64,000 bases of DNA from Monocercomonoides exilis PA203. Its lineage: Eukaryota > Protista > Preaxostyla. The stretch lies in the NCBI GenBank assembly GCA_001643675.2, contig LSRY02000015.1:1426001-1490000 (forward strand), written 5' to 3'. The notes below the pieces were generated by a model. The model was not told where the DNA came from. It saw nothing but the letters and a program-made list of their open reading frames with translations, and did not search any database. This document shows, piece after piece, positions 1 to 64,000 of this stretch. Numbering within the stretch: the first letter of the stretch is position 1; each line of letters begins with the position of its first letter. Position numbers and translations under genes: made by a program.

Positions 1-2
1 AT

Positions 3-3000
3 GATTGCTCTTTTAAAAACTGTTCTTCAGACGACGATGGAGGGGCAGTTGATATCTATTTAACAAATGCAGAAAACCAGAAAGAATGTGTTATTAATTC
101 CTTTTTCGATAATTGTAGATGCAATGGATCGAGCGATGGAGCAGGAGGCGCAATATTGCATTGGAATCCTTCAGATAAAGTTGTCATTTCAAATTGTTTA
201 TTTTGTCATTGCTATGCAATGTGCTGGGGAGGAGCTGTATTCATAGAAATTAAATCAAATAACATGGGCATTTTGTTTTTGTATTGCTTTTTCCACAATA
301 ACACATGCATTAAAGGTGGGCATGACATTGTTCTTCAAGGTTCAACATCAAACAACATTGATCCAAGTTGCTATTCAACAAGGAATACATCAAATAGGGT
401 TAGTACAGACTTATCTTCGATTGTTGATAAAAGTGAATGGCTTCGAAAAGATTTTGGAATAATGAGATTTGTATCATCGACCGAAACGCAGCCCAATGCC
501 AAAGATACATTTGCATGTGGACTGAATGAAAGTCATCCTTGCAGCTCAATCAGCCATTGTTTGAGTCAACTCATTCCAGGTTTTGTGAAGGATATTGAGA
601 TGCTCACAGGAACAATAAAGGAGACCAAAAGTTCAGATTGCAGCTCCAACACTTACACAATATATGGCCAAAGCAATATGAGCACAGCAATTCATACAGA
701 ATTTGAAACATTAGGGTTATCTCTATTTTCAGTCTCAACAGGCACATTGACTGTCAGAGACTTTGTTCTTGTGCATGACTCGGCACATGCAAATAACCGA
801 GATTCAAGACTATTTGAGATTACTGGAACGGGAGAGATGCATATTAGTAGACTGAACATATCAGCTGGAAGTGGGCAATCTTCAGAAACAGCATTCACCA
901 CAGAGCTGATAAATGTTCAGGGAGGAATATTTCAAATGGAAAGTGTGAACTGGGCAAAGACAATTTCAACTTCTTCGTTGTTTTCACTTTCTTCAACAAA
1001 CGAAATTACATTGACACTTTCAGAGTGTGCCTTTGATGAGATTGAAAGAACAACCAGTGGAGCAGCTTTGATGTCGTTTTCTAATGATAAGGCAAATATC
1101 GGTCTAAATTCTTGTTCATTTTCAGGATGTGGAAGCACATTATCAGAAAATGGAGGATCAATGATGCTGTGTGCAGGAGAAGCGAATGAAGTGAAAGTTG
1201 AAGGCGGGATCTATGATGGGTGCTTTTGTTCAGCAACAGATGGCCTTGGGGGAGGAATCTTTCTTCGATTATTGAATGAAAATCCAAATTTCCTGATTTC
1301 CTGTTCATTCGGAACAAATACAGCCAAATGGGGAAATGATATCTTTGTCATTTCACCCAATCTGGAAGTGACCGCAAAGTCACAAAATATTACATGTGTG
1401 ACAACCTCTTTGGATTCTTTTGACAGAGTGAGAGGATATGATAATGGAAACACGAGTTTGGTCATCCCTCTGTGCATCTATCTCATTCCCACCCCAGAAG
1501 TAATTCATGTGAGCAATTCTGAGGCATCTAATCATTCACATTGTGGAATTATCCAATTTCCTTGCTTGACAATGAAGCACTCACTCACACGTCAGACAGA
1601 AACAAAGATAGTGAATGTGAATGGAATGATTATGATGAGTGATGAATTGGTATTTTCTGAACAGAAACACGAAATCAGAGGAAATGATGAACTGAGTGGC
1701 TGGACAGTCTCCGATGCAAGTTCAACATCAAACTCAGCAATGATTACAGCAAGTGTTGAAACAGAATTATCAGCGCTTATCTTTTCTCTTCCTTCTTCTC
1801 TCTCTTCACACTCCACTTTTATTTTGTCTTCTTCACAACTGACTTTGTCTCGTTGTTCTTTTTCCCTTCAAGATCATTCATCAGAACTTGCATCTTTATT
1901 CTTATCCATTAGCTCGGGAATCCTAACAATTGATTCATTTTCGGCTTCATCAATTGATTTGAGTGGAAATCCATTGATCTCGTTGTCTGGAAGCGGAATA
2001 AACACAGAGTTGATGAACACTAAATGGTTGAATATGACGAATTGCAATTTTACAGAAATCGAAAGAAGAACTGGAAGTGGAGGCTGTGTGAGCATCGATA
2101 ACAGCAATGATGAAAATGAAAATTCAAATAGAGAAATAAATATTGAAGAATGTGATTTTGATGGATGTTCTGTATTAGTTGATGAAAGCAGAGGAGGGGC
2201 AATCAATGTACAGATGAAAGGGAATATTCAAATGAATATTGTTTCATGCACATTTACAGGATGCACAGCACCAGCTGAAGAAGGAAAGACTGGCTTTGGT
2301 GGAGGGATGGCACTGAAGTTGATTGATGATTATTCTTCATTTGTGATCTCATCCCCCATTTTTGATTCAGAAAAGCCAAATGTTGCAAAATGTGGAAATG
2401 ATCTGTTTGTCGAATCATCGGACTTGACAAAGAGCATCACAAACACCTCTCTTCCATTTGTGTCTGGGCATCTGGATGATATTTCCTTGGAATCTATGAG
2501 AGGGTTTGATGGGAATGATAAAGAAAATGCAATTCCGCTTGTCTATTTCTGGCGCACACTTGGCTCAGAGTTATTTGTTGGAGGTAAAGGAAAAGATATG
2601 GGTGCTTGTGGATTCTCAGATTATCCTTGTCTGTCAATTGATTATTCATTGGATCGATTTCCGAAAGGAAATGAAAAGAATATAAACATCATTGGAAAGG
2701 CGATTCTTCAGAACTGTGTTGATCTTGGCGGAGTTTCCATTAAAACAGATGGTAACAATAAGTGTGTTTTGGAATGTCTCTTATCGCTTGAAGGAGCAGA
2801 AGGAGCAGCAATGAAGATTTCTGGAATTACCGATTTCGAACTGATTAACTATGTGATTCCATCTTCATTCACAAATGGAGTCAATTATTTGATGCATGTT
2901 GGATCAAGCGAGGGATTGCTGAATCTGAAAGACTGCTCATTCACCAAAAATGAAGAAAGTGAAGAAGAAATAATAAACTTTGGACTGATCAAAGCAGATG

Positions 3001-6000
3001 GAGGCACGATTCAATTGGAATTTGCAACAATTCAATCATTCAGTTTTGCAAAAGATGTTATTTCTGTGTTATCAACAACGATTTTGAGAATCAAAAACAT
3101 AACGATGAAAAATATTGAGCTGGATGGGGCAAGCGGATTGTGCATTGCAAAGAGTTCAAGAAGAGAGAAAAATGAAGAAGAGCAAGATTTTATTGTTGAA
3201 TGGAGCATATTCGAAGAAGTCACTCAGAATACAACAGATGATATTCCGATCATCCGAAATAACAATGATGAGTCATTGAAAATTGTGATTCGAAACACAA
3301 CGATGAAGGGATGCGGCGGCTCGAAATGTGAAAAGGGAGGAGGGATGTTTTGTGTGTTGAATGAGGGAGGAAAGTTTGACTGCTCATTTTGCACGATTTC
3401 TGAGTGCTTCTGTTCCACCACAGGAAGAGGCGGGTGGCTGTTTCTGGAATGCACCTCGGTGGTTGAGCAGCCTCTGAACTTTGTGTTGTCGAATATCACA
3501 TTCAAAGACAACACTGCATTCAGAGGGAGAGATGTGTATGTTCGATGCCACTCAATCGAAACACAGATAGTTGATGAGCAATTCTTGCTGGATTTCAGAG
3601 CGCCGTTTGTGAAGGAGCTAGCAATATGGGGCTGCACAACAGACTCGTTTGTTGGGGAAGAGGATCTTTTGTTGAGGGTTGTGAAATACCAGAGCGAAAC
3701 GATATTTGTGTCTTCAGTTTCTGAAAACTCAGCAGATAGCAAGCAATGTGGAGAGTTGAGTGCACCATGCCACTCATTGAATCTGGGAGTTCAACACATC
3801 ATTCCTTCATCGTATTCTCAGCTGTTGGTTTCGGAGGAAACAATCATGAACGGGGAATGCGAAGCGAAGGATGTGATTTTCCACTCGTTGCAATCTCAGT
3901 CAGCTGCTTTGGTGCATCTGAACTCAACAATTAATATCAATGAGGGAAATATCATCACAACATCAGAGAATGTTCGGTTTGAGAGATTGAAATTCGATTT
4001 TGATCAATCGTTTTCATATTCAGGAAGTTCTGTCATTCACGAAGCAAGTGGCCAGCTTTCTCTTTCATTTGTTGACTTCTCTTCTGTTGGAGGATCAAAT
4101 ATCGATCAGCCTGTTGTTGTTCTCAACTCAACCTTGCTGAGCATAGAAAATGGAATTCTTCATGTTGACAACTGCTCAGTGTCAATTCTTTCATTCAAGA
4201 AACATTCATTTTTGCTGGATGGAGATGAGGTCTCATTCACAAATATGAAACTGGAACAGATTGAATCAACAAGAAATGTTGTTGAGATTGGACAATGTGG
4301 AAGTGTTGTATTCAATGGAATTGATGCAGATGGAGTGAAATTGTCTGATGGCTGCATCTTTTCAGTAGATGATTCAACTTCAGGAACAATTTCCATTGGA
4401 AGCTCCTCATTCAACAACTGTTCAAGGAATTCTGAAGGAGCTTCTGTTTTCTCTGCTTCTTCAACTTCTGCTCAAATATCTCTTTCTAATTGCTCTTGCT
4501 CAAACTGCCATTCTATCTTTGACAAAGGAAGCATTGTGGAATTGAGCAATGCGAGGGATGCTTCGATGGATTTGTGCAGATTTATTGGAGTGCTTGGAAA
4601 AGAAAGTGAGAATGAGAGAAACAATAAATTTGAAGAAATATGTCAGTGGAATGGATCGCTTGTTCATTCAGCAAATTCTTCGTTGGCAATGAAGGATGTG
4701 ACAATTTTTAATGCTTCTTCGGGTGGATTATCCATGTCGAGTGGGAATGTGAAGATTGAAGCAGGAAACTTCAGCAACAACAATCCCTCTGTTGAAAATT
4801 ATCCATCGCTGAGAAGAAACATCATTTGCTCTGATTCAGGAACATTGAATGTGATGAGTTTGAAAGGTGGAGATGGATTGGAGAGAAATACATCTCTTTG
4901 GCTGTTGAATGCTGGGTGCAGCTTTGAAGGGATTATTTCTGAAAGAGTATCTTCATTTTTCATTCCAGTGTTGGAGAGTGTTGAAACAAGGGAGAAAGAT
5001 GAAGAAATGGAGATTGTGTTCAAAGGAAAGCTTCTTCTCCCATGCAACTTGTCATTCATGGTTGTGAAGCAGAAAGGAGAAGAAAAGCAGATAGAGAAAT
5101 ATGAGTTTGATGAAAGTGAATATGCTTCAGAGACAGAAGTCGAAGGGAGGCTGAAAAGGGAGATAATTCGTGAGGCAGGAGATGAGGAAGAGGTGAGAGT
5201 GAGCATTCTGTTTGGAAATGCCAAAAACCCATCATCCACTGATCCTTTCATTCTGAAGAACAGAAGTGAGCCCAAGGCTAATGGAGATGAAAGGATTGTT
5301 GAAGGAGGAAAAGAAGGGAAATCGTATTGGTTGTTGATTGTGATAATCATGGGCATCATATTGTTGATTGTTCTGATTGGATTTATTTTATTTATTGTTC
5401 GATGGAGGAAGGTCAAGAATGAAGCAGAAGATTTGAGAGAGATTGTGAACGACAACATCAGAAAGGATCCGAAGGCATTTGAGATGGTGACGATGGAGAT
5501 GTCACCTGAGGAGCAGTGGAGGAGAGCAGAAAGGGAGGCAGAGAAGAAGAATGCTGAGAGGATGAAGAAGAGGGTGTATGACACGAATATGCAACATTCT
5601 GAGTCTTCAGAGCATCTTCTTTCTGAGAGTGGATCAACTGAATATATCCTTGGAAGAGACTCAGACAAGATTCCTCAATGGATGTTGGAGAAAGTTGATG
5701 AAGAAGAGATAAGGAAGAGAACACCTTCGCCATCAATTTCTTCCACTTGCTCAACTGATTCAGATTCCACATTTGTTCGAGGGGAGGATTTGTGTCCGAC
5801 CACTTCATCGATGTCGAATCTGGTTGATGCAATGGCCTGTTCATCGCCTCATGAGAAGCTGATTGTGGATTTGAGGGATTCATTGTTCATGCTCCTGCAT
5901 GGGAGGAATAAGACAAAAGAGATGGCGATTGGAAGTCTTCAAGAGAGGGAGCAAACAGCTGCTCAGATCCTGTTCTGGGTGGCAAATGGAGCACTCCACT

Positions 6001-6644
6001 CATTTGATGAAATGGAAAATCCTCTTCAGTCGCTGGGCAGTCTGAGTCCGCACATTGTTCTCTTCTCCGAGCACATGGTGATCTGCATTGTGATGCATTC
6101 AGACTTATTGTCAGATGATGATTCAGATTCATCATCCATATCTTCATCAACCGTTGTGACATCAGCAAGTGATAATGAAAGTGATTCCCTTCCTTCTTCA
6201 GCTTTTGAGGATGAGGATGACTTCAAAAAAGAGTGCCTGAGATGGAAGGCGCCAGAACTGTTGATCAATAAGAAAATGGGAGTAACAAAGGAATCTGTGG
6301 CATTCTCGATTGGGATGATGTTGTGGGAGTGCTTGACCCTTCAAATTCCGTTTGGAGAATACGAAGCGGAAGTGGCAGGGCAGAAGATCGTGAATGGGGA
6401 GAGACCGAATTTCGAAAGCATCAGCACATCCTCGATGGAGAATATTGCCAAGTGTTGTTTGTCTGGATGCGCCTCTCAGAGGCTGACTTTGGCTTTGTTG
6501 AAGCGCGAGTTCATCCAGCGCTTCCCACCAGGTGCTGCTGTGCTCACAATGACAGATGCCGTTGAATGCTACAGCGGATGTAATGGGGAGAGTGAGCGAC
6601 GCAGAGACTCAGGAAGCAGAGGTGGACAGGAAAGCATGCGCTAG
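3..6644 (+). CDS. Giant type-I membrane receptor-like protein 'A' (Cys-rich beta-helix/Pmp-like ectodomain, TM helix, degenerate TK/TKL-like pseudokinase); 5'-truncated by the window edge
   Basis: Frame is open from position 3 (DCSFKNCSSDDDGGAV...) into the 156..6644 ORF and has no introns. Repeated GG(A/G)x and FxxN motifs, four CGxxxxPC modules, TM segment YWLLIVIIMGIILLIVLIGFILFIVRWRK, and kinase C-lobe motifs LRWKAPE, FSIGMMLWECLTLQIPF and GERP. TAG stop at 6642-6644. Confidence 0.9.
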   Translation, partial: DCSFKNCSSDDDGGAVDIYLTNAENQKECVINSFFDNCRCNGSSDGAGGAILHWNPSDKVVISNCLFCHCYAMCWGGAVFIEIKSNNMGILFLYCFFHNNTCIKGGHDIVLQGSTSNNIDPSCYSTRNTSNRVSTDLSSIVDKSEWLRKDFGIMRFVSSTETQPNAKDTFACGLNESHPCSSISHCLSQLIPGFVKDIEMLTGTIKETKSSDCSSNTYTIYGQSNMSTAIHTEFETLGLSLFSVSTGTLTVRDFVLVHDSAHANNRDSRLFEITGTGEMHISRLNISAGSGQSSETAFTTELINVQGGIFQMESVNWAKTISTSSLFSLSSTNEITLTLSECAFDEIERTTSGAALMSFSNDKANIGLNSCSFSGCGSTLSENGGSMMLCAGEANEVKVEGGIYDGCFCSATDGLGGGIFLRLLNENPNFLISCSFGTNTAKWGNDIFVISPNLEVTAKSQNITCVTTSLDSFDRVRGYDNGNTSLVIPLCIYLIPTPEVIHVSNSEASNHSHCGIIQFPCLTMKHSLTRQTETKIVNVNGMIMMSDELVFSEQKHEIRGNDELSGWTVSDASSTSNSAMITASVETELSALIFSLPSSLSSHSTFILSSSQLTLSRCSFSLQDHSSELASLFLSISSGILTIDSFSASSIDLSGNPLISLSGSGINTELMNTKWLNMTNCNFTEIERRTGSGGCVSIDNSNDENENSNREINIEECDFDGCSVLVDESRGGAINVQMKGNIQMNIVSCTFTGCTAPAEEGKTGFGGGMALKLIDDYSSFVISSPIFDSEKPNVAKCGNDLFVESSDLTKSITNTSLPFVSGHLDDISLESMRGFDGNDKENAIPLVYFWRTLGSELFVGGKGKDMGACGFSDYPCLSIDYSLDRFPKGNEKNINIIGKAILQNCVDLGGVSIKTDGNNKCVLECLLSLEGAEGAAMKISGITDFELINYVIPSSFTNGVNYLMHVGSSEGLLNLKDCSFTKNEESEEEIINFGLIKADGGTIQLEFATIQSFSFAKDVISVLSTTILRIKNITMKNIELDGASGLCIAKSSRREKNEEEQDFIVEWSIFEEVTQNTTDDIPIIRNNNDESLKIVIRNTTMKGCGGSKCEKGGGMFCVLNEGGKFDCSFCTISECFCSTTGRGGWLFLECTSVVEQPLNFVLSNITFKDNTAFRGRDVYVRCHSIETQIVDEQFLLDFRAPFVKELAIWGCTTDSFVGEEDLLLRVVKYQSETIFVSSVSENSADSKQCGELSAPCHSLNLGVQHIIPSSYSQLLVSEETIMNGECEAKDVIFHSLQSQSAALVHLNSTININEGNIITTSENVRFERLKFDFDQSFSYSGSSVIHEASGQLSLSFVDFSSVGGSNIDQPVVVLNSTLLSIENGILHVDNCSVSILSFKKHSFLLDGDEVSFTNMKLEQIESTRNVVEIGQCGSVVFNGIDADGVKLSDGCIFSVDDSTSGTISIGSSSFNNCSRNSEGASVFSASSTSAQISLSNCSCSNCHSIFDKGSIVELSNARDASMDLCRFIGVLGKESENERNNKFEEICQWNGSLVHSANSSLAMKDVTIFNASSGGLSMSSGNVKIEAGNFSNNNPSVENYPSLRRNIICSDSGTLNVMSLKGGDGLERNTSLWLLNAGCSFEGIISERVSSFFIPVLESVETREKDEEMEIVFKGKLLLPCNLSFMVVKQKGEEKQIEKYEFDESEYASETEVEGRLKREIIREAGDEEEVRVSILFGNAKNPSSTDPFILKNRSEPKANGDERIVEGGKEGKSYWLLIVIIMGIILLIVLIGFILFIVRWRKVKNEAEDLREIVNDNIRKDPKAFEMVTMEMSPEEQWRRAEREAEKKNAERMKKRVYDTNMQHSESSEHLLSESGSTEYILGRDSDKIPQWMLEKVDEEEIRKRTPSPSISSTCSTDSDSTFVRGEDLCPTTSSMSNLVDAMACSSPHEKLIVDLRDSLFMLLHGRNKTKEMAIGSLQEREQTAAQILFWVANGALHSFDEMENPLQSLGSLSPHIVLFSEHMVICIVMHSDLLSDDDSDSSSISSSTVVTSASDNESDSLPSSAFEDEDDFKKECLRWKAPELLINKKMGVTKESVAFSIGMMLWECLTLQIPFGEYEAEVAGQKIVNGERPNFESISTSSMENIAKCCLSGCASQRLTLALLKREFIQRFPPGAAVLTMTDAVECYSGCNGESERRRDSGSRGGQESMR

Positions 6645-8109
6645 TGGTGAAAATGGTGGTGATCATTAACTTGGTCTTTTCTTTCACCATTTTCATAATG
6701 CATTTAAGAAGAAAGATGATAACAACAATACATCTTTCAACACTCTTGTATTCTTCAAACAAACTGTTCAGCTGTTCAGATGTTGATGCAATCGTCTCAC
6801 TGAAGCAGCGTCCAATCAAAAACTAACTTTATCACCCACAGGAGAAAATAGAAGCAATGATGTTTTGCATTCAAAGAGTGATGTTTGAATGCTATTGATG
6901 AATAAATTAACATTTTTGGAGATTAGAGAAAAAATGAAGTTCAATGGGCATTTTGAATACAACTAACATTGAGGGGAAAGAAGAATTCTTATTGTTTGTT
7001 TTTTGTGTGGCAGATGATTGAATTTTTGAGTTGTCAGCTGGCTCCGTCATTTGCACATGATTTTCAATGTAGGTAATTGGATCTTTGCTGTTTTTTTGGA
7101 AAATATTTCCTTGAAGAATCTGCCATTTGAGGATTAATTTCACAAGCTGCCACATTTTTGCTTTTACTTGAAACAAAAGAATTCCATTGATGAAAAAGAT
7201 ATTTTGTATTTGTTTGATCAATATCAATTTTGAAGTGGAGTATTTTCAGTTGTTTTCTTTGAACTTGTTTTTCATTTTTGCATTTGTAACTCTGACTTTT
7301 TTTAATTCAGTTGCTTCATTCAGTGGCAATTATTGTTATTATCATTATCTTTTATTTTTTCTATTTCTTTTTCCATTTGCTTTTGTTCTTTTCTGTTCAA
7401 AGAATGATTTTCAAAATGGCTTTCACCTTCTTTTGCTTTTTCTCTTTGTTTTTTGAAATAGCAAACATTTTTCATTATTTATTGTTCATCACATGTGTAT
7501 CCATTCATGTAACTCCTTCAATAATTGTAACTCAATTCTTTTATGTTTCATTATCATTTCATTTTTGCATTCATCCACTTTGTTTTTGGAAAATGAATTA
7601 TCATTTTTTTCATATTTCACAACAAGTGATGAAATATTTCGTTTTATGATTTAACAAGACTATTTCCTCAGCAAACAAACAGATTCTGATAATCTTCAGA
7701 AGATCTGAGAAGCAAGTGAATTTCATGTTCTCCTCTTTCGTCTGTTCAAAGACAATCCAAAGGATCACTCCAATATCCAAATTACACCTGCGAAGCAAAA
7801 AATGAGAATTTGATCACTTTGAAATTTTTGAGGTTCTTCAGTTGTTTTTTTATATTTTTTAATCGATGAAGATTGAACAAGTTAATTTTGGTGGCATATT
7901 TATAACTTCTCAAGAAGATCAAAAAAATATTGAACGAAAATTTTAAAATCAAAGGAAGAAATAACGAACGAAGATAATGTTAATAAAAAAATATCCATAC
8001 CAACTTACCAATGCAAACAATAATTGAAACAATAACATTCTCAGACATTTGTTTGTATTCTGTTGAAATTCGGTGAGTTGGAATGAAATTTTGATGAAAA
8101 TATTTTGGT

Positions 8110-8111
<2 letters not shown>

Positions 8112-8163
<52 letters not shown>
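8112..8163. repeat. Poly-T tract (~52 nt)
   Basis: Uninterrupted T run, directly visible. Confidence 0.95.
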
Positions 8164-8164
<1 letters not shown>

Positions 8165-8377
8165 AAATCATAACTTTTTTCAGAGAGTTCGTTCAACAAA
8201 TGTTTCGTTTCTTGGAAGAGGAAAAACTTTGTCAATGATTATTATCGGAAATAAAAACATCAGAATTCAGAATTAATATCACAATTTCAAAACGAAAGAA
8301 TTTTTGGATTGCTTCAAAAAGTCGTTTGTGTTGTGTGATTCTTATTGACTTTTTTGTTTGCTTCAGATTGCTTTTTT

Positions 8378-9704
8378 GGCAAGTGGAGTTGATCCTGGTA
8401 CCAATTTGATCATTTCCCATAATGAAAAATAAAAATGTGATGATTTTAATTGTTTTTGGTCTTTTTTCACTAATTTATATTTGAAATGTTAAAAAGATTG
8501 AATAGGAAAACTATTCGATTGATTCCGTCCATTCGGATGAATTTTCGCCATCGCTTCCACTTGGAGAATCAGATTACATAGTTATTGTTCTTTCATCGGT
8601 GTCTGAATCCATTGAAACTGTCTCATCTTCTGATTCTTCCAGGTTTGTGTATTTTTCTAATTCTTCTATGTATTCTGATTCTCTATATTTAACAAAGTTG
8701 CTGATTAGTTGATTAAAAGATATTTCATAATGTCTCAAATGTATTGAAGACCAAATATATTCCTCTAAGTCTTGGTATCGCACTCCGGTTTTCGGCATTG
8801 AACGGCGAAGGTGTGACCACGCTCCTTCTATAAAATTTGTTGTTTCACCATCTTCATTTTTGTATCCTTCAGTATGATTAACAACCAAATGAATGAAGCC
8901 AAATTGATTCAGTATTTTGTATGTGCTCCAGTCATCAGAAACAATTGTTGTTCCAGGTTTTATTATGAAACGAATGAGTGAGATGAAAACATATTTTGCT
9001 CTGTTTTTACAAAATAATGAACCTTTTTGTGTTTTTAATCAGTTATTTTCTTTCTATCGCGCCAAACGGCAAAATCGACTATTATTGCTTCCATATTATT
9101 GAGGAAAAAAAAATATTCAAAAAATCATCATGAAACCTCGATTATATTTTCTTCCGCACCAAAATGATTCGTCAATTTCAACAACCTCGCTAATTCCTCC
9201 AATTTGTTTCTAATTTCGGAGAAAGATTGTAGATAATGCCCTTCTGATTGCTAAATAATAAAATGTTACAGTATGCCTATCGATTCCATTTATCAAAGAC
9301 GTTTGATGAACCTCCAAATAGCATCAATAACTTGATAGAATTAACATGACATGATTTATTTTCAACTTTGAATCTTCAAAAACTGTGTTTTTTCGGATGG
9401 ACCATCGTTTCTTACAAAATGAACATTTAAATCGACTAGGAATTTCATCCGCTTTCAATACATACACATTGGAACCATCATCAGGGCATTTTTTTAAAGA
9501 ATCCATTTTCCCTGACGTAAACAACAATTCCAATGTTTCTATTTCGTTTGAAAACATTTTCAGAAATTGTGGAATACTTATTTTAGTCATAATCGTGACT
9601 TGCTGATGTTGAGCCATCTGAGTTGCTTAAGTGGAAAATATTTTGAATTTTTTTAAAAAATTTTGGTACATGATCATTTGGAACCAGGATCTACTCCACT
9701 TGCC
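8378..9704 (-). mobile_element. Merlin/IS1016-like (IS1595 superfamily, ISXO2-type DDE) DNA transposon
   Basis: TIRs GGCAAGTGGAGTTGATCCTGGTACCAA (8378) and, as reverse complement, GGCAAGTGGAGTAGATCCTGGTTCCAA (ending 9704), 25/27 identical. Flanks GCTTTTTT / GCTATTTT form an 8-bp TSD with 1 mismatch. Transposase remnants lie inside. Confidence 0.9.
8574..9617 (-). pseudogene. Merlin/ISXO2-like DDE transposase pseudogene
   Basis: Zn-ribbon-like N-terminus (KKCPDD...FKCSFCKKRWSIRKNTVFEDSKL), then IGGISEVVEIDESFW, TIVSDDWSTY and VNH...TNFIEGAWSHLRR, matching the D/D/E motifs of ISXO2-like transposases. Interrupted by in-frame stops and frameshifts. Confidence 0.85.
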
Positions 9705-9859
9705 GCTATTTTTCAAAAATTGCAATCAGGTGAACACTCAAAAGTGACAAACAATTTCTTAATTCAATTTCGTTATATTTTGTGATAATTGAAAAATGAA
9801 ATAAAATTATTATTAGCCTGTCTTACCTGACAAATCATTTTTTACATCGTCCGTCACAA

Positions 9860-9865
<6 letters not shown>

Positions 9866-9922
<57 letters not shown>
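9866..9922. repeat. Poly-A tract (~57 nt) just inside the hAT left end
   Basis: Uninterrupted A run, directly visible. Confidence 0.95.
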
Positions 9923-9924
<2 letters not shown>

Positions 9925-10984
9925 TCATTCCGTTTCCATAATATAAAGTGAAAAAATACAAAGAAGATTTTTTTTTACGCTTGCACTGTGATATTAATTC
10001 AAAATTGGTATTATATCATATTCATTATAACTTTTTTACCTATTTTTCTATTAAAAACAGTTGACTTCTAGCCATTTTGGGCAAACTGAAAATTTGTTTT
10101 AATTTCGTTGTTTTCATGATATCGGTTTGCTTTTACGTTTTGATTTTTTTTGTTGGAGACTTCTCTTTAAATGCATTCCTATGTTGAATGATAAATAGAT
10201 TGAACTTTCTTGAATTTTAGTAATTTTGTCAGTAATTATCAAACTAGTGAAATTATATGAAACTCTCCTTATTGTAATTGAAAGAAAATCAAAAAGTAGT
10301 TAATATAGAGCAGTTATTAGTTTTATTATAAATAAATAATAACATATAATTTTTTATGTAAAATGTTCTTTTATATCAAATTCTTTTGGAAAGGTACCTC
10401 GTGTTTTGATTCAAGTCATGAATCAATCTTAAATAGCTTTCAACTTTTCATTTTCTTTTTTGCTCATCTTTTTCTTCTCATTCAAACATATCAACAACAT
10501 ATCAAACTATTTCTTCTGCTTCACATCAAAATTTACTTCATCAAATTGTATTTCTTCGCATTCTGCATCAGCGTGAGAGATAAAGAGAAAAATGAAGAAG
10601 AAACGAAGATTATTGTTTGAGCAAGAAATTTTTGTTATGAAGATGAAAATGTGTTTTATGTGAGAAAGGGAAATGAAGGCAACAAGAAAATTTACACCAA
10701 GCCAGAGAAGATATTTATTGTCAGGAATTAGAGCTAAATTGACTTTAGCTTTTGAGACTGGAGTTGAAAGCACTTTGCGGAATCTGTCTGATGCCTCATG
10801 GCAGCTGTGAGATTTTTATTTTTAATCCAACAGAATGGCAGATGACAGCAACTGCAGCATTTTTCATTTCTGAATTGATCTTTTCACATATTCCTCATTT
10901 AATTCATCTGATGCAAGACCAGAACGATTATTCATTCATAATTAGCATAGCTTCTTCATCTTCTAATTTCAACACAACTTTTTA

Positions 10985-13250
10985 AGAAACACTGTTCCAT
11001 CTGTTTCCATCACTCGAGAACGGCGAGATTTTGCGGCTGGTTGATCTTTCTGATCTGAATGTGGATGTTGTGTTTGTGGATCCATTGGAGCTGTTGAACG
11101 ACACGAAAGCCTATTTCAAACAGCTTCTTGTGGCCGGGGCAGCTCAGCAGTCGTCTCTTCGCTCAGCGCCTTCGTCTTCTTCAACTGGAGCAGCACGCCG
11201 ATCAACTTCGCCATTCCGGAGGCGGAGAAGCGAAGAGAAGAAAGTGAAAGGAGATGATAAGCCATCATCAGCAACTGCGATTGACCCTTCGGATGCCTCG
11301 GCGGTGGCGGCATCAAACTCGTCGGCTGGAGCTATGGATGACATCGAGAGGCGGCTGTGGATTGTGGTGACTGAGGTGACTGAGGTGTATGCGCAGCACA
11401 TGCAGCTGTCGCTGCGAGTGCTACAGCTGCTGTGGGGATGTGTTGTGACGGGGCGGGGGGTGCTGTTTGGGGGTGTTGTGTGTGCAGATGATGTGGGGCT
11501 TTCTGCGATGCTTTCGGTTCCGCAGGTGGAACAGCTTCCTTCGCTTGTAGAGCCTGTGAGCACGTAGTCGGGGAGCAAGCGGATCTTTGCAGCGGCAGAT
11601 GTGAATGCGTTACCGTCGATCTACGATCTGTTTGACCCGTCGCTGCTGACGTAGGCGATAGCGCGGCTGGTGTCGCGATCGCTGCAGTCAAGGCGTGTGG
11701 TAGTGAAGCTGGACGAGGAAGTGATGGGGTGAGGGGTTGCAGTGTGTGAAGTCGGGGAGATTGAAGAGAAGGGGTTGGATGCTGCGGGGCTGAGGATGGA
11801 GGATGTGGTTCTGTCTCCAGCAGCGATTGCGCTGTCTGTGCTAGAGGAGCGAGAAGAAGCAGAGGAAGGAGAAAGGAGAAGAAAAGATGGAGAAAAGAGG
11901 GAGAAGAAAAGGGAAAAGAAGATGGAGGGAGAGAGGGAGGTGATAGGAATGAGGAGAAAGGCGGGTATCCGACAGCGCACAGAGAGTTTGTGGAGAGAAT
12001 CAAAGAGAACCAGGGGAAGCTGGAGGAAGCGATGGCGCCGTTGATTGTGAAGGCGCTTGGGCTGAGTGGGCTGAGGTTTGTGAAGGCAGAGGTTGAGGTG
12101 GGCGCAGACAAGCAGCATTCAGTTGAACCAGAAGTGTGCAGTTCTTCTCCATCTGATGGCATCCAACAGGAGAACAGGAGAGCAAAAGAAGAAGAAGCAG
12201 CAGACGGGTCTTTGGGCATAACTTTCGATGAAAGTTCAGATGGAGCGGTGAAAGATGTTGAACAGATGCAAATGCCGATGAATGGTTTGACAACGAATGA
12301 GGAAAAAGACATATCCGATGAAGAAGTTGGGGAAGTTAGTTGTTTGCTTTTTTAAAAAAAGAATAAGAGGAGGAGGAGGAAATGAGAGGAGAGGTTGAGC
12401 GAAGGCAGAAGAGCTGAGAGCTCGTATTTGTTTAATCTGGTGGCTGGCTGATGATCTGTGTGCAGATCCGAAAGGGGAGCTCGTGGATAATAAAGCGGTG
12501 CATTGCAGATGGGCAGTCGGAGACGATGCTGGACGAGCTGAACATGCTGCATACAAGAAGCCAAGAAGTGGCGTGGGTGGACGGGCAGAGATACAGTGGA
12601 AGAATAACACCGAAGAGGCATTTGGCTCTGGAGTGTTTAAAGATCTTTGTTCCACATGGGATAAGGAATTGTACAAATATTGAGAAGGCAAAGAAAGAGA
12701 CTTGTGCATTAAGTTCTGTTAGCTTGTCGAAGGGAACGAGGAAAAGCAGAGAAGTGTAACTTTGATTACTGCATCTGAATAGGTCGGAAGGAGCTGATAT
12801 GTTATGCGAATACACATATCCCGTTTCATCTTCTGAAGCTGAGCTGTGCAATGGCAGTGTCTGTCGGGATTGCACAATGAGGATTGGGTGAAGGTGAAGT
12901 CAACAACGGAGGAGGGAATTGAGGTGTCTCAGCAGAGCAGAGAAAAAGCGGAAGCAGACAATGTGAAGAAGATTCTGACCAATTATGCATTGATAACATG
13001 AGTACATGCGTTTGGGAGTGTGTTTGATGGGGCACCTGATCCGGAGACGCTTCTGACGGGTTTGGAGGAGGGGAGACAAACAGAAGAATGACGAGTGAAG
13101 ACAGTCAGCTCATTCAATTTGTCAAGCAACAGATCGGACTTGGAAGAATTGATTGCTCAGAGAAAATGGCAAAATGCTGTGAAGATGGTGATCAATGCAA
13201 CTGCGAAACGTTATCGGCCATTTCATGAAGTCTGTGCATTTTGAGGGATT
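10985..13250 (+). pseudogene. GC-rich decayed host gene of unknown function inside the hAT element
   Basis: Coding-like, GC-elevated ORF fragments (11031..11567, 11742..12044, 11990..12355, 12451..12759) joined by frameshifts and stops. No recognisable domain. Confidence 0.5.
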
Positions 13251-13311
13251 ATTCCAATGAGTGTTCCGAAGGCGTGAAAATAAGCGGTTGAGAATGAACG
13301 TTATGACTCAT

Positions 13312-13386
13312 TTCTTCTTCTTCTTCTTCTTCTTCTTCTTCTTCTTCTTCTTCTTCTTCTTCTTCTTCTTCTTCTTCTTCTTCTTC
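13312..13386. repeat. (TTC)25 microsatellite
   Basis: Directly visible. Confidence 0.95.
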
Positions 13387-13389
13387 TCT

Positions 13390-14130
13390 TTCTTCTTTTT
13401 CTTCTTCTTTATCCTCAAAGCCATCCTTCTTTCTGTATCTTCACTCAAAGAGAAAGTTTGCACTTTGTCAGCTTCGGAACCGCTCAAACACAAAATAGAC
13501 AGGTCCTCCTTATATGTTCCTCTCATCTTCTCTTTTTCTTCTTCACAACCATCTCCAGGCGCTTTCCATATCTCTTTCCTTTTTTTCATTTACAAAGCCA
13601 TCTCATAATCTCTGTCCTCTCTCACTTGATCCTCTCAGATCATCAAACATTCATCTCCATCTTCAAAAATTTCACACATTTTCGTGGTCCTTCTGTGATT
13701 TCATCAACAGTTATTCTCAAATACTTGTCTGCCGCTTTTATACAACTGTCTTATGCACTTGAAATCTTTTGTTGAATTCCGTTAACCTACGAAACACATC
13801 ACAATTCAATTTCTGAAGTTTGCTGCAAGCTCGATGCTTTTGCCTCATCTGCTTCCTCTTTTACAAGCCTCAGCCCAGCCAGTCATGCACATCAACAACC
13901 ATTACAGCTTATCTTTTTGCAGTAATTCCATGTTCAGTTTGATTCTTTCCGCAAACTACCTGAATACTGTCGGATAGACTCCTTTTTCATCATTCTTCTT
14001 TCTTCTTTCTTTGCCTCTTCTCGCTCCTCCAACACCGTCAGTGCAATTGCTTCAGGAAACAGAGTCACATCCTTTTCCTCAACATTGCAACCAAAAACGC
14101 CTATATCACAATCTCCACCACTTCGCATGT
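13390..14130 (-). pseudogene. Inverted, decayed paralog of the adjacent cargo gene
   Basis: 13934..14128 (-) encodes DVTLFPEAIALTVLEEREEA...KESIRQYSGSLRKES, which aligns with DVVLSPAAIALSVLEEREEA...KAGIRQRTESLWRES in 11742..12044 (+). Confidence 0.6.
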
Positions 14131-14497
14131 TGCAGCATTTCGCATTTATTCTTCACAAAATGTTTTTCATTGCGCAATAGTTTTGTTTTCCAGCTTTAGA
14201 ACAGTATTCGATATAAAATGATATTTTATTATCTGCCTATCATAAACATAAATATAGAGCAATTGATATAATCGATTTTTTTTATCTCAACGTTTTTTTT
14301 CTCATAATCACATACTACTGAATTATTCTCATGTCAAATAAGATGTTCTAGTATTGCAGAAATAAAAGATGTTATTTTAGGAATTCTATTTTTGATTGTC
14401 ATGAAATGATATGTAAAATAACTCAATCATTTGAAAAAAGTGAAAAATAACAAACGATGGTTATTTGATTTCAAAACGAATGATTTGTAAATGTTAT

Positions 14498-16990
14498 TCA
14501 CAAGAGAAGCAACGAATTTAGCGAATCAAAGGAAAGCGAATGTCTATGATCACCGACGATTCGCTTTAATCTTGAAAAAAGTCGTTCACAGGCGGATTCG
14601 CTACAAGAAGATGTTGCAATGCAAAAACAAATGTTGGCAAATATCGTTTCCATTCCACCCTGTGATGCAATATGACTGTAATACACTGGTAGACTCTCGA
14701 GAAGATCAATTGAAGTTGCTGTAAGTATGTGAGTTTTAAATAACGACGCAAATTTTTCTTGCATTTCCTCGGTAAACTTCCCTAATGAATTATTGATAAA
14801 TTTATTGAATGATTTAAATATTCTGAAATACCAATTTGATGCAATTGAAATCTATAATGAATCGACAGCTTGATCCTCCTTCTCCTTTGAAATTTTGTGA
14901 ATGACTTGAAGTTTTTTATTTGTCCCTGCAAAAATCACATCATCTTCGTCTTCTTGGAAAACATCTTTGTTGAAGTCGCCAATTGCATGATTATCTGATT
15001 CTTCACTGAGTGTTTCTTGAGAAGAAATAAAAGAAGATCTTGTTTCAACAAGGGTTGAAGCTTCGTCATTTAATATTTCTTCATATTCGTCGTTTTCCTA
15101 TTGCTCCTCAGCATCGATGAGTCCAAGGTAATCTGTTGCATTTTCATTATCTGTGAAAATACCTTCTTCTTGTGCATGTGAAAAAGAAACCTCTTTTTTT
15201 TCAAATTGTGAAACAATTAACAAGAGATCTTCAATTTCTTTCTGGATATGCTTCGATGATGATGTCACGGAATCTTATTCTTCTTCAATCTGTTGGTAGT
15301 TTTAACTCAAATGCACGTGCTCAGTTGATGATTCGCTTCTCAAAATCATTGATAATGCCTTTTGAAATCTGCTCACAGATAAAGGAAAAGCTGTTGATCC
15401 TTTTTCTTTTGAAAAGCACCTTCCAATGGATGTTTCCTTTATCAGTGATGATGAGGGAACAGATGATGATGATGCTCGATTTAGAAAACAGTTGCAAGAA
15501 AAAAATATTTGAAATATAAAAAATATAGAGAAAAAGAAATAAACAATTGTTAGCATGTTTGAACTTTTGTGCAAACTGTCTTTTTTCTTGTCTTCTGGAT
15601 GAAAAAACTTACAACAAAAGTCATCACTGATAAGCTTATTTTTTCCTTCTGGTGTTAATGAATAAGCGAGAGCGATTTGATCTCCTCTTTCGCCTTCTAA
15701 AGTGTAGTTGAACAAATAAATTCAAACGTTAACAATTGCGTTATGCCAATGATCGGAACGAAATATGCTTAATTCAAGAAAGTTTTTGTAAAATGACATA
15801 GCCTCAAGAATTTTTGGATAAGCATTTCCCAGCTTGCTGTTGTCATCTCCAAAAAACAAATGCAACTGTTTTAGAGGGAATAACAAAATTTCTGCTTTTA
15901 TTACATCAATGATGCTCTGCTTATCCATCAGCTTCAATTCCAATATAATTTCTCTGTTTTTCCTTTTGAACAAGCAAATATCTGTCAAGCACAACCATCT
16001 CGTAAGTGTGAATGTTGGGCATTTTGCAGGAAACATCTGTTGCATTGATGAGCTCCTTGATATTTTTGAGAACTCAATAATAATATCCTTGATTGTTTTA
16101 AGAAATGGGACTTCTTGAAAAGAATGTGTGATTGTTAAGTTGATCAAATGATTTAAACAATAAATATGAAAATGTATGATATAAAAATTCAAAAAATCGA
16201 TTTCTCTATCAGAATCGTGTGGTAAATCTTGAAACGCTTTTTTTTGAGCTGCCAAGCCGTCACTACAAATGCTTCTGACTTCACCTCCGCATTTTGCAAT
16301 CTCCGAAATGCACATTTCAGCAAGATTTTTATAATCATCAGAAGAATGACATGCTGGTTGAAGGCTCCAAAATCCAGGAGTTGATTTTTCTGCATGAATT
16401 ACATATGAAATAATGGTGCACTTTTTATTTGCAATTATCCCTCCATCGATCATGAGAGAAACACATTTATCCTTTATCAATTTGGATCTTTCACGAATTG
16501 ATACAACCTTCTTTTCGCTGATAAGTCTTTTTATTTTCCACTTTGATAAATATGGAAATATTTCTGTAAGCTCAGCAGTTGGATTTATCTGGGCTATTTG
16601 AATCAAATGCTTAATAAATGTGTTGAATTCGGAAGATGCAGCGGACAAAAACGATATGTTACATCTGGAAACTAAATTTAAAAATAAATCCGTCAATGGT
16701 TCAATATCTCTAATTAGTTTAATACAGACGCAACTTGCAGATACTGTTGGTTGCGTGACATTTTGTTTTTATGTCATCCAAAAATCCAGCGTGGGAAACA
16801 ACAATGTGCATTTATGTTGTTTGACTGCAGCAGAAGTGTCTCTCCCTGAACATCCGCAGGCATATCCCTTCTTTTCGTTGAAGCTCAAAAACATTCTGTG
16901 TCCATCTGCTTTTGTTTTTAAATATGATTTCACTTTGTTATAGCAAATCCATAAGATACCATTGAAAATTTTAAAATGCAATTGGGACAT
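14498..16990 (-). pseudogene. hAT transposase pseudogene
   Basis: ORFs 16769..16990, 15722..16696 and 15302..15715 are in the same frame, separated by single stops. Motifs VSLMIDGG (first D), ICSDG (second D), HIYCLNHLINL (CxxH), TRW, and the C-terminal dimerisation domain SCSESACERLFSRLKRIVGDHRHSL (catalytic E) in 14498..14764. Confidence 0.88.
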
Positions 16991-17699
16991 AATTTCTTCC
17001 GGTCTGTTTGGATGTTTGAAGCCTGTGTTAATGAGACAATTTTATCGATATAAGAAATGATAAATCTTTATTATTTTTTACAAAAATGAAAAATTGAAAC
17101 ATTGAACGTCCTCATTTGTTGAGACTAATTCCAATCGAACAAAGCCACAATTCGCTTTATCCAACTCGTCCATTTTCTTTTCAAATGCATTTCTCTTGAG
17201 ATAATAATAAAAAAAAGATAATAACGTGAAGAATTCCATGATAACAATTTTTGCATACGATCAAAACATCTTTAAGAGATTTTTGAAGACCAAAAGGAAG
17301 TTCTTTTATTAGCAACGAACGATCATCAGCCATTGAAGTGAAAAAGATAGTTGATAAAAATTTTATAATCAATTATATTTCCGCAACTGACACATTGTGA
17401 CAAATATGATCAAAATTTGTCAAAAAATTCTTAACTCAGAAAATGTTTGTCTGTATATCATTAAACATTTCATTTTGTTTTTTTAATAGAAATGGAAATG
17501 TTTTTGAATATAATATGGGAAATGACACGTCAAATTGACTTGTCCGTCAATTTGTCACTGACCAAAAAAAAAACTTGTCAGGTCAGACAGGCTTAATTAA
17601 GATATCAATCTTGTAGGGTATTTTATGCGATATCTGTAAATTGGTTATTTTGAAATAAGTGAATTAATACAAAATAACCCATATATAACTTAAAATAAT

Positions 17700-20590
17700 T
17701 AAGCCTGGGTGACGTGAAGAAAAAATTTTGTCACGTCCGTCACCAATTTTCCACAAAATAAAAAAAAAAATTAAAATAAAAAATTAAAAAATTAAAAAAT
17801 CCTATTTTGAACAAAAAAACCTTTATCATAATATAAAAGTTTTTTCAATTTGTTCAAATTATTATTTTCAAAAAAAAAAACAAAGATGGATTCCCATTAC
17901 AAAATGATAGACTTATTTAATACAAGAATTATCTTTGAAATGACTTGTTTACTGAACCAATTCGAAAAATCATGGTATGAACACATAGAAGTTATCATAC
18001 ATTAAAATTTAATATGAAATTTATTCTTCTTTTTCAATTTGTTTTCGTTTTGTCAGAAACGTTAAAGTGTGGTTCATTCCTGCTGCAATTTTAGAAAAAA
18101 ATGAAGTAGAAGGATATACAATCTCGTTTTAGGGTTTGCATTTAATATATACATAGATTTTTTGATGTTTGTGATTTTTTTCTTATTAGTTTTATTCAGA
18201 ATTGTTTTCTGAGCTTTAAAGATGCAATGTTGATGCACAGAAACAGATAATCGAAGAAATGAATGAAACAAATAATGCAATGACTTTGAAAGAATTCATA
18301 TTTGTTTTCGCAAAAGAATTATTCATTCACATGGGAGAAATTTTTGAAGAAAAGAAAATTTCAATGGAAAATACAAATGAGTAATACAAGCAAATAGGAT
18401 GTTTCGTCTCATTGAAAAATACACGGAGCCTTTTGCTTGATGAATCTTCGTTGAACATAAGATTTTGGAAGATGATCATTGATGAAAATGTGAAAAATGA
18501 AGGAAAGGATGAAAGGCTAATTGCTGATCTTACTGAATGTATCTTTTTATTTGGAGGCTCATCATCATTGAAATTGAATTCTATTTGCGTGCCTTGTTCG
18601 CTGAAAGTCGCGTTGAAGAAAGAGGAAAGCGAGGAAACTCGAAATGAAGTGGAAATGGCTTTACTGGCTTTGAGAAACATAAACCAGTTTACAGTGTGGA
18701 ATTGTTTCTTCTTTGTTTATTTGCTATCATTTTTTAATTTTTGAACAACTTATAGAAGAAGAACTGTATATGAGAGAGAGTTTAAAGAAAATATCTGAAA
18801 TCATCAGGAAAAACGAAATCTGAAGCAATAGACAGATCAATAATCTTGGGAATTTTAAGATAAATCGATATGACAACTGTGAATATTCAGGAGAAGTGTT
18901 AGAAAAGGAGCTGCATTTTATGAGAGAAGCTGCAAGAGAGTTAGAAGATCTGTCAAAGTGCGTGGATTGGAAGAAAAAAGATGAAGAGGAAAAAACAAAT
19001 GAAGCGAGATCGATAAAGAGATAGATGAATCACAATGTGTTTGCTGTTTCAATTTCAATATGAGGGTGAAAGAAGAGCCAGTTATGTTATTGGAGTTCTT
19101 TTCAAGGCTTTACAGGGAAAAGGAAAATCACAAATATTTAATTCGCAAGTTGTGCATTTCTCTTTTGGTTTTCCTGTCTTTGAAAAGATAACATCAGTTT
19201 CTATTGTTCTGAAAGTGGAAATGTTTGCATTGCTTTGGAGAAGCTGCGTCAGCCAACGTTGGACCATGACATTCTTGAGTGCTGCGTCGATATATCTTTT
19301 TCACTTTCAGAAAGATTGAACATGGAAACAGATGAAGAATTATCCAAAACAGAATAGAAGAAGATCAAAATAGAAATATTAAAAAAGAAGGAAAAAAAGG
19401 ATAAGAAAATATCATCGAAAACTTTATTTAAGATTATTTGCTGAAATTTTTTTCGTTGTACAATGTTGGATATTTGTAATTATTATGTGTTTATCATCAA
19501 TTAAGCTTAGAATTATGTATCTTAAAAATTTTATTTTTTCAAATTTCAATTTCACAAAATCAAAAACTAATTTTTATTCGTATATGAAAAAAGTTGTGGA
19601 TGTGAATTTCATCATGTTTTATATTTATTATGCAATTCTTTCAAAAATTGAAACATTCAAATAATTTTATTGTTTCTTTTCTTCAACAAAATAATTTCAA
19701 ACAGAAAGACAGCGTAATGGTTATGTTTTAAAGACTGCGCGCTCCAACTGATTCATCCACTCTTTCAGCCTCTTTTCTGTGCTTTTGAGTAATTTTTGAA
19801 ATTTTTTGCATTTCAATGATCTGAAAATCAGGTTTTCAAAAGCATTCTTTTGTTATAAATAAATTATTCCTTTTTATTCAGGTTGAGTGTTCATAATAGT
19901 ATCACTTGTTATTAAGCGAAAATATTTCTCCTTCATTTGAACTTTTGCAAAGCAAGAAACAATCATTTAAAGACAATGCATTTCAAACAACAATTGAATT
20001 GACATCCTTAATTTCTGCAATAACTTCAATAATTATTTCAACTTATTATTCATTCGACACAAAAAGGCAATTCAGCTGTTGAAGTTATGTTAGAAAATAT
20101 GCAAAAAAACAAATTTTAAAAAAAAAATAACAAATTTATAACCTGAACAACAAATCATAGGCACTGTTGTGCAATTGCGTTGGGCAAATTATGAATAGCA
20201 TTATTGTTCTTTTTCTTTGCACGAATGTATTGCACTTTAAAAAAAATGAGAATTGAACAAAACCATAGAAAAATTATGGTAATAAAGCTTTGAAACGAAA
20301 TCAGTCATAATTCTTTAACCTAACTGACCACTTGGTTTTTTGCATCTTTTTAAAGCGTAAACACACTTCTGACTCGGTGTTACGTCAGAGACAGGTGACG
20401 TTAGTGACGAACAAAAAATCCGATTTCCGCTTTTGCGACAGTTAAAATTAAATAATGGAAATTTTAATTTTAATTTTTTTTTTTTATTTTTTATTTTTTA
20501 TTTTTTATTTTTTTGTGAAGTGAAAAAATCTGTCAAGTCCGTCAAAAATCGAAAAGGTCACGTCAGAAGTCACCACGTCACCCAGGGTTA
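17700..20590. mobile_element. Non-autonomous hAT-type element (2.9 kb) with captured gene
   Basis: TIRs TAAGCCTGGGTGACGTG (17700) and, as reverse complement, TAACCCTGGGTGACGTG (ending 20590), 16/17 identical. Perfect 8-bp TSD AAAATAAT (17692-17699 and 20591-20598). Subterminal GTCCGTCA/TGAC motifs. No transposase inside. Confidence 0.9.
18190..19420 (+). pseudogene. Decayed member of an expanded lineage-specific helical-protein family (KVALxKEESEE..EVEMALLAL type)
   Basis: 18412..18744 encodes KMIIDEN...LIADLTECIF...ICVPCSLKVALKKEESEETRNEVEMALLALRNI. Downstream fragments ELHFMREAARELEDLSKCVDWKKKDEEEK are broken by stops and frameshifts. Family recognised from memory of Monocercomonoides-type hypothetical proteins, not from a search. 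Confidence 0.65.
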
Positions 20591-21039
20591 AAAATAATAC
20601 TTTATCTTGAAATTTTTTTTTATTTCACAATTCATCTTATAAAAAGATCAAAAATTGAAAAAATAAAATCTATTGTGGTATTTTCTGATCAAAGAGTTAA
20701 ATTAATTTTTCATAACTGTAAAGCTTTAATTTCAATTATTTATATTTGTTTTATTTTTATATGCAAAAAATCATACCTTTTTAATGTTATTGATGAAAAA
20801 AGATTTTTCGATCAAGTTTATTAAAAATAAACTTTAAACAAATAAATCAAACTTCAAATCGAAAATTGTCAATTCATAATTGGAAAAACAAAACATTGTG
20901 AAGAGAAAGTTTATTAAATAGATCAGAAAAAATAAAAGAAAACAAAACTGTTGAAGATAATTTCACAATAATACTTAAGTTTCTTTTTTTCTTTCCACTA
21001 CATTTGAAAAGCCAACAAATCTCCATTTCTTTTATTCGA

Positions 21040-21340
21040 TTCATCGGATTCATCAAACGTTAAACGAAATCGTGGAACAGCTGATAATACCGTGTATAAT
21101 GGCTGGCTCCCTCTCGTTGCCCAGAACAAAATCGTTGCCAGCAATGGAACCAATACAGATGCCTGTGGCAGACCCCAACAGACCCCATGTGCCACCATCG
21201 AGTATGCCCTCACCCGCTTCATTTCCCTCCTTCAAGACGTCTTCTCTCACCCTCCTTTCCTCAACATTTGTTTCTCTTCAAACACTCACCTTCAGCGCTG
21301 TTGACACAAAAATCACTGGAAATGATAAGCTTTATCTGAT
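21040..21340 (+). pseudogene. Fragment of a CGxxxPC beta-helix surface-protein gene
   Basis: YNGWLPLVAQNKIVASNGTNTDACGRPQQTPCATIEYAL, then a frameshift into LLSSTFVSLQTLTFSAVDTKITGN. This is the same WL...V...D.CG....PC.TI module junction as in the giant receptors. Confidence 0.55.
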
Positions 21341-21849
21341 TCTCATATAAATTCTTCCATTTTCCAATTTTCACCATTTTCCATATCATTGAAAAATTCT
21401 TGAGCTTTCATCTTCTTTTCATCAGAAGTTTATTTTTTTTCAAAATCCTTTATATCATCTCAGAAATTAATATTTCTTTTTCATTTCTTCTAATTTCTCC
21501 TTTTCATCAAATGCAAATAAAGCTCGTTGCTAAATGAATCTTCCCTTTTCCTTTCTTCGATTATATCATATAGTTCTTCACAAACTTTTATTTCTTCAGC
21601 TTTCCGATTTCAATTTACTTGTATCCAATTAGCGCTTGAATCTCAAATAATTTCTCTTCAAATATGTCTTTTCCTCTCAATTCCTTTTCTTCCTCATTTC
21701 ATTTGCAACAGTTCGCTGTTGCTTCGTACCTGCGAAATCTGTCGGAGGCTATTTAGGAACCCATCCATTTCATAAAACAATAGCTTCAACGTTCTTTCTG
21801 TTTTCATTGCAAATGCTTCAGCTTCCAAATGAAAAAGAAAGATTCTATC

Positions 21850-24800
21850 TCCGTTTTCTGTTGTAAGTCTGCTGCTCCGATTTTGTTAGCTCTAAATTGC
21901 ATCCATTTCGTTGTCTCATAATTTCGGCTGTTATTCTGTAATTGAATGAACATTCATTTTGTGTTTCCAAATTGATGCTGAATGCGAACACTGCTGTCAA
22001 GTCTGAGGGTTGTTGAATGAAATTGAAATGCAAATATTTTTGTTGCTTGTTGAAGAAGACGCTGAAGAAGAAAAAGGAGTTGAAGGAGAAAATGAAGACA
22101 ACATTGAAGAATATAAAGGATGAAGTTGTGATTGATCAAAGTCGCGTGAAATAAATGAGTTTTTATTATTCCGGTTGCTCTTTCGTCTTTGCATTAATCT
22201 GACTCTTCTGTCTGTTCGACTGTTCATCAAGCACAATGAAGCACAATCGCCCTGACTGCATTTGGCAAACGAATCCCTTTGAGCCAACCTTTGGTGCTCT
22301 TGTTCTGTTGTCTTTCCAGTTCAAACAACATTGTTGTCATCAACATCTGAATGATTGAACTCTTCATCTAATTCGATATCAGCACCGTCATCATCATTAT
22401 CACTCTTATTATTGAATGACAAATTCATTTCGCTCACCAGGCGCATCCACCACACAAGCGAATACGGATCAGAAAGAGACGAAGGAAAGCGTCTGTGAAT
22501 AGGCTTAAACATGTGCGGAACAAGAGGCAATTTGAGATGCCTTGGCAATTCGATTGAAGTCCTAAGGAGAAGAAGAGGTGGAAGACTGTGATAAATCAAG
22601 CAATGAATAAGAACAAGGAGATTTTGATGATTCAGCCAAGGAAGGAGATAAAGGTGAAGATGAATAAGTCTGAGAAGATGGATGCAAAAATGAATAACTT
22701 GAAGCGCTAAGCAGTCGAAAAACACGAAGCTTTGGTGAAGAAAATGAAGTTTGACGAATATTATGGTGAATTTGTTGAATTTCAAATGAACATGAAGAAG
22801 TTTTGTCTATCTGTTCTTCATTCTTTTTCGTTTGAATTCTATCTTTCATTTTTGAATCAGAATCTAACTCATTCTCCGAATCATGCCTTTTGCTGTTCTC
22901 TTTTTCATTGCGTTTTCTTTTTTCAATCTTTTCCTTCAGATTTTTGCTCAAAGAAAATTGAGTAAGTTCTATTTCTTTCCTTTTCAGCTTTTCCATCAAA
23001 ACAGTTCTGGCAACTGCTTCCTTTTGCTTCATCTGTCTGAAATATATTGGATCCTTCTGCTTCAATTCTGCCCTCCGCTGCTTCATAGCTGTTGACACAA
23101 TAAACATCAGCTCATTTTCTTCTTCGCGAAGATAAGACATTCCGTCTGCTTCTTCAAAACGGCGGCATCGAAGTCATTTTGGATTATTGTTTGAATACGA
23201 AGAAGAAGAAAAGGACGATGATGATAGGGTGAGAAAATCCAAATGTGGCAGTGCTGAAGTTATTGTGGAGTCATTTTCTTGTTTCAGTCTTCTTTCTCTT
23301 CTCCACAGTGCACGTGTACATCATATCCTCTTCGGGGTCAATTCTTTTCTTTTCATTTTTTCTGAAGTGTCTGCCATCTCCACATTCCCATTCGTCATCG
23401 ATGGAGCAACCAGTGCTCTTGTAACAACTCCACTTTGACATAAGGACGTGTGTGTTTGTGTCTCCACTCCCTGAAGAAGGAAGCGCAGAGCGGGGTCTTC
23501 GAGCGAAGGAGCAGAAAGATCTCCGCAGAGAATGATTGGATGGATGCGCTGGGCAATCGGCTGTGTGGAGGCAGAGTTGAGTACACGAGCTCCTTGTATG
23601 CTTTGTGGAAATTGCCTCTCAGTCTCGTTAAGTGTCACTTCTCTGTTGATACCCCGTGTGAGCTGCATAAGCTGCATGAGGCGGATGGAGCTTGCTGCTG
23701 ATGAAGAGATTGAAGATGGAGAAAACGAAGAGGATGTTGACGAATATGGCTGTTGCTGTGTTTGAGAAATAGATTGGTTTGGCAGGTCAAACAGAAGCGC
23801 ATTCACAACGAATATCTTTTTTGAGGGAACGAAATGGTGCGTTGAAGAAATAGCCTATGACTGTTGAGAAAGAATGACTGTTTGCGTTCGAGTGAGATGG
23901 AGACGCCTTCTGAACATCACATGAGACGATGAAGAGGAATGGTGAATTGGGCATATACACTTCTGATGATGTCTGTGTGTAGAATCTTTGTGATGATGAT
24001 GTCTATGAATATTATCATTATGAAAGAGTGAAGATGAAGATTGTATTTCTTCCAATTGGTCATCTTCTTCTTTTTGCGTTTCATCGTTTTCTCTCTCTTC
24101 TTAAGTCCTCTTTGTAAATTCATTACTATCTTTTTCCTTCTCTTCTTCCTCCTCTTCACCAGCACCGTAACTTTCAGACTCATATCCTTCCTCGTTCTCC
24201 TTTGCAGCAGCCTCTCTCATCTCATTCCACGCATCCTGGTCTGCATCTTCATGTGCAAGCCACTCTTTGATCAGCTCGCCCAGCCACATTTCTCTTCGCA
24301 GGCGCTGCGGCTTCGGTGACAGCATTGAAGCAGCTTTCTTTTTCTTTGCGGCTACTTGCTGTTGAGAGGCAACAGGATACACAGGAAACGAATTCCTTGA
24401 GCTGGAACGCGGAAGCAACACATCTGAAATCAATGATCTCTTTTGAACAACAGCAGATTCATTCACATTTTCAATAGGAATATTTCCTGTTTGTTCTTTG
24501 GGTGGAACCTCTTTTCTGTTTGATTCTATCTTTTGAGCTTATTCTTTCTCCTGGTTGACAGCATCCAAAGGATCAAAGGCGATTTGCGCAGACGAAGAAA
24601 GGTACAATTTGTTTGGATTTGAAGGACTTTTCCCTCCTTCCAGGGCAAGTGGCCGAATAGCAGGAGGATCCGAAGCAGAAGAAGCTGAAGCACAAACAGG
24701 AGAAGAAGAAGAAGAAGAAGAAGGAGGAGGAGGAGAAGAAGAAGAAGAAGAAGAAGGCAAAGAGGAGGAAAAGGAGGAGGAAGAAGAATTTTTCGTTTGA

Positions 24801-25826
24801 GAGTTTTTGTTGTTGTAGCGGTTGAACAAGCAGATGCAAAAACAGATGTTGGTTGAATAGAAGAAGAAGATGATGATGAAGATGAAGAAGAAGAAATTGT
24901 GCGTTACGCGGTAGAAGAAGGATAACTTAATTCTTTCACTGAGAGTAAAAAAGAACCATCATTGTCTGAGGAATAAGAAAAAGAAAAAGAAGAAGAAGGA
25001 GGAGGAGGAGGAGGAGAAGGAAAAAATAGAAGAAAGAGAGGAAGAAGACAAGTTCGATAGAGAGGAAGAGCTTGGGCTTGTTATGTCGATGGACTTTTGT
25101 GTGAGTGAAGAGGAGTCTGTGGCTGGAGACGATGGAGTGAGAGGCTTCGGTGGAGTTCAAACAAGAACAGAAGTGGCAGACAATTGTGTGTGTGGAAAGG
25201 GAGAAAAAAGAGGAGTGGCAGATGTTGTGGAGGCTGTGACGTTTTGAATGTGCATCTGGGCAGATGAGGATGTACAGTTGAACGAGTGTTAAATCGGATG
25301 CTGTTCATCTTCATCATCATCTCCTTCTTCTCTTCCCCTATCCCTCCTCCTCCTTTCTATTGCTGACTGCTCCAGCTTTATGTCAGAAGCGTCAATTTGC
25401 GATGAGCAAAACTCGTCATTCTCCTTGGTCTTTGTCTTCGCCTTTGGCTCTTCCTGCTATCTCCATTTCCTCTGCTCTGCGCTCAATTTGCTTCTGAAAT
25501 CCGCCTTCTTTGCCTCTTCCATTTGAACTTGAACTCCTCGCTCTTTGCTCCTTGGCGGCGTCATAAAGCGAGCTGATGAACGCAATGTGCCTTGAAGCTC
25601 CTTCCCTCTTCCACTGTTATTTCTCGTGATACGCCCGTTCATCTCATTCACTCCGTTCGGCACAGCTGGAGCGCTGAAGCCGTACGAAGTGCTGAAGCAG
25701 AGTGGAATGCGCCTCTGTGGAAGAGGAAAACAGTCCAAATGCACATTCAGCGAAGCTGCAGAATGCATTGATTGCGATGATGATGATGAGAATAATGAAA
25801 AAGGAGGAGGATGGGAAGAAGAAGAA

Positions 25827-25877
<51 letters not shown>

Positions 25878-26610
25878 AAAGGAGGAGGAGGAGAAGAAGA
25901 ATTAGATTTGTTTTCAATTGATGTGTTTGAAGAAGTTGCAGATAAAACTTGTTTTGTTGGGAATACCATTTTCCTGCTGGCAAACTGAGTTTTGTTGTTG
26001 GACGATGAAAAAAAAGGAGAAGACGATAAAACACGAGAAGAATCAGAAGATGTTGAACGAGATGTTGGAATTGAAGAAAAACGAGAAGAAGAAGGAGAAG
26101 AAGAAGGAGAAATTGAAGAGGAAGAAGAGGAAGAGGAAGAGGAAGAAGAAGAAGATGGAGCACCAACAGAAGAAAGAGAAGGAGAACTTCCAGGAAGCAC
26201 AGGCAGTTTGACTTCTGCTGCTTGATGTGGGCTGGTTATTCTGTTTGTGACTGTGCTTGTGATTGAAGAGGAACGCCCACGAGCATTCTGACTCTGTGTC
26301 TTCAGCTTAACACCAGAAGAAGAAGAAGAAGAAGAAGAAGAAAGAGGAGAGGCAAAGGGAGAAGCATAAAGTGACATGGATTTTGGGCGTGTGCTGTGTT
26401 TTGGAGTGGACAAAGCAGAAGAAGAAGAAGAGGAAGATAATGTTGAAGATGAGAAGGAAGATACAGAAGATAATGAAGATGTTGAAGAAGAAGAAGAAGA
26501 AGAAGAAGATGCAGTTGAGAAATGCGAAATCAGTCGAACGATATTTATGATGTTGAGAATAATTTGTGTGATGTTGTTGATTAGCCAAAACGTCTCGCTT
26601 GATGTATGAA
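21850..26610 (-). pseudogene. Large low-complexity gene broken by stops/frameshifts, possibly with a degenerate CCR4/Angel-like EEP domain
   Basis: Successive minus-strand ORFs (25457..26413, 24539..24829, 24101..24466, 23321..23806, 22562..23140, 22321..22785). Motifs KKIFVVNALLFD, IRLMQLMQL, PIILCGDLSAP...ALRFLLQG and FPSSLSDPYSLVW occur in the same order as EEP-family ANTHL, PIILCGDFNS and PSDH motifs. Confidence 0.4.
25830..25877. repeat. (TAG)16 microsatellite
   Basis: Directly visible; flanked by (GAA)n/(GGA)n tracts. Confidence 0.95.
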
Positions 26611-28449
26611 CCTCAGTTTGGTTTGAAAAACATAATCACCAAATAAATGACAAATAGATTGTGGAAATCAATCTTGATGTATTTTTCCAAAGTCAATTCA
26701 CTTTCTTTTTGCGATTTCCTCTCCTTTCCCCTCAAAAATCGAAAATGAATATACCTCTCAATTTATTTTCCTTTCTATTTTTCCTCTTCCATTCAGCTCT
26801 CACTATTCTCTGAAAAATATCAATCCCTTCCTTTTCTTCATCTTTCCCATTCTCTTCCATTAAATCTTCTTTTCCTCTCATAAAAGATATCCCTCTTCCA
26901 TTCGAAAATTTCTCTATTTTCCTCCTCTAATCCACTTTTGCCCTCTTTTCCCTTCTCTTCTAAAATAATATTCTCCCATCAACAAAAAACCTTCCTCATC
27001 ATCTCCAACCACTTCTCTACATATTTACTATATTATCTTCTCCAAATCTCCACCTGCTCTTCCCCATCTTTTTGTCTCAGAATTTCTTCCATTCAAAAGC
27101 CCCTCTCGAAATATAAACATTCCAAAAAACACTCAACTCCCGCCCCCTGCCACAAATAATCCTCTTCCATCACTTGCATGCACCATATCCATCATGTGCC
27201 ATGTGTTGATGAGATAGACATCAAATACTTCTTTTGGTGTTTGAGAATATTATTAAAGGAGATGATCATGCCAAAAACAGAAAAAACCCCTCTGCACATC
27301 CACCACAATGTGTACGGGCTGAAAAGACCCTCCAGTGAGATACACGATGTGTTTTGTGGAGATGCATTCCATGCTGCAATTTGACCATTCTGAGTCTGAA
27401 ATGAAGAGATTGATTTTTTTGAATGATGATGGCTGTGGAAATATGCATTCTGGAAAAAAACAGTCGAGGGCAGTTTGGTATTTATTTATTTTTCTATATA
27501 TGAATATTAACCTGTTGATGTTTTTTGTGTTCCTTTCAGGGCAGGAGGTGGAAATGAATGAAAATGAGAAAAAGCTTAATATCTCGTTGTGCAGGGTGAC
27601 CATAAAGTTGGGAGAGCGAATCCATACGAAAAGTGCCCAGGGTGAAGGGATTGGGAAGTAAATTGGAGATGATATTTTTTGAAGAAAAACAGAACGCTTG
27701 AAAATTTGAAAGAAGGAATTAAAGAGAAAACACAAATCTCAAAAATTTCGGAAGATCTTGAAATTGATGTATTTGATGGAGAAAAGACTATTGAAAAGGA
27801 AGGCTAGCGATTTAGATGATGAAACGCTGAACATTGAATGTTTTCATTTAATATTTATCGATTTCAACTTATTTTTTATAATTCTTCTTCAATAGCATTA
27901 TTTGGCAAACATTTAAATTAGACATTGATTGATTACGTATTGTTATTATTGTTTTTATGATTTTTCAAACCAGTGAACATTTGTTTTGTTCCATTTATTA
28001 AATTATCAATATTTTCGAATAATTTTTTTTTTCAAATTAGAATAAAAACATTTTTAAACCAATTAAAATCAACATACAACTAATAATAATAATCTATTAA
28101 GCTATAATTTCATGTATTTCATAATAAAATTTATCTTTTTTGGAAACCCTTAATGAAATAATTTTTTGATCAAACATCTGAATTTTTTATGATATCAAAA
28201 AAAAAGTCACCAATTTGAAAATCTATTTCACTGATGAATTTTCATATTCGTTCACTACCATCCTTTCACATGTGAGAATCATTTTAAGGTCTTCATAACT
28301 CTTTAATTTCCACGTAAATATACAAATATGTAGATTCTTTTTGATTAAGTTTTTTAATTGAATATATTAAGGACACCGCTGATTGATCACTATTATTTCT
28401 TCCTTTCAAGAAAAGAATAAAGAGTAATTTTCAAAGAAAAGGAATAATT

Positions 28450-29640
28450 TTTCATCACAGAAAGACAACGGTTTATTGCATGAATGGATTGATTAAACTA
28501 ATTTTCAAGGAGGAACAATTTATATACAATACTGTGCAAGAGCAATTCTGACAGAGAAAAATTGTTTTTTTGAAAAATATAAAACTTTATCAACTCGAAG
28601 CAGAGGAAAACTTGAAACGAATATGGATGAATGTGTTAAGATTCACACAACATTTTTACAATGCACAGCAATTATAAATGGATAAAGAGGAGGGGGGCAT
28701 TTAAACAGCGGATACATTCATTCAGCCAATGGCCAACGACTGTCATTTACAAAATTGTTTCTCTGAAAATGACAAAGGAGCAATCAATTAGCGCTTGCGA
28801 CTGTCGGGGGTATTGAACATTAGAATTCTGTGGACAGAATAGTTATTTCAAACTGTTTATTGTATCAACGTGATTCGGTGAATGGAGGATGCGCTGCTAC
28901 CAATTTTTTATTTCGAATTATAAGGGAATGTTGTTTTTTTCTCATTTATTTGCATATCAATACACGCATGAAAGAAGAGCATGATATTGCTCTTCATTTT
29001 TCAACAAAAAACAATATCAATTGAAATTGCCACTCTCCAAGGCGAGCGAACAACAGAAAGAGTTTATCATTCGAATCGATTGTTGATTGTTGTTGATGGC
29101 TTCAAAACTTTTATTGCAGAATTAGATTTCTTTCTTCTGTGCAAACATAACAAAATGAAAAGAGCACAAATACATGCGGAATTAATGAGTCTCATCCATA
29201 AAGCACATATTCCACAGCATCACTCAACTGATCGCGGATATTGTGAAGAATGTCGAGAAACTCAAAGGAACGATCACAGAAGCCAAAAGTGTGAATTGTC
29301 ACATGAACACTTACACGATGCGTAGGCTAAAAAAATTATAAAAAACAGTTCAAATTGAATTTGAAGTGTCAGGTTTGTCTCTTTTTTTGTTTCATCTTGC
29401 GCCTTTTCAGCGAGTTACAAAACTATTGTGAATAACTCTCTTCATCTGTGTATTTATTGCTAAAGTATATAAGAGATTTCTGCAGAAAGATTTCCACAAA
29501 CAGACTGAACATATCTTCTGGAAGCAGGAATTTTGTTCAAACAGAACTTTCAACAGAGCTGATAATAATTCAGGATGAATAACGCAAGGACAATTCACAC
29601 CGTTTCGTTGTTTTAACTTTCATTCACGAATGAAGTTTTT
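28450..29640 (+). pseudogene. Heavily decayed N-terminal remnant of the giant receptor family
   Basis: Colinear DNA similarity to gene A positions ~1-1000, e.g. GAGCATGATATTGCTCTTCATTTTTCAACAAAAAACAATATC vs GGGCATGACATTGTTCTTCAAGGTTCAACATCAAACAACATT, and a GAATTTGAA...TCTCT match. Many stops. Confidence 0.6.
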
Positions 29641-30674
29641 TGAAAACTCTTGAATACAATTTTTTTCGAATAAAAAGAATCATAACAAATCAATAATTTG
29701 CTCTTGTGGAAAAAGAGCAGACACATATGCAGATGCACCAGCTGTACCAGAAACCTTATGAGGAGATCTTTCTATGAATTACATCCTCCTCGATATGAGA
29801 GTCCGATATGTGCACTCAACTGAATGAGGCCTGAAGTTGAGCAGATGCAGAATGCACAGAAGCAGAAGAGGGAGAGAAAGCATGCAATGCAGTCGTACCA
29901 GCTGGAGCGAAAAGAAAAAGCCCACAGATATCATCTCCATGCCTTCAGATTGAAAATACAACACTCACAGGAATTCAAATGAAGACACAAGTGACTCCAA
30001 TTCGTCCACAAACACACAATATGAAACTCAAAACATCCCAATAATTGCTTTCCCGTGGCACACTTGCCGGATCGTATACGTTGCATCCCGCAGAGCGATC
30101 GACTGCACACTTTCCTGCGGCACAACCGCCCCTATCGCAACAAACTCATCCATCGTATTTCTCTACCTGTCCTAGTTCAAATGCGACAATCATCAGCGAT
30201 ACCAAACACTTGTTCCCACCCCCTCTCTCTTCTCTTCTCTCTCCTCCCAAACATCCTTTCTCCAATAAACATGATGCTCATCGTCACGTCCGGGTGTATC
30301 ATCCCTTCCACAACTGGCTTCGCTATAATACACTCCCGCTCTGCGCACGGCTCCACCTATAGTCGGGTCAGTTATCTTCACCAAATCATACTGCCAGTTC
30401 TTTCATACACTTTCATCAACCGCAGTCATGCAAAATACGTTAAAAAAACTATTTTTAACTTCTTTTCATCCTCCAAACAGTTTTTGCTTGATCATTAACA
30501 ATTTATCTCATTTTTTCTTAGAGTAATATCACAAGCTTTTAAACAAGAATTATGTATCATATTTTTCTGACATTTCAGTGAGCAACTTTGCTTATTTTTC
30601 GTAAAAAAACAAGCAGCAATGAAAGTTCTTTCTTAATATCTTAAATAGATCATGAAATTGAACCAACAAATAAT

Positions 30675-33600
30675 TAGATGAATTTTGAATAGATTTTTTT
30701 TATTTAAATAAACTAGGTTTATTCAAATGAACTCATGTTTATTCGAATAGATCAAGTTTATTTGAATAAACTGAGTTCTTTTAAGATAGACCGAGTTCAT
30801 TTGAGTTTCGAAAATTTAGATAAAAAACAAATATTAAAAATGTGCAAAAATTGACAACTGATAATATTCTTATATTATTTGAAAACAGTTAATGTTATTT
30901 TTGTAATGATTTTTGTTGTTTTCATCAAATATTTTTAATGATCGAAAGGATCAAAATATTTTTTGAACTGTTATAATTCTTTTGCACCAACAAACGATAC
31001 AAAATATGTTAACATTACATCAGTTGATTGTTTCACTTTATTGTTATGTAATCCACATGTTTTAACTTGTTATAAAAATTGATGAAAAGAAGAATTTCGT
31101 GAATTATTTCAAGAATTATATATTTTTTTATTGCACAAACAAAACAAGTTGGATTGCACCAATTCATACATAAACAACTGGCATTTATACTTAGATTGGT
31201 TCAATAATATCAAAAGACAGGAAAAAATCAAAAGAAAATAAATGTGAACGATTTTTATAAAAAACTGATTCAAAAACAAACTTGTTTGTTATCATAATTT
31301 TATTGAATAATGAACTAAGTTAAACCGCTTTTCTCTTGCTTTTGACTTTTGCTTCTCACACAAGCATTCCTTATTTCATCGCTGTCCGCCTGTCTGGAAC
31401 ATGCGAAATATCATTCTGCTCGTTCCAATCCATCAAATGCAAAAGTCACATTCTGATGGTGTCGCATGGCAGCAGCATTGACTTGACAAATGTTTCGATG
31501 AGCAATATTGAACCGATGCACAAAAGCATTGTGGAAGTATTTGCGCATGCTAAGTTTGGAGGTGAGTCCCAGAGATTGAATGAAGAAGAATGCCTAGCAG
31601 TGAATCTTCAATGCTGCACACTCCATTCGCTTCTCCAAAATGCTAAATCTGATCCCTCCATCATCAGCTGCACTGGCAGCGAGTCTTGCAGCGTGTCTGT
31701 GCAAAACACGTCGATCAAGAACAGTGGAAGCAGCCTGAGTGAAAGCGGTGGAGGAATGATAATGAAATTGAACGAAGGAGAGTTTTTTGAATGCAACTTT
31801 TCTTCGATCTCTGAATGCTTCTGCTCGACGACTGGCAGAGGAGGCGCAATATTCCTGGATTGCTCGTCAATTAAAAGTGAAGGCCTGCTTCCTTTCCTGC
31901 TGAAAAACACCACGTTCATGGAGAACAAAGCATTTTTGGGAAGAGACGTGTATGTGAAATGCGCGAATGTCAAATCTCAAATCAGCATTGAGCTCTTCCA
32001 GCTCGATTTCAGACCTCCGTTTGTCCGAGAGTTTGCCATGTGGGGATGTACAGCACCCGACTATGGAGACGAGCAAGATCTGTTGCTGCTTGTGGTTGTG
32101 TATCAGAGCGAAACGATATTTGCATCTTCTTCATCCAACAACTCCTCCGATTCACGCCAGTGCGGTGGAATAAGCGAACCGTGCATTTCGCTAAATGTTG
32201 CGCTGCCCCACGTAATTCCTTCAGTTTACAGCAATTTGCTGATTGACAAAAGCGCTGAAGTGACAGGGGAAGCAAGCGCTTACGATGTCTCAATCGAGCA
32301 GCTGGATCCGGAAGGCATAGGAGGGGATATTCTAATGAACCTCATCATCGAAAGCAAGATGGGAAGTCTCATTTCGTATTCGTCGATAGTGAAAATAAAA
32401 TTTCTGACGTTTTCATTTTGAAGCGCTTTTTCTTCTCCGCATTTGAGGTTGCTGTCGCTTGCTGATGGCAACTTGTCGATTGCAGACACAATCTTTGCTC
32501 AAGAAGCTTCTGGTGGAAACTCTGGAATTGAACTGAATTGCTCGATTGTTGAAATGAGCGGTGGAAGATTGACGATTTCTGACTGACGTTTTGCAGGCCT
32601 CCATCTCGGTTCTTCATGCGTGGCAGCAAGAGGGGGACAATATTGCTCATTTATGAACTTGAACATTTCTGATGGAATTCTGAAAAGCTTTTTTTATTTC
32701 AAAATCTGGCAAACCACTCGATGCAGCAAGCACTTGTTTCCAGTTGTTCATTTGAACAATCCGCCCTTATCCTTTGGAGCTGCAAATACTCTCATCACAA
32801 GAAAATTCAAATCAGAAATGCAGAGAGGAAAACAAACATGGTTATGTTTTCCTCAAACCGTTCAGGAGTTCATTTAAACATCCGATGCTATGATTCGTAA
32901 TTCGATGCCATATCTGTGCTGTCTGGTTCTTTGTTTTCTGTTGAATGCCAAGATTTTGATATCGAGATGAATCACTTGGCTATTTCAAACACAGTGCCTG
33001 GGAATGGGTGTGCAATTAGCATTGCATCAAATGCTTCCACATTCCATTTGAAGCAACCATCATTCCAAAACATAACCTGAGATTCGCTTGGCTCGTGCTG
33101 CTTTACTGCTTCATCTTCGTCTTTGTTGCTGGAATTGGAGAACTGCTCGAACAAAAAGTGTGCTTCGCCACCTGAAAAAGGGAGCATTGCAGCGTTGACA
33201 GATTTGATGGATGTTAACTTTTCTTCATGTTCATTTGATGGAGCAGCTGGTGTGAAACAGTTTGGAACATACGAAAATAGTTTCGAAAATTTGTGCCGGT
33301 GGATTGGATCAATGGCTGATCTTCAGAATTGCTCAGGAAGGATAATAGACACGAGCATTGCTAACTCATCGAAAGGAGGACTGTCTGTGTCAGGCGGTAG
33401 CATCTCCGTTCAATTTGGATTGTTTTCTAGCAACAATCCATATCCAGCAGGCTATCCATCCATGAGAAACAACATCGCCTGCTCATTCCATGCGTTTTTG
33501 AATATTCATAGTCTGAAAGGTGGGGATGGCTTTCTTCCGAACACTTCTTTGTTAATTGCAAATAACAATTGTACCCTCGTAGGCTTGGAGTCATAAGGAG

Positions 33601-34775
33601 TATTTCCGTACTTCATTCCGCAGCAGCACTCGGTAAAGTCTCTCCAGCAAGAGAGAAACTTTCTGATTAATCTTTATGGTTCCTTGCTTTCACCCAGAAG
33701 TTTGGCTCTCCAAGTTGATTCATTCAATGTAATGATTCACAAGCTCCAGATGTATCAGCATCTGTCAGAAGAGTTTGCTGGTGAAATGGAGATTCATGCG
33801 GCTATTTCAGCATCAATTGTTACAATGCATCTGAGGAAACGTAAGTATCTGTGAGCCTTCTGTTTAGAAACATTGACTCGCCTTCTTCAATTGATCCGTT
33901 CATTCCGAGAAACAGAAGAAAACTTCAATCAAAAGCAGATGAAAGAATTGTTAAAGGAAGAAGAGAAAGAAAACCCACTCGAACATCGATTGTGATTGTT
34001 GTTATAGCAATATTTTTTTGATTGTGCTGATTGCATCTTAATCGTTACAATTCAGTGGAGAAAATCAAAAAGACGAACAAAAGAACTGGAAGAGATTGTG
34101 TATGATTACGTCAAAAAAGGTCCAAAGGCATTTAAGTGGGAACGGAGGAGATGTCACCTGAGGCAAAGTTGAGGAGAGAATAGAAAAAGATGCAGTGAAG
34201 AAGAATGTTGAGAGGCTTTGTGAAATAAATCGATAAATGAAAATTGAATACATCCGCTTAACGGAGAAAGTGACAAAGAAGAAAGCTGCATCAATCTGTC
34301 GACTCCACTGAATGCTTCAGGGATATAGGTTTTGCTGGCCGAAGACCACTCTACAAACATAAATAGAAGCAAATTTTTATTTTAGATAATTAATTATACA
34401 GAGATCAAAAGAAAAACAAAAAAGTTGGAATAGGATAGAATAATGAGAATAAAATGATATTTTCATTATTTCACGTTGTTTGTGTTGATCAAGGCTTCTT
34501 TTAACATATATCAAATTTTGTTTAAGAATGAAGAAAACACTCAATTTTTGAGAATTTTGGTTTTTTTTTTTTTTTGATATAGTGAAAGATAAAAAGAAAA
34601 AATATTATCATTTGAGTTCATAACTTATTCATAAAAACTTTATTTAAGTGTATTGCACTTTATTCAAGTGTCACTTCACTCATTAAAAATAACATGACCA
34701 TTTTTAAGAAAAACCCAGTTCATTCAAATAAGTTGAATTTATTCAAATAGAATTTTTCTATTTGAAATTCATCTA
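30675..34775. mobile_element. Putative TIR-bounded non-autonomous element (4.1 kb) enclosing a receptor pseudogene
   Basis: 30675-30733 (TAGATGAATTTTGAATAGA...) aligns without gaps to the reverse complement of 34717-34775 (TAGATGAATTTCAAATAGA...) at about 44/59. Both ends carry ~20-bp TTTATTCAAATRAACT-like subrepeats. No clear TSD beyond a possible TA. Confidence 0.55.
31336..34250 (+). pseudogene. 3'-half pseudogene of the giant receptor family (last modules, TM and juxtamembrane region; no kinase part)
   Basis: 31336..32421 and 33123..33596 are clear paralogs of genes A/B (ECFCSTTGRGG, LDFRPPFVREFAMWGC, YQSETIF, NNP...YPSMRNNIAC, SLKGGDG). Frameshifted TM and DYVKKGPKAF region at ~33990-34130. 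Confidence 0.85.
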
Positions 34776-35050
34776 ATATTGAAATTATAAATTACGAGAA
34801 AAGAAAAAAAGAAAAAGAAAAATTTCTCTATGAAAAGAAATCATTCATAATTATTCCATATAATTTCTTTCTTTGAAATGCAGGATTATTTGAAAACAAA
34901 TTATAAAAGAGCAAGTCTAATGTGATAATAGAAACTTAAACTTTTGGCTCAAAGTTATTTATCAATTAAAAAAATACAAAAAAGAGGTTATAAGAACAGA
35001 ACACATGATGGACATTGATTGGAAAAATCGCAAAAATGCTTTGGATAACT

Positions 35051-38000
35051 TTAAGAGTTTTCATTTTCTTTAATTTCATCCTCTTCTTCATCAACAAACT
35101 TTATCTTCAGTTGAGGCTCGTCTTTTCTTCTTCTTGATGATCCCCAATCCACCTTGTCATATCGTATGAAGCCTTTTCTCTTTGCAAATTCCGTCTCATC
35201 CATATAAACAGCGCAGTTCTCTTTAAATGTTGCAAGACACAGCGTATCCGATCCGCTGTCTGCATCAGGAACTGGTATATCCAGAAATTCTGGATGGAAC
35301 ACGGTGGGGTGAAGCGAAATGCTTGGTGGCTGCATACTTTGAGGAGACGAAGACGAAGAAGAAGGAGGAACACGTCGCTGGGGTGGAGGACGATACATTG
35401 GATGAGAAGGAGGTATTTGCTGTCTGTTATCAAAGAACATCACATAGTCACCGTCCCGAACAGTCAAGCGAGGCGGCTTAAATCCTCCTTGTTTTCCTTT
35501 GTTGCCTTGCTGATTTCCTGCTTTGCCATTTTGATTCTTTTTGCCTTCTTTTGCTGGCTCTGCTCCTTTCGTGTTCAAAGTTGTCCACTAATCACCACGA
35601 CAAATAAAATAAATGAATAAATTGAAATATAATCAGATAAACAAAAAGTCATTTCAAAAATACATAAGCAGTTTAGAATAAGAATTTAAAATATCTGAAA
35701 TAAGAAGGGAAAAAAAAACTTCAACAAACCTGCGAATTGTTAAAAGAATACTGCGAAAGAACTAAGTTCTGAGGAGGAATTCCTGTGAATGCAGAAATGA
35801 AAAGACTGAGGGCATGTGGAGTCGGCTCTGTTCCAGCTGGAAACACAATCGGCCCAGCAGAATGAAGAATAAACGGCGAATCATTTAACGCATCGTATCC
35901 TTTGGATTTCTCCTTTTTGATTGATGATTCTTCTTTGGATTCTTTTGCTTTTTGGTCTTCCTTCTTTTCTATGTCTTTTTGTGATTCCTCTTTCTTTTCT
36001 TCATTTTGATGATCTGCATCTTTCTTTTCATCATTTTTCTTCTCCGATTCCTCTTCTCCTTCTTTTCGAATCCACACAGCTTTTGTTTCTTTGTTTTTAC
36101 TTTCTTCTTTTTGCTTCTGCGCTCCAGAGTAATTCTTATTGCTCTCCTGCTTCATTTTCTGTATTTGTTCCTGTACCATTTTCGTTTGAGCGCTTTGCTC
36201 AGGACGCAATTTCAGCTCAAACAAGAAGAGCAGCACCGATTCAAACTGAGACTCGACATTCAAATCCAACGGGGTGTCAGTCACTTGCACAGCGATGTGC
36301 ATATCGTCATTAAAACCGTTTCGCAACAAAGGCAGCAGACGCATCGATCGAACATTCTTCTTTTCGCTGGCTTGCTCCTTTTGCGATCCTTCCTTTGACT
36401 TGTCGTTGTGATTGTTTTCTTCTTTTTCCTTTTCAGTTAATGCATCCACGTCCGAAAACTTCGTTCGAGGATCTGTGCTGACATACTCGGTAGTTCTTTT
36501 GACAATCACTTCGCCATCATCAAAAATAGCCTCCACATCGTCTGAATCGTCCTCTTCCTCTTTTTGAGCACTCTTCTCGGAAATGTCCATCTTCTCTTGC
36601 TCTGTTTCATTTGCCTCCTTTTTCGATTTATTATCCAAATTCTCTTTTGATTCTTCTTTTGAAGCTTCGGAGGCTCTTGCTTTCTCCTCTGATTTCTTTT
36701 TCTCCTCTTCTTCCATCTGTGACATTGTCATAGCCAGCTGCAGAAGTGCATCGTCATCACCCTCAATTGTGACGCCTTCGCTTCCAACAACCGCTTTTCC
36801 TCCATTCGTTTCGTTTCCTTCTTTTTTCAGCGACATCTTAATTGATTCTTCGATTATTCTTTGCTCCCGTATCTCCTTCTTCATCTCCTTTGACTTTTTC
36901 TGATTTTGCTTCTGCTGATGAGGCATTATTCTTTGTTTCGATTTGCCCAGTAGTTTTGTAACTTTGTGGTCGTGCAATTCCATAAGTCGAATGTGAACAG
37001 TTGGAGAAATAAGCATCTCTTCCTCTTGTTTATTGGTTGATGAAGATGAATTTTCACTTTTTATTCCTTTTTCTTCATTCAGCTTCTGCCTCTCCTTCAC
37101 AATCATCTCTTCGATCTTGTTGTGTTCTCTCGCAACGGCAGAGAACAAAACCGGCTGAATTGTCGTTGTTATTGTTCGTATCAGCGAATCCACACTTTCC
37201 ACTCCAGACACATCCAACTGCTGCACCAGCGGAATCAGCACAAATGGCGGTGGAGGAGGACACGCAGACGCACGCTTCGTGTGAAGCCCCCATCCATCAG
37301 GAAGCTTTACCATTGTCTCACACACATCTGACTCGGTGCTTTCTTCACTGGATGAAGAATCATTCTTTTCACCCTGAACGCCATTTTGGGATTCAACTGA
37401 ATGCTTTTCAGGTTCAGCTTGTTGTTCAGATGATTCATCTTTCGCTTCATTATCCTCATTCGTTTTATCAGATATTTCTTTCATTCTTCTCTGTGCTTCA
37501 TCAACTATCGGGTCACCCAACGCATTCTTTGTTAGTGCCTCTCTCTTCACATATAGAGGAACAGTCATTGAATTATCTGAAGAATTCACAAGCGAATAAA
37601 TCGCTCCTGTTCCGTCCAGATCCTTCTGCTCAGATAACTCCTCTTGCGCTTTCAGCAGAACTGATGCCGTTTCACCTTCAGCCAGAAGCCTTGGGAATCT
37701 TCCGGGAATGACAACTTCAGGAATTGATGGTTGCTCGCCCAGAAGAGAAGAAATGGCATCAGATGAAGATTGATTTGATTGAGTTGAGGATACGAGAGGA
37801 TCAAACAGATTTGTGGAAAGATGAACGTTAGTTGAATCTTCTGTTGCCTTTTCGTCTTTGTTTTCTTTGTCTGCATCAGATTCACCAGATTCAATCTGTT
37901 TCAATTCTTTGCCATCAACTTTGATCTCGCTTTTCGTGTTTCCTCTTCCAAATCGGTGTTTAATTGGAAACATCGAAAACGAGTCTGCTTCAATCGGTGT

Positions 38001-41000
38001 TCCTGTCACAGGCACCAGCAACGAAATACGAAAAGTGAGCTGCGAACGAAGCGGTGGTTTGCCTCTCTGAATGAAGATGAGATCGCCCTCTTGAACGTGG
38101 TTCTGCCGCACAGTCGCATCCTCCTTTGAAAGAAGCCGCCCTCTCGCCCCGAAGATGTCGGAGGTGTACAGCCGGCAGAAGTCGACTGGGAACTCGACAA
38201 TTTGCGCAATGGCAACTTTGCTAAAAAAAGAAATAAGAGGATTACCAAAAATTTATGAAGAAATAAAAATGAAAGTATTTTTTTAATTTTTTGTTAATTA
38301 GAATATTTAGAATTAAAAAAAAATCTTAAATAAATAATAATCGTGAATGTGAAAACACACCAAGCAGAAAGCGGCCCATTCGCATCGACAATAACAGTCC
38401 CTTCTGGAATGACAAACGGAACGTCGTTTCCTTCAACAGCTGGCGGATCGTCTTTGGACTTCAGCACTTTGAACTTGATCTTAATCAAGTCGGGCGGAAG
38501 CGGCTTGTCTTTAAACAGATTGCGCGCAAATTCTGCATCTGACTCAAACCCTGGAGGTGGAAGAGGCGGCGCCTGCGGAATACTCTGCTTGCCTGCAGCT
38601 GACGGCACAATCAGATCACCTGCCATCGAAGCAGAAGACGAAGACACACAGTCAGATGTGGACAAGCCGTGATCACCTCGCGTCTGTCCTTCAGCAAATG
38701 GAGATATAAGCGCGTAGAATCTTTCCCAGTCTTTGATCCCAGAGTGGATGACGTATTTGTAGTCGTCCTTCACCTCTGACCCAACTCCATTCATCTGCTG
38801 CGTGCGGAACAGGCGCGGCAGACACCACGCTGTCAGATTCGCATTCACTGCTTCACTAAATGCTGTCCCTGCCTTCATTTCAACTGGAGCATTGTCAACT
38901 TCTTTTTCTCCTTCTCCTTTAGCGGCTGCTGGCTTATCGTCCTTCTTTTCAGCCTCTTGGTTTTCTTGATTTTTGCTCTCGTCTTTTGCTGAATCGGCAT
39001 TATTCTCTGTGTTTTGTCGTTTTTCCTCGCTTTTCTCTGAGGAATTAGTTTTTTCTGCTTCTTCCGCTTTTACTTCTTTATCATTCTTTCCTTCACTTTT
39101 TGGCATTTCTTCAATCTTCTTTTCATCCACCTTGTGGTTTTCTGACATCCTTTCCTCTGTTATCATTTCATTGATAAACGCCTTCAGGATTATCCGCTTC
39201 AGCTCCAAAATGGTCAAATCTGACGGAAAAGTCATAAACAGCATCTGCTGCCTGTCAAAAGTGGCTGGCCGCGAAATCGCCGTGAGGGCGTCTGTGTGCG
39301 ACGGAAGCTGCAAAGGCACAATAAACAGGCACATCGGCATGTTTCCCTCGGCTGCATTGGAAGAAGAAGAAGATGATGATGATGACGTCTTTCCACCCAA
39401 CGAAGTGTTTGAGACAGCAGTCATCGGGTCGTTGATGAGCTCTCCAGGGAAGCACTTGAACGAGGCAGCAGAAGAGAACACATAAGTTGACACTCTCTTG
39501 CCCAGCCCCATTTCTGACAGCTCTTTCGGCGTCAGGCTGCTCATTGCAACGCCGCCGCTGCCGAACAAGCGGTCCAACAGAGGTGTGTCTTTGAGCGGCT
39601 GTGGCAGCACAAGAATCGTCGAGTTGCTCATCGGAAACGGAAGGTCTGCAAATTGGATGCCTCCGTCGATGTCAGTCAGCACTTTCCTTCGCTTGATTTG
39701 AGTGGTGGTGCTCTTCTTGTCTTTCTCTTCCTTCTTCTCACCTTCTTTGGATTCTTTGGATTCTTCTTCTTTCTTCTCTTCCTCAAGCACGGTTGTCTGA
39801 TATTTCACCACTTTCTCTCCATTCTCGTTTATCTGATGTGTCACAGACAAAACAAGATCACCCACTTCCCAATGTGCTCCGCCTCGATATTTCGACCTCA
39901 GCACATAAATATACATGTCTGAGTCATCTTTCTTTTCTTTTTTTGAGTCTTCATTCTCATTTGCCTCACTTTCGCCTTGTGTTCCATCCGAATTCGTTGC
40001 TTTCTCCTTCTCCTGCTCTTTCCCTTTCCCACCTTTCCCTTTCTTTTTGCTCTCTTCTTCTTCCTCTTCCAGAATCTCCCTCCTCTTCTGCTGAATCGTG
40101 TGGTGCCTCAGCCGCTCCACTGCCATCCACAGCGGCGTTCGCAAATCAACATCCCAGCTGACGTCGTGTTTGTCTCTTTTATCTCCTCTCTTTGGCTGAC
40201 TTCGATACGACTGCAAAACTGGATGCTTTTCACGGACAAGTGGGGGAAGCTCTTCTTCTTCTTTCTCTTTCTCTTTCTCTTTCTCTTTTTCATCTTCTTT
40301 CTTGTCTTCATCTGCCTCTTTCTCTTTCTCTTCTCCTTCCTTCGCTTTCCTCTCCTGCTCTGCCACATTCTTCTCTCTCTCTTTCCTCTGCGCTTCCATC
40401 TCCTCCGCCAGCGTCTGTGGTTTGCGTCCCGTTCCCTGTTGCGACTCTTGTTTCAGCAGCTTGCAAGATGTGGGAAGTAATATGCGATACGTAAATCGCT
40501 GCATCTTCAGCGTCATGAGTTCTCTTCGCAAAGTTGAGCAGACATTTTGCAGCGACAGCTCGAAGTGCAAATGAGGGGGAATGACAGACGCATCGCCAAT
40601 TCGAGCAAAAGGAACAGAAGATGGGAGGATTGTGCTTGGATGAGGAGATGGAGCGGGGGAAGAGGAAGGCTTTGATTGTTGTGATGGAGAAGGGGATGGA
40701 GATGCTTGTGAAGTTGTTGCATCTGAATTCATTTCTGAAGATGAAGATGAAGAAGAAGATGAACTTGAAATCTTTCCATTTTCATCAACAACCACATCGT
40801 CCCATCCTCCCAATCTTATCTCCTTCACCGGCTCTTTCCCTTCCGCACCTTCAGGCGCCAGCTTTCTGTACAGCAGCAGATATGCTGTGCCTGATGACCC
40901 CTGAAACGAGTTTGTGACAACCTGAGGAGAAATACGAGTGACTGAGGAGTCATTGAAGTCGTACCACGCACCGCAGACTTTCTCCAACAGAACAGCGGGG

Positions 41001-43970
41001 TCTGTGTGTGAGCTGAAGTGCTTGTATTCCACTCCTGCTGCGATGGAAGAATATTCGGATTGGGCTGATTCTGCTTCTGCTTCGTGTTCTTCTTTGACTT
41101 CTGCTTCTTTATTCTCGTCAGAATTGGATTTTGTCTCTGAATTAGAAGTGTCGCCATTTGTCTCAGCAGCTTTTGATTCAGTTTCCGCTTTGCCATTTTC
41201 TTCTTTCTTTTCATTTGCACCTTCTTTTTCTTGTTCTTTCTCTTTCTCTTTCTCCTTTTCCTTCTCCTTCTCCTCCTTCTTTTCCAGCCCAGTTAATGTT
41301 CCTTTCCCCTCGTGATGCACATCCCTCACAAATGCATGATAATGACCACCAAACGCTCCACCTGAATGGCACACAACACCCGCCAGCTCATATAAAAACG
41401 GCGACTCCCAATTCACTTCAGGAAATGGAATACCCGCAAACCTGTTGTAGTTTGCAAGTGTGGTTGATGGCTTCCCCGAAGAAGAGGAAGAGGAAGAAGA
41501 AGATGAAGAATTGTTTGATCCATCGGCATTTGAACCAACATCATTTCTGCTGTCGAGCGAAGCAGCCAGCGCCATCTGCAGCGCCGTTTGCTCATCCAGG
41601 GCAATCGGCTGCATTTCTCCTTTCTTCTCAATCATTTGCCATTTGTCGTCCTTCTGCGCGTTCTTCTTTTTCTGCGCGTTCTTTCGGTCTTTCAGCCACG
41701 GCTTCGCATCTTTCCCTGCTCCTCTTCCTCCTTTTCCTCCATTTTTATCTTCCTTTTTCTCTTCCTTTTTGTCATTTTCTCCTTCTTTCGCATCGTCTTT
41801 GTTATTCTCCTTTTCTTTGTCCTCTTCTTTATCCTTTCCATTTTCCTGCTCATTTCCTGTTTTTTCTCCACCTTCTTCCTTTTTCCCGTTTGCTTTCTGA
41901 GCTGCATTTTGCTCCTTCTTTCTTTTGCGTTCAAGCGCCTTTGCCATTTCTACCTCTTTCTTCTCTCGCGCTTCTTTCGCTTTCCGCTCTTCTTCCAGTT
42001 TTTCTGCTTTCCTCTTCCCTTTTTCACTCAAATCTCGCAGAATTGCATAGGCCTCTCTCATCGCCTCTGTTCCATACAGCTGGCGTGGTTGAGAAGAAGC
42101 AAAAGCATAAGAAGAAGAAGAAGAAGAACCAGCGTCTGCAGTTGAATCCTTCTTCGAGTCTTCATTTTTTCCTGCTTCTCCTTCTCCTCCTTCTTCTTCC
42201 CCATTCTTTGTGCTCAGCCCCATTTCCGCCTTCACCTCATCGTCCACATACGGTGCCATGTCCAGAATGAACGGAAACGACACATAACCAGAAATTTTGA
42301 TCCGTGAATCCTTATCCCAGTCGTAGTAGAAGCGGTTGAGGGCGAGTGTGAGGAGATGCGGGAGCTGCTTGAATGTGGTGTACATTTGTGCATCCACCTT
42401 CTCATCACATGCAGAGCAGTGGTATTTGTTGTCTCCCTCGAGCATCGACTTCATCGTGATGGCCTTCAGCGACTCTTCAATCGACGACACCTCCACCGCC
42501 TTCATGCGGCCTCCTTCGTAGCTTTCCAGCCGCAGCGGCAGGTTCACGTCGAGAAAGGGCTCCAGCAGCGACGAGATGTGTCCACACGACAGGCACCGCT
42601 TGTTGTTGCCGAAGAAGCCGCGGTACTCCCTCTCGATCAGCTGCGCGAAGCGGGAGCGCTTCAGCGACTGCTCGAGCACGTCAAAGAGGATGCGGTTCAG
42701 CTCCATGATGTCCTGCTGGTCGCGCGCCTCGTTGTTCTCCCAGCCGAACGACGTCGTCAGGTCGGTCGTGCCAACAGCCAGCTCGTCACTCAGCAGCAGC
42801 CGCGTGAACAGCCGCTGCAGCTCAAAGGGAATCCGGAAGCGCACTTTCTTCACTGACGGAAGGTCGCTTTTATCCGCTAGCGCACGCTCGAGCTGCGATT
42901 CTTTTCCTTTTGAAGAAGAGGAAGAAGAAGAAGAAGACGAAGGAGGAGGTGGTGCTGACACGCAGGATGCTGCAGTCTCCAAACGTTTGAGCTCTGCCTC
43001 AATGTCCTTTGCCAACTGCTGGCTAAGATCGAACTTGTCTTCGATCCATTGGAATTCTTTCGCTTCTTTCTTTGCCTCTTTCGCACCGCCCTTCTCTTTT
43101 TCGCTCTTCAATGTCTCTTTTTTGGAGTCTTCTTGTGCTGCAAAAGTTGCAGTTTGAAAGGCTGCGGCGAGATCTTCGTTATCATCAAACAAAAGGCACA
43201 TGTCACTGCTAGCTGTAGTTTTTTCCTGCGTGCTCGTTGAAAGGTTTGATGTTTGATCTTTTTGCATGTCTAAGCAGACTTTATCTTGGGGAATGACTTC
43301 GTTTTTATTTGTTGATTCTTTCTCAATTTCTTGTTCCACTTGCATTCCATCTCTTATAGGTTCTAATATTTTATTTTCGTTAGACGAAGAAGAGTTATTA
43401 GCTCCTTCAAGTTCTTTTTTGTATGATAAAAGCTCACTCTCAGACGGTACAGGAAAATCACTTTCCAACGAAGAAGCTAAAGCAAGAAGATCATTTGCCT
43501 TTTCAGAACAAAATGGTTTGCTTAGGGCTTCTTGGTTATGATGAACCTTTATAATTGAAACATAAAAAATTGAGGATAAATGAATAAACAAAATAAAAAT
43601 TTCAAACAAGTCCCAATTCCTCTTGGGTCAACGAAACAATCGACGAACGGATTTCTGGTGTCATAAAAAGCAATTGTATCAGACTGTTAAGGTAGCACGT
43701 TGCTCCTCTTTTGAAATTTTGAAATTGGAAATACAAATTTTTGAAGGAAAATCAAATTAAAAATAAGAAAAAACTGATACAAAACTGATTTTGAAGTCCT
43801 ACAAAACCGGATGCAGCTCGCTTCGACGAGGGAATTTGTGGCAAGTGACGAGTGGCAGGCGTTGAGTCAGTTGCACCTGGTGCTTCATTGGCATTATCTT
43901 CTTCAAACATGTTTCCCATGATAGACTCAAGACCTTCTTCAGCTGGATCATCAAAAAATCCTTCGAGCAT
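35051..43970 (-). CDS. USP40: Ubiquitin-specific protease, USP40-like (5 exons, ~2832 aa)
   Basis: GT-AG introns at 43785-43708, 43607-43547, 38360-38221 and 35729-35588 give an 8499-nt in-frame CDS. Cys box GLQNQGATCYLNSLIQ is restored by splicing; QQDIMELNRILF, His box HSGGAFGGHYHAF and WYDFNDSSV are present. MGNMFEED, SLTQEELGL and LQRLF..LLL..DLTTSFGW match USP40-family signatures as I recall them. Confidence 0.88.
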
Positions 43971-44336
43971 CTTATTAACGTTGTTTAGAAGTAAATTTTT
44001 ATCTGATGAGAAATGAGAAAATGTTTTGGTTACGATCAAGAAAAAGAGTTTTGGAAGAAAAACTTGCGATATTTTTTCCAATAACTTTGACTGTCAAATA
44101 TTTAAAATATGTTGTAAGAACAAAAAACAAAACTTTTGAATGAAAAAATAATTTCACAATTAAATAGGCTGAATGAAAATTAATGAAATGAAAAAGTGCA
44201 AAAGCTGTGCACATTCATCCAAAGAGCAATAAATATGATGCAATGCAAACGATGGTAAGAAGTGACGTCAAAAAAAAAACTGAACGATCAATTAGAAACG
44301 ATTTTTAATCATGAAATGTTTATTATGTGATTTTTG

Positions 44337-45173
44337 TTAAAAAGATGTCTCTATTTCATCTGTTTCTACAAGCCTTCCCTCATCCTGAAGAAGGCCAAGA
44401 TACGGCTCTTTCATAGTTCCTGTGCAGTGCTGTAAAACAAATTTTAAAATATTTGAAAAAAATAAATTTTTTGTAATGAAATCTATTCACACAATTTCTC
44501 CATGCAAATGTGTAGTATTAAATATGCGAAGCCGAACCAACGATCCAGATTGCAATTTTGAGCCATCTTCGTGAGTGTAGCACTGAGGATATTCATCTGG
44601 TTGAAATGTAAAATCCGGAGGGAAAAGCTGAAATAAAACATATTTCATAAAAATATTTTTTTAGACAAATACAATAAACAAAATACCCCTTTTCCAATGA
44701 ATACAATACACGGTCCCACAGATACATAAAGTCCAAGCTGAAGAAAAATAAAAATTTCAAAAATACATTTAAAAATACATTTAAAAATATTTATGGAGAC
44801 GTTGAAACCTTTGTAACTCGATCAACAGTTCCATCGACAACTTCACCCACGAACGGATGAAATATAATTGCATTAAATTTGACGGTAAACACTGCCACTC
44901 CCGTACCAGCTCTTATAATTCCTTCACTTATTGAGAGAACCTTTTGAATGGCAACAATAAACCCATATCGAGCAGACAACGAAGTGGACATCTCACGCTT
45001 CAATTTTTCGAATATGTAATCATGTATTTGAGGGCTAAATGCTTGAGGAGGAACTTCAACAATTTGTATTAATTCTTTCTTTAAAATCAACAATACATTT
45101 TTCATATTTCGTTATATATCAATACAACAATAATACACAAAAAAATAAATCATATGCATACTAGTAAATACAT
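44337..45173 (-). CDS. RPB7: DNA-directed RNA polymerase II subunit RPB7 (5 exons, 186 aa)
   Basis: Exons 45173-45162, 45078-44809, 44737-44687, 44627-44493 and 44429-44337, with four phase-0 GT-AG introns. Motifs YGFIVAI, F.VKFNAIIFHPFVGEVVDGTV..V.KLGLYVSVGP and GTMKEPYLG. Confidence 0.92.
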
Positions 45174-45920
45174 AAATTTCTCTTCTAAAATAAAAAAATA
45201 AATACTATTAAAGTTAAATTCACAAATAATGGTCATTCAGAAAATTATGATGATTTCATTTTTCACATTTTAAAAAAATAACTACTTTATGTTAACAGAA
45301 GAAAAAAAATATTTTCAAAAAAAATTTATTATCGTTTTTGAAATTTAACTTGAATGAAACAAAAGCAACAAATTAGAAAGAATCTTCTTTCAAAATGATA
45401 TTTGATAAGAGTTCTAATTTTTTATAATTCCAGATTGAAATAAATACGAAAAAAAAATTAAATAAAGATATTATTTTTATTATAATAAATTTAATAAATC
45501 AGATACAATTAAATTTTCTGCAATTCCTCAAGGACCGAAGTCCCACAGTTAATGATTTTGCTTTCACTAAGGCTTTTTTGATGAATGCTTTGAAAAAAAA
45601 AATGATGAAGCCAAACGATGAAATGAAGGCATCTATATAATTACAACAGCAACTGTCAATATATTTTCAGAGATGCAGCAACACCATCCGTATGGTTGCT
45701 CCACTCTTCTTTCTCTTGTCATTGAAGTCACATCGTTTTGTCAAGCAAAGCTGTTCAGCCACGACTTTTGTCCCGTTTGCGGTTCTTGCTTGCTCCGCTA
45801 AATCAAAACTCCCTCTGCTAGCTCACGTTTTGCCCACTTCTCTCAATCGATTCACTATATGTCAGTGCAAACAATGAAGCAGTTTCCATGCAAATGTTTT
45901 TCACCCGTGACGCTTGTGCA

Positions 45921-48900
45921 TCACTCTCGATCTCTACGCTCAGGCCTTACAAGTGAGTAAATTGAGCTCTCATTATAAATCGTCCTGCTTGATCCACTTT
46001 CATTGCTGGCCTTGCTCCTATCTTCTACCCCGCTGCCAATGTCAATCGCATCTGAAATCGTCAGTGTCACTGCACCTGGCGGAAACCGCTGAATGAACTC
46101 TCGTTTCATCTCAACAAGCGTCGGCCGGCTCTTGCTCTCTTCCAACAAGCACCGCTCCACGATCCCTCTCATCGACGGATCTCCAATCTTCTCAACCCTT
46201 GGTCGCTCCCCATTCACTATCTTCTGCCCAGCCACTTCTGCTTCATAGTCTCCAAATGGGATTTGAAGGGTCAAGCACTCCCACAGCATCATCCCAATCG
46301 AAAAGGCAACTGACTCCTTTGTTGCCCCCATCTTCTTGTTGATATGCAGCTCAGGCGCCTTCCACCTCAGGCACTCTTTTTTGAAACTATCTTCTTCCTC
46401 AAAGGCAGATGAGGGCAGAGAGTCTTCATCATCATCATTGCCACTGGCAGATGTCACAACGGTTGATGATGAAATGGATGATGAATCTGAATCATCATCT
46501 AGTAAAATATCAGAATGCATCACAATGCAGATGACCATGTGCTCGGAGAAGAGAACAATGTGCGGACTCAGATTATTCAATGATTGAAGAGGGTTTTCCA
46601 TCTCATCAAATGAATGGAGTGAGAGATTAGCCACCCAGAACAGGATCTGAGCAGCTGTTTGCTCCCTCTCTTGAAGACTTCCAATCGCCATCTCTTTTGT
46701 CTTATTCCTCCCATGCAGGAGCATGAACAATGAATCCCTCAAATCCACAATCAGCTTCTCATGAGGCGATGAACAGGCCATTGCATCAACCAAGTTCGAC
46801 ATCGACGAGGTTGTAGGACACAAATCCTCCCCTCGAACAAATGTTGAATCTGAATCAGTTGAGCAAGTGGAAGAAATTGATGGCGAAGGTGTTCTCTTCC
46901 TTATCTCTTCTTCTTCATCTTTCTCCGACATCCATTGAGGGATCTTGTCTGAGTCTCTTCCAAGGATATATTCAGTTGATCCACTCTCGGAGAGAAGATG
47001 CTCTGAAGACTCTGAGTGTCCCAAGCTTTTCTCATACACTCTCTTCTTCATCCTCTCATCATTCTTCTTCTCAGCCTCTCTTTCTGCTCTTCTCCACTGC
47101 TCCTCAGGTGACATCTCCATCGTAACCATCTCAAATGCTTTGGGATCTTTTCTGATGTTGTCATTCACAATCTCTTGCAATTCCTCATTTCTTTCCTTCA
47201 CTTTCCTCCATCGAACAATAAATAAAATAAATCCAATCAGAACAATCAACAATATGATGCCCATGATTATCACAATCAACAACCAATACGATTTCCCTTC
47301 TTTTCCTCCTTCAACAATCCTTTCATCTCCATTAGCCTTGGGCTCACTTCTGTTCTTCAGAATGAAAGAATCAGTGGATGATGGGTTTTTGGCATTTCCA
47401 AACAGAATGCTCACTCTCACCTCTTCCTCATCTCCTGCCTCACGAATTATCTCCCTTTTCAGCCTCCCTTCGACTTCTGTCTCTGAAGCATATTCACTTT
47501 CATCAAACTCATATTTCTCTATCTGCTTTTCATCGCCCATCTGTTTCACAATCATGAATGACAAGTTGCAAGGCAGCAGAAGCTTCCCTTTGAATACAAT
47601 CTCCATTTCTGCTCCTTTCTCATTTGCTTCAACACTCTCCAACACTGGGATGAAAAATGAAGATGCTCTTTCAGAAATAATCCCTTCAAAGCTGCATCCA
47701 TAATTCAACATCCAAAGTGATGTGTTTCTTTCCCATCCATCTCCTCCTTTCAGACTCATCACATTCAATGTTCCAGAATCTGAACAGATGATATTTCTTC
47801 TCAGTGATGGGTAATTTGCTATTGATGGATTGCTATTCAAAAACTCTCCTTTCTCAATTATCGCATTTCCTCCACTCACTGTCATCCCTCCCTTTGAGGA
47901 GTTGCAGATTGTTGTGTCTTTTATCATTACAGAACTCTTCGAAAAATCAACAACTGAACCATTCCACTGACAGATCTTATTACTCACACCATTTATTTCT
48001 TCGGTATTATCAGCCATGCTTCCCTCAAACTGGCACAAATCCATCAAAGCACTTTCTGCCAAAGCAATTGCCACTTGGCTTCCTTTCACACAATCTGATA
48101 TGCACTCACGAATAGAGCAGTTGCACATCTCCAAGCCGGCCAGAGGTTGAGTTGCGCAAACAACACTAGGCCTGGATGCTAATCGGCTGATATTTGTGAA
48201 TGATGATAACGCCAAAGATAAAACGAGTGAAGAATGGCCATTTTCAAATGAGATAAGGCTTCTATCTTGGAGAGAAATGTTTGTGGCTGCCAACTTTGAA
48301 ATTATCACTTTCTCGTTCTTTCCACATTCAATCGCTGAGCTTGTGCATTGGGCATTGCAAACAGTCAGATCTTCAAATGTTGCTCTTTCTGAGCACAATA
48401 TCTGAAACATGGACTTTGAAAATTTCAAGCACCCAACACCACATCGATCTGCCTCAAATATCCCATTTTCAACAACCAGCAGAGAAAAGTCAAAAAGGGT
48501 TTGTGAATTCTCCATTGATCCGCTCTCTGATAAGAATGAAACAGATTCGAGAATTAGAGATCCATTCGCTTGGTGTATTAAGCACGGGCAGACAACATTC
48601 TGCATTACACCAAAAACAAATGAAACTTTCTCAATTCGAACAGTCTCTGATGTTGTCACAACTCCATCAGCCAAGCTCATCTCATTCACTTTTATCTCAG
48701 CATTCCTGCTTGCCTCCATCGACTTGATTGTCACCTTTTGAGCTGAGCATGAACCAGTTAGTGTTGTCTCATTCCATATCAGCAGCTGCGAATAATCCGA
48801 TGGAATGATGTGGCTCACCCCAACATTCAGCGATGAGCATGCACCCTTCATTTCCCCACAGTTCTTGCTGTTGCTGCTGTTCCCCACAATCGATGACACA

Positions 48901-51900
48901 AATATGAATTCGCTCCTGAACACATACACCCTCCCCAACAGATCCTCTTCGTCCCCATAATCGTCTGCTGTGCATCCCCATATCGCCAGCTCCTTCACAA
49001 ACGGCTCCCCAAAGTTTATCAGGAACTGTGATTCACTTATCTGCGAGTCAAGGTCTGTGCACTTCACAAACATATCTCTCCCCTTCAGTGCAACATTCTC
49101 CTTGAATGTGATGTTCGACAGCACAAATGGCAAAGACTTCTTTGCAACACTCTGCGTTTTCAAAAACAATCCTCCGCCTCTCCCGTTGTTCGAACAGAAG
49201 CATTCTGTCACATTTGTGTGATTCATTTCCAGTCTTCCCCTCTCGTTGAGAAGGAAAAACATGCCTCCTCCTTCATTCGAGCTTGCAGATCCACAACCAT
49301 CAATTGTCGAATTCTCCATTTTCAATTTCATTTCATTCTGCATATCACAGAAAAGAAATGAAGGGTTGTTTGGCACTGTGTTCTTCACATTCACAAACGA
49401 ACATTGCTCAAACAGAACATTCCACTCTTCTTCTTCTGCATTATCATTTCCATTTCCAGGAATCTCACTTTCACTCATCGCAATTGCACTTTTCTCGCTC
49501 AATGATATTTCTTCAAAGGACACATCGCTCATGGTTATCACACATCCAACTGATATGCTCATTATCTCATGCATTGATGCCAACCCTGCCATCTTTGTCT
49601 TTTCAATCTCGACAATTCCTTTTGTGGCACTTATCAATACAAATGTCAATTCACCTTCTGCATTATCACTCATGTGAATTGAACATCCTGCAATACTCGT
49701 ATTGATTGCATCTGAGCCTGTCTGGATGAGGATGCTTGCCTCGTTATCGAAGGCAGTCGGAATCACCATCCCCACTTCTTTGAATTGAACAACTCCTTTG
49801 CATTCAACAACAGCGCCCTTGTCTCCTTCAATCGCTTTCACAAATTGAATTTTGTCTGTTTCGCCATTTGTTCCTTCCAGCCTCATCCCACTCACACTCA
49901 TTTCATTCCTCACATCACAAGTCCCCTGAATGGCAATCGACCAAATCCCCAAACCACTCCCTCTCTTCAGCCCATAATCAACAGACCCGCACGGATACTC
50001 CAACAGCCCACACACAACCACATTATTTCCTTCCCTCGCCACATGCACACTCGACCCAACCTCTTTCCAGAAATAGATCAGTGGGATTGCACACTCTCTG
50101 TTTCCTCCATCGTACCCTCTCATCGAGTCTTCGGTCAGCATCTCCAGTCTATCTTTCACAAATGGCAGGGTTTCGTTCTTGATACTGCTGATAAGCGATG
50201 GAGATGAAACAAACAAATCCTTCCCAAACCTTGCATTGTTTGGCTTGTCAGAAGAAAAAGTTGGAGAGGATATCATAAATGTTGCCTCGCCCATTTCACT
50301 CAACAAGCTCAACATGATTCCTCCTCCATATCCAACTTCTTCCCCTTCATATGGAGCTGTGCAACAATAAAACGAACACAAATTTATCAAAAGATTCGTT
50401 TTCGAAGATGCTTCACAAAAGAGTGCACCACCTCCAATCTCAGTTCCTTCTTCTTCAACAGCACACTCTTCAAATGTACAGTCATTTATTTCCACTTTGC
50501 AATCGCTTCCATCATAACCATCGTTCGTAATGCTGATGCACCCTCCACTTCCCTTCGAACGAGTAATCGATGAAAATGTGCATCCTGTTATCTTCTCGAT
50601 ATTTCCGTTGTGGAACTCAACAATACATCCATCGCCAAATGAGATTTCTCCAAAATCGCTGTTTGTCATGTTCATTGAAGGCCTTGAATTAATACTTCCC
50701 TCAACAATGAAAAACGATGAATCTTCTATTCTCATATTCATTGTTGAAAACTCACTCACCTCCACAGCCCCTCCAACAACACTCACAAATACTGTTGAAA
50801 TAGCCTCAATCCCTCCTTCCATCCCACATTTGTTCAGTGTGAGTTTCTCAGAATGACATTCAAACACACTTTCATGAGATGAAAGCGATTGAATCAAAGA
50901 AAATACAATGCTAGTCATTGACACAGAAACTGAGTTCTCAATCAATCCACTTTGCGTTCCCTCTGTCAGATCGGCAACCTCACATTTCATCTCATTCTGT
51001 TTTGCCTTGACGTTCCATTCATCTGTCCTCAAGCTCAATTCATCCTCAAAGGCAAATGATTCAAGAATGGTTATGTCTTTTTTCTTCCCTTCAAAATGGA
51101 CCGATGCTGCCTTCGCGATTGTGGAGCATGGAAATAACTCATATCCACATATCGAAAAATCATGGCTCAATGATCCTCCTCCAACAAAGGCAGACCCTGA
51201 AAAGTTATCCCACAGATACACCACCAGCGGGATGGCAAATGCATCATTCAATGTTGATCTCTCGAATCCATTCATTTTTGTGAAGTTATTCAAATCAACT
51301 TCAAATCCCATCGATGTTCTGCTAATCACACTCGATAGATCATAAGAGTTAATGAAGATTTCTTTCCCCTCTCTGGCATCACATCCAGAAAATGAAACAT
51401 CCCTCAAAATGAATGAACTCGCCTCATCATCCAGATGAAGATAAATCCCTCCTCCATATCCGTGCTCTCCACCTGTGTTTTGTGTTGCCTTGCAGCTCAC
51501 AAGTTCAAATAAATCACTTTCATCATTTGGAAATATTGCCCTTGCTGAGTCAGCATCTGTCATATTTCCCACAGTGAATGATGATCCTTCTTCCATTTCA
51601 ACCCACAATCCTCCTCCATTTCCTCCATTGCCCTCACACCCAGACATCGCCCCTCCAATAATTTCCAGTGAGCAATCTCTTCCAAGTGTGCATTTCATTG
51701 CTCCTCCATCTCCTCCATCTCCTTTGAATCCACTCATCGTGTTGTTTGTGAGCTTCAGCGTCTTGGCTGAATTTGTGGAAATTACTCGAATGGATCCTGA
51801 TGGCAAATCTGCTTGCGAAGATGCTTTCACTGAAAGTGTTGAATCTTTAATCGAAAAAGATGCTCCATTCGCCATCCCAAACAAAACACTATTTCCTGTC

Positions 51901-54900
51901 GAGCTCATATCCTCAACATTCATGGAAGCGAATGAACCAGCAGCATTGATTCCATCAAGAGAAATCAACGGACAATTCTCAATGGTCAAGGACAAGACAT
52001 TCAACGATGAAACTGAAACATCGCCTTCCGTTGCTGATAAAAACACATAAGACAATGCTGATTGGGGATCTTGAAATGTCAGCGAGCAGCCGTCAAGGGA
52101 AAATAACTGTGAGGTGGAACAGAAGAATGCTTCGTGGTTTGGAAGAACAGATGGAACAGAGAAAACAAGTGAACTCACATTCGTATTTGCACTGACCGTT
52201 ATCATGCTTCCGTCACTTCCATTCGGATCATTGCTCACCTCCCATCCACCGTTTACATCTTTCCCCCTGATTGTGTGTTGGAAGGAGCCAAATGTCAGCT
52301 CATTTTTCATTTCAATCATCCCATCGACAACAATCTTCTTTTCACTTATTTGCCTTGTCAGAGAATGCTTCAGAGTCAGACAGGGAAACTCGGCAAACCC
52401 ACAACGAGAATGATCAAATGCATCAACATTACTCACAATGATCTCTTCTGGCAAAGGAATCAAATAAACACAAAGTGGAATTGGAATTGAATCATTTCCA
52501 TTATCATACCCTTGTATTTTGCTCTTTGTATCAAACGAAGCTGTCAATGAAGTGATTTTCCCACCTTTTGCTGTTGTTTCCAGATCGATTGAGTCAACAA
52601 AAATATCACTTCCCCATTTGGCTCTGTTCCCCTCAAATGCTGATGAAATCTGAAACTCTGCATTTGTATCTCTCACTTTCAGCCCAATCCCTCCTCCTCT
52701 CCCTTGGACGGTTGAGGCATAACAGTTTTTCACAACACCTCCACTCACATTCAATGAACCAACATTCCCCACTTCAACCATCATCCCTCCTCCAAACTCA
52801 GAGTCTTCACTCCCACAGCCATCAAGTGTGCATCCCTCAAGGGTTATCGAATATGACCCTTCACCCACGCCCATCAGCGATGATCCTGCTGTTGTCCTCA
52901 CAATATTATTGAATGTGCAGTTATCCAGAGACAATGTCACAGACGATCCTTGAGGCAGAGACATCACACTTGTTGTGCTGAATGTTTGTGACCATCTCAC
53001 ATCTTTCATCTTCAACTCTCCCCCTTCCATCTTCACAAGTGAGTTCTGAATGCTCCTCTCTTCTGAATGATCTGCATCCATCGATATGTTCAATCTCTCC
53101 AAATTGATCCCTCCAGACCCTTGAACCTCAAACAATATGCTTCTTCGGTTATTTTCAAATGACGAGTTGTGAACCACAGACAGATCGCTCACAGTCAATT
53201 CCCCTGTTCCAACACAAAACAGACTCAGTCCATTTGTCTCAAATTGTGTTTCAATAGCCGAGCCAGCTGGAGAAACTCCACTCACAGAGATTGTTTTCTC
53301 CCCAATATCAACTCCCTTTCCCTCCACAACTGTTCCACCCAACACCTTGATTTCCTCCACAAATCCCACAATCATTTGAGTCAGACAATGACTCACTGTT
53401 GCACAGGGATAAGTTTGATTAAGTCCACAAAAAAATGTATCTTTCCCTTTATTATCACTTGATGAAAATTTCACATATCTAATTCTCCCTCCATCATTTC
53501 TCAACCATTCACTTTTATCAGCAACTGATGACCATTCAGTCGAAACTCTGTTATCTGTTGTTCTTGTGGAAAAGCAAGTACTATCTATAAGATTGTCAAT
53601 TGAATTATAAATGACAACATCATGACCTCCTTTAAGGGCAATGTTGTTGTGAAAAAAGCAGTAAAACAATAATTTCTCCTCATATTTATTGAAATTATTG
53701 ATATAAATTCCTCCTGCCCCTCCAATTGAATAACAATTTAAAAAACAACATGAAAGACAACCAGCTTTTATATCGCATTGAACTATGTCACATCCACCTC
53801 CAGCAGAACTTATTTCCGAATTTGCGCTGCAATTGTTAAACAAACAGTCAATAATGAGTATCTCTTGATCATTAAAAGGAGAGTTTCCCACACTGATTCC
53901 TCCAGCATCATTTCCTGACCAACAATTTTTGAAGAAACAATTTGACGCATAACCCTTTGAAAGAATTGCATAATAACAAATTCCACCACCTCCTCTATCT
54001 CCTTCAAGCATTGCACATGTGCAATTGTCGAACTTACAGTGTTCAACATTTGCCTCAAGGATATTTTCCCCATAAATACCACCTCCCCTTGTTTTTGTTG
54101 CTTCACAATTCGAAAATGAAGAATTGAGAACTGCGAGCGTTGCATCTGGATTGTCGTGCACATAAAGTGCCCCTCCACAATCAGCTGTTTCATTGATCCA
54201 CTCACTCAACTTAAAAAATTGTGTTTCAGTTGAGCTCAATCTGTTCTTTTTGTTCAGTGAGTTTTCGATTCTCATATTATTAATGAATGATGAATTTGTT
54301 GATGAAAATAAAGATGAATTAACAGTTCCACAAATGACTCCTCCTTGAAGTCCATTTGCTGAATCACATATTTGACAATTGTCAAGAACACTTTTCAAGG
54401 CTCCGAGTTTTATTTTTTCAAAATTTGAATTATGATATTGAGTGATATTGAAAAATGAACATTTCGATATTTCTTCAGAATCACAACATCCAGAATGAAG
54501 AATGCTTCCACAATTCAAAATCACATTGTTGCAGAATGTTGATTCAGATAATCTTAGTGAGGCTGTGAGTGACGTTGAAGAAAGGCTGCTCATTGGTTGA
54601 TATTTTGGAGACCAATATGAAACATTGAAAAGATTGAATGAACCAAAACAATGAACCGGAGAAACACTCATCTTTTCTGATACAACAATTGTAATATGTT
54701 CGAACTCGCACTTTGAAAAAGTATCTATTGTCATGGAAGGTTTTGCTCCAAATGTATTGAATCTCAACGAAGACACAATTATTGATGCATTTGTTTCCAT
54801 CATCGATGATTGGACTTCAGCCTGAACTCTTCTGTTATTGATAGACATAAAGTCAAAATTAGTAATCTTGCTTGAATAATCGAAATCTTTCTGTTCTTTA

Positions 54901-55079
54901 CCGAAGAAAAATCCATCTTTTTCAAGCAACCGTGTGTTAATTGTTTTTGATTGAAAGTCATCATTTAACAAAGAGAAACTCTTCTGAGCTTTATTCATTT
55001 CTATTCCCTTCTCAAAGCATTGGAAAGAATGAATCATCAAAATAAATGCAATAACAGTCCATTTTTTAGAAACAATCAT
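45921..55079 (-). CDS. Giant type-I membrane receptor-like pseudokinase 'B' (3052 aa)
   Basis: Intact intronless ORF. Hydrophobic N-terminal signal peptide, five CGxxxxPC-type beta-helix modules, a TM segment identical to gene A's, and the LRWKAPE/FSIGMMLWECLT C-lobe. Confidence 0.93.
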   Translation of the reverse strand: MIVSKKWTVIAFILMIHSFQCFEKGIEMNKAQKSFSLLNDDFQSKTINTRLLEKDGFFFGKEQKDFDYSSKITNFDFMSINNRRVQAEVQSSMMETNASIIVSSLRFNTFGAKPSMTIDTFSKCEFEHITIVVSEKMSVSPVHCFGSFNLFNVSYWSPKYQPMSSLSSTSLTASLRLSESTFCNNVILNCGSILHSGCCDSEEISKCSFFNITQYHNSNFEKIKLGALKSVLDNCQICDSANGLQGGVICGTVNSSLFSSTNSSFINNMRIENSLNKKNRLSSTETQFFKLSEWINETADCGGALYVHDNPDATLAVLNSSFSNCEATKTRGGGIYGENILEANVEHCKFDNCTCAMLEGDRGGGGICYYAILSKGYASNCFFKNCWSGNDAGGISVGNSPFNDQEILIIDCLFNNCSANSEISSAGGGCDIVQCDIKAGCLSCCFLNCYSIGGAGGIYINNFNKYEEKLLFYCFFHNNIALKGGHDVVIYNSIDNLIDSTCFSTRTTDNRVSTEWSSVADKSEWLRNDGGRIRYVKFSSSDNKGKDTFFCGLNQTYPCATVSHCLTQMIVGFVEEIKVLGGTVVEGKGVDIGEKTISVSGVSPAGSAIETQFETNGLSLFCVGTGELTVSDLSVVHNSSFENNRRSILFEVQGSGGINLERLNISMDADHSEERSIQNSLVKMEGGELKMKDVRWSQTFSTTSVMSLPQGSSVTLSLDNCTFNNIVRTTAGSSLMGVGEGSYSITLEGCTLDGCGSEDSEFGGGMMVEVGNVGSLNVSGGVVKNCYASTVQGRGGGIGLKVRDTNAEFQISSAFEGNRAKWGSDIFVDSIDLETTAKGGKITSLTASFDTKSKIQGYDNGNDSIPIPLCVYLIPLPEEIIVSNVDAFDHSRCGFAEFPCLTLKHSLTRQISEKKIVVDGMIEMKNELTFGSFQHTIRGKDVNGGWEVSNDPNGSDGSMITVSANTNVSSLVFSVPSVLPNHEAFFCSTSQLFSLDGCSLTFQDPQSALSYVFLSATEGDVSVSSLNVLSLTIENCPLISLDGINAAGSFASMNVEDMSSTGNSVLFGMANGASFSIKDSTLSVKASSQADLPSGSIRVISTNSAKTLKLTNNTMSGFKGDGGDGGAMKCTLGRDCSLEIIGGAMSGCEGNGGNGGGLWVEMEEGSSFTVGNMTDADSARAIFPNDESDLFELVSCKATQNTGGEHGYGGGIYLHLDDEASSFILRDVSFSGCDAREGKEIFINSYDLSSVISRTSMGFEVDLNNFTKMNGFERSTLNDAFAIPLVVYLWDNFSGSAFVGGGSLSHDFSICGYELFPCSTIAKAASVHFEGKKKDITILESFAFEDELSLRTDEWNVKAKQNEMKCEVADLTEGTQSGLIENSVSVSMTSIVFSLIQSLSSHESVFECHSEKLTLNKCGMEGGIEAISTVFVSVVGGAVEVSEFSTMNMRIEDSSFFIVEGSINSRPSMNMTNSDFGEISFGDGCIVEFHNGNIEKITGCTFSSITRSKGSGGCISITNDGYDGSDCKVEINDCTFEECAVEEEGTEIGGGALFCEASSKTNLLINLCSFYCCTAPYEGEEVGYGGGIMLSLLSEMGEATFMISSPTFSSDKPNNARFGKDLFVSSPSLISSIKNETLPFVKDRLEMLTEDSMRGYDGGNRECAIPLIYFWKEVGSSVHVAREGNNVVVCGLLEYPCGSVDYGLKRGSGLGIWSIAIQGTCDVRNEMSVSGMRLEGTNGETDKIQFVKAIEGDKGAVVECKGVVQFKEVGMVIPTAFDNEASILIQTGSDAINTSIAGCSIHMSDNAEGELTFVLISATKGIVEIEKTKMAGLASMHEIMSISVGCVITMSDVSFEEISLSEKSAIAMSESEIPGNGNDNAEEEEWNVLFEQCSFVNVKNTVPNNPSFLFCDMQNEMKLKMENSTIDGCGSASSNEGGGMFFLLNERGRLEMNHTNVTECFCSNNGRGGGLFLKTQSVAKKSLPFVLSNITFKENVALKGRDMFVKCTDLDSQISESQFLINFGEPFVKELAIWGCTADDYGDEEDLLGRVYVFRSEFIFVSSIVGNSSNSKNCGEMKGACSSLNVGVSHIIPSDYSQLLIWNETTLTGSCSAQKVTIKSMEASRNAEIKVNEMSLADGVVTTSETVRIEKVSFVFGVMQNVVCPCLIHQANGSLILESVSFLSESGSMENSQTLFDFSLLVVENGIFEADRCGVGCLKFSKSMFQILCSERATFEDLTVCNAQCTSSAIECGKNEKVIISKLAATNISLQDRSLISFENGHSSLVLSLALSSFTNISRLASRPSVVCATQPLAGLEMCNCSIRECISDCVKGSQVAIALAESALMDLCQFEGSMADNTEEINGVSNKICQWNGSVVDFSKSSVMIKDTTICNSSKGGMTVSGGNAIIEKGEFLNSNPSIANYPSLRRNIICSDSGTLNVMSLKGGDGWERNTSLWMLNYGCSFEGIISERASSFFIPVLESVEANEKGAEMEIVFKGKLLLPCNLSFMIVKQMGDEKQIEKYEFDESEYASETEVEGRLKREIIREAGDEEEVRVSILFGNAKNPSSTDSFILKNRSEPKANGDERIVEGGKEGKSYWLLIVIIMGIILLIVLIGFILFIVRWRKVKERNEELQEIVNDNIRKDPKAFEMVTMEMSPEEQWRRAEREAEKKNDERMKKRVYEKSLGHSESSEHLLSESGSTEYILGRDSDKIPQWMSEKDEEEEIRKRTPSPSISSTCSTDSDSTFVRGEDLCPTTSSMSNLVDAMACSSPHEKLIVDLRDSLFMLLHGRNKTKEMAIGSLQEREQTAAQILFWVANLSLHSFDEMENPLQSLNNLSPHIVLFSEHMVICIVMHSDILLDDDSDSSSISSSTVVTSASGNDDDEDSLPSSAFEEEDSFKKECLRWKAPELHINKKMGATKESVAFSIGMMLWECLTLQIPFGDYEAEVAGQKIVNGERPRVEKIGDPSMRGIVERCLLEESKSRPTLVEMKREFIQRFPPGAVTLTISDAIDIGSGVEDRSKASNESGSSRTIYNESSIYSLVRPERRDRE
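49520..53393 (-). repeat. Left arm of a >=3.87-kb near-identical inverted repeat (pairs with 60126..64000)
   Basis: The reverse complement matches 60126-64000 from AGTCATTGTCTGACTCAAATG onward; about ten substitutions and one indel seen by eye. Confidence 0.95.
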
Positions 55080-57425
55080 TGTAATTTTTTGGCTTATGGT
55101 TCTTGTTCAATTGTCAATGATCTTTTATCCCATTAATGAATATTTAGATTTATTTTCCATGAGCTTTCTGTAATAATCTTTTCAACAATTTTTGGACTCA
55201 AATCGATAATTCAACAAGAAATCCTGTTTTTTACAAAAAACGCATTTCTTTAAATAGATTTAAAAACAATAAATTTGAGAAAATTATTTATTTGTTCTTG
55301 TTTCAACAATTTTTGTGAATATATAAATATATATAGATATATAGATATATATACAAATGGAAAATCGAATCCTTTGAAGAACAATGCAATTAACAAATAA
55401 ACCTTTGATAAAGAATATTTGTTGTTTTGTTATTACACAACAATGTTTAAATCGTTAATATATTATTTCGTTCAAACAAGCAAGAAAATTAATTATCTGT
55501 TTTTGTGAATATTCAGGCAGAAGATATTCACCTTGTTTTTTTTTTTTTTTTTTTTTTTTTTTATTATTATTATTATTTTTTATTTATTATTTTTTATTTT
55601 TTTTTGAATTATCAGTTTTGTTATTTCGATTGTGATGAACGATTTATTTTATAAGAAAAAACAAATATATGATATTCATGAACTGAATATAGGAAAAGCT
55701 AATATAAATATCGAATTTTTTGAAATCTTGTTTGAGATATTTTTGAATAAAGAAAAAAAAGCTAATAACCTATTTATATCTTGCTGATTCGATTGATTAA
55801 ATTTCATTTTGGCTGTGGGATTTAATTTTTCAATAAAGTTTCACATCAAAAATTTCAAATCTTCTTTTCTTTTCAAATAAAGACAAATACTATTCAGCAA
55901 TTAATTAAAACTAGCATTGATGTTCAAATAGAACGATATTTGTGAAAAATGAATCAAAAAAGAAATATTTTGTTCATTTGAAAAAAGTTGTATTATTTGC
56001 AACTTTTCAAAAAAAATGAATCATAATATTAATTATGTTTTCTTCATTTTTGACTCTTTTGAAATAATTCTTTATTATTATCTTTCAATTAGCTTCGAAC
56101 AAAGTTCATCATTTAATTGTTGATCAAAAACAGTTATTCATGAAAATCATTTGAATAACATTCAATAGGAACAAAAATATTTTCAACGGAATAAGAATTG
56201 CCATTCAAAATGAATTTATTCTATGTGAAAGTTAAAACACTGAAAAGAATTCACTTTCACATTTCAGTGAACATGAATGGATTTGTTCTCAATATCGTAA
56301 CAATAATTTACTGTTTTTATTTATCAAATGTTCATTTTTTCGATGAAAGCAAAAATTCATCTTTCTCAAGAAAAACAAATAATATTTATTGTTTCTTGAA
56401 AAGTTCCTTTTGTTTTTTTGTCATGAGAATATGAAAATGGAGTATTTAAATCAAATTTTCATTCCCCTTCACCAATTTATATGGATTATTCATTTTGGAA
56501 AGTTGCAAATGTTTAATATCCGAGTTTAATGAAAATGGACATTTTTTGATCATTTTTTGTTGTTGATCCATCAAATTTCTCCACTATGCACTTATGCTCA
56601 TATCAAATAAGCATGTTGTTTCTAATCAGCAAAATGATAGAGATTGATAATTCAATTGCTAAATATGATTAAATAAGGAACATTTTTATTTAACCAGGAT
56701 ATTTAACATTTGCGACTTTTCAAAAAGAATCACATTATTGATATGTTTTTCAATCTTTCAATAGAATTTATTTCTTTTGAATGATTATGGCAATAGGATG
56801 AAAATTTTTAATCTTGAGATTAGTATTAATTTGAGTGAGTAAAACAATATTTTTTGCTTTGTTCAAAAAAATCTTGAAAAATTTTATATTAACATGATGC
56901 ATGAAGTCTGTTTCTTTCTTTCTTTCTTTATTTTAATGATAAATGAAATGGAATAGCAACGTATTTCAGTGTTGTTCACGTGATGTTTTGTTTTTGATAT
57001 CCTTGAATTAAAAAAGAGTTCAAAAAGATTTGCAAACAATAATTATCAAAAGTGTCTAGGTAATGCGAAATACTCAAAAAAAAAAATTAGAAATAATTCA
57101 AAACATAATTGAATATTAAAGGTTGCTTTGCAAGATTTATGTTTTTATTTTTTTAAACAAATATAGAAAGAATAATAGTCCAAAATGGGCAAAACAAATG
57201 ATCAAAAACAAATTGGAAATTCCTTTGATTTATGTTTAGAACTAAAATTGTCACGTAACTATTTCTTTGAACGTTTATATGTGTGCAGCCTTTGTTCAAT
57301 ACATATTATAAATGCATATTTTATAAACAATCACGTCCTCCATATAAAAAATGTTCTGATGAAAAACTATTTCAGGATAAAAAAACCACCAATTGTTTTT
57401 TCATTAATTTCAATTTCATTTTTTA

Positions 57426-58209
57426 CACCAAAAATTATTCAACATCGAAAAAGTTTAATTCAAGATCGAAAATTATTATTCGAAATTGCAAAACTTTAAT
57501 TCGAAATCGAAAAAGTTTAAAACAACATCGAAAATATTTAATTCAACATCGAAAATTTTTTGTCGTGAAAAAATTTGAAAAAAAATTAAAAATTCATACT
57601 CATGTCAGTTTCTTTTCTTTCAGCTATTGATCTGAGAAATTTGTCAATTTCAATTAGAAAATTATTTTTTGATGCTTTTTTGGTGTTTGATTGTATTCAA
57701 TAGCGTGAATATAAAAAAGTTGAATATTTTTTTATTCTTCACATGTGTTCAGGAGACAATAAGCAATTTTTGCAAAAAATAAAAGCAATAGGATAGTTCA
57801 TGATCTTGTTTCGTCCACAAAAAGACAGAATTTCATCTCATTTATTGAATACGAAATGTTTTGAATTCATATATTGCATTGGAAACTGAAAAAATAAAAC
57901 ATTTTCAATTTTCATATTAATAAAAGAATCGATTGATATCAGTCTTTGTCATAAAAAACAGTCGTTTAAAACGAAAGAAAAACATTTCCAATAAATAAAC
58001 ATTGGTTATTATCAACATTTGTGTCAATAAAATTTCCTTGGTTTTGACTTGAATTGAAATTCCGAACTAATCAACTTCTTTTTCGATTTTGAATTAAACT
58101 TTTTCGATGTTGAATTAAATATTTTCGATTTCGAATTAAACTTTTTCGATTTTGAATAATAATTTTCGATGTTGAATTAAAGTTTTTCGATCTTGAATAA
58201 TTTTTGGTG
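57426..58209. mobile_element. Foldback-type MITE (~780 bp) with modular TIRs and TA target duplication
   Basis: TA|CACCAAAAATTATTCAACATCGAAAAA ... TTTTTCGATCTTGAATAATTTTTGGTG|TA. Each arm is about six tandem 21-bp units (consensus ATTCAACATCGAAAAAGTTTA) in inverted orientation. Confidence 0.85.
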
Positions 58210-58529
58210 TAGATATTTCAAACGAAAATATTTCTTTTGATAGCTATTCTTCTTTTCATTGATAGATAATTGCGCATTGAAGAATATATTGTTGGAAATG
58301 ACCTCAAGATGTTAATATTCCTCATTCAGAAAGAATGAAACAAAATCAAAGAGATTCAAGAGAGGCAAAAAAGAAAATACCATCTTTCATAACCGAATAG
58401 TTTAATAATTGAAAGACAAAGCAATATGAACAATCACCGATTTTTCAAATGGAAGAAAGATTGGAAGAATTGATATTTTCCAGAGATACTGAAAAAATTT
58501 TGAACGTAATTATAAAAAATAGATAAATA

Positions 58530-61500
58530 ATGGCCCATAAGAATCTTTCTAATATGATTCTTTTTATTTTGGCTGAGTGCTTGCGTTTGACATTTTGTGG
58601 CACAGATACAAATGATGCACAAAGGAATGGACATCTCGTTTATCAAATTCCTACTCAGTCTGAAAGTCAAATTTTGGAGAAAGAGAGTGTTGTTCAAATG
58701 TTTTGTGAAATACATAACTCATCAGTCGAATTCAAGGGGATATTGTTTGAAGGAGCAGATGATTGTATAACTTTTGACATTCAAGCAAATTCATTCCTGC
58801 ACTTTGATTACTGCATGTTGATGAGAAAAAGAGGTTTCAATAAACATTTTGTCTTCAATGAAGGAACATTTGAAATAACAAACACCACTTTGAACATCGA
58901 AAAAAGAGACAATAATTGTGATATGACAATGATGAGTCTTGTGAAGATGGAAGGAGACCATTCATCGTTGCTTGTGAGAAACAGTGAGTGGAAGAACATT
59001 GTGTTTTTCTGGAGTGGAAGCATCGTGAGAAACGGAAAAGGAAGTTTTGAAGGAATCAAAAAGTGCGTTATTTCAAACATCACAATGAAAATCATTAAAA
59101 CTGATGAAATGACATTTGAGAAAGTGTCGATGATGAAAACGAGTTCAATGGAAGATTGTCGAGTTGAAAGTTCGATGAATGTGCTGGAGGGAGGGATTGT
59201 GAGTGGAACAGAAGGATCCATTGCATTTTCTTGCAACAATTGCACATTCATTCACAATGAAAGGGTGGATTGGAGAGTGGGAAATACAGAAAGAAATTCA
59301 ACAACTCAAACACAGACATATAAGAATGCTGAATGGAATGAATGCTCTGCTCCATGTGGTGGTGCACTATATGTGCATGACAATTCGGATGCCATTCTGA
59401 CTGTTGAGAATTCAACTTTTGTGAAATGCAATGCAACTTCAACAAGAGGTGGAGGAATATTTGCTTTGAATATTGCTGAATGCCTTATGAAGCATTCAAC
59501 ATTCATTGAATGTTTCAGCTTTTCAGAAAGTCCTGGAGGCGGAGGGGCTGGAGCAGAAATAGAAGGAATGACTTCACAAGTGTTTGTTGAGGACTGCCTT
59601 TTTAAAGATGATTTGTCCGGAGATGATGCAGGAGGGTTAGGAATTTGGAGTTCAAAAACGACGAAAACAAAAGATTGTGTTTTCGGTTGTATATTCAAAA
59701 ACTGCTCTTGTCAACTGACACTTTCATCATATGGTGGAGGATTCATTCATTGGAATCCAGTAGATCGAGTGGTCGCAAGAAACTGCCATTTTGAGAATTG
59801 CCAATCAATGCAGTATGGAGGTGGAATGTGTTTAATAGTTAGTACATTTGGCCACGAAATCCTTTGGTTTTGCTTTTTCCATAACAACACTGCACCTCTT
59901 GGAAATGATATTTATGTGCACGACAATAGTCAAAGTCCCCAAACTGTCTTTTGTTATTCGACACGAACAGAAGGAGTGAGATATTTTGCATATGGAATAG
60001 ACAAAAGTGAATGGCTTCCAAACAATGGAGGAAAATGCAGATTTGTTGCTTCAACTCAAAATCAGACAAAAGCAAAAGACACATTCAGCTGTGGATTGAA
60101 TGAAAGTTGTGCATGCCTCACAATCAGTCATTGTCTGACTCAAATGATTGTGGGATTTGTGGAGGAAATCAAGGTGTTGGGTGGAACAGTTGTGGAGGGA
60201 AAGGGAGTTGATATTGGGGAGAAAACAATCTCTGTGAGTGGAGTTTCTCCAGCTGGCTCAGCTATTGAAACACAATTTGAGACAAATGGACTGAGTCTGT
60301 TTTGTGTTGGAACAGGGGAATTGACTGTGAGCGATCTGTCTGTGGTTCACAACTCGTCATTTGAAAATAACCGAAGAAGCATATTGTTTGAGGTTCAAGG
60401 GTCTGGAGGGATCAATTTGGAGAGATTGAACATATCGATGGATGCAGATCATTCAGAAGAGAGGAGCATTCAGAACTCACTTGTGAAGATGGAAGGGGGA
60501 GAGTTGAAGATGAAAGATGTGAGATGGTCACAAACATTCAGCACAACAAGTGTGATGTCTCTGCCTCAAGGATCGTCTGTGACATTGTCTCTGGATAACT
60601 GCACATTCAATAATATTGTGAGGACAACAGCAGGATCATCGCTGATGGGCGTGGGTGAAGGGTCATATTCGATAACCCTTGAGGGATGCACACTTGATGG
60701 CTGTGGGAGTGAAGACTCTGAGTTTGGAGGAGGGATGATGGTTGAAGTGGGGAATGTTGGTTCATTGAATGTGAGTGGAGGTGTTGTGAAAAACTGTTAT
60801 GCCTCAACCGTCCAAGGGAGAGGAGGAGGGATTGGGCTGAAAGTGAGAGATACAAATGCAGAGTTTCAGATTTCATCAGCATTTGAGGGGAACAGAGCCA
60901 AATGGGGAAGTGATATTTTTGTTGACTCAATCGATCTGGAAACAACAGCAAAAGGTGGGAAAATCACTTCATTGACAGCTTCGTTTGATACAAAGAGCAA
61001 AATACAAGGGTATGATAATGGAAATGATTCAATTCCAATTCCACTTTGTGTTTATTTGATTCCTTTGCCAGAAGAGATCATTGTGAGTAATGTTGATGCA
61101 TTTGATCATTCTCGTTGTGGGTTTGCCGAGTTTCCCTGTCTGACTCTGAAGCATTCTCTGACAAGGCAAATAAGTGAAAAGAAGATTGTTGTCGATGGGA
61201 TGATTGAAATGAAAAATGAGCTGACATTTGGCTCCTTCCAACACACAATCAGGGGGGAAAGATGTAAACGGTGGATGGGAGGTGAGCAATGATCCGAATG
61301 GAAGTGACGGAAGCATGATAACGGTCAGTGCAAATACGAATGTGAGTTCACTTGTTTTCTCTGTTCCATCTGTTCTTCCAAACCACGAAGCATTCTTCTG
61401 TTCCACCTCACAGTTATTTTCCCTTGACGGCTGCTCGCTGACATTTCAAGATCCCCAATCAGCATTGTCTTATGTGTTTTTATCAGCAACGGAAGGCGAT

Positions 61501-64000
61501 GTTTCAGTTTCATCGTTGAATGTCTTGTCCTTGACCATTGAGAATTGTCCGTTGATTTCTCTTGATGGAATCAATGCTGCTGGTTCATTCGCTTCCATGA
61601 ATGTTGAGGATATGAGCTCGACAGGAAATAGTGTTTTGTTTGGGATGGCGAATGGAGCATCTTTTTCGATTAAAGATTCAACACTTTCAGTGAAAGCATC
61701 TTCGCAAGCAGATTTGCCATCAGGATCCATTCGAGTAATTTCCACAAATTCAGCCAAGACGCTGAAGCTCACAAACAACACGATGAGTGGATTCAAAGGA
61801 GATGGAGGAGATGGAGGAGCAATGAAATGCACACTTGGAAGAGATTGCTCACTGGAAATTATTGGAGGGGCGATGTCTGGGTGTGAGGGCAATGGAGGAA
61901 ATGGAGGAGGATTGTGGGTTGAAATGGAAGAAGGATCATCATTCACTGTGGGAAATATGACAGATGCTGACTCAGCAAGGGCAATATTTCCAAATGATGA
62001 AAGTGATTTATTTGAACTTGTGAGCTGCAAGGCAACACAAAACACAGGTGGAGAGCACGGATATGGAGGAGGGATTTATCTTCATCTGGATGATGAGGCG
62101 AGTTCATTCATTTTGAGGGATGTTTCATTTTCTGGATGTGATGCCAGAGAGGGGAAAGAAATCTTCATTAACTCTTATGATCTATCGAGTGTGATTAGCA
62201 GAACATCGATGGGATTTGAAGTTGATTTGAATAACTTTACGAAATTGAATGGATTCGAGAGATCAACATTGAATGATGCATTTGCCATCCCGCTGGTGGT
62301 GTATCTGTGGGATAACTTTTCAGGGTCTGCCTTTGTTGGAGGAGGATCATTGAGCCATGATTTTTCGATATGTGGATATGAGTTATTTCCATGCTCCACA
62401 ATCGCGAAGGCAGCATCGGTCCATTTTGAAGGGAAGAAAAAAGACATAACCATTCTTGAATCATTTGCCTTTGAGGATGAATTGAGCTTGAGGACAGATG
62501 AATGGAACGTCAAGGCAAAACAGAATGAGATGAAATGTGAGGTTGCCGATCTGACAGAGGGAACGCAAAGTGGATTGATTGAGAACTCAGTTTCTGTGTC
62601 AATGACTAGCATTGTATTTTCTTTGATTCAATCGCTTTCATCTCATGAAAGTGTGTTTGAATGTCATTCTGAGAAACTCACACTGAACAAATGTGGGATG
62701 GAAGGAGGGATTGAGGCTATTTCAACAGTATTTGTGAGTGTTGTTGGAGGGGCTGTGGAGGTGAGTGAGTTTTCAACAATGAATATGAGAATAGAAGATT
62801 CATCGTTTTTCATTGTTGAGGGAAGTATTAATTCAAGGCCTTCAATGAACATGACAAACAGCGATTTTGGAGAAATCTCATTTGGCGATGGATGTATTGT
62901 TGAGTTCCACAACGGAAATATCGAGAAGATAACAGGATGCACATTTTCATCGATTACTCGTTCGAAGGGAAGTGGAGGGTGCATCAGCATTACGAACGAT
63001 GGTTATGATGGAAGCGATTGCAAAGTGGAAATAAATGACTGTACATTTGAAGAGTGTGCTGTTGAAGAAGAAGGAACTGAGATTGGAGGTGGTGCACTCT
63101 TTTGTGAAGCATCTTCGAAAACGAATCTTTTGATAAATTTGTGTTCGTTTTATTGTTGCACAGCTCCATATGAAGGGGAAGAAGTTGGATATGGAGGAGG
63201 AATCATGTTGAGCTTGTTGAGTGAAATGGGCGAGGCAACATTTATGATATCCTCTCCAACTTTTTCTTCTGACAAGCCAAACAATGCAAGGTTTGGGAAG
63301 GATTTGTTTGTTTCGTCTCCATCGCTTATCAGCAGTATCAAGAACGAAACCCTGCCATTTGTGAATGATCGACTGGAGATACTGACCGAAGACTCGATGA
63401 GAGGGTACGATGGAGGAAACAGAGAGTGTGCAATCCCACTGATCTATTTCTGGAAAGAGGTTGGGTCGAGTGTGCATGTGGCGAGGGAAGGAAATAATGT
63501 GGTTGTGTGTGGGCTGTTGGAGTATCCGTGCGGGTCTGTTGATTATGGGCTGAAGAGAGGGAGTGGTTTGGGGATTTGGTCGATTGCCATTCAGGGGACT
63601 TGTGATGTGAGGAATGAAATGAGTGTGAGTGGGATGAGGCTGGAAGGAACAAATGGCGAAACAGACAAAATTCAATTTGTGAAAGCGATTGAAGGAGACA
63701 AGGGCGCTGTTGTTGAATGCAAAGGAGTTGTTCAATTCAAAGAAGTGGGGATGGTGATTCCGACTGCCTTCGATAACGAGGCAAGCATCCTCATCCAGAC
63801 AGGCTCAGATGCAATCAATACGAGTATTGCAGGTTGTTCAATTCACATGAGTGATAATGCAGAAGGTGAATTGACATTTGTATTGATAAGTGCCACAAAA
63901 GGAATTGTCGAGATTGAAAAGACAAAGATGGCAGGGTTGGCATCAATGCATGAGATAATGAGCATATCAGTTGGATGTGTGATAACCATGAGCGATGTGT
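58530..64000 (+). CDS. Giant receptor-like gene 'C'; frameshifted at ~61257 (920-aa ORF) and 3'-truncated by the window
   Basis: Signal-peptide-like N-terminus and divergent first ~530 aa, then near identity to gene B. AGGGGGGAAAG (61251) vs AGGGGGAAAG in B shifts the frame; the B-like frame resumes downstream. Confidence 0.85.
60126..64000 (+). repeat. Right arm of the near-identical inverted repeat
   Basis: Pairs with 49520..53393; lengths 3875 vs 3874 nt fit the single +1 G. Confidence 0.95.

Follow-up and report, generated by a model that had tools for sequence, protein, structure and literature searches.

A palindrome in Monocercomonoides exilis that carries two unlike receptor heads on bodies probably homogenised by gene conversion

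Genes B and C, which lie head to head in the 64,000-nucleotide stretch of Monocercomonoides exilis DNA analysed here (the window), most probably form a gene-bearing palindrome whose bodies are homogenised by arm-to-arm gene conversion and whose older pair of dissimilar heads, termed alpha and beta, is inherited as a unit. We assign this reading a probability of about 0.85. The two genes are members of the largest gene family of M. exilis, which encodes giant receptors with a beta-helix ectodomain and a kinase-like tail. From about aa 563 onwards their bodies would be kept near-identical by repeated non-reciprocal copying between the arms. Copying would halt in a zone of ~130 nt at the junction of modules one and two, because upstream of it the DNA of the alpha and beta heads, at only ~50% identity, has become too dissimilar to pair. 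The two heads, together with the upstream region belonging to each, predate the duplications that yielded the sister palindromes. A crossover between the arms would invert the 6.7-kb head segment, a side effect to be expected of this recombination, and such a flip would be essentially silent, since each head would carry its promoter along to an equivalent body. Mechanistically the locus clearly exemplifies a known process and is not a new switch.

Anatomy of the palindrome

As the original prediction had it, genes B (minus strand) and C (plus strand) diverge from a 3.45-kb spacer, their start codons at 55079 and 58530 enclosing 3450 bp. The identity of more than 99% that had been noted over at least 3.87 kb proved to extend much further. 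Alignment of gene B with gene C by blastn gives 7,890 aligned columns at 99.82% identity, with 12 mismatches and 2 gaps, which is far more than chance would produce. The inverted arms occupy 45511-53399 (arm B) and 60120-68008 (arm C), the latter running past the end of the window. When the window is extended with genome sequence, their outer limit is found ~410 bp beyond the stop codon. Long, inverted and near-identical arms thus surround a unique spacer of 6,720 bp, which consists of the two unlike N-terminal heads and the 3,450-bp intergenic region. The locus is embedded in a 1.84-Mb contig, where the neighbouring genes encode a UCH hydrolase and an NFACT protein. Its features are as follows.

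45511..53399, minus strand: arm B, 7.89 kb, from gene B aa ~563 to the stop codon plus ~410 bp of 3' flank
60120..64000 in the window and on to 68008, plus strand: arm C, delimited by blastn of gene B against gene C
45921..55079, minus strand: gene B, an intact ORF of 3052 aa
53400..55079, minus strand: alpha head of gene B (560 aa), not part of the arms
58530..60119, plus strand: beta head of gene C (530 aa), likewise not part of the arms
58530..61292, plus strand: initial open frame (920 aa) of gene C, terminated by a +1 G
61252..61257, plus strand: G6 run in arm C; the arm B equivalent is a G5 run at 52263-52267
62238..63834, plus strand: clustered arm-specific substitutions, from the alignment of arm B with arm C
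55080..58529, no strand: intergenic region separating the start codons of B and C, 23% GC
57425..58212, no strand: foldback or MITE-like insertion, 788 bp, private to the B/C locus
53579..54179, minus strand: old and highly diverged part of the alpha head, around aa 300-500
59430..60030, plus strand: old and highly diverged part of the beta head, from sequence divergence
46098..46388, minus strand: kinase-like C-lobe, gene B aa 2898-2994, matching Pfam PK_Tyr_Ser-Thr

The onset of identity is abrupt. It lies at 53393/60126, directly after the last mismatches at 53394/60125 and 53396/60123, and 12 aa past the first CG..C motif, where the residues TV or TI are followed by SHCLTQM; the position originally proposed for it agrees with these mismatches.

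The intergenic region is AT-rich and colinear with the spacers of two of the sister palindromes described below (P2 and P3). Because this spacer (55080-58529) contains no ORF longer than 115 aa, and because the neighbours are the UCH hydrolase and NFACT genes, there is no recombinase at the locus. The 788-bp insertion has terminal inverted arms of ~130-150 bp built of 21-bp repeats, is bordered by TA on both sides, and has at least 40 full-length copies elsewhere in the genome at 81-88% identity. A giant-TIR transposon was considered and rejected for the B/C locus, the spacer having no transposase ORF and the 788-bp MITE being its sole mobile element.

Receptor architecture and the two heads

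The product of gene B has a signal-like N-terminus, the alpha head, repeated beta-helix modules, a transmembrane segment (aa 2599-2622) and, on the cytoplasmic side, a kinase-like tail; the modules each begin at a CG..C motif (aa 551, 893, 1311, 1690 and 2074). The tail matches the Pfam family PK_Tyr_Ser-Thr (PF07714) with 30.7 bits (cut-off 23.1), the match covering only the C-lobe. On reading the sequence, HRD and DFG motifs are not recognisable upstream of this C-lobe, which is therefore probably that of a pseudokinase. All protein matches (99 and 109) are M. exilis MONOS proteins, many of them with PF07714. The kinase-domain match and these nearest relatives place the protein in the tyrosine-kinase-like (TKL) receptor family, which is the largest in the M. 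exilis genome (PMC6759080). A Pfam search of the ectodomain found no domain. An AlphaFold model of gene B aa 1-905 is weak (pLDDT 54), and its top Foldseek matches are PL6 lyases, antigen 43, pertactin and tailspikes. The model supports a predicted ectodomain of beta-helix modules with a low-confidence linker (aa 519-573) and, being weak, nothing further.

The heads proved to be as distantly related as had been claimed, the alpha (560 aa) and beta (530 aa) heads sharing 37% identity across ~390 aa, with an N-terminal 145-170 aa that cannot be aligned. Genome-wide there are about 14 alpha-like heads, the closest to that of gene B being C55 (89% identical), and 174 candidates for the abundant beta class, the closest to that of gene C being 82% identical. 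Throughout the heads dN/dS is 0.2-0.5, and the genes are therefore under purifying selection. Between aa ~300 and 500 of the alpha head, dS reaches 0.9-1.6, compared with 0.3-0.5 in the flanks, with dN/dS at 0.2-0.4. Positive selection on the variable region of the head was rejected, given that dS is raised together with dN and omega stays at 0.2-0.4. Antigenic-variation families of the VSG, var or VSP type are marked by mutually exclusive expression and by silent donors that are copied into an expression site; for the variable region of either head, no near-identical donor is present in the M. exilis genome. The best other copies are 86% (alpha) and 76% (beta) identical, and on these values a recent swap of a head or patch into the B/C locus was likewise rejected. 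An independent gene model joining the gene C tip to a full body was searched for and not found.

Concerted evolution of the arms

Seven palindromes, including the B/C locus (P1), were analysed; the C10 and C55 pairs and single-copy members were judged from search tables alone. The arms of the seven measure 7.9-10.5 kb and are 97.5-99.98% identical within a pair, values that are perhaps somewhat overestimated, since true differences between the two copies of a repeat can be lost during read correction and polishing. Bodies from different pairs are 77-93.5% identical. Each head-to-head pair combines one alpha with one beta head. In the head tree the two classes separate with 100/100 support and ~1.26 changes per site between them, whereas in the body tree all seven pairs form clades of their own, each at 100/100 or with identical sequences. 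The arms therefore cluster by locus while sequence outside the arms retains older relationships, which is the pattern of concerted evolution.

P1, P2 and P3 have intergenic spacers that run colinearly in one orientation at 85-93% identity, and the alpha/beta arrangement is therefore older than their split. For P2 and P3 the orientation of the spacer is also the same relative to a shared outer flank. These comparisons divide the minimal reading first proposed for the locus, a recent gene conversion or duplication with an N-terminal swap. Conversion is strongly supported by the trees and by the seven pairs. The swap is unsupported, because the alpha and beta heads and their upstream regions were in place before P1, P2 and P3 separated, as the colinear spacers indicate, and because neither head has a close donor.

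Identity within a pair leaps from 45-60% to ~100% at P1L nt 1569-1701 in six pairs, so that breakpoints do cluster at the module boundary, as had been put forward for examination. The cluster is a zone and not a site. Inner arm edges are spread across its 130 nt between pairs, and outer edges lie from 0.4 to more than 2.4 kb past the stop codon. A zone of this kind is what would be expected if conversion cannot enter DNA that is 50% identical. Differences between arms are also patchy, with 47 + 114, 133 and 199 substitutions crowded into single 1-kb bins that adjoin 4-6 kb nearly free of them. In each of P3, P4 and P5 one such bin holds 114-199 substitutions, and the substitutions of P1 are clustered. 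From the sequence of this one assembly we infer conversion between arms, and the patchy differences fit a mosaic of conversion tracts. GC3 is 0.26-0.29 in the heads and 0.36-0.52 in the arms; GC-biased conversion is nevertheless not demonstrated, because GC3 is already 0.47 in the adjoining single-copy genes.

Arm differences and the gene C frameshift

Arm-specific substitutions are found at 60260, 62238/62241/62245, 63315, 63366/63370/63381 and 63834, and include the SNPs that had been noticed near 62240 and 63365; from 63835 to 67916 the arms are fully identical. The reading-frame break reported near 61257 is likewise present in the assembly. One surplus G in arm C (G6 at 61252-61257, compared with G5 at 52263-52267) closes the frame of gene C at 61292. 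This is the sole frame-breaking difference between the arms and lies 1.13 kb inside arm C. The remainder of gene C is open in the next frame (61255-67596) and is 99.86% identical to gene B aa 939-3052, and apart from G6 the proteins encoded by the two arms differ at 3 residues.

We lean towards the view that the surplus G is an unpolished nanopore homopolymer error. The M. exilis assembly was made with Canu and polished with Nanopolish and Pilon, and residual homopolymer frameshifts have been described in it (PMC8767320). Across the seven pairs, 11 of the 14 one-base indels between arms fall in runs of at least 5, two fall in shorter G/C runs and one is an interruption of a T tract; between the arms of P7 there is no substitution, and there are 5 homopolymer indels. 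An older gene model from EukProt (P0101) begins exactly at the arm start, stays in frame across the G run and carries all three arm-C-specific residues. That P0101 has an intact frame is moderate evidence and no more, because the model may be a consensus of the two arms after collapse and because 454 data are also error-prone in homopolymers. The identical G5 run is also +1 in one arm of P5, and its extension in two separate pairs could equally reflect a real slippage hotspot. If real, the frameshift would be very young, and the next conversion would erase or spread it.

Five of the seven pairs have a single frame-broken gene, P3 has two and P6 has none; current gene models mask such breaks with false introns. 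Many apparent pseudogenes of the family probably result from homopolymer errors that persist in repeat arms.

Alternative explanations

The original prediction had envisaged a switch, stochastic or programmed, in which a flip of the central 6.7 kb combined with a genuine frameshift toggles the head carried by the intact receptor. The geometry permits it, with the frameshift 1.13 kb inside arm C, and spacer flips are frequent in other palindromes (PMC8327919). The single frame-broken gene in five of the seven pairs (with P3 having both broken and P6 none) and the recurrent +1 in the same G5 run could be read in the same direction. An inversion would, however, alter the expressed product only if the G6 frameshift is genuine, and the frame breaks are nearly all homopolymer indels in a nanopore assembly, as P7 illustrates with its five indels and no substitution, while P0101 reads through the G run. 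The spacer, moreover, holds a separate conserved upstream block for each head, so that a flip would yield an equivalent locus. No recombinase gene lies in the spacer or beside the locus, and the inner edges vary over 130 nt and the outer ones from 0.4 to >2.4 kb past the stop, without a short fixed site. P1, P2 and P3 share one orientation, which in P2 and P3 holds relative to the common outer flank as well. With no recombinase or fixed site, a symmetric product and a doubtful frameshift, an invertible switch resembling phase variation has no positive support, and we regard the proposed toggle as very unlikely. A related proposal is that the two-headed unit is itself selected, recombination between arms homogenising the body and occasionally flipping the heads or transferring slippage-prone homopolymer frameshifts (the +1 in the G5 run of two separate pairs being such a case), so that cells would vary stochastically in the head displayed on an intact receptor. 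Were it true, it would amount to phase variation without a recombinase in a eukaryote, but we consider it quite improbable.

Two further explanations concern how the near-identity of the arms arose. At the B/C locus alone, a single recent event in which the body was duplicated in inverted orientation onto an adjacent head, by segmental duplication or N-terminal swap and with nothing ongoing, would also give 99.8% identity and a sharp edge. Such an event would need to have been repeated independently at no fewer than six head-to-head loci, always with the same inner edge and always with one alpha and one beta head, yet the bodies of those loci differ among themselves by 7-23%. Diverged patches next to stretches nearly free of substitutions speak instead for repeated partial events, and the heads and spacer predate the split of P1, P2 and P3; a one-off origin is accordingly given very little weight. 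Still less credible is an artefact of assembly, in which fold-back nanopore reads, or repeat collapse and polishing, created the palindrome or its near-perfect identity. Residual errors are known in this nanopore assembly, and polishing can homogenise two-copy repeats. The locus is nevertheless not an assembly fold-back, because the arms flank two different heads, both intact and under selection, in a 1.84-Mb contig among ordinary single-copy neighbours, and because six more such loci, with arms of differing lengths, share the architecture. Arm-specific substitutions also persist, three of them recovered by the independent older gene model.

Implications

Arm-to-arm conversion around an inherited pair of heads would explain how the largest gene family of an amitochondriate protist is organised, with a subfamily of giant, adhesin-like receptors arranged as alpha/beta two-headed palindromes in which the bodies evolve in concert and the heads preserve old diversity. 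The words 'inverted' and 'palindrom' are absent from the text of the assembly paper (PMC8767320), and a search for relevant literature pairing Monocercomonoides with gene conversion found none. The alpha/beta palindrome organisation is thus not described in the searchable literature.

Comparison with known systems

The Hin, Gin and Cin systems, fim, the shufflons and the surface-gene inversions of Bacteroides and Mycoplasma rely on short specific sites and a recombinase of their own, usually with a single fixed promoter. The B/C locus resembles these site-specific switches in having inverted repeats around a segment whose flip could change the joining of coding ends to bodies. It differs in that the repeats are 7.9 kb long, neither a fixed site nor a recombinase is present, and the two heads have separate promoters.

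Another parallel is offered by Giardia muris, in which identical VSP genes occur in head-to-head and tail-to-tail pairs (PMC7641422). This is also a metamonad gut protist with a large family of surface proteins and identical sequence in paired genes, and recombination or segmental gene conversion has been inferred there from trees (PMC7641422). The VSPs are cysteine-rich, however, and unrelated to the beta-helix receptors with a kinase-like tail, and in Giardia identity extends over whole genes, whereas in M. exilis it is confined to the bodies, with one alpha and one beta head in each pair.

The gene-bearing palindromes of primate sex chromosomes are a known precedent. In those of the X, arms are kept >99% identical by conversion, and intrachromatid NAHR flips the spacers, mostly neutrally (PMC8327919). 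As in M. exilis, the X and Y palindromes have long inverted arms of >99% identity around a unique spacer, arms that are closer within a palindrome than between related ones, and an expectation that recombination between arms flips spacers with mostly neutral effect (PMC8327919, PMC8600007). The M. exilis arms are shorter (8-10 kb, compared with tens to hundreds of kb in primates), and their inner edge lies within coding sequence at a module junction, so that two genes share a body and keep unlike 5' heads and their own promoters in the spacer. Unlike its primate counterparts, the M. exilis unit has been multiplied to at least eight head-to-head loci, in a protist without known sex chromosomes.

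Palindrome beneath genes B and C

The original prediction placed the bodies of two head-to-head receptor genes, B and C, on nearly identical inverted arms, and this proved correct. Within the window, a repeat search returned two abutting pairs of inverted repeats with a one-base offset between them. Extending the window by the next 10 kb of the contig (positions beyond 64000 continue the window coordinates) made the full arm length visible, as a single inverted repeat of 7,890 alignment columns at 99.82% identity, termed P1. The arm alignment also bears out the predicted onset of identity at 53393/60126. The arms differ by nine substitutions (60260; 62238/62241/62245; 63315; 63366/63370/63381; 63834) and by two one-base homopolymer indels, one being G5 versus G6 (52263-52267/61252-61257) and the other lying in a T run (45602/67917). 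There are no differences in 63835-67916.

Features of the P1 locus
38294-43609, UCH hydrolase gene, neighbour of the palindrome
45511-53399 and 60120-68008, inverted arms B and C (window plus 10 kb)
49520-52267 / 61253-64000, inverted-repeat pair 1, 100% identity (repeat search, window only)
52260-53450 / 60069-61259, inverted-repeat pair 2, 98% identity (repeat search, window only)
45921-55079, minus strand, gene B
53579-54179, diverged head region of gene B (alpha)
from 58530, plus strand, gene C
59430-60030, diverged head region of gene C (beta)
68177-71569, NFACT gene, neighbour of the palindrome

The 6,720-bp spacer comprises the gene B head (1,680 nt), an AT-rich intergenic region of 3,450 bp with no ORF longer than 115 aa, and the gene C head (1,590 nt). 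A long poly-T or T-rich low-complexity tract lies at 55538-55610, ~460 bp upstream of the gene B start codon. At 57425-58212, ~320 bp upstream of the gene C ATG, is a 788-bp MITE-like or foldback element flanked by TA, whose terminal inverted arms of ~130-150 bp are made of 21-bp repeats. This element is missing at the corresponding sites of two related palindromes, P2 and P3, and has at least 40 dispersed full-length copies genome-wide at 81-88% identity (281 candidates). The 10-kb spacer of another palindrome, P4, carries a DDE_1 transposase fragment (L020:2315-3073, G000:C9 ~800.3-801.1 kb; Pfam E = 4.9e-8), which indicates that palindrome spacers accumulate mobile elements. The window region is a receptor-gene cluster; a more distant family member with ~50% protein identity to the gene B body occupies 156-6644 (+), and several family fragments lie at 28437-34177.

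Receptor genes and their family

Gene B is an uninterrupted ORF of 3052 aa. Its product has a hydrophobic N-terminus and a head of ~550 aa, followed by modules that each open with a CG..C motif (aa 551, 893, 1311, 1690 and 2074), a single TM segment (aa 2599-2622) and a cytoplasmic tail of 430 aa. The sole Pfam match of the tail is a protein kinase C-lobe (PF07714, 30.7 bits), and because neither an HRD nor a DFG motif was seen by eye, it is probably a pseudokinase. Pfam found no family in the ectodomain. The AlphaFold model is weak (pLDDT 54 overall, 64-87 at aa 280-510), with short-strand beta-helix turns and, at aa 519-573, a linker modelled with low confidence; all of the Foldseek matches to this model are right-handed beta-helix proteins (PL6 lyases, antigen 43, pertactin and tailspikes).

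A profile search with the head and second module yielded 2,020 representative clusters, and the clusters looked up comprise M. exilis and Streblomastix proteins together with a Blattamonas 'adhesin-like protein', which places the module across oxymonads. Close protein matches are all 'uncharacterized protein MONOS_..' of Monocercomonoides exilis. The tyrosine-kinase-like family is reported to be the largest in this genome, with 320 of the 332 predicted tyrosine kinases (PMC6759080). The public models of both genes are distorted: that of gene B (2661 aa) begins at an internal Met and contains a predicted intron (window 53934-54275), and the current NCBI model of gene C (P0100, 2853 aa) bypasses a frameshift by a 118-nt false intron at 61137-61254.

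Recurrence of the palindrome

The window corresponds to G000:C9:1426001-1490000 in a genome of 82,301,135 bases and 101 contigs. At least 40 genomic copies match the first 3.9 kb of arm C, among which are 10 opposite-orientation pairs spaced 4-17 kb apart; no direct-orientation pairs as close were seen among these copies. P1 and six further pairs were compared in detail, and all seven are palindromes.

Arms of the seven palindromes, and the position of the identity jump in P1 left-gene coordinates (P1L)
P1 (this locus): arms 7.9 kb, 99.82% identity; jump at P1L nt 1686
P2: arms 8.3 kb, 99.78%; nt 1701
P3: arms 8.4 kb, 97.8%; same edge, then a patch of 92-94% identity
P4: arms 10.0 kb, 98.6%; nt 1598-1599
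P5 (convergent): arms 10.5 kb, 97.5%; nt 1569
P6: arms at least 9.9 kb, 99.98%; nt 1701
P7: arms 8.6 kb, 99.94%; nt 1598-1599

The N-termini of the pairs fall into two classes, alpha (gene B) and beta (gene C), with 37% protein and ~50% DNA identity between them. Head-to-head pairs always combine one alpha with one beta head, and this unit has been multiplied to at least eight loci; in the convergent pair P5 both heads are beta. The genome-wide matches also include a tail-to-tail alpha/beta pair (G000:C55:436839-456537), whose alpha head is the closest relative of the gene B head (89%). Relative to the query, the same ~1.25 kb is absent from both of its bodies, indicating concerted evolution there too.

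Concerted evolution of the arms

Maximum-likelihood analysis of the heads separates alpha from beta at 100/100, with ~1.26 changes per site between classes. In the body tree (5.6 kb), by contrast, each of the seven pairs forms its own clade, with 100/100 support or identical sequences, and body identity between pairs is only 77-93.5%. Heads thus group by class and bodies by pair, which supports gene conversion, one option in the minimal reading of the original prediction. P1, P2 and P3 have colinear intergenic spacers that share their orientation and are 85-93% identical, and each head has a conserved upstream block of 220-270 bp that is recognisable in P4 and P6 as well. The alpha/beta arrangement, promoters included, therefore predates the separation of these pairs and, given the pairwise-identical bodies, homogenisation within pairs came later. 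This pattern is concerted evolution, most likely by arm-to-arm gene conversion. It is not credible that seven independent duplications would each have arrived at one common edge and repeated the alpha/beta pairing.

Within-pair identity rises abruptly from 45-60% to ~100% at the head/body boundary. The expectation that breakpoints would cluster at this module junction was correct, and the inner edge is a 130-nt zone rather than a site. The outer arm ends lie 0.4 to >2.4 kb beyond the stop codon and vary among pairs. Such edges and ends fit conversion tracts halting where homology ends, and do not fit a site-specific recombinase. Arm differences are strongly clumped in 1-kb bins (47 and 114 substitutions in two bins of P3, 133 in one of P4 and 199 in one of P5), in each case beside 4-6 kb nearly free of them.

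The most diverged part of the heads is aa ~300-500, at 62-78% DNA identity even within a class; in the beta/beta pair P5 this region is 66% identical between flanks of 97-100%. Its dS is 0.9-1.6 (saturated), versus 0.3-0.5 in the flanks, and dN/dS is 0.2-0.4, values that rule out fast positive selection and point to old diversity escaping homogenisation. Close copies of the P1 head variable regions were not found elsewhere in the genome; the best potential donors match at only 76% and 86%, and no recent head or patch swap is seen at P1. GC3 steps from 0.26-0.29 in heads (nt 0-1800) to 0.36-0.52 in arms in all six intact genes of P1-P7. As neighbouring single-copy genes have a GC3 of ~0.47, biased conversion is just one possible cause.

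Apparent frameshift and possible inversion

The frame of arm C is broken by one extra G in a G5 run (G6 at 61252-61257). The seven pairs show 14 one-base indels between arms. Of these, 11 fall in same-base runs of at least 5 and two in G/C runs shorter than that, and the last is a lone A that breaks up a T tract. Between the arms of P7 there are five homopolymer indels and no substitutions. The authors of the nanopore assembly, built with Canu, Nanopolish and Pilon, note that homopolymer frameshifts remain in it (PMC8767320). An older EukProt model (P0101) begins exactly where the arm starts, has the arm C state at all three residues where the two encoded arms differ (L1269, N1642 and I1647) and reads in frame across the G run. 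Because the model may merge collapsed arms, this counts as no more than moderate evidence against a real frameshift. The same run is also +1 in the right arm of P5 (G000:C9 ~426.2 kb) and is G5 in 12 of 12 other aligned copies; its recurrence in P1 and P5 reflects either a systematic, context-specific nanopore error or a genuine slippage hotspot. On balance, we lean towards an artefact.

Recombination between palindrome arms within one chromatid inverts the spacer, and such flipping may well occur at P1. A flip would carry each head, together with the region upstream of it, to a near-equivalent body, the encoded bodies differing at three residues, and so would have no functional effect unless arm C is truly frameshifted. 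Spacer flips in primate X palindromes are frequent and mostly neutral (PMC8327919). P1, P2 and P3 have identical orientation, and P2 and P3 also agree in orientation with respect to a 1.6-kb outer flank that they share; this is weak comparative evidence on inversion. The further proposal, an invertible switch toggling which head sits on the full-length receptor, requires arm C to be genuinely broken and is unsupported. P1 lacks the two hallmarks of a site-specific invertible switch that could be assessed: there is no fixed recombination site, and no recombinase gene at the locus, where the neighbours are the UCH hydrolase and NFACT genes. The frameshift, moreover, is probably an artefact.

Comparison with known systems

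With the inverted arms confirmed, gene conversion supported and the switch unsupported, the mechanism at P1 is a known one. The recurrent architecture is absent from the papers searched, and in the M. exilis literature we found no paper describing the alpha/beta palindrome organisation. The nearest known parallels are sex-chromosome palindromes, in which conversion between the two arms keeps them similar, and Giardia, where identical VSP genes occur as inverted pairs. P1 differs from both in that the arm edge lies inside coding sequence, giving two genes with a common body and different heads, and M. exilis differs in having multiplied the alpha/beta unit itself.
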